A stretch of 64,000 bases of DNA from a virus (Duplodnaviria; Heunggongvirae; Uroviricota; Caudoviricetes): the IMG/VR virus record IMGVR_UViG_3300027851_000011; one strand, written 5' to 3'. This document shows, in pieces, positions 1 to 64,000 of this stretch; positions within the stretch are counted from its first letter, which is position 1, and each line of letters starts with the position of its first letter. The notes under the pieces are model-generated. The model did no database searches. It was not told the DNA's origin and saw only the letters and a program-made list of their open reading frames with translations. The position numbers and the translations under genes were made by a program.

Positions 1-9
1 GCTCGGGAG

Positions 10-1692
10 TTGGCTGTTCGTATCGCACTACTCCGAGCAATGGCCGAGCGAAAACTTCGACGCATGATAACATTTCATTCGTCGACGGCACGGGCAGCAT
101 CACATGCTGACTTTGTCCCGCACCTTCACGCGTGGTTGCCAGATAAGCACAAAAACAGTATTGTACTCTGGGCTAAGACTGTGAACTACCGCATGTCGAT
201 GGACGAACGTCGTCTTACCCTAAAAGAGTTCGTGGAGAGTTCTAGTCCTGGGATTCTGACAAATGCAAAATGTTTGGGTGAAGGCGTAGATGTTCCGACA
301 GTTGATGGGATTGCATTCATGGATGCAAAATCATCAAAGATCGAAATCGTTCAGGCTGTTGGCCGGGCGATACGTAAAGCAGACGGCAAGTCGAAGGCAA
401 CGATCGTGATCCCGGTCATATACTCGGAGACAGCGGGTTCGCAACAGTTTAATGATCGTAAGTTCCGTCCGATTCTCGACATACTTTCAGCGATACGAGC
501 GCACGACTCAACGGTTCTCGATCGACTTGAGCGGTGGCATCCGACCGCAACGACAGAACGGCTGCATACTAGCTCCGTATCTGCCGGACAGTCTGGCCGG
601 TCTTCCATGTTTTCAGTCTCGTCTAGTTGTGATAAAAAGATAGCTGACTGGTTTGTGGCGCGTGTTATCCAGCACGCCGGCGACTGCGTTCGAGATAAGT
701 GGCAGAAGTCGTACGAGGACGTGCGTAAGACACTAGCTGCCGGCCTTCCACTGTCTAGGACACAGAAACTATGGATCGCACGTCAACGGTACGCTTTTGA
801 TTCGCGTACTAACAGACGTAAAGAACTAATCGCGCCACTGCTTGTTCATGTTCCAGAACACCAGCCGATGTTAAAAAGGCAGCTCGAAGAGATCCTAGCA
901 GTCACGACGAAAAACGGATACGTGTCCTCTGTTAAGTGGACTAAGAATATGTACGGCATTCTTGACGATGCCAAGAACTGTCGTGCTGGAGGCGCAGCAC
1001 ACATAGCTGCTGTTAAGGCGTTGAACTCCGCGATACGCGCCTTCCCGACAAAGTCCAGGTACGACAGTGTTCGTATCGCGAGTCGATACGCTGATGAAAT
1101 AGACGCGGTAATCGAGCGAACAGGGCAGCGTCCAAAGTGGAAGCAAGGATCTGATAAATATGCAGCTATCCAGTGGGTGTACCGTTGCAGCAAAAACAGC
1201 AAACTGCTGTACGGTGTTCGTCCGACTTCGTGGGTGACGGCGTACTTTAAGCTCCCGAAGAGTACGAACACCGGATTCAACCGTCAGTCAGCACTGACTG
1301 GCTTCAACAGCTGTCTGGCTGGCGTGAAAGCGTTCTATGCCAAGCATGGCGTGCTTCCACGTACTATACACAAACGGTCACCAGAAGCACGGCTCGCTGA
1401 CCGCATGAATCACTACACTAAATCATCACAGGCCGACGTTAAGAAGGCCATGTGTGACTTCATTGCCGCGCTTCCGGTAGAAGCTAGGAACCACTCGTTC
1501 TTTTCGTGGATGCAGAAGGTTGTTGCGTACGTCAAGCGAACAAAGAAGTACATAACAGATTGTTCGATATGCTCAGCAACTCGCACTTCGCTCATCGCTG
1601 AGCGCCGCCACTGGTTAAGACACAAAGATAAAGACGTACGCGATCGTACTGTTTCATTCGAAACGAACATGCTACGAAAGACTAAGAAATAA
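10..1692 (+). CDS. SF2 (DEAD/DEAH-like) helicase, C-terminal part with long basic tail; probably begins upstream of the window
   Basis: Helicase motifs V/VI: ILTNAKCLGEGVDVPTVDGIAFMD and IVQAVGRAIRK; motifs I/II not in the window. Confidence 0.85.
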   Translation: MAVRIALLRAMAERKLRRMITFHSSTARAASHADFVPHLHAWLPDKHKNSIVLWAKTVNYRMSMDERRLTLKEFVESSSPGILTNAKCLGEGVDVPTVDGIAFMDAKSSKIEIVQAVGRAIRKADGKSKATIVIPVIYSETAGSQQFNDRKFRPILDILSAIRAHDSTVLDRLERWHPTATTERLHTSSVSAGQSGRSSMFSVSSSCDKKIADWFVARVIQHAGDCVRDKWQKSYEDVRKTLAAGLPLSRTQKLWIARQRYAFDSRTNRRKELIAPLLVHVPEHQPMLKRQLEEILAVTTKNGYVSSVKWTKNMYGILDDAKNCRAGGAAHIAAVKALNSAIRAFPTKSRYDSVRIASRYADEIDAVIERTGQRPKWKQGSDKYAAIQWVYRCSKNSKLLYGVRPTSWVTAYFKLPKSTNTGFNRQSALTGFNSCLAGVKAFYAKHGVLPRTIHKRSPEARLADRMNHYTKSSQADVKKAMCDFIAALPVEARNHSFFSWMQKVVAYVKRTKKYITDCSICSATRTSLIAERRHWLRHKDKDVRDRTVSFETNMLRKTKK

Positions 1693-1961
1693 TGCTGAGC
1701 ATCCTCCTGTTCCTGTTCCCACGCCTGCGCACCAAGCTGGTGTGGGCACAGGGCCTCACCTACGTCAAGATCATCCGCACGACCCTCGCGGGCTCCGTGC
1801 GGATGGCCGACCAGTTCCCGAACGCGGACGGTCCCGTTCGTGGAATGGCGGTCTACAGCCATAGCATGGCTGGATCATGCCGAACGACACGTCTGATCGT
1901 CATCACACGCGTCATCAATCGAAAGGCACCCGATGGGAATCGAAAACCCAACACTGGATGA
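1692..1961 (+). CDS. hypothetical protein
   Basis: 89-aa ORF coupled to the helicase stop. Confidence 0.4.
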   Translation: MLSILLFLFPRLRTKLVWAQGLTYVKIIRTTLAGSVRMADQFPNADGPVRGMAVYSHSMAGSCRTTRLIVITRVINRKAPDGNRKPNTG

Positions 1962-2121
1962 GGCAATCGCGCACTGCCGCGAACGACTCACCCGTTACCA
2001 CTGCGATAACCACCCGACGGCGCCGATCCCGGTGTACCAGCAGCACCTGACGGTGCTGTTGGCAGCCGTTGATTCCAAGCCGGCTGCGAAAGGACAACGT
2101 GTCGATACCAAAGAACAGTAA
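1933..2121 (+). CDS. hypothetical protein
   Basis: 62-aa ORF in a tightly packed + strand run. Confidence 0.5.
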   Translation: MGIENPTLDEAIAHCRERLTRYHCDNHPTAPIPVYQQHLTVLLAAVDSKPAAKGQRVDTKEQ

Positions 2122-2512
2122 GCTCCTGCGCTTCCTCCCGCTCGGGACGGACCCGAAGGAAGTGAAGTCGTGCTTCGGTGAACTTCCACAGGGCAACGAG
2201 AGCGCGCATGCCAAAGGCTGCCCGTACTGCGAGCACTTCAATGGCGGTTCGTCAGACCAGTGCTCGAAGGCGACGCGCTACCGCTACGCGAAGCCGTCGG
2301 AGAAGAAGAAGCTCCTGCCGCCAGAGATGGTCGAGTGGTACTACGGCGTGTACTACGACTGCGCCACGAAGAGCTGGAAGCCGTTCGCCGGCACGAAGCT
2401 GACGACAGACTACAAGGAGGTCCAGCTCATGGGCCAGATCTACCGCATCAAGCGCATCCTGTCGATGGTCGTCCCGAAACACCACGAGGATCTGCTCAAG
2501 GAGGCCAAGTGA
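2099..2512 (+). CDS. hypothetical protein with CPYC motif
   Basis: GTG start after AAGGA; CPYCEH...C suggests metal binding. Confidence 0.6.
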   Translation: MSIPKNSKLLRFLPLGTDPKEVKSCFGELPQGNESAHAKGCPYCEHFNGGSSDQCSKATRYRYAKPSEKKKLLPPEMVEWYYGVYYDCATKSWKPFAGTKLTTDYKEVQLMGQIYRIKRILSMVVPKHHEDLLKEAK

Positions 2513-2880
2513 GCGACGGCATCAGCGACAACATCGGCTTCTGTGCCTGTGGTCCCAGCGACAGCGACATCTTCCCGGTGTCGAAGGAGCTGGCTGGGGC
2601 ATACAAGAACGGCCAGATCACGGAAGAGGTCGGCGCGACGATTGGCAACCCGAACTGCGTTGCTGGCGTGTCGATCAACACGGAGCCGAGTATCCGCGAT
2701 AAGCTCGCCAAGACGGGCCTCTACTCGGCTGAAGACATCGAGATTCTCGTCGAGCGCATTGGAGTGGTTGACGTGAAGCAAGAAGTCAACACGTTGACGC
2801 TCAAGATCCAACCCAAGCACCGGGCTGAAACCATCGTCATCAGCTCGACACTGCTCGATGGCCCACCGAAACCCTCGTAA
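2509..2880 (+). CDS. hypothetical protein
   Basis: GTG overlapping the upstream TGA, preceded by AAGGAGG. Confidence 0.6.
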   Translation: MSDGISDNIGFCACGPSDSDIFPVSKELAGAYKNGQITEEVGATIGNPNCVAGVSINTEPSIRDKLAKTGLYSAEDIEILVERIGVVDVKQEVNTLTLKIQPKHRAETIVISSTLLDGPPKPS

Positions 2881-3823
2881 AAGGAAACGCATGCAGCAGG
2901 CCCAGTGGTTCGAATCGAAGAAGGGGTACACCGTCAACTTCGACAAGGGCCGCTTCACTGTCTTCTGGACAGGTGATACTGGCGCCCCTTGGCGTACGGT
3001 GCACAACGGCCATTTCAGCGACGGCTTCAAAACGGTGTTCGACGCAGTCGACGCCGTTGAAGCCGCCGCTGGTGAGAATGGCCGTCGCGGCAACATGGTC
3101 GATCTCGATCCGAGTGTTCGCCAACGCGCAGCTGAGGAAGCACGCGCAAAGCGCGAGGCCGAAGAGGCAGCGAAGCAGAACGCACGGAAAGACAGCGGCT
3201 GGAACCGATTCAGGCAGGCCGAGGCAGAGGATCTCAAGAAGGCATTCAACCAGCACTTTACTGATGAGTCGAGTGACTTCACGGCTGAACACTTCGAGAA
3301 GATGTTCAGGTCCTCTGGCTTCACCAACGCCAACAAGACTGCTGGGACCGGGCCGTCAGGTAACCCACAACAGGATGAGTGGATCAAGAGGACGTTCGGG
3401 TTCGATCCGGCTGCTGAGTTCGCCAAGGCTGCACAAGCCCGGCGAGACGAGCAGGCCCGCATGAATGCGGAGTGGATGCGACGTCAGCGCGAGAAACAAC
3501 AGCAACAGCACAACCAGCAACGGGGTGACCCCGATGCTGCGCAGCGCTGGTTCGAGGAACTGCTTCGCCGTACGCGTGGTCCGTTCCACCAACAGCAGCA
3601 ACAGGAGCGCGCGGCGCCGCCGCGTCCGACGACATCAAAGCGAGAATGGCGGGCAGTGCTTGAGCTTCCACTGTCTGGTCCACTCGATCCTGCTGCGGTG
3701 AAAGCCCAGTTCAGGAAGCTGGCCATGAAGCATCACCCAGACCGCGAGGGCGGTTCAACCGAGAAGATGGCAGAGCTGAACACGGCCTGGGATCAGGCGT
3801 GTGCAGCTTTGAACATCCGCTAG
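2858..3823 (+). CDS. J-domain (DnaJ-like) protein with C-terminal J domain
   Basis: EWRAVLEL...VKAQFRKLAMKHHPDREGGSTEKMAELNTAW contains the HPD motif. Confidence 0.85.
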   Translation: MAHRNPRKRKRMQQAQWFESKKGYTVNFDKGRFTVFWTGDTGAPWRTVHNGHFSDGFKTVFDAVDAVEAAAGENGRRGNMVDLDPSVRQRAAEEARAKREAEEAAKQNARKDSGWNRFRQAEAEDLKKAFNQHFTDESSDFTAEHFEKMFRSSGFTNANKTAGTGPSGNPQQDEWIKRTFGFDPAAEFAKAAQARRDEQARMNAEWMRRQREKQQQQHNQQRGDPDAAQRWFEELLRRTRGPFHQQQQQERAAPPRPTTSKREWRAVLELPLSGPLDPAAVKAQFRKLAMKHHPDREGGSTEKMAELNTAWDQACAALNIR

Positions 3824-3834
3824 AAAGGCATCCC

Positions 3835-4383
3835 ATGGCGAAAGCCAAACTCAACTCCACCTCTTCCACTGTGAGCGACCCGCCGCCGAGCGATGGCGAT
3901 TCGCTCGGATATGCCAAAACGTGGCTGAACAATCGCCTCAGCGATGGTGCCACGTGCCCCTGCTGCAAGCAGTTCGCCAAGCTCTACCACCGCCCGTTCA
4001 ACAGCGGCATGGCCCACAGCCTGATCTGGCTCGTGCGTGCCTTCACCGAGACCAAGCACGACGGATACATCCACGTGCCGTCGATGTGCACGCGTGCCGT
4101 GATGCGCAACCGCGAGTTCGACAAGCTGGCGCTGCATGGCGTCGCCGAGACCATCCAGTCTGAAGATCCGACGGTGCGCTCCAGCGGCTACTGGCGCCCG
4201 ACGGCGCTCGGCATCGCTGTCGTCAAGGCTGGTGGGACCATCCACAAGAGCCTGGACGTCTACAACGGCAAGATCGTGTCGCGGTCTGCGGCCATGATCG
4301 GCATCCGTGAGGCTCTCGGCCAGAAGTTCGACTACGAAGAGCTGATGCACAAGAGCGTCGCTGACGTTCTGGCGTCGGCATAA
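3835..4383 (+). CDS. hypothetical protein (CPCC motif)
   Basis: ATG after AAAGG; strong GC3 codon bias. Confidence 0.7.
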   Translation: MAKAKLNSTSSTVSDPPPSDGDSLGYAKTWLNNRLSDGATCPCCKQFAKLYHRPFNSGMAHSLIWLVRAFTETKHDGYIHVPSMCTRAVMRNREFDKLALHGVAETIQSEDPTVRSSGYWRPTALGIAVVKAGGTIHKSLDVYNGKIVSRSAAMIGIREALGQKFDYEELMHKSVADVLASA

Positions 4384-4384
4384 C

Positions 4385-4732
4385 GTGGCATCAGCACGTG
4401 ATGCTGAGGTTGCGCGTCTTGAAGGTCTGCTCGTACATGAAGAATCAAAGCTGTGCGAAGACATCGAAGCCCACCGGCGCACGCGCAGTGAGTCTGACCT
4501 CGCTGCGTGTGTTACGCGAACCAGCAAGATCTTCGAACTACGTTGCCAGATTCGCGCCCTACGCCCAATCGACACCTACGAGGTTCGACTCTCGATAATC
4601 ATCAATCGCCTACGCGACTGGAAAGAGCTGAACTACCAACGGTTAGGTCGAGACTATGTTCATCCGATGAGTGTGCGGCTGTGGAATGATGAGATTTCAA
4701 AGATAAACGAAATCCTGGAGGCTATTGCATGA
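4385..4732 (+). CDS. hypothetical protein
   Basis: 115-aa ORF abutting its neighbours. Confidence 0.55.
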   Translation: MASARDAEVARLEGLLVHEESKLCEDIEAHRRTRSESDLAACVTRTSKIFELRCQIRALRPIDTYEVRLSIIINRLRDWKELNYQRLGRDYVHPMSVRLWNDEISKINEILEAIA

Positions 4733-5067
4733 CGGACTACTACATCGTCTTCTATGTCCATGACGACTACAATGGCGACGTCACCATCTATCGCTGCCTG
4801 AAGAGTTTCGACAGCTACAACGACGCCAGTGCATGGGCATACAAGATGCGCCGCAAGGTGCACGATCGTACGATCGAGCACTTCGATCCGCTGCCTCCAG
4901 GCTTCGAGGTTGAAGACCTCGACAGCCTGGAGATCACAATCCACCCACAAGAGAAGTGGATCGAGCAGCTCAAGAAGGCTGCTGATGACATCGAGAAGTA
5001 CACGCCCGAAGACAACCAGGAGGATGACGATGACGTTCAAGACGACGAGAATCCTGATCCGGGTTGA
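4729..5067 (+). CDS. hypothetical acidic protein
   Basis: ATGA overlap; GGAGG RBS. Confidence 0.65.
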   Translation: MTDYYIVFYVHDDYNGDVTIYRCLKSFDSYNDASAWAYKMRRKVHDRTIEHFDPLPPGFEVEDLDSLEITIHPQEKWIEQLKKAADDIEKYTPEDNQEDDDDVQDDENPDPG

Positions 5068-5290
5068 GCCTGATGGCACGCACGTCTACCGGAAGAACAA
5101 CAAAGAGTACCGGGTGACGAAGAGCACCGAGCCGACGGGGTTCTATGCCCCGTTCCGGTCTCGGCGCGAGATGTACAAAGGACGAACGGACCCGCGCACG
5201 ACGCGCTGGTTCGCTGAAGCGGTGCGTGAGCGCCGCCAAACAACTGGCTGCATGTTCAGAGCCGTCAAACCAGGAAGGCAGCATCTATGA
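5030..5290 (+). CDS. hypothetical protein
   Basis: ATG after AGGAGG; MTFKTTRILIRVEPDG. Confidence 0.55.
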   Translation: MTFKTTRILIRVEPDGTHVYRKNNKEYRVTKSTEPTGFYAPFRSRREMYKGRTDPRTTRWFAEAVRERRQTTGCMFRAVKPGRQHL

Positions 5291-5682
5291 TCGTCGCATA
5301 TCTCGAAACGGATCACACCAAACAGGGCGTCCCGTTCGTTCGGATACAGCACTATGCCACAAGTGATCCGCCGTATATGTACAATGGTCACGTCCACGCG
5401 CGTCGTCAGAACATCCCTGGCAAGACGAACATCCGCGATGTCGGTATATCGTCAGCTACGTTCAAAATGGAGGACGTGGCAGCCGGCGTGCTGCATCTGA
5501 AGCGCGACCCTGGTGGACGACCGAAGGTCTGGGCGTTCTGCTATCTTGAAGACCTCGTCCGTGTGCGTTCTGTCTTGCTGTCGACCTATGTGGCAGAGGT
5601 TAAAAAGATCGCTGACGACTGGCTTAATCGCGGAGCCGTCGCTGAGCGCCTGATCCTAGAACCCGACGAGTATCAATACTGA
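5287..5682 (+). CDS. hypothetical protein
   Basis: ATGA overlap; 131 aa. Confidence 0.6.
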   Translation: MIVAYLETDHTKQGVPFVRIQHYATSDPPYMYNGHVHARRQNIPGKTNIRDVGISSATFKMEDVAAGVLHLKRDPGGRPKVWAFCYLEDLVRVRSVLLSTYVAEVKKIADDWLNRGAVAERLILEPDEYQY

Positions 5683-5688
5683 GGCACC

Positions 5689-5934
5689 ATGACCATCGAC
5701 TCAACGAGCAGGCATCCGTTCATGCACGAGAAGCAGCCGACGCGTGCCTATCTGGTCACGTCGGCGAACGCACATGCGCGTGATCACCAGAAGATCGACG
5801 TCGGCACGGCACTCGGGAAGTTCCTCAAGAGCTGCCCGAGCATGCCGAAGGACGAACTCGATTGGCTCAGCGACCACTACAAGCGCGTCCACGCCATCCA
5901 CAACACTGAGACCACGGAGCTACCACCTGTATGA
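5689..5934 (+). CDS. hypothetical protein
   Basis: GAGG RBS; 81 aa. Confidence 0.6.
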   Translation: MTIDSTSRHPFMHEKQPTRAYLVTSANAHARDHQKIDVGTALGKFLKSCPSMPKDELDWLSDHYKRVHAIHNTETTELPPV

Positions 5935-6098
5935 TTGACGTCATCCATGTCACGGTTCCCGATGCGCTCACCACAGCACGGGTCATCGTCCAGACGCTCG
6001 GCGTTGACCACGAGCTGTCGATCAAGTGGCTCAATGCGCTCAGGAAGTTCGGATATCACTGGCGTCCTGATCGCAACGGCTTCATGAGGGGCGTATGA
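5931..6098 (+). CDS. small hypothetical protein (55 aa, not in the ORF track)
   Basis: MIDVIHVTVPDALTTARV...; ATGA overlaps at both ends. Confidence 0.55.
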   Translation: MIDVIHVTVPDALTTARVIVQTLGVDHELSIKWLNALRKFGYHWRPDRNGFMRGV

Positions 6099-6358
6099 AG
6101 CTCATCGGCCACAACACCAAGTACAAAGGCTGGACGATCTACCTGAATGAGCGCCTCGGTGACATCACGGGCCAAGGCTCGCGATTCAACACGGCTACCA
6201 AGCAGGTCGAGCGCACACGCTACTACGAATACGACAGCGTCGCTCTGAACATCTCGATCGCAGCGGCAGCCAAGCTGGCTGTCGATGCAATCAAGAAAGA
6301 GATCGACGAGCAGATTCAGGCCGCGCTCGACGCGCTGAAGCCGAAGAAGAAGAAATGA
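6095..6358 (+). CDS. hypothetical protein
   Basis: ATGA overlap; 87 aa. Confidence 0.6.
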   Translation: MKLIGHNTKYKGWTIYLNERLGDITGQGSRFNTATKQVERTRYYEYDSVALNISIAAAAKLAVDAIKKEIDEQIQAALDALKPKKKK

Positions 6359-6594
6359 GCCTGAAGCTCACAGTCTTCTGCAACAACTGCGTTGCTGACG
6401 TCATCGACGTTGGCGATGACCGCCAGGAGGGTGAACGGTTGGCGCGAGCCTACGCGATCTACCCGAACTGGAAAGCCACTCTCTGGAATGACCACGATGG
6501 TCGTGAACTGACGGGCTATGAAGATGACACTGTGCTCTTCCGAGCATGGTTCGATGAAGAGACACAACAAACCAAAACCGAAACGAAAGACTGA
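6355..6594 (+). CDS. hypothetical protein
   Basis: ATGA overlap; 79 aa. Confidence 0.6.
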   Translation: MSLKLTVFCNNCVADVIDVGDDRQEGERLARAYAIYPNWKATLWNDHDGRELTGYEDDTVLFRAWFDEETQQTKTETKD

Positions 6595-7028
6595 TGCGCT
6601 ACCATTCAAACTCTGACAAGAACCTCATGGGCTGCATCGCGCTCGTCGCGATCATCGTGATCGCCGTGATCCTCCTGATCGTCCGTGCCTGCGGCGGGCT
6701 CTTCCCCAACTACTCGATCGGCGACCGCACTGGCGTGGCCACCAAGGTGAGCAAGAAGGGCTTCATCTGGAAGAGCTACGAGGGCAGCATGAACGTGGGC
6801 GGCGTCGCCGCTGACAGCAACGGCCAGATGGTGCCGGTGGCCTGGGCCTTCAGCATCCAGGACCCCAAGGTGGCTGAGGCCGTGAACGCGGCTGCCGAGA
6901 AGGCCGTCCGGGTCACGCTGCACTACCACCAATATGGCCTGAAGCCCATCAGCCAAGATTCAAGCTATGTCGTCGACGGCGTGCGCGTCGGCGAGCAGTG
7001 GCTCGTGAAGCCGCCTGACGTCGAATAG
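6594..7028 (+). CDS. membrane-anchored protein
   Basis: N-terminal hydrophobic helix followed by YSIGDRTGVATKVSKKGFIWKSYEG. Confidence 0.75.
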   Translation: MRYHSNSDKNLMGCIALVAIIVIAVILLIVRACGGLFPNYSIGDRTGVATKVSKKGFIWKSYEGSMNVGGVAADSNGQMVPVAWAFSIQDPKVAEAVNAAAEKAVRVTLHYHQYGLKPISQDSSYVVDGVRVGEQWLVKPPDVE

Positions 7029-7062
7029 CGCCGTCTGGCGTCGTTGAGCGCTGTTCGCTGTC

Positions 7063-7390
7063 TACCCACCTCCGGTGGGCTGAGGTGGTGGGCAGCGTCT
7101 CAACATCTTGTCACTCCTGCTGTTTACAGCCGAAGTTACCCACCTCCCCACCAGACCTCTGCTATTTAGGGTGTCGATCTGTGCATGCAGATTTGTAGAT
7201 CTACTCGAACAAAGTGGCATCTAAATCGAGCAGATTTACATTTCTGCATGTTCCGATCGACACCCTCTCCCTGAGATTTCTCTTTTGAGGTGGGGAGGTG
7301 GGTAAAGAGAGTTGTAAGAGACTATAGAGGAAGAAGTTAGGGTGGTCTACCCACCTCCTTACCCACCTCACCCACCGTCGAGGTGGGTAA
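7063..7390. repeat. Non-coding locus with six exact TACCCACCTC copies in both orientations and nested inverted repeats; origin-like
   Basis: Forward copies at 7063, 7137, 7348, 7360; reverse copies at 7295, 7380; 17-bp perfect IR 7136-7152/7289-7305; 41-bp imperfect IR 7168-7208/7226-7266. Confidence 0.85.
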
Positions 7391-7417
7391 CTGTTCTTTG
7401 AAACTTGACGCCTTCCC

Positions 7418-7444
7418 TTGACAGCGGCCAGAGCGCCCTATGCT
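7418..7444 (+). promoter_or_regulatory. putative promoter TTGACA-N15-TATGCT
   Basis: Perfect -35 hexamer; spacer shorter than the canonical 17; same geometry at 46645. Confidence 0.35.
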
Positions 7445-7594
7445 CTGGACCAACCCGAAGCCTTACCGCTGTACTAACCGTGCTCTCTGTACGGTCTTGC
7501 TCGTAAAACCTACCTGTACTCGCTGCCCTTCGAAGGCTTCAGCAGTTGATTGCAGGGTCCTCCTACCCCGGCCACACGCCGGAAGGAACCCACG

Positions 7595-8827
7595 ATGTCC
7601 ACTCCCCTCGAACGTCTCCTGGCTGCTCAGAAGAAGGCCGCTGCGCCCGCCGCCGCGACCAACGCCCAGCCCGAGACCACCCAGGCCGCCGCGACCAGCG
7701 CGCCGGCTGCCCAGGCTGCTGCCGCGCCTGCGGCGCAGACTGCCCCCGCCGCCGCTGCGCCCGTGACGCAGGCAGCCCCTGCTCCCGCCGCCGTGCAGGC
7801 CCAGGCCACGCCGGCACCCGCAGCCCAGGCTGTGCCGGCCGCTGGCCCTGAAGACCTGACCGCTGCTGCCATGCAGGTCCAGGCGGCCCAGGCGCCGCAG
7901 ACCACTGCCGTCGCCACGGCCACCGCCACTGGCGCCGACAACCTGCCGGTCCACGTCCGCACCCAGGAAGAGGCCGCGAACGCGATGGTCGCGCTCTTCG
8001 GCAAGGACGCGCTCTCCACGGGCCGCTCGCTCGCTGACGTCGCCGACGTCGATGGCACCGGCATGCGCCTCGCCCTGCCGTTCGCGCAGGTGCGCAAGGG
8101 CAACTGGTCGGTGCACAAGTCGTGCCCCGATGCCATCAAGGAGTTCATGCCCGTCGGCGGCGTCGGCATGCCCTTCTACGCCGTCTACATCGCGCACCGC
8201 GTCGGTGTGACCATCTGGCAGGGCGACCCCTCCGATGGCAACCCGCCCGTCGGCGCCTACGTCGTCCCCAGCCCGCGCACCACCCAGCCGCCCGAGCTGG
8301 CTGAGACCATCCTGCGCGAGACCATGAAGGTCGGCTCGAAGATCCAGTTCACCAAGAGCGCCGACCGCGATCGCTACTTCCCCGAAGGTAAGCTCACCCC
8401 CGAGACGCACGTGCTGGTCTGGTCGCCTGACACCGGCTACATCCTGCTCGTCGTGCCGGGCTACAACGGCACCCAGGACACGCTCTCGAACTTCAAGGGC
8501 GATGTCGAGTCCAAGTACCCGCTGTGGCCGCTCTGCTTCTCGCTGAAGGAGCACGAGGTCATCAACAAGAACGCGCAGCCGGGTGACAAGAACTACAAGT
8601 GGGTCCACCAGAGCCTCGAAGCCAAGCTGGTGGCGAACCCGAAGGTGCAGCGCGTCGCTGACGCGTGGGCGACCTTCAAGTCGCAGAACATGGCTGACGT
8701 CATGAACAAGGCGATGGTCTTCCTCAAGGGTGAGGACCACAGCGGCATGAGCATCGACGAGATCGTCGATCTGCTGGCGAAGTACAACACCCGCATCGCT
8801 GCGCTCCCGCAGCGCAAGCGCGGCTAG
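7595..8827 (+). CDS. Ala/Pro/Gln-rich N-terminus plus globular domain; possible ssDNA-binding or annealing protein
   Basis: Very strong codon bias; AAGGA RBS; function inferred only from its position before the nuclease genes. Confidence 0.5.
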   Translation: MSTPLERLLAAQKKAAAPAAATNAQPETTQAAATSAPAAQAAAAPAAQTAPAAAAPVTQAAPAPAAVQAQATPAPAAQAVPAAGPEDLTAAAMQVQAAQAPQTTAVATATATGADNLPVHVRTQEEAANAMVALFGKDALSTGRSLADVADVDGTGMRLALPFAQVRKGNWSVHKSCPDAIKEFMPVGGVGMPFYAVYIAHRVGVTIWQGDPSDGNPPVGAYVVPSPRTTQPPELAETILRETMKVGSKIQFTKSADRDRYFPEGKLTPETHVLVWSPDTGYILLVVPGYNGTQDTLSNFKGDVESKYPLWPLCFSLKEHEVINKNAQPGDKNYKWVHQSLEAKLVANPKVQRVADAWATFKSQNMADVMNKAMVFLKGEDHSGMSIDEIVDLLAKYNTRIAALPQRKRG

Positions 8828-8846
8828 TCACTGCTGAGGCCAATGG

Positions 8847-8884
8847 CCCCGGCAGTCATTCGAGACTGCTGGGGTTTGGTTTTC
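8847..8884 (+). terminator. intrinsic terminator
   Basis: CCCCGGCAGTC / GACTGCTGGGG stem followed by TTTGGTTTT. Confidence 0.65.
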
Positions 8885-8909
8885 ACCATCCTCAGCAACC
8901 GAAGCCACC

Positions 8910-9860
8910 ATGATCAACCTTTCTCTCATCTCCCCCTCTTCGGTGGGTCAATACGCCGCGTGCACGCAGCGTCTCGTGTGGGATTCACAGTTCGGAAAGC
9001 CACGGCGCAGCAGCTCTGCTGCTGACTTCGGCACCGTCTGTCATTACACCGCGATGACGATGCTTGGATGCGGACCTCTCGACCCGCCTTCCGCCGCTTG
9101 CATCGAAAGTGCAGCGACTCGCTTTTCCTCTGCTGATGAAATGGCAGAGCAAGCCGAGATCTGCGCTACGTTTGCCAACAAGAAGCTCCCTACTCTCAAC
9201 CCGGACGCACGCTGGATCGCAGAACTGAACGTTCATGATCCGTCGCTCCTTCCCGAGCGCGTGAATCGCCGTGGCGAAAAGAAGGGCTTCGGTGGCAACA
9301 TCGACCTGCTCATGAGCGACAACACCCATGTTGTCGACTACAAGTTCACGGGTGAACTGCCTGACCACGTGAAGGTTGAATACGTGTGGCAGATGGGCTG
9401 CTATTCGTTCCTCAAGAACGTACCGCTCACCACCATCGTGTTCACTGAGAACCGTGGCAAGGCACCGAACACAACGCGCATCACCATCGACTGGCGCATC
9501 CCGAAGTTCGCAGAGTACCGGAACGCCATGCGGACGTTCATCCATCGCACGGGTCTGACCGACTTCGAGCGCTATGCGATGCCGACCTCAGGCTACCACT
9601 GCGACTGGTGCGACCACAAGGCGCGCTGCGGCGCGCACAGCAACAGCATGCCTGTCTTCGAGTTCGACATCGGCGTCACTGCGCCGAAGCCGAACCTCGG
9701 TGCAATCGACGAGATGCGCAAGCAGCTCGCGCTGCACAAGGGCATGATTCAGCCGACTGCGGAGCAGGCCATTGCTGGCGGCTCTGAGAAGGTTGAAGCT
9801 GTGGGTGTCATGCGCTCCGTCACCCTCGACACCAACCCGTCGAGCCCGGCGCTGTTCTAA
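8910..9860 (+). CDS. PD-(D/E)XK exonuclease (Cas4/RecB/AddB-like)
   Basis: GNIDLL...VVDYKF...WQMGCY nuclease motifs; C-terminal HCDWCDHKARC cysteine cluster. Confidence 0.8.
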   Translation: MINLSLISPSSVGQYAACTQRLVWDSQFGKPRRSSSAADFGTVCHYTAMTMLGCGPLDPPSAACIESAATRFSSADEMAEQAEICATFANKKLPTLNPDARWIAELNVHDPSLLPERVNRRGEKKGFGGNIDLLMSDNTHVVDYKFTGELPDHVKVEYVWQMGCYSFLKNVPLTTIVFTENRGKAPNTTRITIDWRIPKFAEYRNAMRTFIHRTGLTDFERYAMPTSGYHCDWCDHKARCGAHSNSMPVFEFDIGVTAPKPNLGAIDEMRKQLALHKGMIQPTAEQAIAGGSEKVEAVGVMRSVTLDTNPSSPALF

Positions 9861-10345
9861 TGTCCGTCATCGCGTTCGACGTCGACTACAAACGCATTCA
9901 CGCGTGGTCGACCAAGATCGGTCGGGTGTGCTACAACGCACCCGACTGGCGACCGTACGCTGACACCATCGCGTCGCACGATGCGATCCTGATGGAAGTG
10001 TTCTCACCGACCTTCTATCAGGAGTCGACGGGCAGCAGATCGAAAGACAAAGCGATCATCACCAACAAGATGAAGATGGCGCTGTTCAATGCGCGTATCT
10101 GCGGCGAGCTGTACTCGTACTTCATTCAAAGGTACGGTCATGCATTCGCTGATCGCATGCTCGTCGCGCCGTCGTCTGGTTGGACGCTGGGCTACCCAGA
10201 AGATCTCCGTCACGAGATGGCTGGCGTCACAGGACAAGACAACCACGACCTTCGCGAATGTCGTGCGATGCTCTTCTTCCACAGCCGAAACCCCAAGAAG
10301 TGGCAGCGCGTCGCTGACTACTACGAAACCTACTCTGTCCCATGA
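9860..10345 (+). CDS. putative RuvC-like Holliday junction resolvase
   Basis: N-terminal VIAFDVD and downstream ILME, an RNase H-fold pattern; size and context fit. Confidence 0.5.
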   Translation: MSVIAFDVDYKRIHAWSTKIGRVCYNAPDWRPYADTIASHDAILMEVFSPTFYQESTGSRSKDKAIITNKMKMALFNARICGELYSYFIQRYGHAFADRMLVAPSSGWTLGYPEDLRHEMAGVTGQDNHDLRECRAMLFFHSRNPKKWQRVADYYETYSVP

Positions 10346-11010
10346 AAGTGAAAACCATGTCTGATGATCCCCAGACGCAGCTGGCTCCGCCGGTCTTCGT
10401 CATCATCCGCGAAGGCGCTCGCATCGGCAAGCGCACGGACCTCAACCTCTTCCAGTTCGGCGGCCTCTCGGCCGTCGAAGTCTTCAATCCGCGCCGCTCG
10501 CCGACGCTGATGGCGAAGAAGGACATCGAGCTGCGCGCTGGTGGTGTCTACCGCGTGCACACGGGCCTCGCCACCAAGGACATCGGCCTGTTCGCTGGTC
10601 ACTACCAGACGACCAAGGAGGCGCTGCTGGCCGCTGGCATCCAGGTCGTGCGTGTCGATGTCGACCAGACTGGCGAGCTGGTGCTCTTCGCCATCGCCCA
10701 GGCCAACTGGACGTTCGACAGCGCTGTGCCGCTGATCGAGGTCTTCCTGCCCTGTGACCCCACGGTTCTCACGGCCGAACAGCAGCGCATCGACTCCGTG
10801 GCCGGCGCTGCCGTGTCGACCTCCGTCGAGCCTTCGGCGGCGCGTGAAACCAGCGTCGGCAAGGCCGTCGCCAACGAGGTCAGCGACGAGCAGTTCAAGA
10901 ACTGGCTCGACAACGACGACAAGGCCAGCAAGCAGACCGGCCAGCCGGCCCCGCCGGTGAGCTTCCCGCCGGTGAGCGCGCTCCCGGCGCAGGTCAAGCC
11001 CCTGCGCTGA
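10342..11010 (+). CDS. degenerate dUTPase-fold protein
   Basis: IELRAGGVYRVHTGLA...GIQVVRVDVDQTGELVLFA follows the trimeric dUTPase pattern, but the catalytic motifs look altered. Confidence 0.45.
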   Translation: MKVKTMSDDPQTQLAPPVFVIIREGARIGKRTDLNLFQFGGLSAVEVFNPRRSPTLMAKKDIELRAGGVYRVHTGLATKDIGLFAGHYQTTKEALLAAGIQVVRVDVDQTGELVLFAIAQANWTFDSAVPLIEVFLPCDPTVLTAEQQRIDSVAGAAVSTSVEPSAARETSVGKAVANEVSDEQFKNWLDNDDKASKQTGQPAPPVSFPPVSALPAQVKPLR

Positions 11011-11139
11011 GACACGCGGGTTTTGAGGGTGATGGGTTCCCTTGACTTTGGGCTTGTCAAGCCCATAGTCCAGGGCTGTGAGAGCCGTGCCCGACGGGCT
11101 ACGGCGCCACCCCTTCGCCCTCGACGCCAGGAGCACGCC

Positions 11140-11670
11140 ATGCCGGTACAGCCGACCGCAGGCCACCCTTCCACTTCAGCGTTCACGATGAAGGGCCAGC
11201 CACCCTACATCCGAGATCTGAGCACCGCACCGCACCCGTATGGCCTCATCGCCTACGGGTTGCTTCGTGAAGAGGGACTGCTGCGGACGATGTGCTTCCT
11301 CGACAATGAATATGGACAGCATTCGGTCAGTGAAGTGCACATCCTTTCCGCTCGTGTCGTCGGCAGTGTGAATGCAATGTTCTCGAAATGGAATCGGAAG
11401 CTGCGCGTGTTCGGTGTTGCTCCCTTCCGCGCCCGTCACCACCACATCGAAGTCCACTGGTGCTACGTCGATGAGGCATGCGTCTGCCTCGAAAACATCG
11501 CGTACCAGAAGATGATCCTGAATCTCTATCCGCTCAGCAAGCGCGCTCCCACTGACGAGACCGAACGTTCGGAGCCCATGCGCGGCTCGAAGCGGACCAA
11601 GGCGATCGCAACTGGCAAAGCCTCCGCCTACGAGCCTGAAGACGCTGAAGAGTTCGCACTCGCCGAGTGA
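11140..11670 (+). CDS. hypothetical protein
   Basis: AGGAG RBS before the ATG at 11140. Confidence 0.6.
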   Translation: MPVQPTAGHPSTSAFTMKGQPPYIRDLSTAPHPYGLIAYGLLREEGLLRTMCFLDNEYGQHSVSEVHILSARVVGSVNAMFSKWNRKLRVFGVAPFRARHHHIEVHWCYVDEACVCLENIAYQKMILNLYPLSKRAPTDETERSEPMRGSKRTKAIATGKASAYEPEDAEEFALAE

Positions 11671-11702
11671 CGAACAGCCAACGAAAACCGAAAAGGAAAA
11701 CC

Positions 11703-12533
11703 GTGACAGACCCCATCGTGAAGTGCAAGCACTTCAAGATGCCCATGCGCGCGAGCCACTGCATCACCAAGTGCGGCTACGTGATCATGGGCAACAAGCC
11801 GTGCCAGGACATCGCCACGGCCATCGACGAGCAGGAGGCCGTGCTGATCCCCACGATCGCATCGCTGCCGTGCTCAGCACCGTTCGTTCGCGCGTTCCCT
11901 GTGGACGTCGAGCGAGCGCGCTCCTATGCGACCACCAACATCATCCCGGCCAAGACCAAAGCCAAACCGGAGAAGGCGCCCGAGCCACCGCCGGCCCCGG
12001 CACCTGAACCGGCGATCGAGAAGGACAACAAGATGAGCGATGCTCCCCAGCCCGCGCAGCCTGAAGCTCCTGAAGCTCCTGCTGCTCCGGCTGTTCCTGC
12101 GGCTCCGGCCGCGACCACCGAGCCGCCGGCCGATCCGCCCGCTGCTCCCGCTGCCGAGGCACCGCGTCGCGGTCGCCGCAAGGCCGCTGAACCGAAACCC
12201 GAAAAGGACGACCCTATGCCCCGTGGCATCCCCAACGACACCACCAAGCCCCGCCGCAAGAAGGCCGCCGCGCTCCCCGCGAGCGGGCTGCTCATCTTCG
12301 TCGAGACGCGCGCCGGGTCCGGCAAGTTCTCACAGGCTGACGGCGACCTCGGCAAGATGCTCGCGCTGAAGGCTGCCGGCAAGCGCGTCATCGTCGTCTC
12401 CGAGTTCGAGGAAGCCCAGGCCGACGACAAGGCCATGATCTTCACCGAGACCCGCAAGGACTCCGGCAAGTTCGTGCTGGGCAGCGAGAAGCGCCCGCGC
12501 GCCATCAAGGTCGTGCAGCACCACGAGCTGTAA
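11703..12533 (+). CDS. hypothetical protein with Cys-rich N-terminus and Pro/Ala linker
   Basis: GTG after AAGGA; strong codon bias. Confidence 0.65.
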   Translation: MTDPIVKCKHFKMPMRASHCITKCGYVIMGNKPCQDIATAIDEQEAVLIPTIASLPCSAPFVRAFPVDVERARSYATTNIIPAKTKAKPEKAPEPPPAPAPEPAIEKDNKMSDAPQPAQPEAPEAPAAPAVPAAPAATTEPPADPPAAPAAEAPRRGRRKAAEPKPEKDDPMPRGIPNDTTKPRRKKAAALPASGLLIFVETRAGSGKFSQADGDLGKMLALKAAGKRVIVVSEFEEAQADDKAMIFTETRKDSGKFVLGSEKRPRAIKVVQHHEL

Positions 12534-12553
12534 CCTGTTCGACCATGAACTAC

Positions 12554-12594
12554 AGACGCCCGCCATCGTTCACACATGGCGGGCGTCTTCTTTA
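12554..12594 (+). terminator. intrinsic terminator
   Basis: 13-bp stem AGACGCCCGCCAT/ATGGCGGGCGTCT followed by TCTTT. Confidence 0.75.
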
Positions 12595-12624
12595 CCTGAA
12601 GCGTCCATTACAAGAACACGAGCT

Positions 12625-12882
12625 GTGACCACTAAAAAGCCCGACAACCTGCGCGTTGCCCTGGTGTCTCTGAACCCAGAGCATCTATCGCGCGAGACAC
12701 GTGAAGCCTATCGACAAGGGTTGCGTGTTCTCATCGCGACGAACCGCGTCGATCGACCAACATTACCACTCGCAGTAGCGATGATCGAGAAGCTGAGCAC
12801 AGTACGAACGTCCTTCATCCCAAACCCCAGTACTGATTCCGACATCTTCGGATTTCTCAAAATAAAAGAGCCCGCGCAGTAA
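12625..12882 (+). CDS. hypothetical protein
   Basis: 85-aa ORF; last gene of the + block. Confidence 0.5.
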   Translation: MTTKKPDNLRVALVSLNPEHLSRETREAYRQGLRVLIATNRVDRPTLPLAVAMIEKLSTVRTSFIPNPSTDSDIFGFLKIKEPAQ

Positions 12883-12902
12883 GCGCGGGCTCTTCCTTTT
12901 TC
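12860..12902. terminator. likely bidirectional terminator at the +/- convergence
   Basis: AAGAGCCCGCGC-AGTAA-GCGCGGGCTCTT with an A-rich tract before and a T tract after. Confidence 0.8.
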
Positions 12903-12915
12903 CATACCTGGAGCG

Positions 12916-13899
12916 TCAGCCGAAACGCGTCATCGGCAGCATGGGCGTCTTGGTCAGCGCACGCTGACCAGCGATGCCAGCCAGGGCTCCAGCACCAGCA
13001 CCGAGCGCGGCTCCAATGCCGCCAGCGAGCCGGCTCTTCGGCTTGCCATTCTCATCCTTCTCTGCGAGCGCGTTGCCGAGCGCATAGCCGCCGAGTGCAC
13101 CAGCAGCGCCGCCGACGAGCGGGGCGCCCTTGGCGAGGTCATTGACCATGAACTGCCGCTTGGCACCAGCGTGCTGCTCGGGCGTCATGAGCTGCTCGGC
13201 GACCTTGAAGTATTCAGCGGCCCAGAACTCGGACTGTTTCATTTGCTCGGGGTCCTCACCGGCGATGAAGCGCCAGTACGGGTGGTTCTGGTCGCCGCCG
13301 GCCATGTCGTTCGAGACATGCTCGACGGGACCGATGGCGTCGATCACATCAGCCTTGGGGTGCACGCGGAACTCTTCGCCAGTCGCGAGGCTCTGCATGA
13401 CATGCGAGCCATCGGCTTCAGTGCGCAGGATGTGCGCGATGTCGTTGCCGTTGCGGTGGGTCACGGCGTAGGCGAGGTTGTCACCGGCAGCCGGGCCCGT
13501 CGGAGCAGCAGGAGCCAGGGGCGCCGCAGGAGCCGGCGCGACGGTCACAGGAGCCGAAGCGGCCGGAACCACAGGGGCAGGCGCCACGGCCTTCGGCTCT
13601 TCAGCCTTAGGGCTCGGCCCAGTCGGCTTCGGCTTCGACGACTTCAGCTTCTCGAACGGGTTGATGCCAGACCAGTCCGCAGCAACAGCGCCGGCACCCA
13701 TGCCGGCGATACCGCCAAGGCCAGCGCCGATGCCTGCACGGTTCCAGCGGCTCTCGCCGTTCTCAGTGTCAGCGGTCAGCGCGCCGACGCCGGCACCAAG
13801 TCCCGCACCAAGCAGCGCGCCGCCGCCCATCGACACAGCGGGATTCCGCCAGGACGGGAGTGCGAGCGCAGTCTTGGTGAGGTCCAGCGACGGCAGCAC
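12916..13899 (-). CDS. Gly-rich putative virion protein (EFWAAEYFKVA motif)
   Basis: GxxxG zipper segments; lies in the structural operon. Confidence 0.7.
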   Translation of the reverse strand: MLPSLDLTKTALALPSWRNPAVSMGGGALLGAGLGAGVGALTADTENGESRWNRAGIGAGLGGIAGMGAGAVAADWSGINPFEKLKSSKPKPTGPSPKAEEPKAVAPAPVVPAASAPVTVAPAPAAPLAPAAPTGPAAGDNLAYAVTHRNGNDIAHILRTEADGSHVMQSLATGEEFRVHPKADVIDAIGPVEHVSNDMAGGDQNHPYWRFIAGEDPEQMKQSEFWAAEYFKVAEQLMTPEQHAGAKRQFMVNDLAKGAPLVGGAAGALGGYALGNALAEKDENGKPKSRLAGGIGAALGAGAGALAGIAGQRALTKTPMLPMTRFG

Positions 13900-13901
13900 G
13901 G

Positions 13902-14369
13902 TCAGACCCGGCTGATAGCCTGTTCAGCAGCGAGACGGCCTGAATGGCGACTCGCCATGTAGTCGCCGAGGCCCGCGCCGGCCGCACCGCCCAGGTAGCC
14001 GCCGAGTCCACCGCCGATCAGTGCGCCACGGCCAGCGCCGCCCGGCTTCCCGCTCAGGGCACCGAGGCCAGCGCCGATGCCAGCGCCAGCGAGGCCGCCG
14101 CCAGCCAGACCAGCAATGCCGCCGGCAAGGCTTCCGCCGATGCCATAGAGACCGCTGATGGCACCGTCACCAACGCCCGTGTCGGCTTCAGCCTTCGCAC
14201 GCTCTTCTGGCGACAGGTCCGCATCGTCGAGGGTCTGGTTGAAGCCCCTGTGAGCACCGATCGCACCGATCGGGTCGAAGCCCGTGACGAGTCCACGTCC
14301 GATGATGCGACCGCCGACATCGGCAGTCTTGGTGGCATGGTACTCAGTGGCCCAGAACTCGTGGGTCAT
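13902..14369 (-). CDS. Gly-zipper putative virion protein (EFWATEYHATKTA)
   Basis: Start after AAGGA; long Gly-zipper. Confidence 0.7.
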   Translation of the reverse strand: MTHEFWATEYHATKTADVGGRIIGRGLVTGFDPIGAIGAHRGFNQTLDDADLSPEERAKAEADTGVGDGAISGLYGIGGSLAGGIAGLAGGGLAGAGIGAGLGALSGKPGGAGRGALIGGGLGGYLGGAAGAGLGDYMASRHSGRLAAEQAISRV

Positions 14370-14392
14370 GGCGTGATCCTTGTGCGCTTGGC

Positions 14393-15208
14393 TTAGACAG
14401 CGTCGCCGACGCTGGCGATGGTGGAGCCGCTGCTGGTGCTGAACTCCAGCGGCACGGCGGCGTCGCACTGGAAGTTCACGGCCTCGGTGACCAGCGTCGA
14501 CGACGAGCTGATGCCGAAGCTGTGGCTGGTGATGAAGCAGTCCTCGCAGTAGAACGCGCCGTAGTTGCGGTTCCGGTTGTCGCGCAGGACGACGCCCAGG
14601 CCGAAGGGGTGCGAGAACAGCTCCGACATCAGGTTGATGAAGAAGCTGTGTCCAGCGCCGCCCAGCTCGGGGTCAGGATCGGCGAGCGAGCCCGGCTCGA
14701 AGTAGATCGGCGGGAAGGTCTCGTTCAGCCCGTTGCCGCCCTGAAGGACAGCCTTGCCGACGCTGTCCTTGCCGCCCTGGAGCTGCTTGCCGTTCGCCAT
14801 CTGGATGGTGTTCGGGTAGTAGGCGTAGAGGACGCGCATCAGCGAGGGGCCGTAGAACATCACGCGGCCGATGCTGCCGACGACCTGCACGCGCCCGCCG
14901 GCCTGATAGCTGCGGCGCGAGCCGATCTCGAACATCTTCTGCACGGTCTGGGCCTGCTGGAGGGAGAACTGTTCCAGCAGACCGACCGGGTAGAGGGCGT
15001 CACGCCCGCTGCCGCCGTTGGTCAGCCCAGCGTTCTGGGCGGCCAGGGTGACGTTGGCGTTGAGACCGCCGATGTCGGTGATGCGCGGCGGGCCGACGTA
15101 CACCAGCGCGGTCTCCGCGTTGATGTAGCGGCCCGAGCGCACTGCCGATTCCACGTGCTTCGTGGCGCGGTTCCAGCTGGCGATCGAGGTGGTCGCATTC
15201 AGAGGCAT
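14393..15208 (-). CDS. tail tube protein
   Basis: Directly follows the sheath gene; beta-rich, with FEIGS...Y and CFITSHSFGISSSSTLVTEAVNF segments typical of tube proteins. Confidence 0.7.
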   Translation of the reverse strand: MPLNATTSIASWNRATKHVESAVRSGRYINAETALVYVGPPRITDIGGLNANVTLAAQNAGLTNGGSGRDALYPVGLLEQFSLQQAQTVQKMFEIGSRRSYQAGGRVQVVGSIGRVMFYGPSLMRVLYAYYPNTIQMANGKQLQGGKDSVGKAVLQGGNGLNETFPPIYFEPGSLADPDPELGGAGHSFFINLMSELFSHPFGLGVVLRDNRNRNYGAFYCEDCFITSHSFGISSSSTLVTEAVNFQCDAAVPLEFSTSSGSTIASVGDAV

Positions 15209-15220
15209 GGCAGCGTCCTA

Positions 15221-17833
15221 TCAGATGAAGAGGGTGACGTAGATCTTGTTGGCCGGGTACGGCACCTTCAGCCCGATCTCGATGATCACGGTGTCCGGCT
15301 CGTCCGGGTTCTGGTAGAGCTTCTCCAGCGTGGTGCCCTGGAGCATGCTCTCCGCAGCGACGAGGCCACGGATCAGCGACTCAGCGATGCCGCGCAGCTG
15401 GGTCAGGTACTCTTCCGTGATGTTCTTGTTGCCGATGAACGGCTTCAGCGAACGGCGGATGTACTTCGAGGCGAAGTCCACGTTCTTGATGATCGAGAAC
15501 TCGCGAGTCAGCAGCGACTCCATGTCGGTCGTCAGCTGGTGGCGGCTGTACGGCGCGGCATTGATGTTGTCCTGCACCAGCATGCAGTTGCCGCCCTCGG
15601 CGATCGTGTTCAGCTGGTCAGGGGTGAAGTAGGTGTTGCTGTGGTAGATGCGGTTGATGCCGGGGATCGGCACGTTCGTCATCGGCTGCTGCGGAGCGTT
15701 GGCGCAGCAGAGGCCAGCGAACACGGCGGCAGCGAAGTAGCCGGGGACGATGACGTCCTTGTCGGTCTGGGTCGCGGCGATGGTGTCGGTGTAGGTGATC
15801 TCGACGAGATCCGGGCGGATCAGCAGCACGCGAGCGTCGTCGAGCGACTTCGCGTAGTCGCGCCACTCTTCAGCCTGCTCCTGCTTGGTGAAGGGGTAGC
15901 TGTCGATCTTGAACACCTGCGCGTTGCCAGCGTAGTCGGACGCGAAGGTGCCGATGACGGTGGCGCGCTTGTTCGGGATGTCGACCGAGAAGATGCGCTT
16001 GGTCTCGATGACCGTGGCGAGCGCCGTGGCGTCCGACATGATCTTGATCACGTCGCCGGGGTTCACGAGGCTCCAGTCGATGCCCTGGCTCTCGAAGAGC
16101 GCGAGGTTCGCACCGGGGCCGACGATGCCGTCGGTGGGCAGCGGGTCACCGGCGATAGCCGGCACGACGTTCAGGGTCGAGACGATGCCGGTGCTGGCGA
16201 TCAGCACACGCTCGTGCTTGTTCGCCGGCTGGCTCTGCGCATCGACGTGCGCCTTGAAGAGCGAGATGATCGCCTTGTCCTGGGTCGCGGGGACGACGTA
16301 GTAGACGTCCTCGGTCTCCAGCACGTCCATCGCGGCCTGATAGTCGCTCAGGGTCGGGCCATCAGTCACCAGCGCGTAGAAGATGCGGGTGCCATCGGTC
16401 AGGCCGCTGCGGGTGACCATGTCGGCCATCAGCGCGATCGGGTTCTGCGGGCAGATGGGGCCGAGCACGTCGAGGATCTCGCGCTGGCTCGCCAGCGGGA
16501 TCAGGCCCTCGACGCCCAGGTCGTTGCGATCGGCCTCGTAGCTCACCAGCACGCTGCCGGTGTAGCCGCTGGTCACGCGCTTCACGAGGTCGTAGCTGGC
16601 GACGCTGTTGCGGAACGGGATGCCGCGCCGCACGGTGACGGCAGTGGCAGCCGACAGGGTCATGGCGCTGACGAGCACGATGCGGGTCGGGGTGGCCGAC
16701 TCGACTTCGAACTCGGCGGTCACGCCGCCAATCACGGCCTCGATGATGTCGCCGGCAGCGTTGTTCTGGTCGGCGCGGCCACGCAGCACGCGCAGCAGCT
16801 TCATGTTGGCCGAGGCGCCGCCGCCGGCAGTCACGGTGCCGGTGCCAGTCTGGCCGACGCGGATGATGGTCGCGGTGTTGCTGTTCTTGTTCAGCGCGAC
16901 GATCTTGAAGTCGCCGTTCGCGTTGGCGATCGAGTCCTGGTCGATGCGCAGGAAGTCGCCGACCTGGGCAGCCGCGATGAGCGCGTTCCAGGCGTTGACG
17001 ACGTTGGACGCCTGACCGCTCATCGACAGGATGACCTGATCCGCGCTGGTCGGCGCAGGCACCATGAAGAAGGGCGCGGCCGGGTAGTCGGCGTTGGCGA
17101 TCGAGAACGGGTTGCCACCGGGGCTGACGAGGCCGACATCAGCGACGTCGGTGTCCGAGCCGTTGATCACGGCAGTGCCGCTGACGTTGGCGAAGCCAGT
17201 GATGTTGAAGCTCTTGCTCACGACCTTCACGCCGGTCGCGACGCTGGCGAGCTTCTCCACCTTCACCGCGTTCGAGCCGGTGCCGGCACCGACCAGACGG
17301 TAGATGCGGTAGGAGCCGGCCATCGAGGCGGGAGCGTTGATCACCACGTCGGTGTCGTTCGCAGTCGCCTGGAGCGAGAGGAAGTCGACGGTGTCGTCGG
17401 TGAAGGTCACGGTGTCGGGCTTGCCGGCGCCGTAGTCGTCGTCCGAGGTCGAGTTCGGCTGGTTGTTGTTGCGCGAGCTGAGCAGGCTGTAGCTCAGCGC
17501 GAAGGTCTGGGCCAGCTCGATCAGATCGCCCTCGGGCGAGAGCTGCGCGTCGGGCGACGCGATCTCGAAGAGGCCGAGCTGCTTGCCGCCGAAGCTCTTC
17601 GCGTCGAGCAGCACCTTGAAGGTGCTCGGGTCGATCACGGCGCCGGGCTTCAGGTTCGGGACAGCCGCCTGGAAGGCGTCACCCGAGGTGTAGTCGCCGG
17701 CCTTCGCGCGGTACTCGATCTGGCGAGCCGGGCCGACCACCACGACGGGCAGCTGGGGCAGATCGCGGTTGGCCAGCGTGGTGCGCCGCTTCTGCGTGAC
17801 GATGACATCGGGCGGGCTGTAGGGAGAAGGCAT
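15221..17833 (-). CDS. contractile tail sheath protein
   Basis: 870 aa; sheath-like C-terminus (HQLTT...PDTVIIEIGLKVPYPANKIYVTL). Confidence 0.85.
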   Translation of the reverse strand: MPSPYSPPDVIVTQKRRTTLANRDLPQLPVVVVGPARQIEYRAKAGDYTSGDAFQAAVPNLKPGAVIDPSTFKVLLDAKSFGGKQLGLFEIASPDAQLSPEGDLIELAQTFALSYSLLSSRNNNQPNSTSDDDYGAGKPDTVTFTDDTVDFLSLQATANDTDVVINAPASMAGSYRIYRLVGAGTGSNAVKVEKLASVATGVKVVSKSFNITGFANVSGTAVINGSDTDVADVGLVSPGGNPFSIANADYPAAPFFMVPAPTSADQVILSMSGQASNVVNAWNALIAAAQVGDFLRIDQDSIANANGDFKIVALNKNSNTATIIRVGQTGTGTVTAGGGASANMKLLRVLRGRADQNNAAGDIIEAVIGGVTAEFEVESATPTRIVLVSAMTLSAATAVTVRRGIPFRNSVASYDLVKRVTSGYTGSVLVSYEADRNDLGVEGLIPLASQREILDVLGPICPQNPIALMADMVTRSGLTDGTRIFYALVTDGPTLSDYQAAMDVLETEDVYYVVPATQDKAIISLFKAHVDAQSQPANKHERVLIASTGIVSTLNVVPAIAGDPLPTDGIVGPGANLALFESQGIDWSLVNPGDVIKIMSDATALATVIETKRIFSVDIPNKRATVIGTFASDYAGNAQVFKIDSYPFTKQEQAEEWRDYAKSLDDARVLLIRPDLVEITYTDTIAATQTDKDVIVPGYFAAAVFAGLCCANAPQQPMTNVPIPGINRIYHSNTYFTPDQLNTIAEGGNCMLVQDNINAAPYSRHQLTTDMESLLTREFSIIKNVDFASKYIRRSLKPFIGNKNITEEYLTQLRGIAESLIRGLVAAESMLQGTTLEKLYQNPDEPDTVIIEIGLKVPYPANKIYVTLFI

Positions 17834-17942
17834 GGTCCGGTCCTATCGGTGATCGTGTGGGCTCAGATCCTGGTACGCAGGATACGCTTGGGCGCGTTGC
17901 CAGCAACAGGATGAGGGAAAGGTGACGACATTACTTGTGTTT

Positions 17943-18581
17943 TCAGCCACCCTGAGGGGTGGCATCGAGAGACGCGAGCTTGAGCGAGTTGGCCTTGTAT
18001 CGCTGCACGATCTGCACGTGGTTCATGTGGTTCGCCAGCTCAGTGATCTGGTATGATTCCTGAGTCTGAACACGAACAGAGACCGTCGTCGACCACGGCT
18101 CGCCCTTGATGTTGGCGAGCTGCTGTGGCGCGCTGACGCTGAGTGGCGCGATGTCGTAGATGTCGAACTCGCGCATCATGTCGCCACGATACATCTTCAG
18201 GATCTGGTAGGCGATCGACGCGAGCACCTCGCTCTGCGTCTTGTTGCCAGCCTCGCACTGGATGTAGACGTTGGTCGTGCACAGGTCGCTGTACTGGCGT
18301 TCGTCAGTCGCGCCGCCAACATGGTTCAGCAGGTGCAGGCCCTGTGGTTGGAAATCGCTGCGGTAGACGCAGATCAGCAGACGGTTGCCGCTGCGATCGA
18401 AGCCGGTGCGGCCTTCGGGATCACAGATCCACAGCTTCGAGTTCTTCGGGTCGCTCTGCACGAACCGGAACGGATTCTTCCCGTCGATCAGTCGCTCTTC
18501 GGCGAACGCCGCCTGGAGCGCCGCCAGGATGACGTCGACCGCCTTGAGCGCGTGCAGCCGGATGTCGAGTGCGTCAGACAT
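17943..18581 (-). CDS. putative tail terminator/completion protein
   Basis: Position just upstream of the sheath; 212 aa. Confidence 0.45.
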   Translation of the reverse strand: MSDALDIRLHALKAVDVILAALQAAFAEERLIDGKNPFRFVQSDPKNSKLWICDPEGRTGFDRSGNRLLICVYRSDFQPQGLHLLNHVGGATDERQYSDLCTTNVYIQCEAGNKTQSEVLASIAYQILKMYRGDMMREFDIYDIAPLSVSAPQQLANIKGEPWSTTVSVRVQTQESYQITELANHMNHVQIVQRYKANSLKLASLDATPQGG

Positions 18582-18964
18582 CAGACGAGTGCGCTCAGCG
18601 GCGCATCAGGGCGGGGCTGCGGCGTGCCAGCGGTGGAGAGTAGGTTCGAGGTGTGCGGATCAGACGCAGCCAGATGGCTGGTCGCCGACGCAGCGAGCGC
18701 GCCGATGAGTGCATCACGCGGGATGCCAGCGGCCACGAGGTTGTTCAGGCCGGGAACGGTGTTGATGACGCGACCGAACAGCACGCCCATCAATGCACCA
18801 AGAGCAGCGTCCTGCGCTGCCGCTGCGGTCTTGGTCGGGAAGTGCAGCATGGCGTCGACGGACGCCGTCGCCTTCTTGAAGCCCTTGAACTGTATTGCAC
18901 CGGGGATTGCACCCGGTTTGTCGGGAGCAGCACGCTGCGGCATGGAGAACGGAGTGCGCGGCAT
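18581..18964 (-). CDS. hypothetical virion-module protein
   Basis: Coupled ORF containing KKATA and KTAAAA. Confidence 0.55.
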   Translation of the reverse strand: MPRTPFSMPQRAAPDKPGAIPGAIQFKGFKKATASVDAMLHFPTKTAAAAQDAALGALMGVLFGRVINTVPGLNNLVAAGIPRDALIGALAASATSHLAASDPHTSNLLSTAGTPQPRPDAPLSALV

Positions 18965-18965
18965 G

Positions 18966-19787
18966 TCAGACCTTCACCAGATCCCAGCTCTTCCCGCCGA
19001 TCGACGCAGAGGTCTCCGGCACGGGGATGCTGTAGGCGACGTGATTATCATCGAGCTTCGTCGCAGTGCAAAGCTGCGAAACAGGGTATCCACGGTGCGT
19101 GTACTGGACGACACGGTTCACGTGGTATCGAGTTCCGACCACACGGTCGACGATCAGATCGTCGACACCGACCCACGGGTTGTTCGACAGCTCGATCAGC
19201 TCTTCGCTCGGTTCGACACGGCCGATCATCTGCATCGCAGCCACGGTGCGCGGAGCAGGAACGATGCCAGTCATGAGCAGCGGCTTGCAGTAGCCGTCGT
19301 TGTATCCGGTGCCGAAGCAGATGGGGCAGTCGGCATCGGCAGGAAGCTGACGTTCGGGGTGCCAGCAGCGCGAGCACTTCGAGCCCCACTGCTTGCGAAC
19401 GAGCGCAGCCAGCGCGACGCCATTCTTCACGACCATCGAAACGTTCTTCTTCCTGATCATCTCCAGCGCGATGTTGTCAGGGTCGTGCACGAGATAGACG
19501 GGCTCGGAGTCCGTGTAGCCGTCACCGACAGTCGACGCGACGCGAACGCGGTAGTACCACGTGCGCATGCTCGTTGGGCCTTCGACGTCGAAGTCGTAGT
19601 AGTGGAAGCTGCCGGTCTCGATCTCGCTGACGAGATCCCACGGACCATCCTGGCCCTGGCTGCGGAACACCTCGAATGCGATCTTGTCGAGCGGATACGC
19701 CGTGGGCGTCAGAGCCCACCGAACCAGCAGACTGTCGGCGCGCGTGCAGCGAACGTGGACGAACTTGAAGGTCGGGAGGTCAGGCAT
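18966..19787 (-). CDS. putative neck/head-closure protein
   Basis: FN3-like N-terminus (VRW...FEVFRS...WYYRVRV) and CSRC...CPICFGTGY zinc motif; context. Confidence 0.5.
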   Translation of the reverse strand: MPDLPTFKFVHVRCTRADSLLVRWALTPTAYPLDKIAFEVFRSQGQDGPWDLVSEIETGSFHYYDFDVEGPTSMRTWYYRVRVASTVGDGYTDSEPVYLVHDPDNIALEMIRKKNVSMVVKNGVALAALVRKQWGSKCSRCWHPERQLPADADCPICFGTGYNDGYCKPLLMTGIVPAPRTVAAMQMIGRVEPSEELIELSNNPWVGVDDLIVDRVVGTRYHVNRVVQYTHRGYPVSQLCTATKLDDNHVAYSIPVPETSASIGGKSWDLVKV

Positions 19788-20979
19788 TGCTCACCGCCGG
19801 CTGCATGCGCTTCGTCGCCAGCCAGCGGTGGTATCCAGCACGCGTGCGGATGCCCTTGTCGTCGATGGCAGCGTTGCTGAGGGCAGCGAGCTTCTTCAGG
19901 AATGAGAAAGCGTCAGCGACTTTCGGCTGCGGCGTCCCGTTGATGTGGCTGCCGACTGCGTTGCCAAGCACGCGCCCGCCGAGCCCACCAGCAACAGCGC
20001 CGCCGGCCGTGCCAGCTGCGCCGCCGAGGACAGCACCGACGTCGCCGCCGACGGCGTCTCCGCCGAGAGCACCCAGCGTTGCACCGCCAACAGCGCCAAG
20101 CGCAGCGCCCAGTCCGGTGCCCAGAGCACGACCCTTCATGTGGTAGTCGGGGTGCCGTGCTTCCGGCGTGTTCATGTTCTCAGTCGTGCGCTCGATGAAC
20201 GGCGTCTTCAGGCCCTCGCTCAGCGCGAGACCAGGGACCAGCGACTTGCTGTAGCCGAGCGCCATGCCTCCGAGGCTTGCATGCTTGGCGAGGTACGCGT
20301 CGAGTTCCTCGGGCGACATCTCGTAGATGGACTTCTCACGTGGGCGATTGGCGTTCTGCACTTCAGAGCCGATGACGGCACCAGCCGGGATGCCGAGCGC
20401 CGTGCCCATCACCATGCCGCGCGTGCGATCGGGACCCTCGTTGTACATCGCGCTGCCTGCACCGCCGCCGAGGATGCCACCGATCGCGCCGCCAGTCAGC
20501 GCACCAGACAGACCAGCAACCTTCGCGTGTTCCGTCGCCCAGAAGGCGAGCTTCGGGTTGCGACGGATGGCACGGTCTTCCACGGCCTCACGCTTCTCAC
20601 GGATCGGCTCAGCCAGCTCGTCAGCCTTGTTCTTCAGCGCACGGTGCCCCGCGATCAGACCGTAGGCCGTCGGCAGCGTCATGCCGCCGACGAGCGCACC
20701 AGTGCCGGCACCACCAACACCGTGCCAGATGGTGCGGCCGAGCGATTCACCGTCCTCGCTGCCGAGCGTCGCACCAAGCGTGGCGCCCAGCGTGCCGCCG
20801 GCCAGCTGGCCGATGGTGTTCCAGTTGCTGCCCTGGTCGAGAAGGTGCTTGCGCTGCTTCTTGTCGAGATCGCTGACGCTGGCACCGGGCGACAGCAGAT
20901 GTGCTGCCCCGAGCCCGACACCGTAGCCGGGACCGCCAGGGCCAATGGCCTCCTGAACGATGGGCGGGAGGTCAGGCAT
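19780..20979 (-). CDS. Gly-zipper putative virion protein (AFWATEHAKVA)
   Basis: Several GxxxG segments. Confidence 0.7.
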   Translation of the reverse strand: MPDLPPIVQEAIGPGGPGYGVGLGAAHLLSPGASVSDLDKKQRKHLLDQGSNWNTIGQLAGGTLGATLGATLGSEDGESLGRTIWHGVGGAGTGALVGGMTLPTAYGLIAGHRALKNKADELAEPIREKREAVEDRAIRRNPKLAFWATEHAKVAGLSGALTGGAIGGILGGGAGSAMYNEGPDRTRGMVMGTALGIPAGAVIGSEVQNANRPREKSIYEMSPEELDAYLAKHASLGGMALGYSKSLVPGLALSEGLKTPFIERTTENMNTPEARHPDYHMKGRALGTGLGAALGAVGGATLGALGGDAVGGDVGAVLGGAAGTAGGAVAGGLGGRVLGNAVGSHINGTPQPKVADAFSFLKKLAALSNAAIDDKGIRTRAGYHRWLATKRMQPAVSNA

Positions 20980-20985
20980 GGCTCT

Positions 20986-22884
20986 TCAGGCCGATGCAGT
21001 CTGCGGACGCGGAGCGCCGGCCAGCGCCATGCGCGCACGGTGCGCGTTGACGTCGTTCTTCGCGCCCTCGCGCCCGACGAGGTCCGCAGCGCCCAGGCCG
21101 CCGGCAGCGGCGCCGAGGCCCGCGCCGAGGGTGTGCGCCGAGACGTCACCGACCAGCGGGATCGGGGTGCTGCTCGGAGCGATGCCGGACTCGGTCAGCG
21201 CGTCGGCGCCCATGCCGCCCAGCTCGCTGCCGGCCAGTGCGCCCATGCCGCCGAGCCCGACGGCCATCAGGCCACGGCCCAGGCCGCCGCTGCCCGCAGC
21301 CACGGCCTTCTCGCGGTCAGTCAGCTCGGGGTGGCCAGCGATGAAGCCCTGCCGGCCGATGTGCGAGCCAGCCACGCCAGCAGCCAGTGGCGCTGCGATG
21401 GGCGTGCCGAGCGCAGCGCCGCCGGCCAGCGCGCCAGCGCCGCCGCCGATGATGTCAGAGCCCATGCCGGCGAGCTTGAACAGCTCGGTGGCCCAGGCTT
21501 CGTCATCGGTGCCGATCAGGTCCTCGAACTCAGCGGTCTTGGGCGTGGTCGAGGTGACCGGGTTGCTGTAGCCAGCGTAGCCGCCGAGCGCCGCACCGGC
21601 GAGCGCGCCGGGCAGAGCGAACGAGTGGATGTTCTGATGCTGCGGGCCGATGAAGCCGTCCGGGTTCTTCGTGGCGAAGTCCTTCTTGAACTTCGAGCCC
21701 GTGTAGCCGCCAGCGAGCGCACCGAGGCCCGCGCCGACCAGTGCACGGCCCCAGTGCGGGTTGTCGTGGTGTGCCTCGAACTGCGGATCAGCACGCGACG
21801 GATCGTCGCTGATGATGTCGCCGACCTGCTGCTCGACGTGCTCCTGGCCCGCATTGCGCGCACCGAGGTAGCCGCCCAGTGCAGCGCCGCCGACGCCGCC
21901 GGCCAGCGCGCCGCCGAGGCCGCGCGCCAGCGGGCCACCGACGTTGTCGATGGCGTGCGAGGCCGCGAGGCCAGCATTCTGCACCGGGGTCTGGCCCAGC
22001 GGAGCCATGGTCGACGTGTCGCGGCCCTTGGCCGTCATCACGCCAGCGAGGCCACCGAGCGCAGCGCCGCCAAGGCCGCCGAGCAGCGCACCGCCGATGC
22101 CCTTGCCGCGACCAGCGACAGCAGCGCCCACATGGCCGCGCATCGCATCGGCTTCGTCCTTCGAGATGAGGCCCTTGTTCAGCGCATCCTGGATCTTCTG
22201 CTCGACACCCTGCGCGTAGGCACCGCCGCCGACTGCCGCATCGGTGACCGAGTAGTCGTCGCCGAGCATGGCCTGCGTGCCGTGCGAGCTGAGGTTGCCA
22301 CCGACGTAGCCACCAGCGAGGCCGCCGCCGAGAGCACCGATGCCCGAACCAGCGAGGCGACCGATGGTGCTGCCGACCGGGTTGGGCGAGAGCTTGGCAC
22401 CCAGCTGGCCACCGTAGTAGCCGCCAGCGAGGCCGCCGCCGGCCATACCCGCGACGGCACCGCCGCTGCCGTCCATGACGTTGCGCAGCGAGAAGGCGAT
22501 CTTGACGTCTTCATCGTTGTCTTCGTCGTCACGGCAGCCGAAGACATCGAGCGGGAGCAGAGTGGTGGTCATGGAAGATGCCTTTGCTTGATCTTGTGGG
22601 AATAGCGTACTCGCGAGACGGCCGAGTCCAAGGCCCTGGAGAGCCTGAGCGAACCCTTCGCGCCACGGGGTCGATGCGCCGGACCAGCTCTGCCAGTCCT
22701 GTGGCTGCGCAGTGTTGATGCCTTCGGTGCCTTTCGAGAGGCAGTAGGTGTAGCCGTTCTCGTACTCCGCAGCACGCTGTGGATCGAGCTTGCCGTACGG
22801 GTTGGCAGTGAGCGTAGGCGACGGCGAATCACCACGCGGATGATCCTCGCCGCCCGACGCGCGCTCAGTTGCCTGGACCGGCAT
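20986..22884 (-). CDS. large Gly-zipper putative virion protein (AWATELFKLA)
   Basis: 632 aa with at least five Gly-zipper stretches; start could be the ATG near 22572. Confidence 0.7.
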   Translation of the reverse strand: MPVQATERASGGEDHPRGDSPSPTLTANPYGKLDPQRAAEYENGYTYCLSKGTEGINTAQPQDWQSWSGASTPWREGFAQALQGLGLGRLASTLFPQDQAKASSMTTTLLPLDVFGCRDDEDNDEDVKIAFSLRNVMDGSGGAVAGMAGGGLAGGYYGGQLGAKLSPNPVGSTIGRLAGSGIGALGGGLAGGYVGGNLSSHGTQAMLGDDYSVTDAAVGGGAYAQGVEQKIQDALNKGLISKDEADAMRGHVGAAVAGRGKGIGGALLGGLGGAALGGLAGVMTAKGRDTSTMAPLGQTPVQNAGLAASHAIDNVGGPLARGLGGALAGGVGGAALGGYLGARNAGQEHVEQQVGDIISDDPSRADPQFEAHHDNPHWGRALVGAGLGALAGGYTGSKFKKDFATKNPDGFIGPQHQNIHSFALPGALAGAALGGYAGYSNPVTSTTPKTAEFEDLIGTDDEAWATELFKLAGMGSDIIGGGAGALAGGAALGTPIAAPLAAGVAGSHIGRQGFIAGHPELTDREKAVAAGSGGLGRGLMAVGLGGMGALAGSELGGMGADALTESGIAPSSTPIPLVGDVSAHTLGAGLGAAAGGLGAADLVGREGAKNDVNAHRARMALAGAPRPQTASA

Positions 22885-23372
22885 TACCAGTGCTCTCCAC
22901 CGTACGTGAAGAGGATGCCGTACTCGCTCGCCATGCCCTGGCCATTGAGCGCAGCCATGACGTTCATCGACACCTTCTGGTTCACCTTCTTCTGCTCGTA
23001 GTCCTGGTAGAAGGTGTTGACCCAGCCGCTGTATTCGCCGGCCTTCGCGTGGTCATCAGCGCTGGTGCCGCCGTCCTGCGAAGGCATGTGCTCACGGCTG
23101 TGCCAGATGCCAGCGCTCGTGAGCGCCATGCACGCCGCGCACTGAAGAAGCAGGTACTTGTTCGGGTGCGTGGCGAGGTTGATCGGCGGCAGCGGCGGAG
23201 GCGTCATGTTCCAGTCCATCACCGCTTGGATGATGCACTGCTTCAGCTCTTCGTCGTTGCTCTCGTAGCGCCCGAGCAGCAGACGATTCAGCTCCTTCTT
23301 GTCGCGGATCATGTGCCGCAACGAGCGAGCTGCGCGTGCGAGGCGCTCATCGTCTGACAGTTCGAGCGGCAT
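22884..23372 (-). CDS. putative head-tail adaptor
   Basis: 162 aa, predicted helical, downstream of the capsid gene. Confidence 0.5.
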   Translation of the reverse strand: MPLELSDDERLARAARSLRHMIRDKKELNRLLLGRYESNDEELKQCIIQAVMDWNMTPPPLPPINLATHPNKYLLLQCAACMALTSAGIWHSREHMPSQDGGTSADDHAKAGEYSGWVNTFYQDYEQKKVNQKVSMNVMAALNGQGMASEYGILFTYGGEHW

Positions 23373-23375
23373 GAC

Positions 23376-23870
23376 TTACTTCTTGTTCTTCTTGAACTTG
23401 GCCAGCGGATCGACGGCCGGGACTTCGGCTTTCGGCTCCGGCTGAGCAGTGGCAGCGGGCGCTTCGGGAGCGGCGGGTTCAGCCGGCTTCTCGGCCTCCG
23501 GCGCGACCGGCTTTTCGGCAGCCGGAGCTTCGGGCGCCGGGGCCTCAGGAGCCTGAGCCTCAGGAGCCTTCGGGGCCTCGGGCTCGACGGGCGGCTTCTC
23601 GTCCTTCGGCTCGACGGGCGGCTTCTCGTCCTTCGGCTTGCTCTGCGGCGGCACGCCGCGCATGTTGACGATCGTCAGCTCGATGACGCTGCCGGCGGCA
23701 GCGTTCTTCGCCGAGTCCCAGAGCCGGTTCGCGGCGCGCTCGGTCAGCTCGTCGAAGTTCACTTCGAGCGTCTTGCCGGCGTCGATCGTCACGATCTCGG
23801 CGAGGTTGACAGCCGTTTTGGTGAGGTTCTTGAGGGAGGCGACGAGGGGGATGTCGCGGCGGAGGGGCAT
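23376..23870 (-). CDS. hypothetical protein with Pro/Ala/Glu-rich tail
   Basis: AGGA RBS; internal duplication. Confidence 0.65.
   Translation of the reverse strand: MPLRRDIPLVASLKNLTKTAVNLAEIVTIDAGKTLEVNFDELTERAANRLWDSAKNAAAGSVIELTIVNMRGVPPQSKPKDEKPPVEPKDEKPPVEPEAPKAPEAQAPEAPAPEAPAAEKPVAPEAEKPAEPAAPEAPAATAQPEPKAEVPAVDPLAKFKKNKK
23581..23634. repeat. 27-bp in-frame tandem duplication (PKDEKPPVE x2)
   Basis: GGCTCGACGGGCGGCTTCTCGTCCTTC occurs twice in tandem. Confidence 0.9.
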
Positions 23871-23943
23871 GTCGTTTTTCCTTTCGGTGACAGGAGCTGA
23901 GTTTAGACGAGGCCAGCGAACGCGCCAGCGGGAACGAGGGCCT

Positions 23944-23980
23944 AGAAACGAGCAACCCCTGGCTTGCGCCAGGGGTTGCT
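23944..23980 (-). terminator. hairpin/terminator after the major capsid gene
   Basis: 12-bp AGCAACCCCTGG/CCAGGGGTTGCT stem; short T run on the - strand. Confidence 0.55.
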
Positions 23981-24004
23981 ACTCCATTCAGATCGACAGA
24001 CGAC

Positions 24005-24928
24005 TCAGGCAGCCAGCGAGACGCGGGCGATGCCGTTGTTGTTGCCGAGGCCCATGCCGATGTACTCCCAGGCCATGAACTCGATGGTGTTGAACACCTT
24101 GCGCACGCCGAACTTGGTGCTGTCGAGCACCAGGAAGCGGCCGAGGGCCTTCTCGTCGGCGAACCCGTAGATGGTCGGGTTGCCGTTGGCGTCCTTCAGC
24201 ATGTCGGCCTTGATGGTCACGATCAGCTTGCGGCCCGCCCAGTTGTAGTACTTGTAGCCCTCGACGGTGACTTCCTTCAGCAGGTCGCTGCCGAGATCCT
24301 GGTAGTCGAAGTCCAGGATGTCGTTGAAGGTGGTCACGCTCATCAGGATGGTCGAGCAGCGCAGGCGCTTGCTCTCGATCTTGTTGATGAGGCGCTTCAC
24401 CGCGTTCTTGGTCAGCTTCTGGCCGGTGCCGGCGACGGCCTCGGTGTTGCCCGCAGCGGTGGCGGCGGCCTCCGCGTACTTCAGGAAGAACGAGTCCTCG
24501 GTCTCTTCGATCTCGCGGACGACGTTTTCCTCGATCACCTTGGTGACCGGCTGAGTCGAGGCCAGCAGCTCGATCTCCTTCTTGGCGTACATGTCGCTGG
24601 AGATCTCGAAGATCGGGATCTCGTAGCGCGGGGTGCTGATGTACTGGCTGTCCGGCTCGGCCTTGAAGTTGATGGCCTTGGCCGGGCCGACGTGCACTTC
24701 CTTCTCGTCGATGAAGACGAGCTGGTCGTGGTCGACGCTGTTCTTCAGGTCGTACCGGGTGACGGTACGCGGGGTGAGAATCTGACGAGCGAACGAACGC
24801 TCGCGCAGCTTCTCGGCGATGAAGAGGCCCGCAGCTTCGGCCAGCTTCGCGTTGTTGGGACCGTTCAGCTCGCGCACGAAAGTCGTGGCGTCATTCTTGA
24901 ACAGGTCGAGGTACTGTGCTCCGCTCAT
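24005..24928 (-). CDS. major capsid protein (HK97-like, inferred)
   Basis: 307 aa; extreme codon bias; SFARQILTP...EIPIFEI...FMAWEYIGMGLGN pattern; follows the protease and scaffold-like genes. Confidence 0.8.
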   Translation of the reverse strand: MSGAQYLDLFKNDATTFVRELNGPNNAKLAEAAGLFIAEKLRERSFARQILTPRTVTRYDLKNSVDHDQLVFIDEKEVHVGPAKAINFKAEPDSQYISTPRYEIPIFEISSDMYAKKEIELLASTQPVTKVIEENVVREIEETEDSFFLKYAEAAATAAGNTEAVAGTGQKLTKNAVKRLINKIESKRLRCSTILMSVTTFNDILDFDYQDLGSDLLKEVTVEGYKYYNWAGRKLIVTIKADMLKDANGNPTIYGFADEKALGRFLVLDSTKFGVRKVFNTIEFMAWEYIGMGLGNNNGIARVSLAA

Positions 24929-24948
24929 GGTGTAGTTCCTTTTCCTGT

Positions 24949-25437
24949 TCAGTTGCCGAGGGTACGGGCGACGAGGCGAGCGGCCGAGACCGACTCGACG
25001 ATCGCGATCTTGGCACCCTCAGGGTCGGTGCCGTCGACCCACTTGACCAGACGGCCACCGGCGTCGACCGCCAGTGCATCGCCGACGGCGAGGCCGGTGG
25101 CGACGAAGCCGACCGGGGTCACGCTGAAGACGAAGATGCCGTAGGCCAGAGCGACCTGATTCGCCGCGACCGCCGAAGGCAGCGAGACGAGGTTGGTCGG
25201 ATCGGTCGGCAGGAACGGCGCGGCGCCAGCGAAGTCGCCGGCAGCGAGGCCCTGCTTCACGGTCTGGAGACCCTCGACGACCAGATAGGCGCCGGGAGCG
25301 CCGGCAGCGGGGAGGACCGCTTCGCCGGACGAGTTGAGGGCGACCCAGCGGCCTTCGAGCACCTTGATGCCCGAGGCGACCGGCTTCGACCGGATGTTCA
25401 CGTCAGTGAACGGGGTGAGAAGGTTGAGTTCCTTCAT
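24949..25437 (-). CDS. putative capsid decoration/cement protein
   Basis: 162 aa directly upstream of the capsid gene; GDALAVDAGGRL segment. Confidence 0.55.
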   Translation of the reverse strand: MKELNLLTPFTDVNIRSKPVASGIKVLEGRWVALNSSGEAVLPAAGAPGAYLVVEGLQTVKQGLAAGDFAGAAPFLPTDPTNLVSLPSAVAANQVALAYGIFVFSVTPVGFVATGLAVGDALAVDAGGRLVKWVDGTDPEGAKIAIVESVSAARLVARTLGN

Positions 25438-25462
25438 GGTGTTGATCCTTGATGGCGAAAGC

Positions 25463-25843
25463 TCAAGCGAGCTGTCGCAGGGTGGTGGTCAGGGGGTCCA
25501 GCTTCTCTCCACCGTTGCTGACGGCACTCGTCTTTGCAGACCCCTGGAGTTCACCAGGAGAGAGGTCGAACAGGTCGTCGACTGACGCGAGCCGGACAGA
25601 TCCGGTCTTGATCAACTGTCGGGCGGTGTCGAGAACGTCGGAGACGTCCACAGCACCGTCCTGCGCGAGCTTCACCGCCTGGACCAACGCTGCCGCATAC
25701 TTAGCACTCTCAAGGTGCGCCGTATGCAGTTCGCCAATCAAGCGACTCTGCTTCTCGATGAGATGGGCAGCCGCTGCGATCTTGCGCGCGTCGACCGTAT
25801 CGCTCGGAGCGTCGATCGTCAAGTTGTTCTGCGCATGTGGCAT
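25463..25843 (-). CDS. hypothetical head-module protein
   Basis: Operon-packed ORF containing KLAQ and KTSA. Confidence 0.6.
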   Translation of the reverse strand: MPHAQNNLTIDAPSDTVDARKIAAAAHLIEKQSRLIGELHTAHLESAKYAAALVQAVKLAQDGAVDVSDVLDTARQLIKTGSVRLASVDDLFDLSPGELQGSAKTSAVSNGGEKLDPLTTTLRQLA

Positions 25844-25858
25844 GGCTGTGAGAGGATC

Positions 25859-26137
25859 CTACGCGACCAGCAGGTTGAGCGCAACGCGGACGATGTGGCG
25901 GGCCTCCGCCACCTTCTGCGCACGTGCGGCGGTCTTCTTCGCGACGAGCTGCTTCAGCTCGCTCTGCTTCGCTGCGGCTTCGACCTGGAGATCGCCGACA
26001 CGGGCAGCGAGCGACGCGCTCTTGTCGCTGGGCTTCGCACTCGCAGCCTTCACGGCCTTCGTGCGAGCTGCGGTTTTGGCGAGCAGCCTGTCGACGTTGT
26101 CGAGCAGCTTCTCATGTTCAGCGCGTGCATCGAACAT
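25859..26137 (-). CDS. hypothetical helical protein
   Basis: Ala/Lys-rich; KTAA occurs twice. Confidence 0.6.
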   Translation of the reverse strand: MFDARAEHEKLLDNVDRLLAKTAARTKAVKAASAKPSDKSASLAARVGDLQVEAAAKQSELKQLVAKKTAARAQKVAEARHIVRVALNLLVA

Positions 26138-26148
26138 AGGTCAGTTCC

Positions 26149-27171
26149 TTACTGGACGGAGGCAGGCGCCGACGCCTGCTGGGGGAGGCCGCCCTGCGGC
26201 GTGAGGCCAGCGCGCTGACGAGCGGCGGCGATGTAGCGCTCGCGCTCCTGGCGCTGCTTGCGCTTGTGGAGGAAGTACATGGCGCCCAGGCCGAGCGCAG
26301 CGCCACCGCCGACGATCAGGCCCTTGTTCTTCTGCGCGAAGCCCAGGAACTTGTTGTCGGAGACGCCGTTCACCTTGTCGCGAGCGTGCGAGAAGATCTG
26401 GTCCATCGTCAGCTGCTTCGGGCCAGTCGGGTTGTTCTGCGCGGCCGAGGCGATCTCGCCGGCATGATGGTAGAACTCGCGCGCCTGCTCCTTCGGAACG
26501 TAGCGATCGACGATGCCTTCGCCGTGGCTCTTGTGCGCGCTCGGGTCCAGGGCCGGCGAGACCGCAGCGCCGAGCGCCGCGTGCATCGTGTCCGGGTGGT
26601 AGCCCAGTGGGCCGGCGTCGCCGTTGTTCTTGTGCGCTTCGGCGAGGATCGCCTGCACGCGCTCGTGCGCGTTGGCGCCCATGGCCTTGGCGTTCTGCAT
26701 CGCATCGGCGGTCGAGGGGGCAGTAGGCTGTGCCGGGCCAGAGCCAGCCGCAGCGTCCTTCTCCATGTCGAGCGCGGGCAGGTGCGAGAACGCGGCGATC
26801 TTGATGGCATCGTCGACCTCGACATCGAGGTCGAACTCGTCGATCAGCTCCATCACCGCCTTCTCGGTGGCGACGCGGAGAGCGGTGGCGATCTTCGTGG
26901 CCGTGGCCTCGACAGTCGCGCGGTGCTCGATCCACGATGAAGCGATCTTGAAAGCGTCGGTGAGGCGTTCGGCCTCGGTTGCATACTCGATCCCGTCGAG
27001 GATCGACTGGTCACGAACCTGCTTGGCGAGCGCCGCGAGCTGCGGATCGACGCCGTTGGCTTCGGCCATCTTCACCATGTCCGGCTGCTGCGACACGTCG
27101 AAGCCAGCCTGCTTCAGCGTCTCGGCGTAGAACTCGGAGAGGGAGAGGTCCATGTCGATCTGGGTGTCCAC
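26149..27171 (-). CDS. hypothetical head-module protein with C-terminal hydrophobic segment
   Basis: AGGAG RBS; GLIVGGGAALGLGAMYFL. Confidence 0.65.
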   Translation of the reverse strand: MDTQIDMDLSLSEFYAETLKQAGFDVSQQPDMVKMAEANGVDPQLAALAKQVRDQSILDGIEYATEAERLTDAFKIASSWIEHRATVEATATKIATALRVATEKAVMELIDEFDLDVEVDDAIKIAAFSHLPALDMEKDAAAGSGPAQPTAPSTADAMQNAKAMGANAHERVQAILAEAHKNNGDAGPLGYHPDTMHAALGAAVSPALDPSAHKSHGEGIVDRYVPKEQAREFYHHAGEIASAAQNNPTGPKQLTMDQIFSHARDKVNGVSDNKFLGFAQKNKGLIVGGGAALGLGAMYFLHKRKQRQERERYIAAARQRAGLTPQGGLPQQASAPASVQ

Positions 27172-27212
27172 GGTGTGCTCCTGCGGTTCGTTTTCGTTTT
27201 CGGAGAAGGCTC

Positions 27213-27243
27213 GGGGCGCGACAGAACGAATCTGTCGCGCCCC
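27213..27243. terminator. intergenic 13-bp hairpin
   Basis: GGGGCGCGACAGA/TCTGTCGCGCCCC. Confidence 0.5.
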
Positions 27244-27263
27244 GTTCCAATCACTTCTTCAGC

Positions 27264-28106
27264 TCAGGCGCCGGGGCCCTTGCCCTGGTCCACGGCCTGA
27301 CCGTGGTTCAGGCCGGGGTTGTTCGGCAGGGTCCAGACGTCGACGAAGCGCAGCACCTTCTCGTCGATGCCGGAGGTGCCCTTGCGGGTGCCCTCGATGG
27401 CCTCGATGTCGCGGGTGGTGCTGGTGTTCGCGTTCTGGTCCGCGACCTGGGTGACAGCCGAGACGTCGGTCTTGGCAGCGGTGCCGAGCAGGCCACCGAT
27501 CAGGGCGGGCGAGGACACGGCAGCCTGGAGCTGCTCGGCGCGCTTCACGATGACCGAGACGTCGCAGCCGGTGGTGGGCGCCACGGCGGCGGCCTCCTGG
27601 AGCGACATCTCACCGGAGGCGAGCTTGTAGGCGCACGACTCGCGCACCATGCCCTGGTAGAAGAGGGCGCCGCGCAGGCGCTCTTCCTCGGCGCGCTTCT
27701 CCAGGTACGCGACCTTGTTGGCCTCAGCGGTCTTGGCCGCGCCCTGCACCATGGCCTCGGCGACCTTGGGATCGGCGACGGTGATGCCGCGCTCTTCGAG
27801 CCACTTCTGGGCGGCAGTCTTCTCGGCGCTCTTGCCAGTGTCCTGGGCGGGAGCGTCGGTGCTCTTCTTGGGCAGCTCGTGGCCGCCAGCAGGCTCGGTG
27901 GTCGCCTGGGCGCTGGAGCCGGCGGTGGCGGTGGCGTCCTCGGCCTTCTTCACCGGGGCAGCGGCCGGGGCGGCAGCGACCTTGGCGGGGGTGGTCTTGG
28001 ACGGCGCGGCAGCGGCGGCCTTGGCGGGCGCGGCGGCAGCGGCGGGAGCAGCGGCGGTCTTGAGACCGTTCGCGGCGAGGAAGTCGGAGAGGGTGCGAGT
28101 ACCCAT
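27264..28106 (-). CDS. putative scaffold/head-assembly protein
   Basis: Ala-rich, strong codon bias, many KTA motifs; next to the protease. Confidence 0.5.
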   Translation of the reverse strand: MGTRTLSDFLAANGLKTAAAPAAAAAPAKAAAAAPSKTTPAKVAAAPAAAPVKKAEDATATAGSSAQATTEPAGGHELPKKSTDAPAQDTGKSAEKTAAQKWLEERGITVADPKVAEAMVQGAAKTAEANKVAYLEKRAEEERLRGALFYQGMVRESCAYKLASGEMSLQEAAAVAPTTGCDVSVIVKRAEQLQAAVSSPALIGGLLGTAAKTDVSAVTQVADQNANTSTTRDIEAIEGTRKGTSGIDEKVLRFVDVWTLPNNPGLNHGQAVDQGKGPGA

Positions 28107-28195
28107 GGCTGTAGATCCTTGGTGGACTGGTTGGTGGTCAGGGAGACGCCCGATGCGTTTCGCCTTCTGTCCCTCTGGAGACCGAGAAGCAACCG

Positions 28196-29593
28196 TTAGT
28201 CGGTCGCGATCCCGGCAAAAGCCAGATAGTACATCGCAGCTTGCACGCGGTTCGGATCAGGGCTTCCTTCGGGGGCGATCAGGGTCCGCAGGGCGGGGTT
28301 AAGATGCGCCGACTTCTGGAAGCCGTCGAGAGAGAAAGAGCTGATCAGGCGGCGGTAGTAGGAGTAGAGGTCGACGACCTCTTCGGGTGCTCCTTGGCTC
28401 GCCATCTTCTGTGGTTCCCAGCCCGAGAGCGGGGATGAAGTGACGAAGCCTGACCGCGCGCTGATCTTTGTCAGGTGGGCATGGTACAGGGCGTTGGAGA
28501 AGTTGTCCAGCGACACGCGAACCGGCGCAACCAGTTCAGCATCCTTCTGGAGAGCGTCTTCATCGCCGTGTTCGGTGGCATGAATGGTCAGCTGCGACAG
28601 TTCGGCAGGCGACAGAACGACGCCAGATGCAGCCAGCGTCGAGATGACTTCGTTGATGTCGCCGCCGCACTGCTCGATCATCTGCTTCAGCTCGTCGGAG
28701 CTGAACGGTTCAGGCTCGGTATCAGCCTGCATCGCCGGCCGGTTCTCGGGCCGCAGATCGTTGACCGTCGTGCCACCGACTTCCTTGTCGATCTCGGACC
28801 ACTTGATGCGCCATGCTGCCGTCTTGGTCCGGTCGAGGATGTCGTAGGCCGTGTTCTTCGAGAGCGACATGCTGACGAATCCGCGCGACGCGACCTTGCC
28901 CTGCGACAGAGCGATCGGGTCAGCCGGGATCGTCACCTTGCTGATGTCGAAGAAGCGCGGCTTGAAGTTGTCCGCAGCGATCAGCCGGCCGTCCGGCATG
29001 ATCTCGTTCATCAGATCACGAAGGTGCGAGCACCGCTGCGACGTGAACTCGTTCTCGTGGCCACAGTAGATGCACCGCTCGTGGTGGATGCGGCAGCCCA
29101 TCGACACGGGGATGATGCCGCCATCGTCGATGATGCTGGCCGAACGCGGATCACGATCGCGGTGGATGCGAATGATCAGCTCGACGCGCCGCATCGGGAT
29201 GTTCCACGCTGCGAGCGGAACGTCACCGAACCAGGGGTCGTAGTCGCTGTTGGCGTGGTGGTGGAAGAACTTCGCGGTCTCGAAGGTCTTGTAGCGCGGC
29301 ACGCTCAGCCCGCGCAGCTGGTCGACGTTCTTCTCGACTTCGTCTGGCTCCTGCATGCCCAGCAGCTCGTCGGCGCGGAAGATGTCGCCGTTGAGGTTGC
29401 TGCCATACGTCGGTCCATCGCTCATCGCGATGGTGTGCATGTAGCAGTAGCGCGGATCAGGACGAACGGTGTTGATGAAGTCCTGGATCTCAGGCGGGAC
29501 GTAGGCTTCGGGCTCGAAGCTGGCGAACTTCGAACGCTGGTCGATCGAGGACGCGACCTTGAAGTTGGCGTGGATGCGCTTCTCGATGCTCAT
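28196..29593 (-). CDS. putative prohead protease with zinc-finger insertion
   Basis: VSMG followed by CIYC...C and FFDISKVTIPAD, resembling the S and EiSxVxxPA motifs of HK97-type prohead proteases. Confidence 0.65.
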   Translation of the reverse strand: MSIEKRIHANFKVASSIDQRSKFASFEPEAYVPPEIQDFINTVRPDPRYCYMHTIAMSDGPTYGSNLNGDIFRADELLGMQEPDEVEKNVDQLRGLSVPRYKTFETAKFFHHHANSDYDPWFGDVPLAAWNIPMRRVELIIRIHRDRDPRSASIIDDGGIIPVSMGCRIHHERCIYCGHENEFTSQRCSHLRDLMNEIMPDGRLIAADNFKPRFFDISKVTIPADPIALSQGKVASRGFVSMSLSKNTAYDILDRTKTAAWRIKWSEIDKEVGGTTVNDLRPENRPAMQADTEPEPFSSDELKQMIEQCGGDINEVISTLAASGVVLSPAELSQLTIHATEHGDEDALQKDAELVAPVRVSLDNFSNALYHAHLTKISARSGFVTSSPLSGWEPQKMASQGAPEEVVDLYSYYRRLISSFSLDGFQKSAHLNPALRTLIAPEGSPDPNRVQAAMYYLAFAGIATD

Positions 29594-30240
29594 ACGTTCT
29601 CGCGCGCATGGTAGGCCAGCATCGTGGTCTTACCTTCGTGTCCGTCCGTGTTGAGAACCTCGTGGTCCTCGGGGAGGTTCGGGCGCCGTCCAGCGATGTA
29701 GTCGACGAACGGGTCGCCGAGGACATGTGGCGTGGAGTGGTAGATGGACATCGGGATCGGCTGAACCTTCTGCTTGTCGAGAGGCCCAGACACGAGAGCA
29801 GCGTCCCACTTTTCGCGGTTGCCGTTCGGGTCTGTTCCGAAGCGGGTCGCCAGCGGGTGCCGAGCGAACGCATCGTCAGCTTGTGGGATGCGGCTCATGA
29901 TTCCGCTCAGGCCGTCATCGAATCGACGACCATCACCGATCCGCGAGAGACCGTTGCCGATCGCAGCGCCGCCCAGCATTCCGGCAAAGCCACCTCCCAG
30001 TGCAGCACCAGCAGAGTCACCGAGCACTCCGCCAGCGAGAGCACCAAGCGGCGTTCCGATCAGAAGACCAGTAGCCGTTCCAAGGGAGTGCCGTCGCTCT
30101 TCGCGTTCGCCGAGATCATTGACACCGTGAACGAGGCCAGCCCGTGCATTATCGTCAGCGGCGTCGAGCCGAGCGCGCATAGCGAGCTGGTCCGTGACGG
30201 CGCTGGCGATCTTCGCATGCTCGGTAGCCCAGAACTCCAT
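29590..30240 (-). CDS. Gly-zipper putative virion protein (MEFWATEHAKIA)
   Basis: Motif at the extreme N-terminus. Confidence 0.7.
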   Translation of the reverse strand: MEFWATEHAKIASAVTDQLAMRARLDAADDNARAGLVHGVNDLGEREERRHSLGTATGLLIGTPLGALAGGVLGDSAGAALGGGFAGMLGGAAIGNGLSRIGDGRRFDDGLSGIMSRIPQADDAFARHPLATRFGTDPNGNREKWDAALVSGPLDKQKVQPIPMSIYHSTPHVLGDPFVDYIAGRRPNLPEDHEVLNTDGHEGKTTMLAYHARENV

Positions 30241-30243
30241 GAC

Positions 30244-30615
30244 TCACGCCTCGTAGTGAATGACGTCGGGCTGGTTGAGCAGCGGCTTGGTCTTGAGCGC
30301 AGTGATCTCGGTCGTGATGCGGTTCTTCATCTCGACGCTCCAGCCCTTCACCTTGTTCACGGCCTCGCTGTCGACATTCGAGTCGAGCGAGAACTCGATC
30401 GGCATGCCGCTGCGGATATAGGCCAGAGCTGGCCCGCCGCTGAGGGTGAACGAGCTGACGGTGAGGTCAGCCTTGGTGTAGGGGATGGTGCCGAGCGTGT
30501 CGATGCGCGGCTCTCCGTAGGCGGTCATCAGCGCAACCTCAATCGAGGACGCTTCGGTCACGATCGAGGACTTGTAGATGCCGTTGGTCAGCGTGGTTAC
30601 GACGGTGATGATCAT
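30244..30615 (-). CDS. hypothetical protein
   Basis: AAGG RBS; 123 aa. Confidence 0.65.
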   Translation of the reverse strand: MIITVVTTLTNGIYKSSIVTEASSIEVALMTAYGEPRIDTLGTIPYTKADLTVSSFTLSGGPALAYIRSGMPIEFSLDSNVDSEAVNKVKGWSVEMKNRITTEITALKTKPLLNQPDVIHYEA

Positions 30616-30624
30616 GGCTGTGCC

Positions 30625-32796
30625 TTATCCGCGACCGGGGGTGAACAGGTTCTTCATGGCTGACTCATACGCGCTGTATGCCTTGGCGCGCTCGCCGACC
30701 TTGATCGAGATGCGCAGCGGCAGCACGATCTCATGGCCGCCAGCCGTCGGGCCAGACGAAGCCATGGCCGGCGCTTCGGGCGCAGGAGCTGGTGCAGCCT
30801 CAGGCTGCGTCGCCTCGTGGCCGCCAGCGTTCAGGACGGACGCCAGTTCCTGATCCGCGATGTTGTCCTCGGGCGTGCCCTCGCCTTCGATCTTGTTGGC
30901 CGCGTCGTGGGCCTCGTCTTCGGGCGTGCCGTCCACGCTCTCGGCCGTGTTCGGACCAGCGGCCTCGCCCTCGTTGATGGCCGACATGTCGTGCTCGCCG
31001 CTCTCGTTGCCGGGAACAGCCGTGTCCTCGGCAGGCGGCTCGTCGCCGCCCTCGGCCTTGGGCTCGCTCTCGCCAGCGGCCTCAGCACCTTCGCCTTCGC
31101 CGACGGGCGGCTCACCTTCGGCAGCAGCATCACCACCGGCAGCAGCTTCGCCCTCGCCTTCAGCAGCCGGAGCTTCGCCCTCAGCAGCCGGGGCTTCGCC
31201 ATCGGCGGCCGGTGCAGCACCGTCATCATCCGCCGGCATCTCGGTCGGCACACTCATCTCACCGCCGCCCGAGCCGTCGTTGTTGGCCTGGAACTGCGGG
31301 GGCGCCGCGTCCTCGCCGCTGCTCTCGCCCTCGGCCTTGTCCTCGCCCTTGTCGGCATCGCTGCCTTCAGCTGGCTCGCCCTGCTCGCCCTTGTCCTCTG
31401 ACTCGGGCTTCTCGCCATCGCCCTTGTCCTCTGACTCGGGCTTCTCGCCCTCGCCCTCAGCTACAGGGGCTTCCGATTCATCGCCGCTTCCGCTGTCGTC
31501 TCCAGCAGCCACCGGAGCTTCAGCGTCACCAGCACCCTCCGCACCGGCATCGGCAGCGGGAGCACCAGCGCCAGCGTCAGGTTCAGCAGCATACACAGAG
31601 TCTTCTCCAGCAGCTTCACCACTGGCAGCAGGATCAGCACTGGCAGCAGGATCAGCAGCAGGATCGCCAGCACTGGGATCGTCAACAGGGCCTGCACCAG
31701 CATCGGGCTCTTCGCCACCGCTGGTCGGATCTTCCTGTCCAGCCGATCCGTCCATGGCTCCTTCCTCGCCGGGCATGCCTTCGGGTCCTGCGTCACCTTC
31801 GCCTCCTTCGGGGATGACGTCGCCCGTGTTCGGGTCGACGCCGGTGTTCTGCTGGTACGCGTCGCCCGCGCCCTGCATCTCTTTCATGGCCTCCTGAAGC
31901 TGCTGCTCCTGCTGCGCGAGCACCTGCTCGCGCTGCGCCAGCTCCTGCTCCTTCTGGAGCAGCTCGACGACGATCGAGTCGAGCGGCATGAAGCTGCCGC
32001 TCTGCTGCTGATCATTCATCTGCGTGGCCTGATTCGACTGCTGCATCACTGAGCCGGAGCCAGTGAAGGCGTCGGTCAGCCCGGCCTTCTTGATTGCGGT
32101 GGCCCAGTCGAGCACGCAGGACTTGCCGGCGAACTTGTACTGTGCCTTCAGCCCGCTGGTCTTCTCGTCGCCGCTGGGCTTGCCATTGGCAATCAGCATC
32201 TTGCTGATGTCCTTGCCAGCGCCGAGCACCGACTCGCCCATCTGTGCGGCAAACGGGCTGCCATCGCCCTTGTTCTTAGCCATGTCGACGAGCTTCGAGA
32301 TCGTGCCGAGATCGAGCATCGGCATGCTCATCATCTGGCGCATCAGATCACCCATCAGCACCGTGTTGCCAGCGATGCTCGGCGCGACGCTGAACACGGC
32401 CTTGTAGATGGCCTCAGCGCGCATCGGATCGTGCTGGAAATACTCGGGGTGCAGTGCCTTCAGATGCTGGAGACCGACGCTGTAGGCGTTCTGGCTCATC
32501 AGCGACTTGACGCCGAGCATGATCGGAGCGGCAGCAGCAGAGACGAGCCCGAGACCGAGCCCGGCGCGCTGGAAGGCCGTCATGTCTGATGCGGTCTTCG
32601 ACTGCGCGTCCAGCTCTTCGAGAACGCCAGCAGAGATGGCCTCGAAGTCGTCCTGATCCTCGATCAGGGCCGCGAACTTCTTGTACACCTCGGCGTGGAG
32701 GTGAGCGGTGCCAGCAGCGCGTGCGCTGATCAGGTCGGCTTCGATAGAAGCAAACTTCTGGGCGGTCTCGACGTTGGTGCCGAACATATGGTTCAC
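30625..32796 (-). CDS. 723-aa protein with long acidic disordered region
   Basis: About 350 aa dominated by E/D/G/A/P. Confidence 0.7.
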   Translation of the reverse strand: MNHMFGTNVETAQKFASIEADLISARAAGTAHLHAEVYKKFAALIEDQDDFEAISAGVLEELDAQSKTASDMTAFQRAGLGLGLVSAAAAPIMLGVKSLMSQNAYSVGLQHLKALHPEYFQHDPMRAEAIYKAVFSVAPSIAGNTVLMGDLMRQMMSMPMLDLGTISKLVDMAKNKGDGSPFAAQMGESVLGAGKDISKMLIANGKPSGDEKTSGLKAQYKFAGKSCVLDWATAIKKAGLTDAFTGSGSVMQQSNQATQMNDQQQSGSFMPLDSIVVELLQKEQELAQREQVLAQQEQQLQEAMKEMQGAGDAYQQNTGVDPNTGDVIPEGGEGDAGPEGMPGEEGAMDGSAGQEDPTSGGEEPDAGAGPVDDPSAGDPAADPAASADPAASGEAAGEDSVYAAEPDAGAGAPAADAGAEGAGDAEAPVAAGDDSGSGDESEAPVAEGEGEKPESEDKGDGEKPESEDKGEQGEPAEGSDADKGEDKAEGESSGEDAAPPQFQANNDGSGGGEMSVPTEMPADDDGAAPAADGEAPAAEGEAPAAEGEGEAAAGGDAAAEGEPPVGEGEGAEAAGESEPKAEGGDEPPAEDTAVPGNESGEHDMSAINEGEAAGPNTAESVDGTPEDEAHDAANKIEGEGTPEDNIADQELASVLNAGGHEATQPEAAPAPAPEAPAMASSGPTAGGHEIVLPLRISIKVGERAKAYSAYESAMKNLFTPGRG
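31385..31449. repeat. 33-bp-period in-frame duplication (GEKPESEDKG x2)
   Basis: A 32-nt unit repeated at 31385 and 31418. Confidence 0.9.
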
Positions 32797-33573
32797 CTAG
32801 CGAAGCGGGGTGGAGTCGTCGACGGCGTGCATCGTGCGCGGATCGCGAGCAGTGGTCGGGGTGAGGAAGGTGTTGAGGCCAGCGGCCAGTTCGTTCCCAG
32901 CGCCGACGCCGAAATCATGCGCCTTCGCCTTCAGAACGCCACCGAAGCTGGCAGCCTTGGCGAGGCCCGACATGCCGGGCGACTTCGGCGGGGCAGCCTT
33001 GGCCGTGAACGCGTTGCTCGCACCAGGAGCCGGGAGATCCGGTTTCCGCTTGGGCCGTGCCGTCGGCTTGGGTGCCGCAGGCATCGTCGGGGCCTGCACG
33101 CTGCTCAGCTTGTTGCCACCTGAGCCGTTCTCAGAGCCGCCAGGGCCAGCGGTGCTCGGCGGCGGCTTCGGCTTCTTCATCATGCTGGCGACCTGCGCGC
33201 CGGTCCCGACGACGTTCGCCACCTGACTCGCAGTGCCGATCGCGTTCATAGCGCGTGCACCAAGGCTGAGAGCTGCCAGCGGATTCGCGACCTTGGACAG
33301 TGCAGCCATGCGCGTCATCTGCTGGTGCGGCGGCCGGGGACCGTTGCCCTGGTCGTCCTCGCCGTCACGACGCTGCTGAGGCTGCGGAGCCGGGCGCGGA
33401 GGCGGCATGGGCGGCGGCGGGGGAGCCTGCATCGAGCCGAGCAGCGCAGGCGCGACAGCGAGCACAGCCGGAGCGATGGCAGCAGTGCCTTGCACTGCTG
33501 GGTGGGTGATGAACTTGCCGAAGCGGTCCCCGAAGCCGGAGGCCGTGGCTCGGTTGTAGGGGCCAGCTGGCAT
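32797..33573 (-). CDS. Pro/Ala-rich hypothetical protein
   Basis: Coupled ORF containing SKVA and AKAA. Confidence 0.6.
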   Translation of the reverse strand: MPAGPYNRATASGFGDRFGKFITHPAVQGTAAIAPAVLAVAPALLGSMQAPPPPPMPPPRPAPQPQQRRDGEDDQGNGPRPPHQQMTRMAALSKVANPLAALSLGARAMNAIGTASQVANVVGTGAQVASMMKKPKPPPSTAGPGGSENGSGGNKLSSVQAPTMPAAPKPTARPKRKPDLPAPGASNAFTAKAAPPKSPGMSGLAKAASFGGVLKAKAHDFGVGAGNELAAGLNTFLTPTTARDPRTMHAVDDSTPLR

Positions 33574-34844
33574 TACTTCCTCGCCTCACGAACGCCAGCA
33601 AGCTGGTTCATCGCGTCAGCGATCTCCTTCAGCTTCAGCCCCATGTACTCCTTGGCGGCATGCAGGCGGGTCATGCGGCGCTGATCGCCGACCAGACCGC
33701 GCACTGCGATGACCAGTGAGTTGTTGCCGTTGACGACGCGCACGGGAAGCGTCTTGTTCGCGGCATTGCTGAGCCGGCTGGCATGGTTCTTCGGATCCTT
33801 CAGCGAGTCGCGGCTGCTGAGGATGTCCTCGGGCGAGCCCGGCTTGTCGTGCAGGTGCGCCGAGGTGAAGTCCTTGCCGTCTCCGACGTAGGCTTCGCTG
33901 TACTCGGCGGCGCTGGCCGTCTTGGTGTCGCACAGCGAGATGGTGTCAGCGTTGCACGGGGTGTAGCCGCTCTGCTCCTTCGCCCACTCCAGCAGCGCAT
34001 CGGTGTCGAGCGCTTCGAGCGCAGCGGGATCATGGTAGTCGCGGAAGCCCATCTTCGAGACGGTGACACCGCGCGCCTTGAGGCCGCTGATGACGAGGCC
34101 GAACAGCTGGTCAGCCTTCGCCTGCGCTTCCTCAGGCTTGGTGCTCTCTTCGGTGCAGGTTGCCACCATAGCGTCATAGAGGTCAGGCAGCGTCAGACCG
34201 GCTTCGATCAGCTCGATGGTCGACTGAACAGCCTGCTTCTCGTACTCGGTAGCCGTGGCAGCGACCTTCGCCATCTCGTGGTTGTTCTGGCGATCGAGGA
34301 TCTCCAGTTCGAGACGCGCCTTGTCGAGTTCGAACAGCGTGGTGCGATCCTCGACATCTGCGTTCGACGCGGCCAGCTTGTCGGCCTGCTCTTCGCTGAT
34401 GGCATGGTCGTAGAGGCTGAACGCCTTGGGCTCGCGGTACGGCGCTGCGAAGGGGTCGCCGCCGGCAGCGTCGATCTCGCTGGCGACCTTGTCGAAGGTG
34501 TCGCCGCCACGGTTCATGCCGTAGCCAGGGCCAGCACCGACAGCGACGGCTCCTGCATGCTTGCGGATCTTCGCGACAGCGACTTTGGCGTCGGCGACGT
34601 CGAACTTGAAGCGCTTGTCAGCAGCGGTCTTGTGGAGCGCGAGCTGCACTTCGCGGTTGGCGATCTCAGCGACTCGGCCGATCTCTTCAGCGCCGAGGTC
34701 TTCACGGACAGCCACCTTCTCCAGTGCCTCCTGCATAGAGCGGCCGGCGAGACCAGCAGCCTTCACTTCGTCGGCGAGCTGGGAGACGCGCATCTTGATC
34801 GAACTCATGGTGGGTGTCCTAGTGCCAGGATCGTGGTCTGGCAT
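33573..34844 (-). CDS. hypothetical head-module protein
   Basis: 423 aa with many KVA/KTA/KLA motifs; start may be 34808. Confidence 0.65.
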   Translation of the reverse strand: MPDHDPGTRTPTMSSIKMRVSQLADEVKAAGLAGRSMQEALEKVAVREDLGAEEIGRVAEIANREVQLALHKTAADKRFKFDVADAKVAVAKIRKHAGAVAVGAGPGYGMNRGGDTFDKVASEIDAAGGDPFAAPYREPKAFSLYDHAISEEQADKLAASNADVEDRTTLFELDKARLELEILDRQNNHEMAKVAATATEYEKQAVQSTIELIEAGLTLPDLYDAMVATCTEESTKPEEAQAKADQLFGLVISGLKARGVTVSKMGFRDYHDPAALEALDTDALLEWAKEQSGYTPCNADTISLCDTKTASAAEYSEAYVGDGKDFTSAHLHDKPGSPEDILSSRDSLKDPKNHASRLSNAANKTLPVRVVNGNNSLVIAVRGLVGDQRRMTRLHAAKEYMGLKLKEIADAMNQLAGVREARK

Positions 34845-34908
34845 GATTTATAGTCAGAAGCCGGGGCGCGTCATCTGGTTTCGCACGGCCAGAGCGCAAG
34901 GAAAGTCG

Positions 34909-36597
34909 TCATCGGTAGAAGCTGTGCGGGGTGTCCCAGCCATCTGACGTCATAGCATCTGTGATTTCAGTCTCGATGCTAGATGCCGAGATGTCGGCCT
35001 GCCCAGTGTGGCCGCCGAAGTCGCCACGGATCAGAAGCTCACCTCCGAGCATCGCGTAGGTGAGCGCATGACATCCGTCATCGGGGTTGATGTGCACGTA
35101 CGATGCTGAGTTCGTCTTCTCGTTGAACTCCATCGACACAGCGAGCATGTGATCGAAGAGAACGTCGCACTCTTCCTGACGCGGGAACGTGATCTGCTTC
35201 CGGCGAACGGTCTCGAAGGTGTCAGTCAGCACGTTGGTGCGCGCGAGATGCCACTTGCGCGTGCGCGGTTCCCACTTTGCACGCTGCGCCTTGCGAGCGG
35301 TCCCCTGACCCATGCCGGTGTGCCACATCTGGGCGACGCGATGTTCGCCCAACTTGTTGATGAGATGGAGGTTCTGGACGTGGCCAGCGCCCCAGTCGCA
35401 TGCCAGCAGTTGAACACGGCACTTCTCGGCGATGCGCGCGATCTCGTTCTCTTGGAACACCGAATCGGACTCGCTGCCCTTGAAGATCTTCCAGTAGTAG
35501 ACCTCGAACTTAGAAGGGAACGGATTCCAACCGCCGATGATGATGAACGTGTAGCTGTTCTCGCCGATGAAGGCCCAGTCGACGCCCATGACGAGCGGAG
35601 GTAGGCGCGGATCGTTCGGGTTCGGGAGTTCGTTCTTCCGGTCTGAGACGCAGCATGCGCACAGCTGCGCGAGCGTCACCGGCTGTGAACCGCTGTCGTA
35701 CGGGAGACCGAGAACCTCGTTGTAGAACTGCGCGGTGCTGTAGTCGCGCAGCTTCACAAGCAGCTCGCGCCACTTGTTCGGGTTGCTCATGATCGGTCGA
35801 ACGATGAGCTGCGGAATCCGGTAGGACTCCATCGTCACCATTGACTCGCGGCCCTTTTCGTGGTCCATCTGCCGTGCAGCAACCCACTGGCCCTTGTCAG
35901 TATTCAGCGGTTTCCCGCAGTGTTCGCAGATGACGCCGGTGTTGCCGATGTTCTTCTCAGTCCAGCTAAGGTTCCACTTCTTGCAGCCCGTGTGCTCGCA
36001 ACGAACGGCCCACTCGGCGCCCGTGCTGCGAGCACGGTACGCCTCCATGTGGTTGCCGAGGCTCTTCGGAGTGCCGCAGTACCAGTAGCTTGGGTTGAGA
36101 ACGCGGAACGCCAACTCCTTGATGATCGGAATGACGTCAGGCTGGATGTCCTGAATCTCGTCGAAGTAGATGTTGCCGGCCGAACGACCACGCAGGCGGT
36201 CTGCCGTGCGCTGTGCGTAGCCGCACGAGATCAGCGCACCGTTTGTCATCTGCTTGCGGAAGACTTGGTCGATCATCCCCTGACCGGAGAAGAAGCCCTG
36301 CTTGACGATCGGGCTCTCGACGAGGAAGTCCTTGAGGCGCTGCGTCGAGAACACCTCGGCCTGATCTTGCAGCGGCGAGACGTAGATCTGGCTGCTGTTC
36401 GGATTCTTGATGCCGTAGACGACTTGCTTTGCAGCGAGCGTCGTCGACTTCGCAATCTGACGGCCGGTGAACAGGCCAACCTCGGGGCACGAGGTGTTGA
36501 ACACGCGGCGCAGATAGGGGTATGAGTCGAGATCCAGCGGCTCTCCGCGCAGGCAGAGAACCTCCTGCGCAAAGCGGAATGGATCGACGACGCTCAC
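34909..36597 (-). CDS. terL: terminase large subunit
   Basis: Walker A-like TGRQIAKSTT, Walker B IYFDEIQD, nuclease motif MGVDWA, and C-terminal PDDGCHALTYA. Confidence 0.9.
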   Translation of the reverse strand: MSVVDPFRFAQEVLCLRGEPLDLDSYPYLRRVFNTSCPEVGLFTGRQIAKSTTLAAKQVVYGIKNPNSSQIYVSPLQDQAEVFSTQRLKDFLVESPIVKQGFFSGQGMIDQVFRKQMTNGALISCGYAQRTADRLRGRSAGNIYFDEIQDIQPDVIPIIKELAFRVLNPSYWYCGTPKSLGNHMEAYRARSTGAEWAVRCEHTGCKKWNLSWTEKNIGNTGVICEHCGKPLNTDKGQWVAARQMDHEKGRESMVTMESYRIPQLIVRPIMSNPNKWRELLVKLRDYSTAQFYNEVLGLPYDSGSQPVTLAQLCACCVSDRKNELPNPNDPRLPPLVMGVDWAFIGENSYTFIIIGGWNPFPSKFEVYYWKIFKGSESDSVFQENEIARIAEKCRVQLLACDWGAGHVQNLHLINKLGEHRVAQMWHTGMGQGTARKAQRAKWEPRTRKWHLARTNVLTDTFETVRRKQITFPRQEECDVLFDHMLAVSMEFNEKTNSASYVHINPDDGCHALTYAMLGGELLIRGDFGGHTGQADISASSIETEITDAMTSDGWDTPHSFYR

Positions 36598-37481
36598 GAC
36601 GGTTTCTCGTCGTTCTTCAGGTCACCCATCAGCGGCATGTCAGGTTCGTCGCCGTACTTCAGGATGATCTTGCCGATCAGTGCAGCAGCGGTCTCGCTGC
36701 CCTTCTCGCCACTGGCTGCCTTCACTTCCTTGATCTTCAGGCGGCGGTCCATTGCCTTGAAGATGGTCTCACGCTCCAGCTTGATGCGTGCCAGTTCATC
36801 GCGCGACGGATTGGGGATCTCGATCTTCATCTGCTGCGACGCGTAGTAGCTGTCGCTCATAAGACGGTCGAGAACCTGATCGCTGTCGAGCTGCACGCGA
36901 GCGCCGAGCTTCCAACGCGCATAGTCTTTCGGCGCGTTCATCAGGCGGAACTTGAACTGCGTCTCGTCCTGTCCGATGCACTGCGTGTACTCGATCCACG
37001 AGTCGCCTTCTGCGAAGTCCCGATCCATGAACAGATCAGCGAACTGCGCGATGTCGTCTTCCGTGATCGTCAGCTGATACATCGTGCGGATGTCATCGAC
37101 GATCGTGGAGAACGGGATCGCGCAGAGGATCATCGTCTCGATGCAGACGCGCAGCGTGTCGTGCTTGCGCAGCTTGACGAGGAACTCTGGAACGACGACG
37201 GTCAGTCCGGTCGGCGTCACAGAGAGCAGGTTGCTCAGCTCCAGTTCTGCTGCGGCCATCAGCTCGGGACCGTAGTCGAGCTTGCTCGGATCCTTCGTCG
37301 TCATCAGCGCCTCGACTTCGGGGCTGAGGTACGCGATCAGTTCGTCTCGGACGAACGCGATGGGATCACGAGGAAAACGAACACGGAAACGACCGCACAG
37401 CGTGTCCCGCACCGACTCAGGAGTGAGCGAAGCGTGGGCCGCGAGTGCGATGGCTCGGAGGATCTTCCGGTGCGGGACCAC
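36594..37481 (-). CDS. hypothetical protein, possibly terminase small subunit
   Basis: Overlaps the terL start; predicted helical; call is by position only. Confidence 0.35.
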   Translation of the reverse strand: MVPHRKILRAIALAAHASLTPESVRDTLCGRFRVRFPRDPIAFVRDELIAYLSPEVEALMTTKDPSKLDYGPELMAAAELELSNLLSVTPTGLTVVVPEFLVKLRKHDTLRVCIETMILCAIPFSTIVDDIRTMYQLTITEDDIAQFADLFMDRDFAEGDSWIEYTQCIGQDETQFKFRLMNAPKDYARWKLGARVQLDSDQVLDRLMSDSYYASQQMKIEIPNPSRDELARIKLERETIFKAMDRRLKIKEVKAASGEKGSETAAALIGKIILKYGDEPDMPLMGDLKNDEKPS

Positions 37482-37491
37482 TCGCGCCCTC

Positions 37492-39306
37492 CTACGCCGT
37501 GACCTCCGCCGAGGCGCTCTGGAGACGCTCAGCCACGCGGGCCAGCGCCTTCATCGCGACAGTCGTTGCGGTCTCGTCGCCGGGGAAGCCCATGCGGATG
37601 GCCAGCAGGAGACGCGCGAGCTTGCTCACGGTCTCGTTGAACTGGTCGGCGAGGCCGACGAACTCGGCGAGGTTGTCTTCGGTCAGGAAGCTGGCGCCGA
37701 GGATGGCGTCGACGCTCTCGGGGTCGCCAAGCGTCGCAGCGAGTTTGAGGCCCTTCTCCAGATCGAGGCGGATCTCGACGAGCGCTTCGGCTGCGAACTT
37801 GGGGGCGTCCTGGTGCGCCGCCACCTTGGTGGCCAGCTGTTCGAGCTGCGCAGGCAGCGTCGACGCGAAGCGGACGCTGCCGTCACGGCGCGCAGCGGCC
37901 ATCAGCTCGGTGGCGTTGTCGAGGTGGCTGTCGAGCAGCGTGGCGATCTTGGCCTCGCTGACCTGGGTGCTGAGGGGCTCGCCACGCAGGTTGAGCGTCC
38001 ACTGGTCGCCGTGGCAGATCAGCTGGTCCGGCAGCTTGCTGGCGAGCACGCTGGCGACCTTCTCGGCTGACAGCGCCGGCAGCTCCTGGTACTCGCCCAG
38101 CGCGAGCACCTGGGTGTTGGACGGGAACACCCACGCATTCGACTCGCTGTCGTGCATCGCGACCTTGGCACGGTTGTCGATGTAGACGGTGAACGGCGTG
38201 CCGAGATCGCTCTGCATGCGCAGCTCGACGCTGCGGGTCGCATCGTTCACGACCATCGACGCCAGCTTGGCCGGCGCAGTGAAGATGCCGTCGGTGTGGA
38301 AGACGAAGTGCTGGCCGACGCGCAGGCTGTTGGTGGCCGTCTTCTCCAGCACGGCTCCCGCGACCTTGGCCTCTGCTGCCTCATCCTTGCGGAAGCCGGT
38401 GACGGCCTCCGGCGCACGGGCGAAGGAGCTGTCGTCGAAGATGAACCAGCGCGCCACCTTCTCGGTCGGCTTGGCGAGGTTGATGGCGTCGAAGGCCACG
38501 GCGGTCTTGGCGCTCTCGTCGGCCACGAAGATGTCAGCGGCCAGGATCTCAGCCGACTTCATCTGCTCCAGATCCTCGGGCAGCGCGAGCAGCACGGCGT
38601 GCGAGCGCTCGATGCCGGCCGATGCCATCTTGGCCTGCACGCTGTTCTTCGGCTCCGGTGCCGCGAACCAGCTGTCGAGCACGGCGCCCGTCTCGTTCTG
38701 CGCGAAGCCAGCCACGATGCCGGCGTTCTTGCTGAGGATGGACGCTGCCTTCTCCTTCTGCTTCTCGCTGGCACCCAGGTAGGAGGCCAGGACCGTGCGG
38801 CCACGGAACGGGAGACGCAGGCTGGAGCCGTCCTCGCTGTAGCCGGTGTTCAGGTTGATGTGCTTCGGCACCGGGTCGCCCATGCTGCCAGCGTCGAGAG
38901 CCGAGGTGAAGCTGTCCTCGTTGAGCGGCACGACGGTGTCGTCGGTCATGTCGCCAGCGCCCTGCTGATCAGCCGCGTCATCGGCGGGGTTGTCCTGCCG
39001 GTTGATGAGGATGTCGAGCGGGGCCAGCTCCCAGTTCTTGATGATGACCGGGATGCTCAGGCGCGGTGCGCCGACGATGGAGACGAAGCCCATCGCGCAG
39101 CCGGCGGCATCATCCCGCTGGGTGAAGTTGACGATGGCACGGTCGAGCGGGATGTAGGGGTGCTCGCGCAGCAGCACCTGCGTGATCTCGTCGTCCCAGT
39201 AGGCAGGCGGCGACGTCAGGCGCGTGCCAGCCAGCTTGACGACCTCCTGTTCGGGGAGGTAGTCGGCCGGGTTGATCGTCTGCGGCTGCATGAAGAGGGG
39301 CGGCAT
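37492..39306 (-). CDS. 604-aa hypothetical virion-module protein
   Basis: Strong codon bias; repeated KLA/KVA/KTA motifs. Confidence 0.65.
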   Translation of the reverse strand: MPPLFMQPQTINPADYLPEQEVVKLAGTRLTSPPAYWDDEITQVLLREHPYIPLDRAIVNFTQRDDAAGCAMGFVSIVGAPRLSIPVIIKNWELAPLDILINRQDNPADDAADQQGAGDMTDDTVVPLNEDSFTSALDAGSMGDPVPKHINLNTGYSEDGSSLRLPFRGRTVLASYLGASEKQKEKAASILSKNAGIVAGFAQNETGAVLDSWFAAPEPKNSVQAKMASAGIERSHAVLLALPEDLEQMKSAEILAADIFVADESAKTAVAFDAINLAKPTEKVARWFIFDDSSFARAPEAVTGFRKDEAAEAKVAGAVLEKTATNSLRVGQHFVFHTDGIFTAPAKLASMVVNDATRSVELRMQSDLGTPFTVYIDNRAKVAMHDSESNAWVFPSNTQVLALGEYQELPALSAEKVASVLASKLPDQLICHGDQWTLNLRGEPLSTQVSEAKIATLLDSHLDNATELMAAARRDGSVRFASTLPAQLEQLATKVAAHQDAPKFAAEALVEIRLDLEKGLKLAATLGDPESVDAILGASFLTEDNLAEFVGLADQFNETVSKLARLLLAIRMGFPGDETATTVAMKALARVAERLQSASAEVTA

Positions 39307-39376
39307 GGCGAGAATCCTACGGTTGGCCTGATGTGGTACAAGCTAACGCACTGTGGCGACTTGGCGATAGCTATCG

Positions 39377-40939
39377 TCACGGGAGCGGCGGCGTCGAGAT
39401 GCCCGGATTGGGCGGCGTCGCTGCCGGGACAGCCGGCAGGACGTAGTTGTGCGTGTGCATCAGCAGCGAGATGGCACCGGCCGTCACGTCACCGGGAACC
39501 GCGATGGTTCCGCCGACCCAACTGCCGGAGCTGCCGCCATTTATGGCGAGCGAGCCAGCCGCGATGCTGAAGTTGCCGTCAGCGATCATCGAGATCGACG
39601 GCGCATGGAACGAGAGTGCCGCAGCAGCGACGAACTGCGTCGCGATCGGCAGGTTCACGATCGGTGCCTGGAGCGAGATAGCAGTAGTGGCGAGGACCGT
39701 CAGCGTGCCGACGTTGCCGTCCGCGATGACGTTGACGAGCGGTGCACCAGACACACCGAGACGCAGCTTCAGAATCTTCGTCAGCGCATCGAACTGGAGA
39801 TCGAGCGTGTTGTCAGTCGGGATGCCGTACTTCGAGACGCCCGGCGTCGGGACTGGAGCAGCCTTGCCGCTGCGGATGTGGAAGCTGCCGTCAGCGCGCA
39901 CCTGGAAGTCATAGACGACGCCGCTGGCGCTGTTCAGCTCAATGCTGTCCGCTACCGTGCCGGTCGGCGGTGCGATTGGCTGTACAACGGTCTCACGGAT
40001 CACCGAATGGATCTTCGCCTGCTGCTCAATCATCGTCGTCAGTGGTGACGGTTCGATCTCACCGGCGTAGCGTCCGCTGTTCAGGTTGTCAGAGCTGATG
40101 TGGCCGACTTGGCGAACCACGTAGGGGCGCAGGTTCGCTGGGTCCGTGTTGGTGTCGACGATCTCGGTGTGCAGCAGCGAGTTGTCGAGTGTGAAGCCGG
40201 GGATCTTGCCGAATCCGAAGAACGTCTTCTTGTAGCCAAGGTATCCGGGTCCGCGCTCTTCGACGTCGATGAACCGCGAGAACTTCTTCCGCCCGTCAGC
40301 GCGAAACAGATCACAGCTGAGTTCGCTTGCTCCGAGGAAGAGTCCTTCCTTGCTGAAACGAACCCGCATCTTGTCGCGACCGATCGCGATGTCGCCCTCC
40401 GACAGATCATAGAGGCGAGAGATGAAGGCTGGCGCGTACAGCGTGTTCGAGATCTCTTCGATGCCTGGGTTCTGCGTCGACTCGCCGAGTGCCGGCAGGC
40501 TGCCGAACGGGAAGCTGGGTCCGGTCAGGAAGCCCGTGATGATCCACCCGTGTGGATCCTCGCTGACGAGGACGAGTGAACCAGCCTCAGGTACGACGAT
40601 GATGCCCGTCGCCGTCGTGTTGCGGTTGAAGATGTTGCCGCAGTACGGCTGTGCGAGACGCACATGGCTGACGACCATAGCCTTCGCGCCCTTGGCACGC
40701 GAGATGGTCGGGTTGTCGTATGCCGCAGGACCGCCATTCAGTGGTTCGACATCGAAAAGGAACGCCATGCGTCCACTTTTGTCGGCTTCGCGCCACACAT
40801 GCGAGATGCGACCGATCCAGTTGTAGCTGCGCGCAGCGCTTCCACGCTGTTGCCGACTACGTGTGGAGAACGTCGATCGCAGTGCAGCGAACGGAGTTTG
40901 ACTCGTTACCCGATCGGAGACGTCGTCGTGGTGTCCCAT
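39377..40939 (-). CDS. baseplate central spike (gpV/gp5/VgrG-like)
   Basis: Beta-repeat C-terminus ending GDVTAGAISLLMHTH, the His-x-His apex motif of gpV-type spikes. Confidence 0.75.
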   Translation of the reverse strand: MGHHDDVSDRVTSQTPFAALRSTFSTRSRQQRGSAARSYNWIGRISHVWREADKSGRMAFLFDVEPLNGGPAAYDNPTISRAKGAKAMVVSHVRLAQPYCGNIFNRNTTATGIIVVPEAGSLVLVSEDPHGWIITGFLTGPSFPFGSLPALGESTQNPGIEEISNTLYAPAFISRLYDLSEGDIAIGRDKMRVRFSKEGLFLGASELSCDLFRADGRKKFSRFIDVEERGPGYLGYKKTFFGFGKIPGFTLDNSLLHTEIVDTNTDPANLRPYVVRQVGHISSDNLNSGRYAGEIEPSPLTTMIEQQAKIHSVIRETVVQPIAPPTGTVADSIELNSASGVVYDFQVRADGSFHIRSGKAAPVPTPGVSKYGIPTDNTLDLQFDALTKILKLRLGVSGAPLVNVIADGNVGTLTVLATTAISLQAPIVNLPIATQFVAAAALSFHAPSISMIADGNFSIAAGSLAINGGSSGSWVGGTIAVPGDVTAGAISLLMHTHNYVLPAVPAATPPNPGISTPPLP

Positions 40940-40951
40940 GCTCTCGTTTTC

Positions 40952-41209
40952 TCAGGTGCGCGTGAAGATCAAGATGACTGAGTTCGCGCTCATCACCTGA
41001 CGCTGCACGCGGTAGTCGCTGTACTTCTGCCGGTACTCTGCTTCCTGCGTCGCGCTGGATACGCTCACACGGAAGGTGTGGGCACGAGACGCCGAAGCGC
41101 CCTTTCCCGACCGGGAAGAGCTGCTGGCCGACTCACCAGGGCACAAGATGCACGCCATGGGCACTAGCCTACGCCCAGCCAACCCCAATCCAATCGGGGA
41201 TAGCCACAA
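40952..41209 (-). CDS. small hypothetical protein (CILC); start may be 41158
   Basis: First ORF of the - block. Confidence 0.4.
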   Translation of the reverse strand: MWLSPIGLGLAGRRLVPMACILCPGESASSSSRSGKGASASRAHTFRVSVSSATQEAEYRQKYSDYRVQRQVMSANSVILIFTRT

Positions 41210-41315
41210 GGTAAGTAGGCAGCTTGACAGCGTTTATGGGTCACGCTCCAGCTAAAATAAAGGGGCCTGCTGGGAGATAAGAATGATGAACGAAAAACAA
41301 TCCCTGGAGCCTGCC

Positions 41316-41708
41316 ATGAACGTCTTCACCTTCATCAAGTTCGGCATCGCCACGGCTGCCGTGTTCTTCACGGCAGTCGTCGTCGGCGCCGGCTATGCCG
41401 TCGACAGCCTTGCGTCGCACATCCCGGTCGTGCAGACGGCGTTCCGCATCGTGGTAGCGCTCGTCCTCTTCCACATCGCCTGCTGCTCACTGATCTACCT
41501 CGGCCGGATCAACCTACGCCTGTGGGCATGGGAGAAGATGACCGTGAAGTTCAGTCAGCTGTTCTGGGGCAAGACGATTGCCCGTCAGTTGAAGGATCAG
41601 GCTGACCGGAAGGCGATCGTTGACGCCGGGTACGGCGCCAGCACCCCGCTCCTGATCGGCAATATGTGCCTGTGGATCGACCGCCTGACTGGAAGCCAGA
41701 AACGCTAA
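41316..41708 (+). CDS. membrane protein
   Basis: Two hydrophobic helices; GGAG RBS before 41316. Confidence 0.65.
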   Translation: MNVFTFIKFGIATAAVFFTAVVVGAGYAVDSLASHIPVVQTAFRIVVALVLFHIACCSLIYLGRINLRLWAWEKMTVKFSQLFWGKTIARQLKDQADRKAIVDAGYGASTPLLIGNMCLWIDRLTGSQKR

Positions 41709-41729
41709 AAAGTACCCCTGTTTTCAGGC

Positions 41730-41752
41730 ATAAGTCTAATACACGAGAAAAC
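41730..41752 (+). promoter_or_regulatory. recurrent ATAAG-N5-TACA(C/A)G-NN-AAAAC element
   Basis: Also at 44324-44346 and 50163-50185; a variant at 41277-41298. Confidence 0.6.
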
Positions 41753-41817
41753 ATCATTCCAGCAACGTCGCTGGGTGGTGCATCTCACCAGCAACATCCA
41801 TCACCCTGGAGGTTCCC

Positions 41818-42066
41818 ATGTCCCTCGAAACCGCCGCCGACGCCGGCTCCGCCCTCAGCACCACCGCGACCGATGACAAGGCCGCCACGATCTTCACCAA
41901 GAAGAACGTGGCCATCGCCCTGGTCGCCGTCGTGGTGACCGCCGGCCTCGTCTACTGCATCATGAAGGTGATGCAGAGCTACAAGGCCAAGCGGCTGGCC
42001 CAGAAGGCGGCCGAGCCGACCGCCGCGAAGCCCGCCGAGAAGCCCGCCGAGCAGAAGGCGGCCTAA
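41818..42066 (+). CDS. small single-pass membrane protein (paralog of 44390-44623)
   Basis: MSLETAADAGS; GGAGG RBS. Confidence 0.75.
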   Translation: MSLETAADAGSALSTTATDDKAATIFTKKNVAIALVAVVVTAGLVYCIMKVMQSYKAKRLAQKAAEPTAAKPAEKPAEQKAA

Positions 42067-42288
42067 CAACTTTCGAGAAGGCGACCTTGAGCCACTGACG
42101 CCTCTGGCGTCAGTGGCCAGGGTCACGCGCCTTCTCTTTTGTCTGGAGCGTCAGATCTAAGTCACAGCAGACGTTGATGAAGCACGCGAGTGCCAAACAC
42201 AACGCAGGCGTTCCCGCGCGAAGCGTGGACTCCCGGCGGCTGAAGCCGCGCTTACTCACACCACATACGTTCCCGAAAGGAACATACC

Positions 42289-43281
42289 ATGAGCCGCATC
42301 ACTATTGTCTCGAACCATCGCGATGCCGATGTCATCACGCACGACGGCAGCTTCCACGCCGATGAAGTCATGGCGTGCGCCATGACGTTGATCAGCCTGC
42401 GCACCTTGAACGTTCACAGGACGCGTGATCCGTCGACGATCAAGGACGCCATCATCCACGGGAAGACGGTCGTCGACGTCGGCGGCGAGAACAAGCCGGA
42501 TCTCGATGTCTTCGACCACCACCAGAAGGGCGGCGCAGGATGCCGGAAGAACGGCGTTCCGTACAGCAGCTTCGGGTTGCTGTGGAAGAAGCGCGGCGTC
42601 GATACCGTCATCGCGGCGATTCCGAACACGACGACGCTCACCACGTCGCAGGCCATCGCTGTGGCAGCCGCGATCGACGAAGGACTCGTCACCACGGTCG
42701 ATGCCACTGACAACGGCGCCGTCTTCGGTTACCAGACGCTGCGGAACTCGCCCGATGTGCGCATTCCGCAGTACAGCGTGTCGCTGATGATCCACCACCT
42801 GAACCCGCCTGCGTTCGGTGTGGCGTCACCTGTCGAGTACGACGCGGCGTTCTGCGACGCCGTCGAGTTCGCAGCTGGTATCCTGCGGCGCGAGATCGAG
42901 CACACCATCGCTCGCGTCGTCAGCGAGACGCGTGTGCGAGACGCGATGCGTGAAGCCCTGGACGCCAAGGTTCTGATCCTCGATCAGTTCGAAGCTGCGA
43001 TGAGCGACATCGTGATGGAGTCGCCGTCGCTGCTCTACTGCATCTTCCCGGACCAACGCGGAACGTGGATGGTACAGCAGGTCGCGAAGACCAAGGGCAG
43101 CTTTGAAGGGCGTGCACCGCTCCCGGCTGCGTGGGCGGGGCTGCGTGACCAGCAGCTCGCTGCGATCACGGGCGTGAACGATGCGGTGTTCTGCCACAAC
43201 GGCAGGTTCATCGCCGGTGCGAAGTCGAAAGACGGTGCCATCGCGCTCGCAGCGCTGGCCGTGTCTGCATTCGAATCCTGA
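42289..43281 (+). CDS. MYG1 (UPF0160) family exonuclease
   Basis: THDGSFHADEV, DVGG, FDHHQ, SSFGLLWK and FCHNGRFIAG motifs. Confidence 0.9.
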   Translation: MSRITIVSNHRDADVITHDGSFHADEVMACAMTLISLRTLNVHRTRDPSTIKDAIIHGKTVVDVGGENKPDLDVFDHHQKGGAGCRKNGVPYSSFGLLWKKRGVDTVIAAIPNTTTLTTSQAIAVAAAIDEGLVTTVDATDNGAVFGYQTLRNSPDVRIPQYSVSLMIHHLNPPAFGVASPVEYDAAFCDAVEFAAGILRREIEHTIARVVSETRVRDAMREALDAKVLILDQFEAAMSDIVMESPSLLYCIFPDQRGTWMVQQVAKTKGSFEGRAPLPAAWAGLRDQQLAAITGVNDAVFCHNGRFIAGAKSKDGAIALAALAVSAFES

Positions 43282-43289
43282 ACGTCACC

Positions 43290-43322
43290 CCACGGCACCA
43301 CTCTGGTGCCGTGGGGCGTTCA
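43290..43322 (+). terminator. hairpin after MYG1
   Basis: CCACGGCACCA-CTC-TGGTGCCGTGG. Confidence 0.5.
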
Positions 43323-43352
43323 ACAACACATACCTTTTACACGGAGAGTGTC

Positions 43353-44297
43353 ATGAGATTCCTCGTTCCCGCGATGCTCTGCATCGCTGCCCTATCCTCA
43401 GCTGAAACAACCTACACGTACGACGCCACCTACGCGTCCTGGCTGTCCCAGTCGTGGACGACGGCGGGCGGCACGTCCCAGCACGGCACCATCGTGTCTG
43501 CTGAACAGGAGATCGAGCCTGGGTTGATCCACCGCATCAGCTACAGGCAGCCGAGCAGCGTCGGCGTGAAGCCATTCGCTTCGGTCGCCGGAGCAGGTGA
43601 CAGCAAATACGTGCAGGCTGTCCTGGGTCTCGACTGCCGATTCAACGAGACGTGGCGTCTCACGACGGAAGTCGAATACGGGACATTCAACGTGTCGACG
43701 AACATGCGTGACGAGGCTGGCAATCGCCGACACGACGAAGCCGAGAGCACCTACCAGTCTGCTCTCGTGACGCTCGGTGCCGAGTCCTTCGGCGGCTACT
43801 TCGTCATGCGCAAGCACGACGTTCCGAATGTCATCAGATTCGAACAGGACGATGGCCGAACGCTGGATATGTACTACGACAAGGACTACAGCTCGATGAC
43901 GGTGATGCTCGGCCTGTACACCCGACTGAGCACCGAGGTCGCTGGCGGTGATCTGACGCTCGACCTGAAGGCTGCTATGGGCCAGTGTGCCTGGAAAGCT
44001 GGATCGCAAGCCAAGGCACAGTTCGAGAGCGACTGGGGGTACGCATTCCCGGACTCGCACTTCAGAGGCTACGAGTTCGCCGCTGATCTCGGCTACGAGC
44101 GGCGCTTCTCAACATACGGCATGTGGGGCATCGGTGTTCGTGCTCTCGGGTTCGGCACGGCATCTGCCTTCGACAGCGGCGACGGCAACCACGATGGCGG
44201 GTCGCAGAATGTGAACCAGGGCATTTCAGGTAGCCCATCAGCGACGCGCATGGATGCCTTCTGGGGTCCCTACATCCGAATCGGTGCAACGTTCTGA
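43353..44297 (+). CDS. putative outer-membrane beta-barrel protein
   Basis: Signal peptide MRFLVPAMLCIAALSSA; amphipathic beta-strands; C-terminal YIRIGATF. Confidence 0.7.
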   Translation: MRFLVPAMLCIAALSSAETTYTYDATYASWLSQSWTTAGGTSQHGTIVSAEQEIEPGLIHRISYRQPSSVGVKPFASVAGAGDSKYVQAVLGLDCRFNETWRLTTEVEYGTFNVSTNMRDEAGNRRHDEAESTYQSALVTLGAESFGGYFVMRKHDVPNVIRFEQDDGRTLDMYYDKDYSSMTVMLGLYTRLSTEVAGGDLTLDLKAAMGQCAWKAGSQAKAQFESDWGYAFPDSHFRGYEFAADLGYERRFSTYGMWGIGVRALGFGTASAFDSGDGNHDGGSQNVNQGISGSPSATRMDAFWGPYIRIGATF

Positions 44298-44323
44298 ACT
44301 AAAAAGAAGATAGCGTTTCTGGT

Positions 44324-44346
44324 ATAAGGATTGTACACGGAAAAAC
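44324..44346 (+). promoter_or_regulatory. ATAAG-N5-TACACG-NN-AAAAC element
   Basis: ATAAGGATTGTACACGGAAAAAC upstream of 44390. Confidence 0.6.
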
Positions 44347-44389
44347 ATTCTTGGAACAAACTCCAAGACAACCCCGTTCGGAGGCTATC

Positions 44390-44623
44390 ATGTCCCTCGA
44401 ATCCGCTGCCGACGCCGGCTCGTTCATCTCGTCGCTCGCCAACAGCGACGTCGACGTTCTCCAGATCCAGGTGGTTCGCAAGCCGACCACTGCCGAACTG
44501 GTCACCGGCGCCGTCGTCTTCACGGTGATCCTCTCGGCCTTCGTCGGCTGCTGGATCTGGTTCATCCGCTCGGAGCGCAAGCACCAGCTCGCTCTGCGCG
44601 CTGCCTCGGCGAAGGCAGCCTGA
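44390..44623 (+). CDS. small single-pass membrane protein (paralog of 41818-42066)
   Basis: MSLESAADAGS; GGAGG RBS. Confidence 0.75.
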   Translation: MSLESAADAGSFISSLANSDVDVLQIQVVRKPTTAELVTGAVVFTVILSAFVGCWIWFIRSERKHQLALRAASAKAA

Positions 44624-44701
44624 TGTGATAACCCCGCTGCACCACGTTGGTGCAGCGGGGGCTCGTCACGTGCACATCTACTTTCCACGGAGCGTAGCAA
44701 C

Positions 44702-45124
44702 ATGATCCCAGCCCCGCCGTTTCAACTCGAATCACTGACGTACGAAGCCGGTCGCGACGTCGAGAACAAGCTGAACGCGTACTACGCGTCAGCGTCTCCG
44801 ACGCACGAGATGCTCGCTGATGCTATCGTCAGCACGGTGCGCAGCGGCTGGAAGCTGATCCAGTGCGGACGGCTCCAGAAGTTGGACGACGACCGCATCA
44901 AGTACCTGCTCGCCTTCCTCATCGGACGTTCGTTCGAGAAGGCCGTCAAGGCTAAGCGCGAAGTGACGAACGATGATCGCGTCGCTTGCCATGTCCTCAT
45001 CCATGCCTTCACCTCCTTGATGTTCGAGGAATGCAATCGGACCCTGATGCGCGAGGACATCCTCGCCAACATCAAGGAGTTCTACGGCATGAACCGACCG
45101 AACATCGAACCGTCCCTCAACTAA
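44702..45124 (+). CDS. hypothetical protein
   Basis: 140 aa, immediately upstream of Ro60. Confidence 0.65.
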   Translation: MIPAPPFQLESLTYEAGRDVENKLNAYYASASPTHEMLADAIVSTVRSGWKLIQCGRLQKLDDDRIKYLLAFLIGRSFEKAVKAKREVTNDDRVACHVLIHAFTSLMFEECNRTLMREDILANIKEFYGMNRPNIEPSLN

Positions 45125-45169
45125 CCCGCACACGCACTGCGTGGCAACCAAGAAAGCGAAACCGATCCC

Positions 45170-46627
45170 ATGTCCCGATTCAACGCTGCTGCCAAGAAGG
45201 CGAAGACCCCGATCGCCGACACCATCAACAAGGCCGGTGGCAGGGCCTACAGCATCACCCCGAAGACGGAGTTGGTGAACCTGCTCACCAGTTCGATGAT
45301 GGCAGGCAAGGGCCTGGAGAGCGACACCGAGCAGATCAACCGGCTCAAGGACCTGCTCACCAAGGTCGATCCGCTGTTCGCGGCCAAGACCGCGCTCTAT
45401 GTCCGCAAGGAGCACGGCCTGCGTTCGGTCACGCACGCCATGTCGGCGCTGCTCGCCCGCCACGCCAGTGGCCAGCCGTGGGCCACCAAGTTCTACGACA
45501 AGATCGTGCACCGAGTCGATGACGCCGGTGAGATCGTCGGCGCGCTCTGGGCGCTCACCGACACGAAGAAGGGTGTCATCCCTGGCGCCATGAAGCGCGG
45601 CTTCGGCAAGGCGCTGTCCCGCTTCAGCGAGTACCAGCTCGCCAAGTACAGCGGCGGCAAGCGCGCCGTGAAGCTGATCGACCTCGTCAACCTGACGCAC
45701 CCCAAGGGCAGCGTCGGCGTCGGCAAGCTCGTGAAGGGCAAGCTGGAGAGCGCGGACACCTGGGAGTCAGCCATCTCGGCTGCCGGCCCGGATGCCGAGA
45801 AGAAGTCCGACGAGTGGAAGCGCCTGCTCATGGACGGCAAGCTGGGCATCTTCGCCCTGCTCCGCAACGTGAACAACATCGTCGAGAGCCTCGGCGACGA
45901 CAAGAAGGCAATGGCCGCACTGGTCAGCCAGCTGACCGACGAGGCAGCCGTGAAGAAGAGCCTGATCCTCCCCTTCCAGTACGCCAAGGCGATCGAGGCC
46001 GTGGAAGAGAAGGGTGGGGCGAAGGGCTTCGTGCTGGATGCGCTGCGTGATGCCCTCGAACTGTCCCTGAACAACGTTCCCGATCTCGTCGGCGACACCG
46101 TTGTGGTGCTCGACGTCAGCGGGTCGATGTCCGGTGACCCGGTGAAGATCGGCGCTCTGTTCAGCGCCGTGCTGATCAAGGCCCTGAAGGAGCGCTGCAC
46201 GTTCGTGATGTTCGCGACCGACGCAAAGATCATCAACGTGTCGACCCGGCCGGGTACGTGGGAGATCCGCAACGAGATCATGAAGAAGTGCGGCGGCGGA
46301 GGCACCAACTTCCACGCCATCTTCCAGACGCTCAAGCAGCACAAGATCAGCGCTGAACGCGTGCTGATCCTGTCCGACATGATGGGGTGGATGGGCTTCG
46401 AGACGCCGCAGTCGCACGCCTCTGATTGGGCGCGCACCTGCTGCAAGGTGAAGCCGACCATCTACAACTGGAACCTGAACGCGGCTGGCACGAGCCAGTT
46501 CACGCAGAGCCAGTACCTCGACATCGTGGCGATCTCGGGGTGGTCAGACAAGGTCTTCGATCAGATCAACAACGCCGAAGAGGACCCTGAGCTGGTCCTC
46601 CAGGCGATCGAAGCCACCGAACTGTAG
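45170..46627 (+). CDS. rsr: Ro60/Rsr RNA-binding protein (TROVE + vWA domains)
   Basis: INKAGGRAY; LFAAKTALYVRKEHGLRSV; YQLAKY; LTHPK; TWES; LLRNVNNI; MIDAS LDVSGSM; GGGTNF; ILSD. Confidence 0.92.
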   Translation: MSRFNAAAKKAKTPIADTINKAGGRAYSITPKTELVNLLTSSMMAGKGLESDTEQINRLKDLLTKVDPLFAAKTALYVRKEHGLRSVTHAMSALLARHASGQPWATKFYDKIVHRVDDAGEIVGALWALTDTKKGVIPGAMKRGFGKALSRFSEYQLAKYSGGKRAVKLIDLVNLTHPKGSVGVGKLVKGKLESADTWESAISAAGPDAEKKSDEWKRLLMDGKLGIFALLRNVNNIVESLGDDKKAMAALVSQLTDEAAVKKSLILPFQYAKAIEAVEEKGGAKGFVLDALRDALELSLNNVPDLVGDTVVVLDVSGSMSGDPVKIGALFSAVLIKALKERCTFVMFATDAKIINVSTRPGTWEIRNEIMKKCGGGGTNFHAIFQTLKQHKISAERVLILSDMMGWMGFETPQSHASDWARTCCKVKPTIYNWNLNAAGTSQFTQSQYLDIVAISGWSDKVFDQINNAEEDPELVLQAIEATEL

Positions 46628-46644
46628 TAGTGCATATTTGTTGT

Positions 46645-46671
46645 TGACAGTTTCGCTGGCGTCATACGCTC
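46645..46671 (+). promoter_or_regulatory. putative promoter TTGACA-N15-TACGCT for the ncRNA array
   Basis: Lies between the Ro60 stop and the first element; same geometry as 7418; coordinates approximate. Confidence 0.35.
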
Positions 46672-46742
46672 ACGCGCATGACGCCAGCGAACAGTTTTGT
46701 CGTGGATTGGTTGACAACTCGTTCCTGATTTTCTGAATCCTC

Positions 46743-46833
46743 GCTGTGTGGCGAGCGAAGCCGTTCCTTCTAGCCCGGTGTGGTTCGCCACTCGGGGCTG
46801 CCAAAAACAAACGGCCCGCGATTTTCCCACAGC
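46743..46833 (+). ncRNA. Y-RNA-like element 1 (free-standing)
   Basis: GCTGTG/CACAGC basal stem, bulged U, GG/CC, CGA internal loop; 23-nt motif at 46748. Confidence 0.7.
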
Positions 46834-46840
46834 TTTTCAC

Positions 46841-46918
46841 TGCGGAGTGGAGAAGTCTGGCTATCTCGCTGCCCTCATAAGGCAGAGTTCACTGGTTCAA
46901 ATCCAGTCTCCGCAACCA
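46841..46918 (+). tRNA. tRNA-Met(CAT)
   Basis: Full cloverleaf: TGCGGAG/CTCCGCA, loop CTCATAA, TTCAAAT, encoded CCA. Confidence 0.9.
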
Positions 46919-46920
46919 CA

Positions 46921-46983
46921 GGCCGTGGCGACCTCGACGGTTACTTCTCTGGCAAGTTACCCCGTCATGGAACTATCCCGGCC
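46921..46983 (+). ncRNA. Y-RNA-like element 2 (free-standing)
   Basis: GGCCG/CGGCC and GACGG/CCGTC stems; motif at 46925. Confidence 0.75.
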
Positions 46984-47020
46984 CTTTCTCCCAACCACCA
47001 ACACCTCAAAGGAGGCTCTC

Positions 47021-47221
47021 ATGGACGACAACGAGAATGCCTACAAGCCCACCAAGGAACAGCGGCTGGAGATGGCGAAGAGCCATCTGCGCGCCGCGAA
47101 GGCCGGTGGCTGTCCCCTCGATCAGATCATGATGCTGACGGAGCAGATCCGCAGCATCGAGATGGAAGCGGCTCCCGCTGCTCCCGATCTCAAGCGCCGG
47201 CTGGAGCCGGTCGCCCTCTGA
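47021..47221 (+). CDS. 66-aa hypothetical protein embedded in the ncRNA array
   Basis: AAAGGAGG RBS. Confidence 0.7.
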   Translation: MDDNENAYKPTKEQRLEMAKSHLRAAKAGGCPLDQIMMLTEQIRSIEMEAAPAAPDLKRRLEPVAL

Positions 47222-47278
47222 TCTGATGCTGACGGTGTCTTGCGACGCCGTCCCTGTATAGAGTAAGCAGGAGTTCAT

Positions 47279-47413
47279 GGACGCCGTAGCTCAGCTGGTA
47301 GAGCAATAGTCCGAAAAGCCCGACTCATTTATGCCGGCGCAAGCCGTGCCGAGAGACCCGGTTACTTCAAACCAAACTATGGGTCAAAGGTTCGAATCCT
47401 TTCGGCGTCCCCA
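47279..47413 (+). ncRNA. tRNA-scaffold/Y-RNA chimera A (element 3)
   Basis: Acceptor GACGCCG/CGGCGTC + C + CCA; D arm; T arm; 65-nt insert in place of the anticodon loop, with the motif at 47346. Confidence 0.8.
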
Positions 47414-47415
47414 AA

Positions 47416-47482
47416 GACAAGTGGCGAGCCCGTCGGTTACTTCATTGCAAACGAAACACACCGTAGGCATTTTTCCCTTGTC
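47416..47482 (+). ncRNA. Y-RNA-like element 4 (free-standing)
   Basis: GACAAG/CTTGTC, GCC/GGC and CGGT/ACCG stems; motif at 47421. Confidence 0.75.
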
Positions 47483-47496
47483 GTTCTTTTCAAACA

Positions 47497-47559
47497 GGCC
47501 GTGGCGATCGACGCAGTTACTTCTTGGAACGAAACACACTGCCCGAAACTTTCCCGGCC
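47497..47559 (+). ncRNA. Y-RNA-like element 5 (free-standing)
   Basis: GGCCG/CGGCC, TCG/CGA and GCAGT/ACTGC stems; motif at 47501. Confidence 0.75.
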
Positions 47560-47566
47560 CTTGGAT

Positions 47567-47696
47567 GGTGCAGTAGCTCAGTGGTTAGAGCACGTAAATA
47601 CCCGTCAGCAATGATCCCGCCTAACGGTGTGGCGAGCACGGCGGTTACTTCTTGTTAAGAACGTGGTCGTTGGTTCGAATCCAACCTGCACCGCCA
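47567..47696 (+). ncRNA. tRNA-scaffold/Y-RNA chimera B (element 6)
   Basis: GGTGCAG/CTGCACC + G + CCA; D and T arms; insert with the motif at 47629. Confidence 0.8.
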
Positions 47697-47732
47697 CTAC
47701 ATCTCACGCGTCAGACCAACTGACGCAGGCTT

Positions 47733-47836
47733 GGGGAGGCCGCCCAACGGCTGGGCACTCCGTCCGCATCTTTCCCGCCTTCGGGTGTGGCGAGCATGAC
47801 GGTTCCTTCCAGGTTCGAATCCTGGCCTCCCCACCA
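47733..47836 (+). ncRNA. tRNA-scaffold/Y-RNA chimera C (element 7)
   Basis: GGGGAGG/CCTCCCC + A + CCA; anticodon arm replaced by a TTCG-capped hairpin with the motif at 47787. Confidence 0.8.
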
Positions 47837-47839
47837 CGC

Positions 47840-47904
47840 GCGTCGTAGCGAGCTACTCGGTTCCTTCACTCATCGCAAGACACCGACAGCGTTTTTCTCG
47901 GCGC
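47840..47904 (+). ncRNA. Y-RNA-like element 8 (free-standing)
   Basis: GCGTCG/CGGCGC, AG/CT, GCT/AGC and TCGGT/ACCGA stems; motif at 47845. Confidence 0.7.
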
Positions 47905-47978
47905 CTTTTCCTCGACACCCATGGCCCATCGCCGTGGGTGTTTTCGTTTTTACTCACCGTACCAACCCAGGAGCCCGC

Positions 47979-48497
47979 ATGGCAACGGCCATCACCCCGA
48001 CCAACAAGAAGCCAAGGCACCACGATCCGCTCCGCGACGTGGCCGAGAAGCGCTTCGCTGAACACAAAGCCGATGCCGCGCGCAAGGCTGTCGCTGACCG
48101 CCGTGCCAAGGCGAAGTCCAACTTCAACCACGTCCTGGAGAGCGCGAAGATCGCGCTCGATGAAAATAACGAGTTCATCCTCCCTGCCGACTACTGTTTG
48201 GTGGATGTGCTCGCAGCCGGCGTCATCGGCAAACCCGTTCGTCTGGACGAAGACCGCCTCACGGTCATGGTCAACGGCAAGCGCAGCTACACCTGTGGCC
48301 GGGTGATGTTCAGCGCCACTGGCGCGATCATCGGCGTCGAGATGAAGCACATCGTGAAGACCGGGCCGAAGGGCCGCGCGTATCAGCTGATCGCGTACGG
48401 CACCGGCGTCCAGGAAAGCCAGTGGGACAAGCTCGTCATCGACTGGCATCTGCTCAACAAGAACAACACGGCGGGGTTCCCTCGCCGCATCCTCTAA
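47979..48497 (+). CDS. hypothetical protein
   Basis: AGGAG RBS; strong codon bias. Confidence 0.7.
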   Translation: MATAITPTNKKPRHHDPLRDVAEKRFAEHKADAARKAVADRRAKAKSNFNHVLESAKIALDENNEFILPADYCLVDVLAAGVIGKPVRLDEDRLTVMVNGKRSYTCGRVMFSATGAIIGVEMKHIVKTGPKGRAYQLIAYGTGVQESQWDKLVIDWHLLNKNNTAGFPRRIL

Positions 48498-48505
48498 GGA
48501 ACCCG

Positions 48506-48628
48506 ATGGACAAGTTTGGACCTCTCGTCGGTGGCGTCGTCGTCTTCGTGCTGGTCATCGCCAGCTTTGTCGTGCTTCAGCGGAAGCTCGACAAGATCGA
48601 CGCCGACATCGACGGCAAGCTGCTCTAG
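48506..48628 (+). CDS. 40-aa membrane peptide
   Basis: AAGGA RBS; one hydrophobic helix. Confidence 0.6.
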   Translation: MDKFGPLVGGVVVFVLVIASFVVLQRKLDKIDADIDGKLL

Positions 48629-48691
48629 GGTCGACTCTCGCGGCATCCAGCCGCAGACGAGGTGGACGAATCCACCATATAGGAGTCCGTC

Positions 48692-48868
48692 ATGGACGCC
48701 TCAACGACCCGAGTCAGCCCCACAAACAACGATGAGAATCCCTTCGCGATTGCCGGTGAGATCATCACGGTCGCAACTGGCATTCTCGGGATCCTCGCAA
48801 TGGGCGTGGCCTCGCTTGGGCAGACCGCCGCACAGCAGGAGCAGAAGCTGAAGGACGCAACTCCTTAG
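48692..48868 (+). CDS. 58-aa membrane peptide (not in the ORF track)
   Basis: AGGAG RBS; IITVATGILGILAMGVASL. Confidence 0.55.
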   Translation: MDASTTRVSPTNNDENPFAIAGEIITVATGILGILAMGVASLGQTAAQQEQKLKDATP

Positions 48869-49028
48869 GCCGATGCAATCCGTCTTCTGTCGTGCGGTTC
48901 CGATCGTCGTCTGTTGCTTGACGGAGCAGCAGACGACCTTTTCACAAGGAGACATACGTGGGCAACGTGCGCGTCATCCTGTAACTGGTAGAAGGCTGGA
49001 GTTGAATGTAAACGCTGTGCACAGCTAG

Positions 49029-49481
49029 TTGTCGAATGAACCCGGACGGTTCCAGCCGTTCACTACCGCAGAGAGGATCAACGTGTCGACGACACTTGAT
49101 CATCCCCAGACATCCCGCAACCTCACTCAAAAGCGGTCCCGCCACCCGCCGGCGATCCTCGGGTCCTTCCCGGACAAGAGGCACGTCGAATACTACAAGG
49201 CCCAACGGCGCGCGGAAGAATCCGCGCGACTGTGCGCTCAGCCGAAACCGTCCAAGGCCGAGCCGACGTCTGTTCCCAACGATCGCGACGACTTCGTCAG
49301 CGCCGTGATCGAACTGTTGTCGAAGCTGAAGCCGTCCAGGCCGACGCAACGGCACCAACTGCAAGGGAGCCACAACTGGTACGAACAGTTACAACAGCTG
49401 CGTGATAAGCAGCGCCGCGACCATCTGGGTCGCACGATAGAGGATGTACAAACCATTCTCCGCTTGCGCTGCGCCCCCTGA
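49029..49481 (+). CDS. hypothetical protein
   Basis: 150-aa ORF with weak codon bias; start uncertain. Confidence 0.35.
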   Translation: MSNEPGRFQPFTTAERINVSTTLDHPQTSRNLTQKRSRHPPAILGSFPDKRHVEYYKAQRRAEESARLCAQPKPSKAEPTSVPNDRDDFVSAVIELLSKLKPSRPTQRHQLQGSHNWYEQLQQLRDKQRRDHLGRTIEDVQTILRLRCAP

Positions 49482-49545
49482 AACGGGGGCGCCGTAACTT
49501 CTCTCAAGCGTGATCAACCTGCACCACAAACGAACAGGAGCACTG

Positions 49546-50085
49546 ATGAACGACATCATTCTCGCATCTGAAGTCTCTGCGCCTGTCAAGGAGGTGCAGG
49601 TTGAGCGGCTGCGAAACGAGTTCGAGGATCGCGACCAGTGGGCATCTGGCCCGTGGGACAACGAACCAGACAAACTCGACTTCGTGTGCAACGGCTTCCC
49701 GTGCATGATCATCAGGAACCCGCTCGGAGTCCTCTGTGGCTACGTCGGCATTCCTCCTGGTCACCCCTGGTACGAGAAGCACTACAACGATCTGACCGTC
49801 AGCGCGCATGGGGGACTCACGTTCAGCGACTGGTCGACGATGAAACCCGCAGAGCTTGACGCTTCCGAAGCTGTCAGGCAGTGGTGGATCGGGTTCGACT
49901 GTGGTCACGCGTTCGACATCGTCCCTGCGATGACCAAGTTCGATGTTCTCTTCGGGAGCCTGTTCGGCGGCGAGCGTGTATACCGTGACATCGCCTTCGT
50001 GAAAGCCGGGTGCGCGAGCATCGCGGCTGAAGCTATGGCTGCGTTCACGGACGCGAAGCCCGTCGAGATCCTGAAGATCGAATGA
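49546..50085 (+). CDS. hypothetical protein with CGYVG/HGGLTF/GFDCGH motifs
   Basis: LCGYVGIP..HPWY, AHGGLTF and WWIGFDCGH, a motif set recalled from other phage proteins. Confidence 0.75.
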   Translation: MNDIILASEVSAPVKEVQVERLRNEFEDRDQWASGPWDNEPDKLDFVCNGFPCMIIRNPLGVLCGYVGIPPGHPWYEKHYNDLTVSAHGGLTFSDWSTMKPAELDASEAVRQWWIGFDCGHAFDIVPAMTKFDVLFGSLFGGERVYRDIAFVKAGCASIAAEAMAAFTDAKPVEILKIE

Positions 50086-50123
50086 AAAGCTCGGGCGCCG
50101 TGCGCGGCGCCCGGCAGCTTTTC
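50086..50123 (+). terminator. intrinsic terminator
   Basis: GC-rich stem GGGCGCCG/CGGCGCCC followed by GCTTTT. Confidence 0.6.
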
Positions 50124-50162
50124 GTTACCTGGAGCGGCTAAATGGTGGATCCAGATTATGAG

Positions 50163-50185
50163 ATAAGAGTAGTACAAGGAAAAAC
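50163..50185 (+). promoter_or_regulatory. ATAAG-N5-TACAAG-NN-AAAAC element
   Basis: ATAAGAGTAGTACAAGGAAAAAC. Confidence 0.6.
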
Positions 50186-50233
50186 CATGAACCAAACGAT
50201 TCATAACCGCGTCTGCGCGATGGACGAGGCTGT

Positions 50234-50584
50234 ATGAGAGTTCGTGCCCTCTCCCGCGACATCGTCCTCGGAACCAAGCCATACGACCGTCAGCTGATGG
50301 ACTATGGCGCGCAGCCGGAACTCGTCGCTGTCCGATTCACCATTGGTCGTCGTGGTCGCCCACCACAAGGCTATGAAGCTCGCGTGTTCGCCATGGACGA
50401 GGTCGGCCGTGCAAGCCTCGCTGCCTTCCTGCTCAGCGGGGAGTGGCGTAAAGTTCCGCACGTTGTCGTGCAGACCACGATGCAGATCCACGAAGGCCGC
50501 GTCGAACTGGTGAACGAGAAGACCATGATCATCGTCGAACGTGCCGACGTTTCCGTGTTCAGTGCTTCACCACCACCAATCTAG
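50234..50584 (+). CDS. hypothetical protein
   Basis: GAGG RBS. Confidence 0.6.
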   Translation: MRVRALSRDIVLGTKPYDRQLMDYGAQPELVAVRFTIGRRGRPPQGYEARVFAMDEVGRASLAAFLLSGEWRKVPHVVVQTTMQIHEGRVELVNEKTMIIVERADVSVFSASPPPI

Positions 50585-50592
50585 GAGGCCAC

Positions 50593-51018
50593 ATGATACA
50601 GAAAGCATCGGCCTACGAAGTGCTGATACGAACTGGCCGCTCAGCGGCCCGTCTCATCGTGTCAGTTCTCACCATCAACTTCGTCGTTCACGTCATCCTG
50701 CGTACACGTGGCTCCAAGGCGCCGCACATGCAGATGCGTGACCTTCCGCTATCCCGCTTCGGCTTCACGTACCGTGGAGACAATGGAAGCTGGGAGAAGC
50801 GCTACAGCGATATGCGTCGGCTGACGACCGAGCGTACTGACGTCATTCACGTCTTGAACGACTGGATGGAATACACGACTGGGCACAATGTCCCTGTCCA
50901 ACTCCAGATCTTCACGAAGAACCTGAAGGTAAATACGAACGTCCCCGTGATCACCAGTTATGCGACGAAACGTCTTGTCCCAACATCCATACCACAACGC
51001 GTTGAGAGGAACCCATGA
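50593..51018 (+). CDS. hypothetical protein
   Basis: AGGAGG RBS. Confidence 0.65.
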   Translation: MIQKASAYEVLIRTGRSAARLIVSVLTINFVVHVILRTRGSKAPHMQMRDLPLSRFGFTYRGDNGSWEKRYSDMRRLTTERTDVIHVLNDWMEYTTGHNVPVQLQIFTKNLKVNTNVPVITSYATKRLVPTSIPQRVERNP

Positions 51019-51356
51019 GACAGCTCGCGATCCTGGCGATCGTCATCTCTTGCGGCATCGCCGCAGGAGTCATCGCCTTCTGTTCGAACAACAAACCGCA
51101 GCAACCCGCTGTCGGCGCGCTGACCGTCACGGTCGTGCTGCCGCCGGAACAAGAGGCTGAACGCATCGAGATCCAAAAGATCCTCGATACCAGCTTCCCC
51201 GGCAGTGAAGTGACGGGTTGGTGGCCTCAAGAGAAAGTGACAACGATCAGCGGCATCAACAAAACCGGCGGCCAGTTCCACGCAACGTACGACCGCATGG
51301 CCGGCACGTTGTCGCTGGAATATGATCGTGATGCAGCTGGGAGGGTTCTCCCATGA
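51015..51356 (+). CDS. membrane-anchored or secreted protein
   Basis: N-terminal hydrophobic helix; ATGA overlap. Confidence 0.65.
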   Translation: MRQLAILAIVISCGIAAGVIAFCSNNKPQQPAVGALTVTVVLPPEQEAERIEIQKILDTSFPGSEVTGWWPQEKVTTISGINKTGGQFHATYDRMAGTLSLEYDRDAAGRVLP

Positions 51357-51892
51357 ACCGAACCCAGATCGAGAACGAACTGTCGTCAAACATGACGTAC
51401 CCAGATTACAAGGTCATACTCTACAAAGATGGAGACGAGAATGACTTCAAACTACCAGCGGCAGGCTGGTACGTCACTGGTGGCCGGATAAATAAAAGTG
51501 TAGACGGCGTCACGTATAGCACCCAGCAGGAAGCTGAACAGGCACTGAGTGTGCTGGACGCGTCGACTAACGACCGAGCTGACGCGGCAGTTCGTAAAAC
51601 TGCAAGGGTGCTCTCAGCACTAGCGGGCAAAGTCATCAGGGTCCGACAGCTAGACTATGATGGCTCCGAACACAATCTCGCGAAATACACCGAGGTTCGT
51701 GTGCCGCGAAAGATCACGTGCAGTGCAGTAGAGGACGGCGATGAATACGGGTTCCTGTTCATCTCGATAGAGGTCGAACCACTATTCCTGTCTCCGGTCG
51801 TAAAGCGCTTCGTAACGCGCCCGTTCTACTCCAGTGTTTTGTTCATGAGCGCTCATCCGTTTGAGCTGACTACGTTCTACAAGCTGCCTTGA
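51353..51892 (+). CDS. hypothetical protein
   Basis: ATGA overlap; visibly more AT-rich. Confidence 0.6.
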   Translation: MNRTQIENELSSNMTYPDYKVILYKDGDENDFKLPAAGWYVTGGRINKSVDGVTYSTQQEAEQALSVLDASTNDRADAAVRKTARVLSALAGKVIRVRQLDYDGSEHNLAKYTEVRVPRKITCSAVEDGDEYGFLFISIEVEPLFLSPVVKRFVTRPFYSSVLFMSAHPFELTTFYKLP

Positions 51893-51936
51893 GCAAAATC
51901 CGGCGGCCCACGTGGGCCGCCGGTTGCTTTTCTTTA
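51893..51936. terminator. terminator at the +/- convergence
   Basis: CCGGCGGCCCAC/GTGGGCCGCCGG palindrome followed by TTGCTTTTCTTT. Confidence 0.7.
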
Positions 51937-51945
51937 CCTGTAGCG

Positions 51946-52021
51946 TGGCTCCGAGACCAGGACTCGAACCTGGGACCTTGATGTTAACAGCATCTTGCTC
52001 TACCAACTGAGCTATCTCGGA
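51946..52021 (-). tRNA. tRNA-Asn(GTT)
   Basis: Cloverleaf TCCGAGA/TCTCGGA, loop CTGTTAA, G discriminator, CCA. Confidence 0.92.
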
Positions 52022-52026
52022 ATGCA

Positions 52027-52113
52027 TGGTGCGGGTGGAAGGAATCGAACCTACTTGGTACGAAGTACGACAGATTTACAGTCTGCCCCGCCTCCATATC
52101 GGTCTACACCCGC
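52027..52113 (-). tRNA. tRNA-Tyr(GTA), long variable arm
   Basis: GCGGGTG/CACCCGC, loop CTGTAAA, variable arm GTAC-TTC-GTAC, ACCA. Confidence 0.92.
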
Positions 52114-52122
52114 GTTAGATGT

Positions 52123-52161
52123 AAAGAAAAGAGAAACCCCGGTCCTGCGACCGGGGTTCTC
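52123..52161 (-). terminator. intrinsic terminator downstream of the RNAP block
   Basis: GAGAACCCCGGTC/GACCGGGGTTTCTC followed by TTTTCTTT on the - strand. Confidence 0.75.
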
Positions 52162-52277
52162 AAGGATGCGTTGAGGTCACCGCCTCGATACGCTATCGCT
52201 GAACCCCGGTGTTGGCCGTGGTATTGCGATTGCGATAGCGGCGGATCGTCGCGGACATGAGCGTGACTGTAGCGTGA

Positions 52278-52706
52278 TCAGCCAGCCGTCAAGGAGGCAA
52301 GTTCACAGGCCCAGAACTCAGCAACCTTCGGTGCAGCTGGCGCTGCTTCGTGGTGGCCGAACAGATGCGGAGCTTCGATCGCAGCCAGCAGTCCAAGGCC
52401 ACCGACTTCGCTCAGATCCTTCTCGCGCTCGCTGACCGCGTCCTCGCCGCTGACCCACTTGTGAATCGTTGGCTCAGCGAGGATGCCGAGGCCAGCGATG
52501 TCAGCAGCAGCACGAACGCGCGGATTCAGATCCCACGCGACCTTGGTGAGGTCTGGCAGGTCGATCGACGGGAACATGGCTTTCTTCTCCGGGAGGTTCT
52601 TGTAATCAGTCTCTGCGGACCACTCGTCGACATCGACGCCCTGCTTCTTCAGCTTCTTCTTGTTGGCGTACATGAAGCGCTGCTGGGCCTTGGACTTGAA
52701 CGGCAC
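52278..52706 (-). CDS. small protein with MPFKSKAQ N-terminus and EFWACEL motif
   Basis: MPFKSKAQQRFMYAN...LPEKK domain, then DLTKVA and a hydrophobic segment. Confidence 0.75.
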   Translation of the reverse strand: MPFKSKAQQRFMYANKKKLKKQGVDVDEWSAETDYKNLPEKKAMFPSIDLPDLTKVAWDLNPRVRAAADIAGLGILAEPTIHKWVSGEDAVSEREKDLSEVGGLGLLAAIEAPHLFGHHEAAPAAPKVAEFWACELASLTAG

Positions 52707-52707
52707 G

Positions 52708-55700
52708 TTAGGCTCCAGTCTCGGCTTCTGCCGTCTTGTGGAATGCGCTGTCGAACAGCGGCGCCGGACGGAACGTGGCTCCGTATGCCAGACCAGCGAT
52801 CGGCGACGCGCTGCCAGTCAGATCGCTGCTGCCAGCACTCGAAGACACATCACGGATGCTGTCGTCGAGACGCTGGAAGTTCAGGCGCGCGAGCAGATCC
52901 TTCGATTCGAGCGGCTTGTGGCTCAGGCCAAGCAGCACCGGCTTCGCTTCGATCTTGCTGTTCTTCGCGTGCAGCGCGTTGAACTCGTTCTCGTGCATGA
53001 CGTCACCGACCGAAATGCTCGGCTCTCCGCCATCGTCGGTGATCTCGACCGTGCGCATCAGACCAGCGGCGAGCACCTCGATCACCGGCTTGCGCACGGT
53101 AGCACCAGCGGCCTCGTAGCTCTTGCGGATGTCATTGACGACGTAGCGCTGAGCAGCGAGGCCGCCCTGGAGAGCTGCGATCTCCTGCGGACGGTAGTTG
53201 CCGTCGGTGATCGGCTGGCCCTTGGTCACGCGGTCACCGACGTTCACCTTCATGTTGCGGTTGGCCGGCACGTAGTGCTCGACAGTCGGGCCACTCGTCG
53301 GGCGCACGGTGACATAATAGCCGCCCTGCGGCGCGATGCGCTTGTCGCTGACCGTGCCAGCGACCTGTGCGAGCACGCCCTGGTCCTTCAGCTGCTCAGG
53401 CGTGCTGAGCAGATCCTTCAGACGTGCGAAGCCGTCAGTCAGACTGTCGCCAGATCCGATCGTACCACCGCTGTGGAACGCCTTCATGATCAGCTGCGTC
53501 GAACGCTCGCTGACCGACTGGCCGTAGTTGTAGCCGATGTTCGAGCCGATCGGGTGCAGCTTGCCCTGCGCGTCACGGCCAGCGCACATCTGGCACGGAA
53601 CATGAAGCGACTTGCAAGTCATGGGGCTGCGAACCATCACGTCCTTCAGGCCCTTGTCGCGAAGAACCGACAGGACGTGCGGCGTGATCGGATCGTTGCG
53701 CTTGAAGCCAGCGACGTCGTTGAGCAGATGCCGATCGAGCAGATCCACATCAGCTTCGTTCAGCGGCTCGTCGATGCCGACCTTCGTTCCGCAGTCCTTC
53801 TCCATCACGCGGATGTCACCGACGTTGCCAGCGACTTCCTTGGCAAGGAAGCCGGGCAGCGCAGTGGAACGGGAACGGGCCACGAGGCCCTTTCGCGCAC
53901 CAGGGGTGACCATGACGTAGTCGCTGGGCGACATGCCACCAGCGTAGCTCGACGTGATGACATTCGGCACGAGCTTGTCATTCACATCGGTCACAGCGAG
54001 CGGGGTCGCCAGCACCTGCTTCATCTGGTCGATCTTCTTGTTCGACTCGCTGACGACGAAGCTGTGGTAGCCCTCGTTGGTCTCTTCGAGGTGCTTCTTC
54101 ATGATGTCCGTCAGCTGGTCGCTCACGGCCTTCTGCTTCGACGAGAAGATCTTGCGGCGCTCTTCGATCGTCGAACCCTTGCGCACCTCATTGTCGAGCT
54201 GAGTCAGCAGTCGGTTGATCTTGGAGCGGTCCACGACCAGCTCCTTGATCGACGAGGTAATGCCGCCGGCTGCCGCTGCGAACTCGAAGCCGGCCTGTGA
54301 GATGCGGCGGCTGATGAGGTTGTAGTCAGCCGGCGAGTCAGTGGCGATGCGCTCCAGCAGCTTGTCGAGCTTCTTGCCGGTGATCGGCGCGCTGATGCCA
54401 GCGAGGAACCGCTTCGGGACAATCTCTTCGAACATCAGCCAACCGACAGCGATCGGATTCGGGTTGCCCTCGATCTTCACGAGGCTCCCCATCTGGAGGC
54501 TGTCTTTGTTGTTGCGGTAGGCGTCGATCGCATCGGCCGCCGTCTTGTAGCTCTTGCCACTCGGCGACCCCGGAGATGTCAGCGCGAAGATGCCGCTGAT
54601 GATGTCCTTGCTCACGCCGTAGGCGAGGCCCTTGTTCCGGTCATAGATCAGATTCTTCGACGGCAGCAGCTTGAAGGACTCGTTCTTCGCTGCGTCAGTG
54701 ATCGGCGTGAAGATCGACATCGTGTCGCCGTCGTAGTCGGCGTTGAACGGCCCGCACACCAGCGGGCTGATCTTCACTTCCTTGCCCTCGCTGATGCGCG
54801 GCATGGCCGCAGCGATGCCCCAGCGGTGCAGGGTGGGCGCGCGGTTGTAGAGGACTGGGCGCTCCTTCATCTCGGCGTCGAGTGCCTGCCGGGCGGCCAG
54901 CGTGCGCTTCTCGACCTGTTCCGCAGCTTCGGCCGGCTGCCAACCGCCCTGCGACATGCGGCGAACGATGCTGGGCTTGTAGATCTTCCAGGCCATGTCC
55001 TCCGGGATCGAGATCTCATCGACGCCGAGGTTGCTGTCGGGTTCGATGGTCGACCGGCCGCTGTAGTCGTTGCGGTGTGCGACGACGAGGCGCTGGAAGA
55101 GGCCCTCCTTGTTGCGCTTGCCCTTGATGATGTCGATGAACCCGCTGGCGTCCTCGCGGTCGTCGCGATGGGTGAGCGGGTTGTTCACGCCGATGAGTGC
55201 GCCGAACGCCTCGTAGGCGTGCTTGCGCGCTTCGGTCTGCATGCTCTTCGGCAGGCCAGCGGACTTCGCGTCGGCAAGCGACTTCGTGGTGAGCAGCAAA
55301 TCGCGGTACAGCAGGTTGCTGTCTGCCACGCGCAGTGCTCCACCAGACATCTCGATGATCGGACGGAACTTCGGCGGGATCACCGGCACCGTCTTGGTCA
55401 TGTAGGCTTCGAACGGATCGAGATCCGACGTCTTCAGGCCGCGCAGGTAGCGAACGGCGCGGTTGTACTTGTTGGCGTCAGAGCCAACAGCAGTGCGCAG
55501 CTTCTGGCGAAGATCGCGGATCTTGCTGTCGACGTTGAAGTCGAGCACGTGCTTGAAGGCAGCCTCGCCGGTGACGCGCCCCTCACCGGGTTCGTCGACG
55601 ATCTTGCCGGTCTTCGGGTCATACCAGCGTGAGTGCATGATCAGACCGTAGAACTCGGCCTGCTTCAGCCCGGTGATGTCGCGCAGGGTCTTCTCGTAGA

Positions 55701-58700
55701 GCGGATGCGGGACGCGCTCATCCAGCTCGATGTGCGCCCACTTCTCACCCTTCAGGCCACCCGTGGTCTCGACGTCGTAGAGGCCACCGGCCTCTTCAGC
55801 GAGATCCTTGGAGCGGATGATCGACGCGTTCTCGACCTTGCCGTTGGACAGCGCACGGACGCGCTTCTCGGTCATCGGCATGTAGTGGAGGGTGTTGCCC
55901 TTCTTCTGCGTGTCGACGCCGGCAGCGTTGAGGAACGTGCGGAACTTCTCGAAGGCGAACGGCACCTTCGGAGGCGGCGGCTGCTCGCCAGCCTGATAGG
56001 CGTGCCAGAACTCGTCGTTCTTCGTGCCACGAATACCAGCAGACTCACTGAGGATCGCGTGGGCGTCATGGCCGAGAAGCGCGTAGGTGGTCAGGTGGTC
56101 GAAGCTCTGGCCGCCCTTGCCAGCGCCACGCGTCGGCGTCTCGTCCATGGTGTAGCTGTCACGCTCGCGTGCAGAGAACTTCTTCCGCACCGGATGGTCC
56201 AGCTTGAACATGTAGTTGTAGCCGACGGCGACGGGGCGCTCGATCCACTTGCCAGTCTGCGGGTCGAACAGCTTCTCAGAATGGCTGAGGCCCTTCTTGT
56301 CCAGCGCGTCGGAGATCTCCTTGGCGTGGTCGCGACCATCGAAGTTCGCGAACGAGTAGGAGCCCTTGCCGTCGCGGACGAGCTTGCCAGCCGCTGACTC
56401 GATGGTCTGGCTGGGGTTCATGCGGTTGACGATGCCGTGCGGATTGAGGATGACCTCGATGTGCTTCTTGTCAGCCGTCTGCGGCATCTCGTGATCGGGA
56501 ATCACTGCCGAGATCGTGCCCTTGGCCGCGCTGCTCATCGACAGCTTGTCGCCGACACGTGCCGGCTCTTCGGTCTGGAGATGCACTTCGATGTGGTCGT
56601 CGCGCACCAGGACGCGCTTCACGACACCAGGGAAGTCCTCAGTCCACACCACCATGCGGTCCTTGTAGGGCCGCAGCAGTGCCTTGTGGATGTTGCCGAG
56701 GTTCTTCGCCGTGCGATCCTGCGAGTCGACCTCGGTCTTCTGCACCGCAGCGACGAGGACGTCGCCGGGCACGACGCTCGAACCGTTCTTGATGATTCCC
56801 TTGTCGTCGAGCTTGGCGAAGCTGTCCTTCGTGAACTTGGTTGGGAACTGCGCGTAGGCGAGCTTCTTGTCGACCTTGATGTCGGGCTCAAGGTCGATCG
56901 ACTCGCGGTGCACGTGCAGCGACGTGAACTTCTTCGCAGCGCTCTCGCTGATAGCGATGGCGTCCTCGAAGTTCAGCGCGTTCTTCCACGGCATGTAGGC
57001 GCTGCGCACGTTGACGCCGAGTGCCAGCTTGCCCTCGCGGCTGTAGTTGCTGTCAGCGAGCAGCTGCCCCTTCTTCACGACGTCGCCAACCTTGACGACT
57101 GGCACATGGTCGATCGCGACCTTGGCCTGCATCGGGTAGTTGTCGAACAGCTCGTGCTTCACACCGGCGACGACGATCTCTTTCTTGGTGACCTTCTCGA
57201 CCTTGCCAGCGACCTTCGAGCGGATGACGAAGTAGTCGCCGATGACCTCACCCATGGCCGTGCCGAAGCCATCGGTCATATTCACCAGCGGCAGCTCGCG
57301 ATTGATCAGGGGCAGCGCCTGCGTGATGTGCTTGCCGCTCATCATGCCACGGTTGGCGTGCGTGTGATCGAAGAACAGCGACGAGTTGCTGGCGTGGTCG
57401 AACATCGCACGCCCGGACGGGATGACGTACTCGACCTCGGAGGCTGGGACGACCGTGATCTCACCGTCGACGTTGGCACGCACCTTGGCAGCTTTCGGCT
57501 TCCCGTCCTCGCCCTTGCCGACGTTCCAGTACTCGGGATAGCCGACGATGTGGCTGTTGGCCTCGGTGGTGTCGAGCCACGTGAGCTTGCCGATCTTGCC
57601 GTTCTCGACCTTGTAGAACAGCGACTTCATCTTGTCGCCGTCCTTGATCGCGTTCACAGCGAGGTGCGTGGTTACGCCGATCTCGCTGCCTTCAGGCGTG
57701 TGCACGCTGTCGATGAAGCCGGCGCTGCCAGGGCGGAAGAGGCGGGCCTCGTTGGTGATGGCCGTGTCGTCCTTGATGCCGCCCTCGCCCTTCAGCGTGA
57801 CCTTGCTGTTCTCAGAGAGGATGGCGAGCGGGTTGGCTGCTTCGGCGGTGTTGGCGAGGCCGCCTTCGATGCCGGCACGACCACCATAGAAGCCGACGGT
57901 CGCGCCATTGAGCCAGCCAGTTCCGAACGCCTGGGCGAGCGTAGCCGTCGGCTTCAGCAGACGGTTCTGCACCCGGCGCTGGAGCATGCGCGTCATCTTG
58001 GTGATGCGCGCAGGGATCATGTCGTCGACATGGTGCAGCGTCTTGAACTCGACGTTGTCACGGTCGTCAGGCTCTTCAGCACCGCGCTGCACACCGAGGA
58101 TGCGCTTCGAAGCGAGCAGCAGGACATCGAGGCCAGCGTGCGAGAGTTCGTGGCCGAGCGTGCGCTTGGTGACGTACGGATCGAGTTCCTTGCTCGACAG
58201 CCACGTCTTGATCGCCGCTACCTGACCAGCGGCGTCGACGTTGTCGAACTCGGTATCCTTCTCGACGATGCCGGCGCGAATCAGTTCCTTGTTCTGCTTG
58301 TGCGACACGACTGACTTGAAGAACTTCTCGACGTCAGCTTCACGGGCCTTCGTCTGGTTTACAGCCAGCAGTTCGCGCGCTTTCTTGTCACCACCCCATG
58401 TGTCGACGATCTGGTCGTCTGTCGCACCGAGCGCACGAACGATCGCATACCAGCTGACCGTCGAGTCCCAGACGCCGATCTTGAAGATGCCGGTCTCAGG
58501 GTCCATGAACACCTTGAGCTGGCCGCCCTTCATCAGGATGAAGGTCTCGAACTCGCCGTTGGTCTTCTGCCGGGTGTACGCGCCGGGCTTCAGGCGCAGC
58601 TGCATCGGCGTGAAGTAGTCGTTGCCACCAACCATCATCGTGCCGAGCGCACCCATCAGCGGCAGCGAACCGAGGTTGAAGCTCTTCAGCGTCTGCACGA

Positions 58701-59016
58701 CCTTGCCGTCACGTGACAGGGTCAGGTCAGCCACGATCCGGCCGCCGAGGGTCTGCCGCCCCTGTCGGGCGTCCTGCCACGCGTTCAGGCCATCGGGGTC
58801 GAACTTGCTGTCGTCGATGCGGACGTTGGCCGCCTCGACCTTGACGTTCGAGCCCTCAATCGGGAAGAGGCCCTGCACGGCTTTTACCGTGCCGGCCTTC
58901 ATCGCCGGGTTGACGAGCGAGTCGCGCCTGGGGATCGTCGGCAGGGCCTGGGTCGCGACCTTGAGCGCGTATTCCAGGTGAATCAGGCGGTAGGGATCGA
59001 GCCGTTTCGGTTGCAC
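52708..59016 (-). CDS. DNA-directed RNA polymerase, fused beta-beta' single polypeptide
   Basis: Beta motifs FEDAIAIS, GDKL...KG, ILNPHG; beta' motifs YSGRSTI, YNRAPTLH, FNADYDGDTM, QLIMKAFHSGG; one continuous 2102-aa frame. Confidence 0.95.
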   Translation of the reverse strand: MQPKRLDPYRLIHLEYALKVATQALPTIPRRDSLVNPAMKAGTVKAVQGLFPIEGSNVKVEAANVRIDDSKFDPDGLNAWQDARQGRQTLGGRIVADLTLSRDGKVVQTLKSFNLGSLPLMGALGTMMVGGNDYFTPMQLRLKPGAYTRQKTNGEFETFILMKGGQLKVFMDPETGIFKIGVWDSTVSWYAIVRALGATDDQIVDTWGGDKKARELLAVNQTKAREADVEKFFKSVVSHKQNKELIRAGIVEKDTEFDNVDAAGQVAAIKTWLSSKELDPYVTKRTLGHELSHAGLDVLLLASKRILGVQRGAEEPDDRDNVEFKTLHHVDDMIPARITKMTRMLQRRVQNRLLKPTATLAQAFGTGWLNGATVGFYGGRAGIEGGLANTAEAANPLAILSENSKVTLKGEGGIKDDTAITNEARLFRPGSAGFIDSVHTPEGSEIGVTTHLAVNAIKDGDKMKSLFYKVENGKIGKLTWLDTTEANSHIVGYPEYWNVGKGEDGKPKAAKVRANVDGEITVVPASEVEYVIPSGRAMFDHASNSSLFFDHTHANRGMMSGKHITQALPLINRELPLVNMTDGFGTAMGEVIGDYFVIRSKVAGKVEKVTKKEIVVAGVKHELFDNYPMQAKVAIDHVPVVKVGDVVKKGQLLADSNYSREGKLALGVNVRSAYMPWKNALNFEDAIAISESAAKKFTSLHVHRESIDLEPDIKVDKKLAYAQFPTKFTKDSFAKLDDKGIIKNGSSVVPGDVLVAAVQKTEVDSQDRTAKNLGNIHKALLRPYKDRMVVWTEDFPGVVKRVLVRDDHIEVHLQTEEPARVGDKLSMSSAAKGTISAVIPDHEMPQTADKKHIEVILNPHGIVNRMNPSQTIESAAGKLVRDGKGSYSFANFDGRDHAKEISDALDKKGLSHSEKLFDPQTGKWIERPVAVGYNYMFKLDHPVRKKFSARERDSYTMDETPTRGAGKGGQSFDHLTTYALLGHDAHAILSESAGIRGTKNDEFWHAYQAGEQPPPPKVPFAFEKFRTFLNAAGVDTQKKGNTLHYMPMTEKRVRALSNGKVENASIIRSKDLAEEAGGLYDVETTGGLKGEKWAHIELDERVPHPLYEKTLRDITGLKQAEFYGLIMHSRWYDPKTGKIVDEPGEGRVTGEAAFKHVLDFNVDSKIRDLRQKLRTAVGSDANKYNRAVRYLRGLKTSDLDPFEAYMTKTVPVIPPKFRPIIEMSGGALRVADSNLLYRDLLLTTKSLADAKSAGLPKSMQTEARKHAYEAFGALIGVNNPLTHRDDREDASGFIDIIKGKRNKEGLFQRLVVAHRNDYSGRSTIEPDSNLGVDEISIPEDMAWKIYKPSIVRRMSQGGWQPAEAAEQVEKRTLAARQALDAEMKERPVLYNRAPTLHRWGIAAAMPRISEGKEVKISPLVCGPFNADYDGDTMSIFTPITDAAKNESFKLLPSKNLIYDRNKGLAYGVSKDIISGIFALTSPGSPSGKSYKTAADAIDAYRNNKDSLQMGSLVKIEGNPNPIAVGWLMFEEIVPKRFLAGISAPITGKKLDKLLERIATDSPADYNLISRRISQAGFEFAAAAGGITSSIKELVVDRSKINRLLTQLDNEVRKGSTIEERRKIFSSKQKAVSDQLTDIMKKHLEETNEGYHSFVVSESNKKIDQMKQVLATPLAVTDVNDKLVPNVITSSYAGGMSPSDYVMVTPGARKGLVARSRSTALPGFLAKEVAGNVGDIRVMEKDCGTKVGIDEPLNEADVDLLDRHLLNDVAGFKRNDPITPHVLSVLRDKGLKDVMVRSPMTCKSLHVPCQMCAGRDAQGKLHPIGSNIGYNYGQSVSERSTQLIMKAFHSGGTIGSGDSLTDGFARLKDLLSTPEQLKDQGVLAQVAGTVSDKRIAPQGGYYVTVRPTSGPTVEHYVPANRNMKVNVGDRVTKGQPITDGNYRPQEIAALQGGLAAQRYVVNDIRKSYEAAGATVRKPVIEVLAAGLMRTVEITDDGGEPSISVGDVMHENEFNALHAKNSKIEAKPVLLGLSHKPLESKDLLARLNFQRLDDSIRDVSSSAGSSDLTGSASPIAGLAYGATFRPAPLFDSAFHKTAEAETGA

Positions 59017-59025
59017 CGCAGAATC

Positions 59026-61428
59026 CTACGGGCTCTTAGAAACCGTGCTACTGAAGGCTTTCGCCTGATTCTGGCGGGCGTCGTACTGGTAGAACTGCTG
59101 GGACGAAGCATTGACTGGCGTGTTTGCTTCCGTCAGGTTTTCCTTCATCGACTGCTTCTTGGCCTTCTCATCGTCGGTGCACAGGTCGTTGAAGTTCATG
59201 TTCATGATGTCGTTGATCATGCCGATCAGCTTGATGATCTTGGCAATGCGCTGATTGTCCTCGATCTTGGCGGCCACACGGGGTGCGCCATCGAACGACT
59301 TCATGTTGGTGCTCTTAGACTCCTGGGTGGAGGCGTCTGGCTCAATGCGCTCCAGCACCTCCACCGAAAGGGTGTTGAGCACCGGGCTGTCACAGTTGGC
59401 GACGAGGCACTTGATACCCTTGATGATGAGGCCGATCGCCGAGCTGTCGCCGAGTAGGTCAGACAGACGCAGGTTCATCACCGCGTCCTTCAGGTTGGCG
59501 AAGGTGTTGAGGATCTGCTTCAGGTTCTGATAAAGCGCGACTGCATTGGAGATCGCCGAGAAGACAGCCATCAGCTGTTCGAGCCCAAAGAACATGTGCT
59601 GCTTCATGCACACGAGGAACTTCTGGCGGTCGCTGATGGCGAGACGCAGCTCCTTGATCGCGATGGCGATCTCCTGTTGGGCACCAGGAAGCCCTGCGAT
59701 GCGGTTCTGCGATGCACGCATCAGGTCATTGACCTGTGCGATGATCCGCTGACCGCCGCGCTTTGGATCAGTCGTGCCTGCGCACTGGCCGGCATCGAAC
59801 CGCTCGACGACGGCCATGATGACGCGCATCACGGCTCCCTGGCCAGCGAGGATGCGGTCGATGAAGTTGAACGTCCCAGGCAGCAGCTGCATCACGCGGC
59901 ACAGGATCGTGAGCCACATGTACGCGGCTGCTTGGCTCGACATGTACGACCAGACGTCGAAACGGTCGTCGGCCTTCTGGTAGTATTTCTGCACCTCAGC
60001 GTCGACACGCTTGCGCATCTCGGCTTCCGGCAGCTCGCCGTACTTGTCCGTGATGTAGTTCGCCATGAAGTCTTTGTACTTCGTGACGTCCGTGGTCTTG
60101 ACGCTGTTCGTTCCGATCTGATTGCCTGCGTCGTCGAACACAGGCTCGTTGTACGTGAACTCAGGCAGGCTCGTGGCGCCAGAGCCAGTCAGTTCGAGAT
60201 CGCGACGAACGCCGCTCACAGCGTTCTTCACCATTAGGATCAGCGGCCCGAGCAGCTTCCCGATGTGGACGTTCGTCATCGCCTTGATGTTGTCGACGGC
60301 CGAGACGATGTTGCTGTAGAGCATCACGATCTGGTCGTCTTGGTTCTTCACCTGCTGCGCCAGACGCATGATCGCGTCGATCTTCATCTTGTACGTAGCA
60401 GCCGGCAGCATGTGCGTCATGCCGACGTCACCTGCTTTGTACGAGAGTGACTGAATGCCGGTGAAGTTCGACAGATGGCCGAGCGCCGTCTTGCCGATGT
60501 CCATGTCGCCGTCGTAGATGATCTTCTGGGCCTCACAGATCTTGTCAGACGCGTACCCGAGCATTGAGCGATCGAGTACGTCATTCTTCGTGATCTTCTC
60601 ATAGGCGATGCGCAGCGCTTCTTCGGCTTCACAGAGATCGAGCACCGTCGCAGCGTTCGGAAGCGTGACGTCGATTTTGATCGGCGCCTTGCTCGCAGAC
60701 TCAGCTATGTCGATCGAGAGCTTCTTCAGGCGGCGTAGGGCATACAGTTCCGAGTCGATTGCAGGGATGCCGTACTCGAATGCGTAGATGAAGATGCCGA
60801 GCAGGTTGCCCTCGGCGTCTGGGCCGAGGAACAGCTTCTGGAGCGACTGGAGGACGTTGTTCTTGAAGTCGTTGAAGAACGAGCCTGACTGCCCAGCGTC
60901 CAGCTGGCTGGCCATCGCGTTCATCGTCTGGCTCAGCATCTGCCCCTGCGTCTTCAGGAAGAGCATGAACGGATTCATCAGCGAATCCTTCATCTCCGAG
61001 AAGAAGCTGTCGAGCTGGTCCAGCAGATCTGGTCCTTCACCGGGCAGAATGATGTCGCCGAGCAGGCTGAAGGCGTCCTTGAACGGCTTCATCATTGCGT
61101 CGCGCATCTTCTTCAGCATGTCGTTGTCTGCTGAGTTCTCCGGCAGCGCGAAGTACGCGGTGGCGCCGAGCGCCAAGTCGACGAAGCACGGAACAGTCCC
61201 GAGCCCCGGCGGCAGGAAGCCGTAGCCGATGTTCAGAAGATCACGACCGCTCTGGATGCTGCTGAGGGTCCCGACGATCTCGGTCGTCACGCCGACTGCG
61301 TCGGACATCGCATTCGACAGCTTCTCGGCTGGGCTGTCGCCTACTGCACCGTATTCGTCGGTGCTCAGCTCGTCGTTGACCGTCTCCTTGATCTGAGACG
61401 TCGTGTCCTTCAGGAGCGGGCTGGCCAT
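59026..61428 (-). CDS. 800-aa helical hypothetical protein
   Basis: Long ORF between the sigma and RNAP genes; no recognised motif. Confidence 0.7.
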   Translation of the reverse strand: MASPLLKDTTSQIKETVNDELSTDEYGAVGDSPAEKLSNAMSDAVGVTTEIVGTLSSIQSGRDLLNIGYGFLPPGLGTVPCFVDLALGATAYFALPENSADNDMLKKMRDAMMKPFKDAFSLLGDIILPGEGPDLLDQLDSFFSEMKDSLMNPFMLFLKTQGQMLSQTMNAMASQLDAGQSGSFFNDFKNNVLQSLQKLFLGPDAEGNLLGIFIYAFEYGIPAIDSELYALRRLKKLSIDIAESASKAPIKIDVTLPNAATVLDLCEAEEALRIAYEKITKNDVLDRSMLGYASDKICEAQKIIYDGDMDIGKTALGHLSNFTGIQSLSYKAGDVGMTHMLPAATYKMKIDAIMRLAQQVKNQDDQIVMLYSNIVSAVDNIKAMTNVHIGKLLGPLILMVKNAVSGVRRDLELTGSGATSLPEFTYNEPVFDDAGNQIGTNSVKTTDVTKYKDFMANYITDKYGELPEAEMRKRVDAEVQKYYQKADDRFDVWSYMSSQAAAYMWLTILCRVMQLLPGTFNFIDRILAGQGAVMRVIMAVVERFDAGQCAGTTDPKRGGQRIIAQVNDLMRASQNRIAGLPGAQQEIAIAIKELRLAISDRQKFLVCMKQHMFFGLEQLMAVFSAISNAVALYQNLKQILNTFANLKDAVMNLRLSDLLGDSSAIGLIIKGIKCLVANCDSPVLNTLSVEVLERIEPDASTQESKSTNMKSFDGAPRVAAKIEDNQRIAKIIKLIGMINDIMNMNFNDLCTDDEKAKKQSMKENLTEANTPVNASSQQFYQYDARQNQAKAFSSTVSKSP

Positions 61429-61429
61429 A

Positions 61430-62179
61430 TCAGACCCTGCTCATGTGCATGTTGAGCTTGTCGGCGATCGACGTGCGCAGCTGAGACACGCGTCCTGCGC
61501 TCATCTTCAGCTTCGAGGCAATCTCGTTGTTCGACAGCTTCTGCTTTCCGTGCGCGCCGAGGCTGTAGTCGAACACCTGCTGCTCGTCGGGCGTGAGGCT
61601 GTAGTAGGCCAGCATCGCGCGCTCGTAGTTCTCGTCGTGCTCGAACTGCGACAGCTCGTCGAAGCCACCAGGGCCTGACTGAAGCAGGTCGCGCCGCATC
61701 ATCTTCTCCAGCTTGGTCACGTGCTTCAGCGGAACGCCGAGGTGGTCCGCGATCTCAGCAGACGATGGGTCGCGGCCCATCTTCTGCGTCAGGTCGCTGA
61801 CAGCGGCTCGGTACGGAGCGATCTGCTGAATCTTGGCCTCGGGGATGCGCGCGACGTTCTGGTGCATCCCGTTGTAGCGGTAGAGCTTGTTCTTCACCGC
61901 CGTCAGCACGTAGGTGCTGAGGTTGGTGCTGCGGCTCGGGTCGTATTCCTGGAGTGCTTCGACAGCGTAGATCTTGCCCTGCGTCTCCAGAATCGGACGA
62001 GCGACGGGGCTGCCGCTCGTGTACATGTTCACTGCCGTCATGATCGGACCCATGAGGCTCTGCATGAGTGCTTCGAGCGCCTGCTCCTTCTTGTAGCCGA
62101 CGGCGTTCTTCCACTCCTTGAACATGCGCTGGTCACGGGCAGCAGGCGACTCGGCACCTGGGGTACTGAAAGAATCCAC
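61430..62179 (-). CDS. sigma-70 family factor (SigF/FliA-like architecture)
   Basis: Region 2 EALQEYDPSRSTNLSTYV; region 3 MGRDPSSAEIADHLG; region 4 LTPDEQQVF...SNNEIASKLKMSAGRVSQL. Confidence 0.88.
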   Translation of the reverse strand: MDSFSTPGAESPAARDQRMFKEWKNAVGYKKEQALEALMQSLMGPIMTAVNMYTSGSPVARPILETQGKIYAVEALQEYDPSRSTNLSTYVLTAVKNKLYRYNGMHQNVARIPEAKIQQIAPYRAAVSDLTQKMGRDPSSAEIADHLGVPLKHVTKLEKMMRRDLLQSGPGGFDELSQFEHDENYERAMLAYYSLTPDEQQVFDYSLGAHGKQKLSNNEIASKLKMSAGRVSQLRTSIADKLNMHMSRV

Positions 62180-62181
62180 GA

Positions 62182-63939
62182 TCAGCCCTCCGTGATGCCG
62201 GCGTTGATTGCTGCCTTGATCATCCGTGCCGCATTCTGGCGGATAGGCGAGAGGAAGCTAGTGCCCTTGCTGAGAACATAGGAGAAATCAGCAGAAGCCA
62301 GCTCGTACGGCCCGTACGCATTGGCACCAGAGGCCGACTTCATCAGCACCATGCGCTGCGGCGCAGCGAAGAGCTTGTGTGCACCAGTTCCCGAGCTGTC
62401 GAGGTCGTCGGGCTCGGCACGGCCGAACGCGAAGTCGGGATCTCCTGCGTCACCGGCCTTCGTCTTCTGCACGCCGGGCAGTGCATGGAACTCAGCGTAC
62501 TGGCTGAGCGAGACGCCTGGGCGGTACTGGTATTCGAGTGCAGCGCGGCCGGGGTCCGGCGAGCTGTGGATGTTGGCCGCGATGGTGCTGCCCACTGGCT
62601 GCGAAGCCATGCTGAAGTCTTTGGTGTACGACGGAACGTTCATCACCAGTCGAGCCAGCTCGTCCAGGTTGATCTGTTTCGTCGCGTACTCGCTCTTGTT
62701 CGACGCGCTCTCGGTGATGTTCTGCAATGACTTCATGATGAGGTCAGTCGGCAGCATAGCCGAGTGCCCACCAGCAGCTGCACCACCGGACGACGAGTTC
62801 ACATTCGACACCTTGGACACGTTGGTGCCGAAGACGACGTTGTACGCGTTCTTCTCGATGCGGTCGGGATAGAACTTGTCGCAGATCCACGACGCGAGCG
62901 GCACGTTGCGAAGCCGTTCGTCCACTGCATAGGCTTCGCGGACATGGCTGATCTGCAACGAGGTCGAAGGCGCACCAGTCGCGCTGATGATGTGCGTGAC
63001 CGCGCTGATGATCCCCCAGAACGGCCCAGTCTTGTCTTCGATCAGGCACGGGAAGCCGACGGCCACATACGGAAGGAACGTGCACGTCACGTTGGCTGAC
63101 CGGGCGCCTGCACGAACGGCCTCGAAGTGCGTGCGCGCAGCGGCCTGGACGTACTCGATGTAGTCGCGCTCTTTGATCGTGGCGCCCGTGCGTGTCTGAT
63201 CCGGCGGCAGCTTCAGCGGATCGGTGCTGACCGCCGGGCCGAAGTTCTCCATCGGCAGCGACACGAAATGCGGGATGACACCGCGATGGTATTCCTCGGT
63301 CGTCAGGAGGTCATGGGTAGCACAGATGCCAGCGCGCATGCCGGGCGCACTGTGATCGTTCCTGAACGAGATGCTCGACTGCTTGATGATCGAGTTCGTC
63401 ACGATCGCACGTTCGACGCTGTTCACGACGACGAAGGCCGGGACTTGGACGTTTCCAGCGACGGCGCCGGTCTCGATCTGCGCAATGACGCGCGTCGGCT
63501 CAGCCAGGAAGTTGCGCGTCGCGCTGATGTCCACGATCTGATCAGTGAAGATCACGTTGCAGGCAGGAGGAATGGCGCCGTACAGGTGGGGGATGAACAG
63601 CATCTCAGGGATGCGATAACCCGAACCGACGACGGCGTTGTTGTCAGCTGCCTTCGCTCCCGTCAGGTTGACCATGGGCGGCGCGAGCAGCGGAACGTGG
63701 TGGTAGAGGGCGACGTTCTCAAGCTCCCCGATGATGCGAGAGAGCGTCTTGCCCTGCGACTGCTCACGGCCGATACCAGTCATCATCATGTTCAGCAGCT
63801 CAACGTTCAGCCGCTGCGTGATCTGAACGTCAGCGAACGCGAAGGTCTTGTTCGCGACTGCTCGTGCAGAGTGGTAGAAGGTGTCGACGGGCGACTGCTT
63901 CACCATCGCGTCGATGAGCGACATCAGCATGATCGACAT
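62182..63939 (-). CDS. putative baseplate hub/tail protein; frame stays open to the window edge
   Basis: PPACNVIF...RSANVTCTFLPYVAVGFPCLI; call rests on resemblance and context. Confidence 0.5.
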   Translation of the reverse strand: MSIMLMSLIDAMVKQSPVDTFYHSARAVANKTFAFADVQITQRLNVELLNMMMTGIGREQSQGKTLSRIIGELENVALYHHVPLLAPPMVNLTGAKAADNNAVVGSGYRIPEMLFIPHLYGAIPPACNVIFTDQIVDISATRNFLAEPTRVIAQIETGAVAGNVQVPAFVVVNSVERAIVTNSIIKQSSISFRNDHSAPGMRAGICATHDLLTTEEYHRGVIPHFVSLPMENFGPAVSTDPLKLPPDQTRTGATIKERDYIEYVQAAARTHFEAVRAGARSANVTCTFLPYVAVGFPCLIEDKTGPFWGIISAVTHIISATGAPSTSLQISHVREAYAVDERLRNVPLASWICDKFYPDRIEKNAYNVVFGTNVSKVSNVNSSSGGAAAGGHSAMLPTDLIMKSLQNITESASNKSEYATKQINLDELARLVMNVPSYTKDFSMASQPVGSTIAANIHSSPDPGRAALEYQYRPGVSLSQYAEFHALPGVQKTKAGDAGDPDFAFGRAEPDDLDSSGTGAHKLFAAPQRMVLMKSASGANAYGPYELASADFSYVLSKGTSFLSPIRQNAARMIKAAINAGITEG

Positions 63940-64000
63940 CGGCGACTTGGTGTTCTTCTCGGTCGCGAGGAATGCCGCAAGGCTCGTTTGGAGTTTCGAC

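Follow-up and report, generated by a model that had tools for sequence, protein, structure and literature searches.

An uncultured phage of about 200 kb encodes a bacterial-type RNA polymerase (RNAP) whose two large subunits are combined in one protein. The protein is encoded by a single open reading frame (ORF) in the 64,000-nucleotide stretch of DNA that was analysed here (the window), and the same 2102-aa gene is predicted by a gene caller on the parent contig of 200,766 bp. A 249-aa protein of the same operon is a sigma-70-family factor, judging by sequence and predicted fold, and most likely the cognate one of this enzyme. Taken together, the fused beta-beta' core and its sigma factor would probably form a holoenzyme of two polypeptides that transcribes from phage promoters independently of the host polymerase. 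The fused RNAP is a member of a large and uncharacterised family, comprising hundreds of metagenomic phage proteins.

The original prediction described one 2102-aa ORF in which beta motifs are followed by beta' motifs with no stop between them, and this is borne out by the order of the Pfam domains and by alignment to Salmonella RpoB and RpoC. Matches to the standard Pfam domains of both subunits have E values between 1e-10 and 1e-52. Along the chain, Rpb2_3 (aa 391-456) and Rpb2_6 (aa 632-956; E 1.7e-52) represent beta, and then come Rpb1_1 (aa 1205-1300, not reaching its cut-off), Rpb1_2 (aa 1370-1450) and Rpb1_5 (aa 1694-1994) for beta'. By BLASTP, aa 10-1037 correspond to Salmonella beta 20-1338 and aa 1084-2068 to beta' 93-1346, in collinear order. 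The junction, which had been placed near 55.9 kb, was found at aa ~1037-1050 (nt ~55.87-55.91 kb), where the last beta helix continues, nearly linker-free, into beta' at about beta' residue 17. The coordinates of these features are given in Table 1.

Table 1. Features of the polymerase operon, in the direction of transcription, with positions in the window.
Feature	Position	Strand	Basis or remark
740-aa orphan, 3' part	62182..63999	minus	First operon gene visible; start beyond window edge; 740 aa on parent contig
Sigma-70-family factor, 249 aa (sigma2 + sigma3 + sigma4)	61430..62179	minus	Pfam, NCBIfam, PDB phmmer, AlphaFold/Foldseek
800-aa all-helical orphan	59026..61428	minus	Between sigma and RNAP
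Fused beta-beta' RNAP ORF	52708..59016	minus	2102 aa, GTG start
Beta module of fused RNAP (aa 1-1037)	55906..59016	minus	Pfam Rpb2_3, Rpb2_6; alignment to Salmonella beta 20-1338
Rifampicin-pocket equivalent (aa 384-414)	57775..57867	minus	Alignment to Salmonella beta 508-538
Beta/beta' joint (aa ~1038-1049)	55870..55905	minus	Family alignment and comparison with Salmonella beta C-terminus/beta' N-terminus
Beta' module of fused RNAP (aa 1050-2102 + stop codon)	52708..55869	minus	Pfam Rpb1_1, Rpb1_2, Rpb1_5; alignment to Salmonella beta' 93-939, 1127-1346
Cysteine-free short loop (aa 1081-1094) replacing the beta' N-terminal Cys4 zinc ribbon	55735..55776	minus	Alignment with Salmonella beta' 58-100
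Catalytic loop NADYDGD (aa 1425-1431)	54724..54744	minus	Motif position
142-aa gene, last in operon	52278..52706	minus	Start 1 bp past RNAP stop; ORF and GC3 map; called on both assemblies
Terminator-like hairpin, 11-bp stem + T-rich tail	52134..52159	minus	Consensus scan, pattern match only; about 120 nt past the 142-aa gene

The two modules are compact. In the alignments with the Salmonella subunits, the beta module lacks the proteobacterial inserts SI1 and SI2, and the beta' module lacks the trigger-loop insert SI3. The N-terminal zinc ribbon of beta' is absent throughout the family, as none of 80 relatives has a cysteine in the equivalent of aa 1040-1100, while the second zinc site is preserved, its cysteines C1742, C1801, C1808 and C1811 showing conservation of at least 90% in the family alignment. 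The NADYDGD loop lies exactly at the position first assigned to it, and its triad D1427, D1429 and D1431 is invariant in 45 aligned relatives. On the beta side, D823, K824, K832 and G833 are invariant in the family alignment and the lysines of the GDK...KG motif are present; the RHGN part of the beta active-site motif is not retained in the alignment. The bridge helix, trigger loop and clamp helices are recognisable and can be aligned to Salmonella beta' 255-335, 765-805 and 920-945. At the level of sequence, the protein is thus confirmed as a seamless beta-to-beta' fusion with its catalytic machinery intact. Most contacts of the rifampicin pocket are substituted relative to Salmonella beta 508-538 (Q513N, D516E, H526E, R529K, S531T), and on account of this remodelling the phage RNAP, and hence phage transcription, is predicted to be insensitive to rifampicin.

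Given the metagenomic source of the DNA and an in-frame TAG within the polymerase gene of one relative (L005), it could be argued that the unbroken ORF arose through faulty assembly or sequencing, namely as a pseudo-fusion of neighbouring rpoB and rpoC genes. This alternative, which had been raised together with the original prediction, is excluded because the joint is conserved across the family, and its probability is close to nil. Among the best 120 homologues, 80 are 1900-2130 aa long and 36 further ones bear inteins; in all 80 intein-free relatives, which come from many samples and sources, the joint is free of stops and the segment spanning it (aa 1020-1100) measures 76-87 residues. The finished genomes of two cultured phages, Arash and D69, show the same beta/beta' joint. 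In addition, two assemblies contain the same genes, with 100% identity along 11,123 bp, and GC3 is even along the fused ORF (0.85). A search for split close relatives returned only fragments, on short contigs. A different origin for a genuine fusion would be recent capture from a bacterium with fused rpoBC of the Helicobacter/Wolbachia type, the gene being a host-derived passenger. Bacterial RpoBC fusions do have the same arrangement, with the C-terminus of beta joined to the N-terminus of beta', yet this origin is very improbable: the protein shares only about 26% identity with bacterial RpoB and RpoC, loss of the zinc ribbon throughout the family and so compact a size are non-bacterial traits, and the gene resides in a phage that carries terminase, sheath and protease genes. 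Moreover, in a quick tree of the fused proteins with those of phages Arash, D69 and Carin-5, in which three bacterial references served as the assumed outgroup and root, all phage sequences are set apart from the bacteria by a fully supported branch (SH-aLRT 100).

The fused gene is part of an operon in the order 740-aa orphan, sigma, 800-aa orphan, RNAP and 142-aa gene, with gaps of 1-9 bp, and the synteny orphan-sigma-orphan-RNAP is kept in the related records L003 (66% identity), L005 and L020 (53%). The first gene had been read as encoding 585 aa; it is cut by the window edge, and the gene call on the parent contig gives its true length. Its product has no match in Pfam, PHROG or NCBIfam, and its gene immediately precedes that of sigma in L003, L005 and L020 as well. 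Two candidate identities for it were rejected: an Arash-type portal, for which the hhalign profile comparison gave a probability of 0.1 (a portal profile matched none of the window proteins), and a baseplate-hub protein, for which the protein-atlas pointer was weak (0.88, within the noise range). The 800-aa orphan likewise has no match in Pfam, PHROG or NCBIfam and nothing above chance level in the protein atlas, and a deep search retrieved its own family only (46 clusters of 700-850 aa). Its AlphaFold model (pLDDT 62) is nearly all helix, and comparison with PDB and BFVD gave no informative match, only weak generic long-helix ones (e.g. tape-measure, TM about 0.1). The protein encoded by the last gene weakly matches PHROG 1375 (unknown function), and the hairpin that follows probably marks the end of the operon. 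The motif FWAxE...KxA, found in four virion-module proteins, was considered as a packaging signal and rejected, with only a partial copy at the C-terminus of the 142-aa protein and none in the polymerase or sigma. As regards promoters, simple k-mer enrichment gave nothing clear; a sigma-70-type bipartite promoter-like word, CTAAA-N20-ATAAG, was noticed by inspection before four plus-strand genes (41.2-50.2 kb), which makes its statistic post hoc.

The claim that a complete sigma-70-like gene lies two genes upstream of the polymerase is upheld by both sequence and fold, with domains 2, 3 and 4 all being recognised. Indeed, Pfam matches to Sigma70_r3 and r4 are above the cut-off (r2 is below), the score for NCBIfam TIGR02937 is 44.1 bits with a cut-off of 42.9, and phmmer against PDB returns RpoS and RpoD. 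The AlphaFold model (pLDDT 81) yields full-length Foldseek matches to solved sigma-D, B, S and A with a probability of 1.00, and aa 163-176 form a disordered, 3.2-like linker. The protein belongs to a family of 39 members, all metagenomic, that occur on contigs in common with fused RNAPs. A predicted complex of sigma with RNAP aa 700-1440 scored 0.68, but one unrelated-protein control scored 0.72, so that the score speaks neither in favour of binding nor against it.

Alpha and omega families are represented by none of the 60 window proteins in a Pfam scan, in agreement with what had been stated for the window, and the alpha families PF01000 and PF01193 are absent from all five relative records, which include two complete genomes of cultured phages. 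The original picture of a compact, bacterial-like two-component system therefore stands as regards the single chain, the sigma factor in the same operon and the lack of alpha and omega genes in the window, but not as an isolated case, since the family is large and the cultured Arash and D69 have partly fused enzymes. It is proposed that phage alpha and omega would not be needed because the task of the alpha dimer in assembly is taken over by the covalent link between beta and beta'. The fused RNAP of Helicobacter still uses alpha, and thus beta-beta' fusion alone does not abolish the need for it. Host alpha or omega could be borrowed by the phage enzyme; the searches covered phage DNA, namely the window and the relative records.

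The partnership of sigma and polymerase has to be weighed against the possibility that the polymerase is real while sigma serves the host core, steering it to phage promoters like T4 gp55 or SPO1 gp28, so that the phage RNAP would work with another factor, perhaps the 800-aa orphan, or with none. Most phage sigma factors work on the host core, and the characterised phage multisubunit RNAPs use factors with no sequence relation to sigma-70 (PMC7598289, PMC13282480). In addition, sigma adjoins the polymerase in the window's own subclade only and is located elsewhere in the subclades of ~33-38% identity and in Arash and D69. Such a division of labour is nonetheless improbable. An orthologous sigma co-occurs with the polymerase in all five relative records searched, and the two diverge in step (60/42/35/31/28% identity for sigma and 66/53/38/29/29% for RNAP). 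They share one operon here and in the cultured phage Carin-5, the beta' clamp helices, which are the main docking site of sigma, are kept, and the Arash virion holds sigma along with the polymerase (PMC10585845). The 800-aa orphan is found in L003, L005 and L020 but is missing from the Arash, D69 and G002 records, and it is therefore not a general initiation factor. In the preferred reading, in which sigma is the partner of the fused core, it would dock in a bacteria-like manner on the clamp helices and on a flap-tip-like helix, with no phage alpha or omega being required.

As to packaging, the evidence comes from the analogy with Arash and from the position of the gene near head and portal genes in relatives. 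Mass spectrometry of Arash virions detected Gp206, as the most abundant protein, together with Gp216 and the sigma factor Gp10 (PMC10585845). By analogy, RNAP and sigma would be made late, packed in the capsid and delivered with the DNA, and would start early transcription. Packaged multisubunit enzymes must re-find their subunits once delivered, as pointed out in the review by Sokolova (PMC7598289), and this provides a rationale for fusion: a single chain would guarantee delivery at 1:1 and could easily re-fold following ejection. It is tentatively suggested that the clade may pack and inject a two-polypeptide holoenzyme (single-chain beta-beta' and sigma, no alpha or omega), that early transcription might thereby be independent of host RNAP and insensitive to rifampicin, and that the joint may have evolved for packaging, ejection and re-folding. 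Carrying the Arash result over to the fused RNAP is a long extrapolation because the two are only 29% identical. A rather unlikely alternative is that the holoenzyme is made only after infection, as a non-virion enzyme for the middle or late genes, with the host polymerase reading the early genes and nothing being packaged. The promoter-like word before the plus-strand genes, which the host polymerase could read, would fit such a scheme, as would the caution of the Arash authors that abundant enzymes may merely co-purify with particles (PMC10585845). The top abundance of Gp206 and the 100% coverage of both Gp206 and sigma in purified particles (PMC10585845) argue against it, and so does the position of the polymerase gene, immediately after a portal-like gene in four distant relatives. 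Likewise, the relatives have one polymerase per genome, with no early/late pair. The operon had been described as lying inside a late-gene block; this has only indirect support. In the window the operon neighbours are orphans, and a 10.6-kb opposite-strand cassette lies between the operon and the head/terminase module, whereas in the 53%-identical relative three opposite-strand genes alone separate the two.

Current reviews describe phage multisubunit RNAPs without sigma, alpha and omega homologues on the one hand, and large phages that encode sigma without a polymerase on the other (PMC13282480, PMC7824862). The fused RNAP family breaks this dichotomy, with a near-bacterial core in one chain alongside a genuine member of the sigma-70 family. 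Should the two function by themselves, no smaller bacterial-type holoenzyme would be known, and the real need for alpha and omega, the co-evolution of sigma-core recognition outside cells, and the packaging and ejection of a 230-kDa enzyme would all become directly testable. The pair might also provide an orthogonal transcription system that can be programmed through sigma. Such experiments are feasible now with the cultured relatives, Arash in Salmonella and D69 in Vibrio. A search of the literature, with subscription journals outside its coverage, found no description of the full fusion of phage rpoB and rpoC or of its pairing with sigma.

Several known systems share part of this architecture. 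In the cultured Cobetia phage Carin-5 (PV155638), whose published description does not discuss the polymerase, an annotated sigma lies directly upstream of compact beta (1083 aa) and beta' (927 aa), which, unlike in the fused RNAP, are separate genes. The placement of Carin-5 in the tree is unsure because it sits on a very long branch and fills only 48% of the alignment columns. The bacterial RpoBC fusions of Helicobacter and Wolbachia have a head-to-tail joint between the beta C-terminus and the beta' N-terminus, are full-size proteins of about 2900 aa that retain the zinc ribbon and use alpha2 and omega, whereas the phage protein has 2102 aa, no zinc ribbon, and no alpha in the window or in the relatives. 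Other single-chain two-barrel enzymes are crAss-like gp66, SPbeta YonO and the tape-measure-fused RNAP of P23-45, none of which, to our knowledge, comes with a sigma-70-family factor. Some of these are virion-delivered (PMC10770324 for P23-45), and unlike the fused RNAP they have diverged so far that they go undetected by standard beta/beta' profiles (PMC7481178). The phiKZ/AR9 enzymes are also two-barrel phage RNAPs without alpha and omega, with one set packaged and injected (PMC7598289, PMC13282480). They consist of 4-5 highly divergent polypeptides, with two enzymes per genome, in contrast to one chain and one enzyme here. The factors with which they recognise promoters, gp68 and gp226, do not resemble sigma-70 in sequence (PMC7598289, PMC13282480), whereas the factor found here is a bona fide member of that family.

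The mReC group (Weinheimer and Aylward 2020, PMC7481178), to which this phage may belong, likewise comprises uncultured tailed phages, of ~50-280 kb, with compact, alignable bacterial-type beta and beta' that branch apart from the cellular enzymes. The window terminase matches PF03237 (27.1 bits), the family that also includes the mReC terminase; for the mReC capsid family PF07068, no window protein matches at E <= 0.001. In the part of the mReC table that was covered, beta and beta' are two proteins (~920-1560 and ~900-1370 aa) in every row, whereas here there is one ORF, and neither fusion nor sigma is mentioned in the paper for those phages (PMC7481178).

The closest known systems are Salmonella phage Arash (Gp206, Gp216 and sigma Gp10) and Vibrio phages D69, D148 and D181. 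The fusion goes unmentioned in the Arash paper (PMC10585845). In Arash and D69, identity to the fused RNAP is only ~29% and that of the orthologous sigma 28-31%; no alpha gene is present, and both the 800-aa and the 740-aa orphan are lacking. Unlike in the fused RNAP, beta' is broken in the Arash/Vibrio phages after its catalytic half, the remainder being encoded by a second gene (1525 + 606 aa); the two pieces are nine genes apart in Arash and separated by two small genes (or a homing endonuclease) in the Vibrio phages. The polymerase follows the portal gene in these phages, with sigma more than 100 kb away. Nevertheless, their polymerases share the beta/beta' joint with the fused RNAP and fall in the same clade (SH-aLRT 98).

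The 2102-aa open reading frame carries the Pfam domains of the beta subunit followed, in the same frame, by those of beta', which bears out the predicted single-chain beta-beta' RNA polymerase (RNAP). Alignment to Salmonella RpoB and RpoC, used as references with the same residue numbers as E. coli, places aa 10-1037 along RpoB 20-1338 and aa 1084-2068 along RpoC 93-1346, and with the family profile the beta' match reaches back to about beta' residue 28. At the joint, the C-terminal helix of beta continues, nearly linker-free, into beta' at about residue 17. The joint sequence is conserved in 80 intein-free relatives, and the equivalent of aa 1020-1100 spans 76-87 residues in 80/80. In the family alignment the beta' catalytic residues D1427, D1429 and D1431 are invariant, as are K824 and K832 of beta; the clamp helices, bridge helix, trigger loop and second zinc site (at least 90% conserved) are kept. 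The beta' N-terminal zinc ribbon is absent, none of the 80 relatives having a cysteine in the equivalent segment, and the Salmonella alignment and family profile show that the proteobacterial inserts SI1, SI2 and SI3 are also missing. The residues of the rifampicin pocket are mostly replaced (Q513N, D516E, H526E, R529K, S531T), from which insensitivity of the phage enzyme to rifampicin is predicted.

In a search of a 5.8-billion-protein collection, the best 120 homologues all scored above 1000 bits; 80 of these are 1900-2130 aa long and 36 exceed 2300 aa, most of the latter with intein or homing-endonuclease domains. The domains in the long homologues (P0010-P0014, P0019-P0021, P0042-P0044 and others) are PF14528, PF05204, PF14890 and PF03161. 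Homologues of the fused enzyme come from several sources, on contigs of up to 204 kb. The window itself comes from a metagenomic contig of 200,766 bp in the ENA assembly, and the ENA and Logan assemblies are identical over 11,123 bp, although the same reads may underlie both. The joint is also found in finished genomes of cultured phages. Family-wide conservation of the joint, together with homologue lengths, identical assemblies and the joint in cultured phages, rules out that the fusion is an assembly artefact, the alternative named in the original prediction. In one 53%-identical relative (L005, IMG/VR UViG_3300014208_000053), one in-frame TAG at 12401-12403 breaks up the fused gene; it hits the invariant active-site lysine exactly (GDK, AAG to TAG) and leaves ORFs of 815 and 1302 aa. 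A sequencing error or a defective variant is the probable cause; L020, with near-identical gene order, has an intact 2120-aa RNAP gene.

The 249-aa protein belongs to the sigma-70 family and has about the size of a group-3 factor. Regions 3 and 4 score above the Pfam cut-off and region 2 under it, the protein passes the NCBIfam sigma-70 superfamily model, and a PDB sequence search matches its aa 33-178 to sigma-70 residues 374-518. Its AlphaFold model (pLDDT 81) has three helical domains and a disordered linker at aa 163-176, and aligns with the solved sigma-D, sigma-B, sigma-S and sigma-A over about 250 columns with probability 1.00. Gene map, profiles and model agree with a sigma-70-type factor two genes upstream of the RNAP. 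The sigma family has 39 members, exclusively metagenomic, on contigs with fused polymerases. Orthologues occur in 5/5 relative records, where sigma identities of 60/42/35/31/28% parallel RNAP identities of 66/53/38/29/29%. Sigma adjoins the RNAP only in the window's own subclade (L003, L005, L020) and lies distant from it in the other relatives.

In line with the original observation, a Pfam scan of 60 window proteins gave no match to an alpha or omega family. PF01000 and PF01193 are likewise absent from five relative records, the complete genomes of Salmonella phage Arash and Vibrio phage D69 among them, while the control search matched 14/14 cellular genomes. This shows that alpha is not encoded by these phages, which is a separate matter from the enzyme working without host alpha.

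The gene map, drawn with GC3 as a guide, places the RNAP in a tightly packed minus-strand operon with intergenic gaps of 1-9 bp, in the order 740-aa orphan, sigma, 800-aa orphan, RNAP and 142-aa gene, and orphans of 787 and 1022 aa lie ahead of it on the same strand of the parent contig. Two GC-rich hairpins occupy the convergent gap between this operon and a plus-strand cassette. Large terminase, tail sheath and head-protease-like genes underlie the assignment to a tailed phage. The 46 smaller window proteins, cassette included, matched, as one batch, only seven Pfam families: MYG1 exonuclease, TROVE (Ro60), PD-(D/E)XK nuclease, helicase C-terminal domain, DnaJ, DUF2800 and VWA_CoxE. An FWAxE...KxA signature recurs in four virion-module proteins (at aa 3, 38, 146 and 225), and the C-terminus of the 142-aa protein is a partial copy of it (EFWACEL).

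Coordinates of features in the window and in relative records
Feature	Record	Coordinates	Strand
FWAxE...KxA carrier	window	12916-13899	-
FWAxE...KxA carrier	window	13902-14468	-
Tail sheath	window	15221-17833	
FWAxE...KxA carrier	window	19780-20979	-
Head-protease-like gene	window	28196-29593	
FWAxE...KxA carrier	window	29590-30240	-
Large terminase	window	34909-36597	
CTAAA-N20-ATAAG	window	41252-41281	+
Opposite-strand cassette (10.6 kb)	window	41283-51892	+
CTAAA-N20-ATAAG	window	41705-41734	+
CTAAA-N20-ATAAG	window	44299-44328	+
CTAAA-N20-ATAAG	window	50138-50167	+
Terminator-like hairpin, perfect 10-bp palindrome, T-rich tails on both strands	window	51900-51923	
Terminator-like hairpin after 142-aa gene	window	52134-52159	
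142-aa gene	window	52278-52706	-
2102-aa polymerase	window	52708-59016	-
800-aa orphan	window	59026-61428	-
Sigma gene	window	61430-62179	-
740-aa orphan	window	62182 to beyond window edge	-
Portal-like gene	L001 (Arash)	5977-7716	
Portal-like gene	L002 (D69)	5982-7763	
Portal-like gene	L021 (metagenomic)	5287-7170	
Portal-like gene	L022 (metagenomic)	6447-8429	
Sigma-beta-beta' operon	L015 (Carin-5)	2814-9639	

Four copies of a bipartite promoter-like word, CTAAA-N20-ATAAG, share the same spacing, each copy being intergenic and upstream of plus-strand genes; in three of the four, TACA(c/a)G(G/A)AAAAC comes next, then a start codon. Shuffles give 0.01 expected matches, the pattern itself having been derived from the same four sites. 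Its geometry is compatible with a -35/-10 promoter of the sigma-70 family. The word is absent from the other loci covered, L018 with the upstream portion of its RNAP operon among them.

The proposed location within a late-gene block has indirect support. In a 53%-identical relative, the sigma-polymerase operon and the terminase module share one orientation, with just three opposite-strand genes between them, whereas in the window the 10.6-kb cassette, with Ro60/TROVE and MYG1 among its probable genes, intervenes between the operon and the head/terminase module. As to virion packaging, the polymerase piece Gp206 is the most abundant protein of purified Arash particles (3516 spectra, 100% coverage), which also contain the second piece, Gp216, and the sigma factor Gp10 (100% coverage), although the paper warns of possible co-purification of abundant enzymes with particles (PMC10585845). 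In Arash and D69, and in two distant metagenomic subclades as well, a portal-like gene comes directly before that of the polymerase; these portal-like genes are homologous, with 25-51% identity to the Arash portal and a weak SPP1_portal match in one of the four, and no homologue is detectable in the window. By analogy, late expression and packaging in the window's phage are plausible. The original observation is confirmed and its interpretation partly supported.

The single-chain core and the sigma factor probably form a phage-specific holoenzyme, in which sigma2 would dock onto the kept clamp helices and sigma4 onto a flap-tip-like helix, while the covalent beta-beta' joint would take over the assembly role of alpha. 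RNAP and sigma would then be packed, ejected with the DNA and start transcription. Packaged multisubunit enzymes need to re-find their partners after delivery (2020 jumbo-phage polymerase review, PMC7598289), a problem that the fusion would solve.

The closest cultured relatives are Arash and the Vibrio phages D69, D148 and D181 (about 29% identity). In these, beta and the catalytic half of beta' make up one chain (about 1525 aa), and a gene of its own encodes the remainder of beta' (about 606 aa). Cobetia phage Carin-5 (PV155638, cultured, 155 kb) has a split counterpart of the window's module: sigma (196 aa), beta (1083 aa) and beta' (927 aa) form one operon, with sigma directly upstream of beta; the Carin-5 polymerase goes unmentioned in the phage's published paper. 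A quick maximum-likelihood tree was built from concatenated beta and beta' (31 rows, 2003 columns, LG+G4), with three bacteria only as outgroup and the published mReC (multisubunit-RNAP-encoding Caudovirales) sequences left out. Carin-5, on a long, half-filled branch, is the first to branch off; Arash, D69 and all 25 fully fused proteins form a clade (SH-aLRT 98), within which the fully fused proteins form a weakly supported group (84). This is most simply read as a single fusion at the base of the clade, with beta' broken secondarily in the line of Arash and the Vibrio phages. The two polymerase pieces of D148 and D181 have a homing endonuclease between them, at the break, a hint at how a break of the Arash type could have arisen.

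The fused-RNAP family is large, conserved and experimentally untouched, and has cultured cousins, so that its open questions are directly testable. The mReC paper describes bacterial-type polymerases that form a deeply branching phage clade (PMC7481178); every table row covered lists beta and beta' as separate proteins, whereas the window has one ORF, and neither fusion nor sigma is mentioned there for these phages. Reviews from 2020-2026 describe phage multisubunit polymerases without sigma, alpha or omega homologues, and sigma-encoding large phages without a polymerase. The Arash paper names virion 'beta', 'beta-prime' and 'sigma', and the fusion passes unremarked (PMC10585845). Targeted searches of the literature outside subscription journals turned up no account of the complete fusion or of its pairing with sigma. 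Phage-encoded bacterial-type polymerases are already known; the present system stands out by its complete beta-beta' fusion, its missing zinc ribbon and a probably cognate sigma-70-family factor encoded in the same operon.
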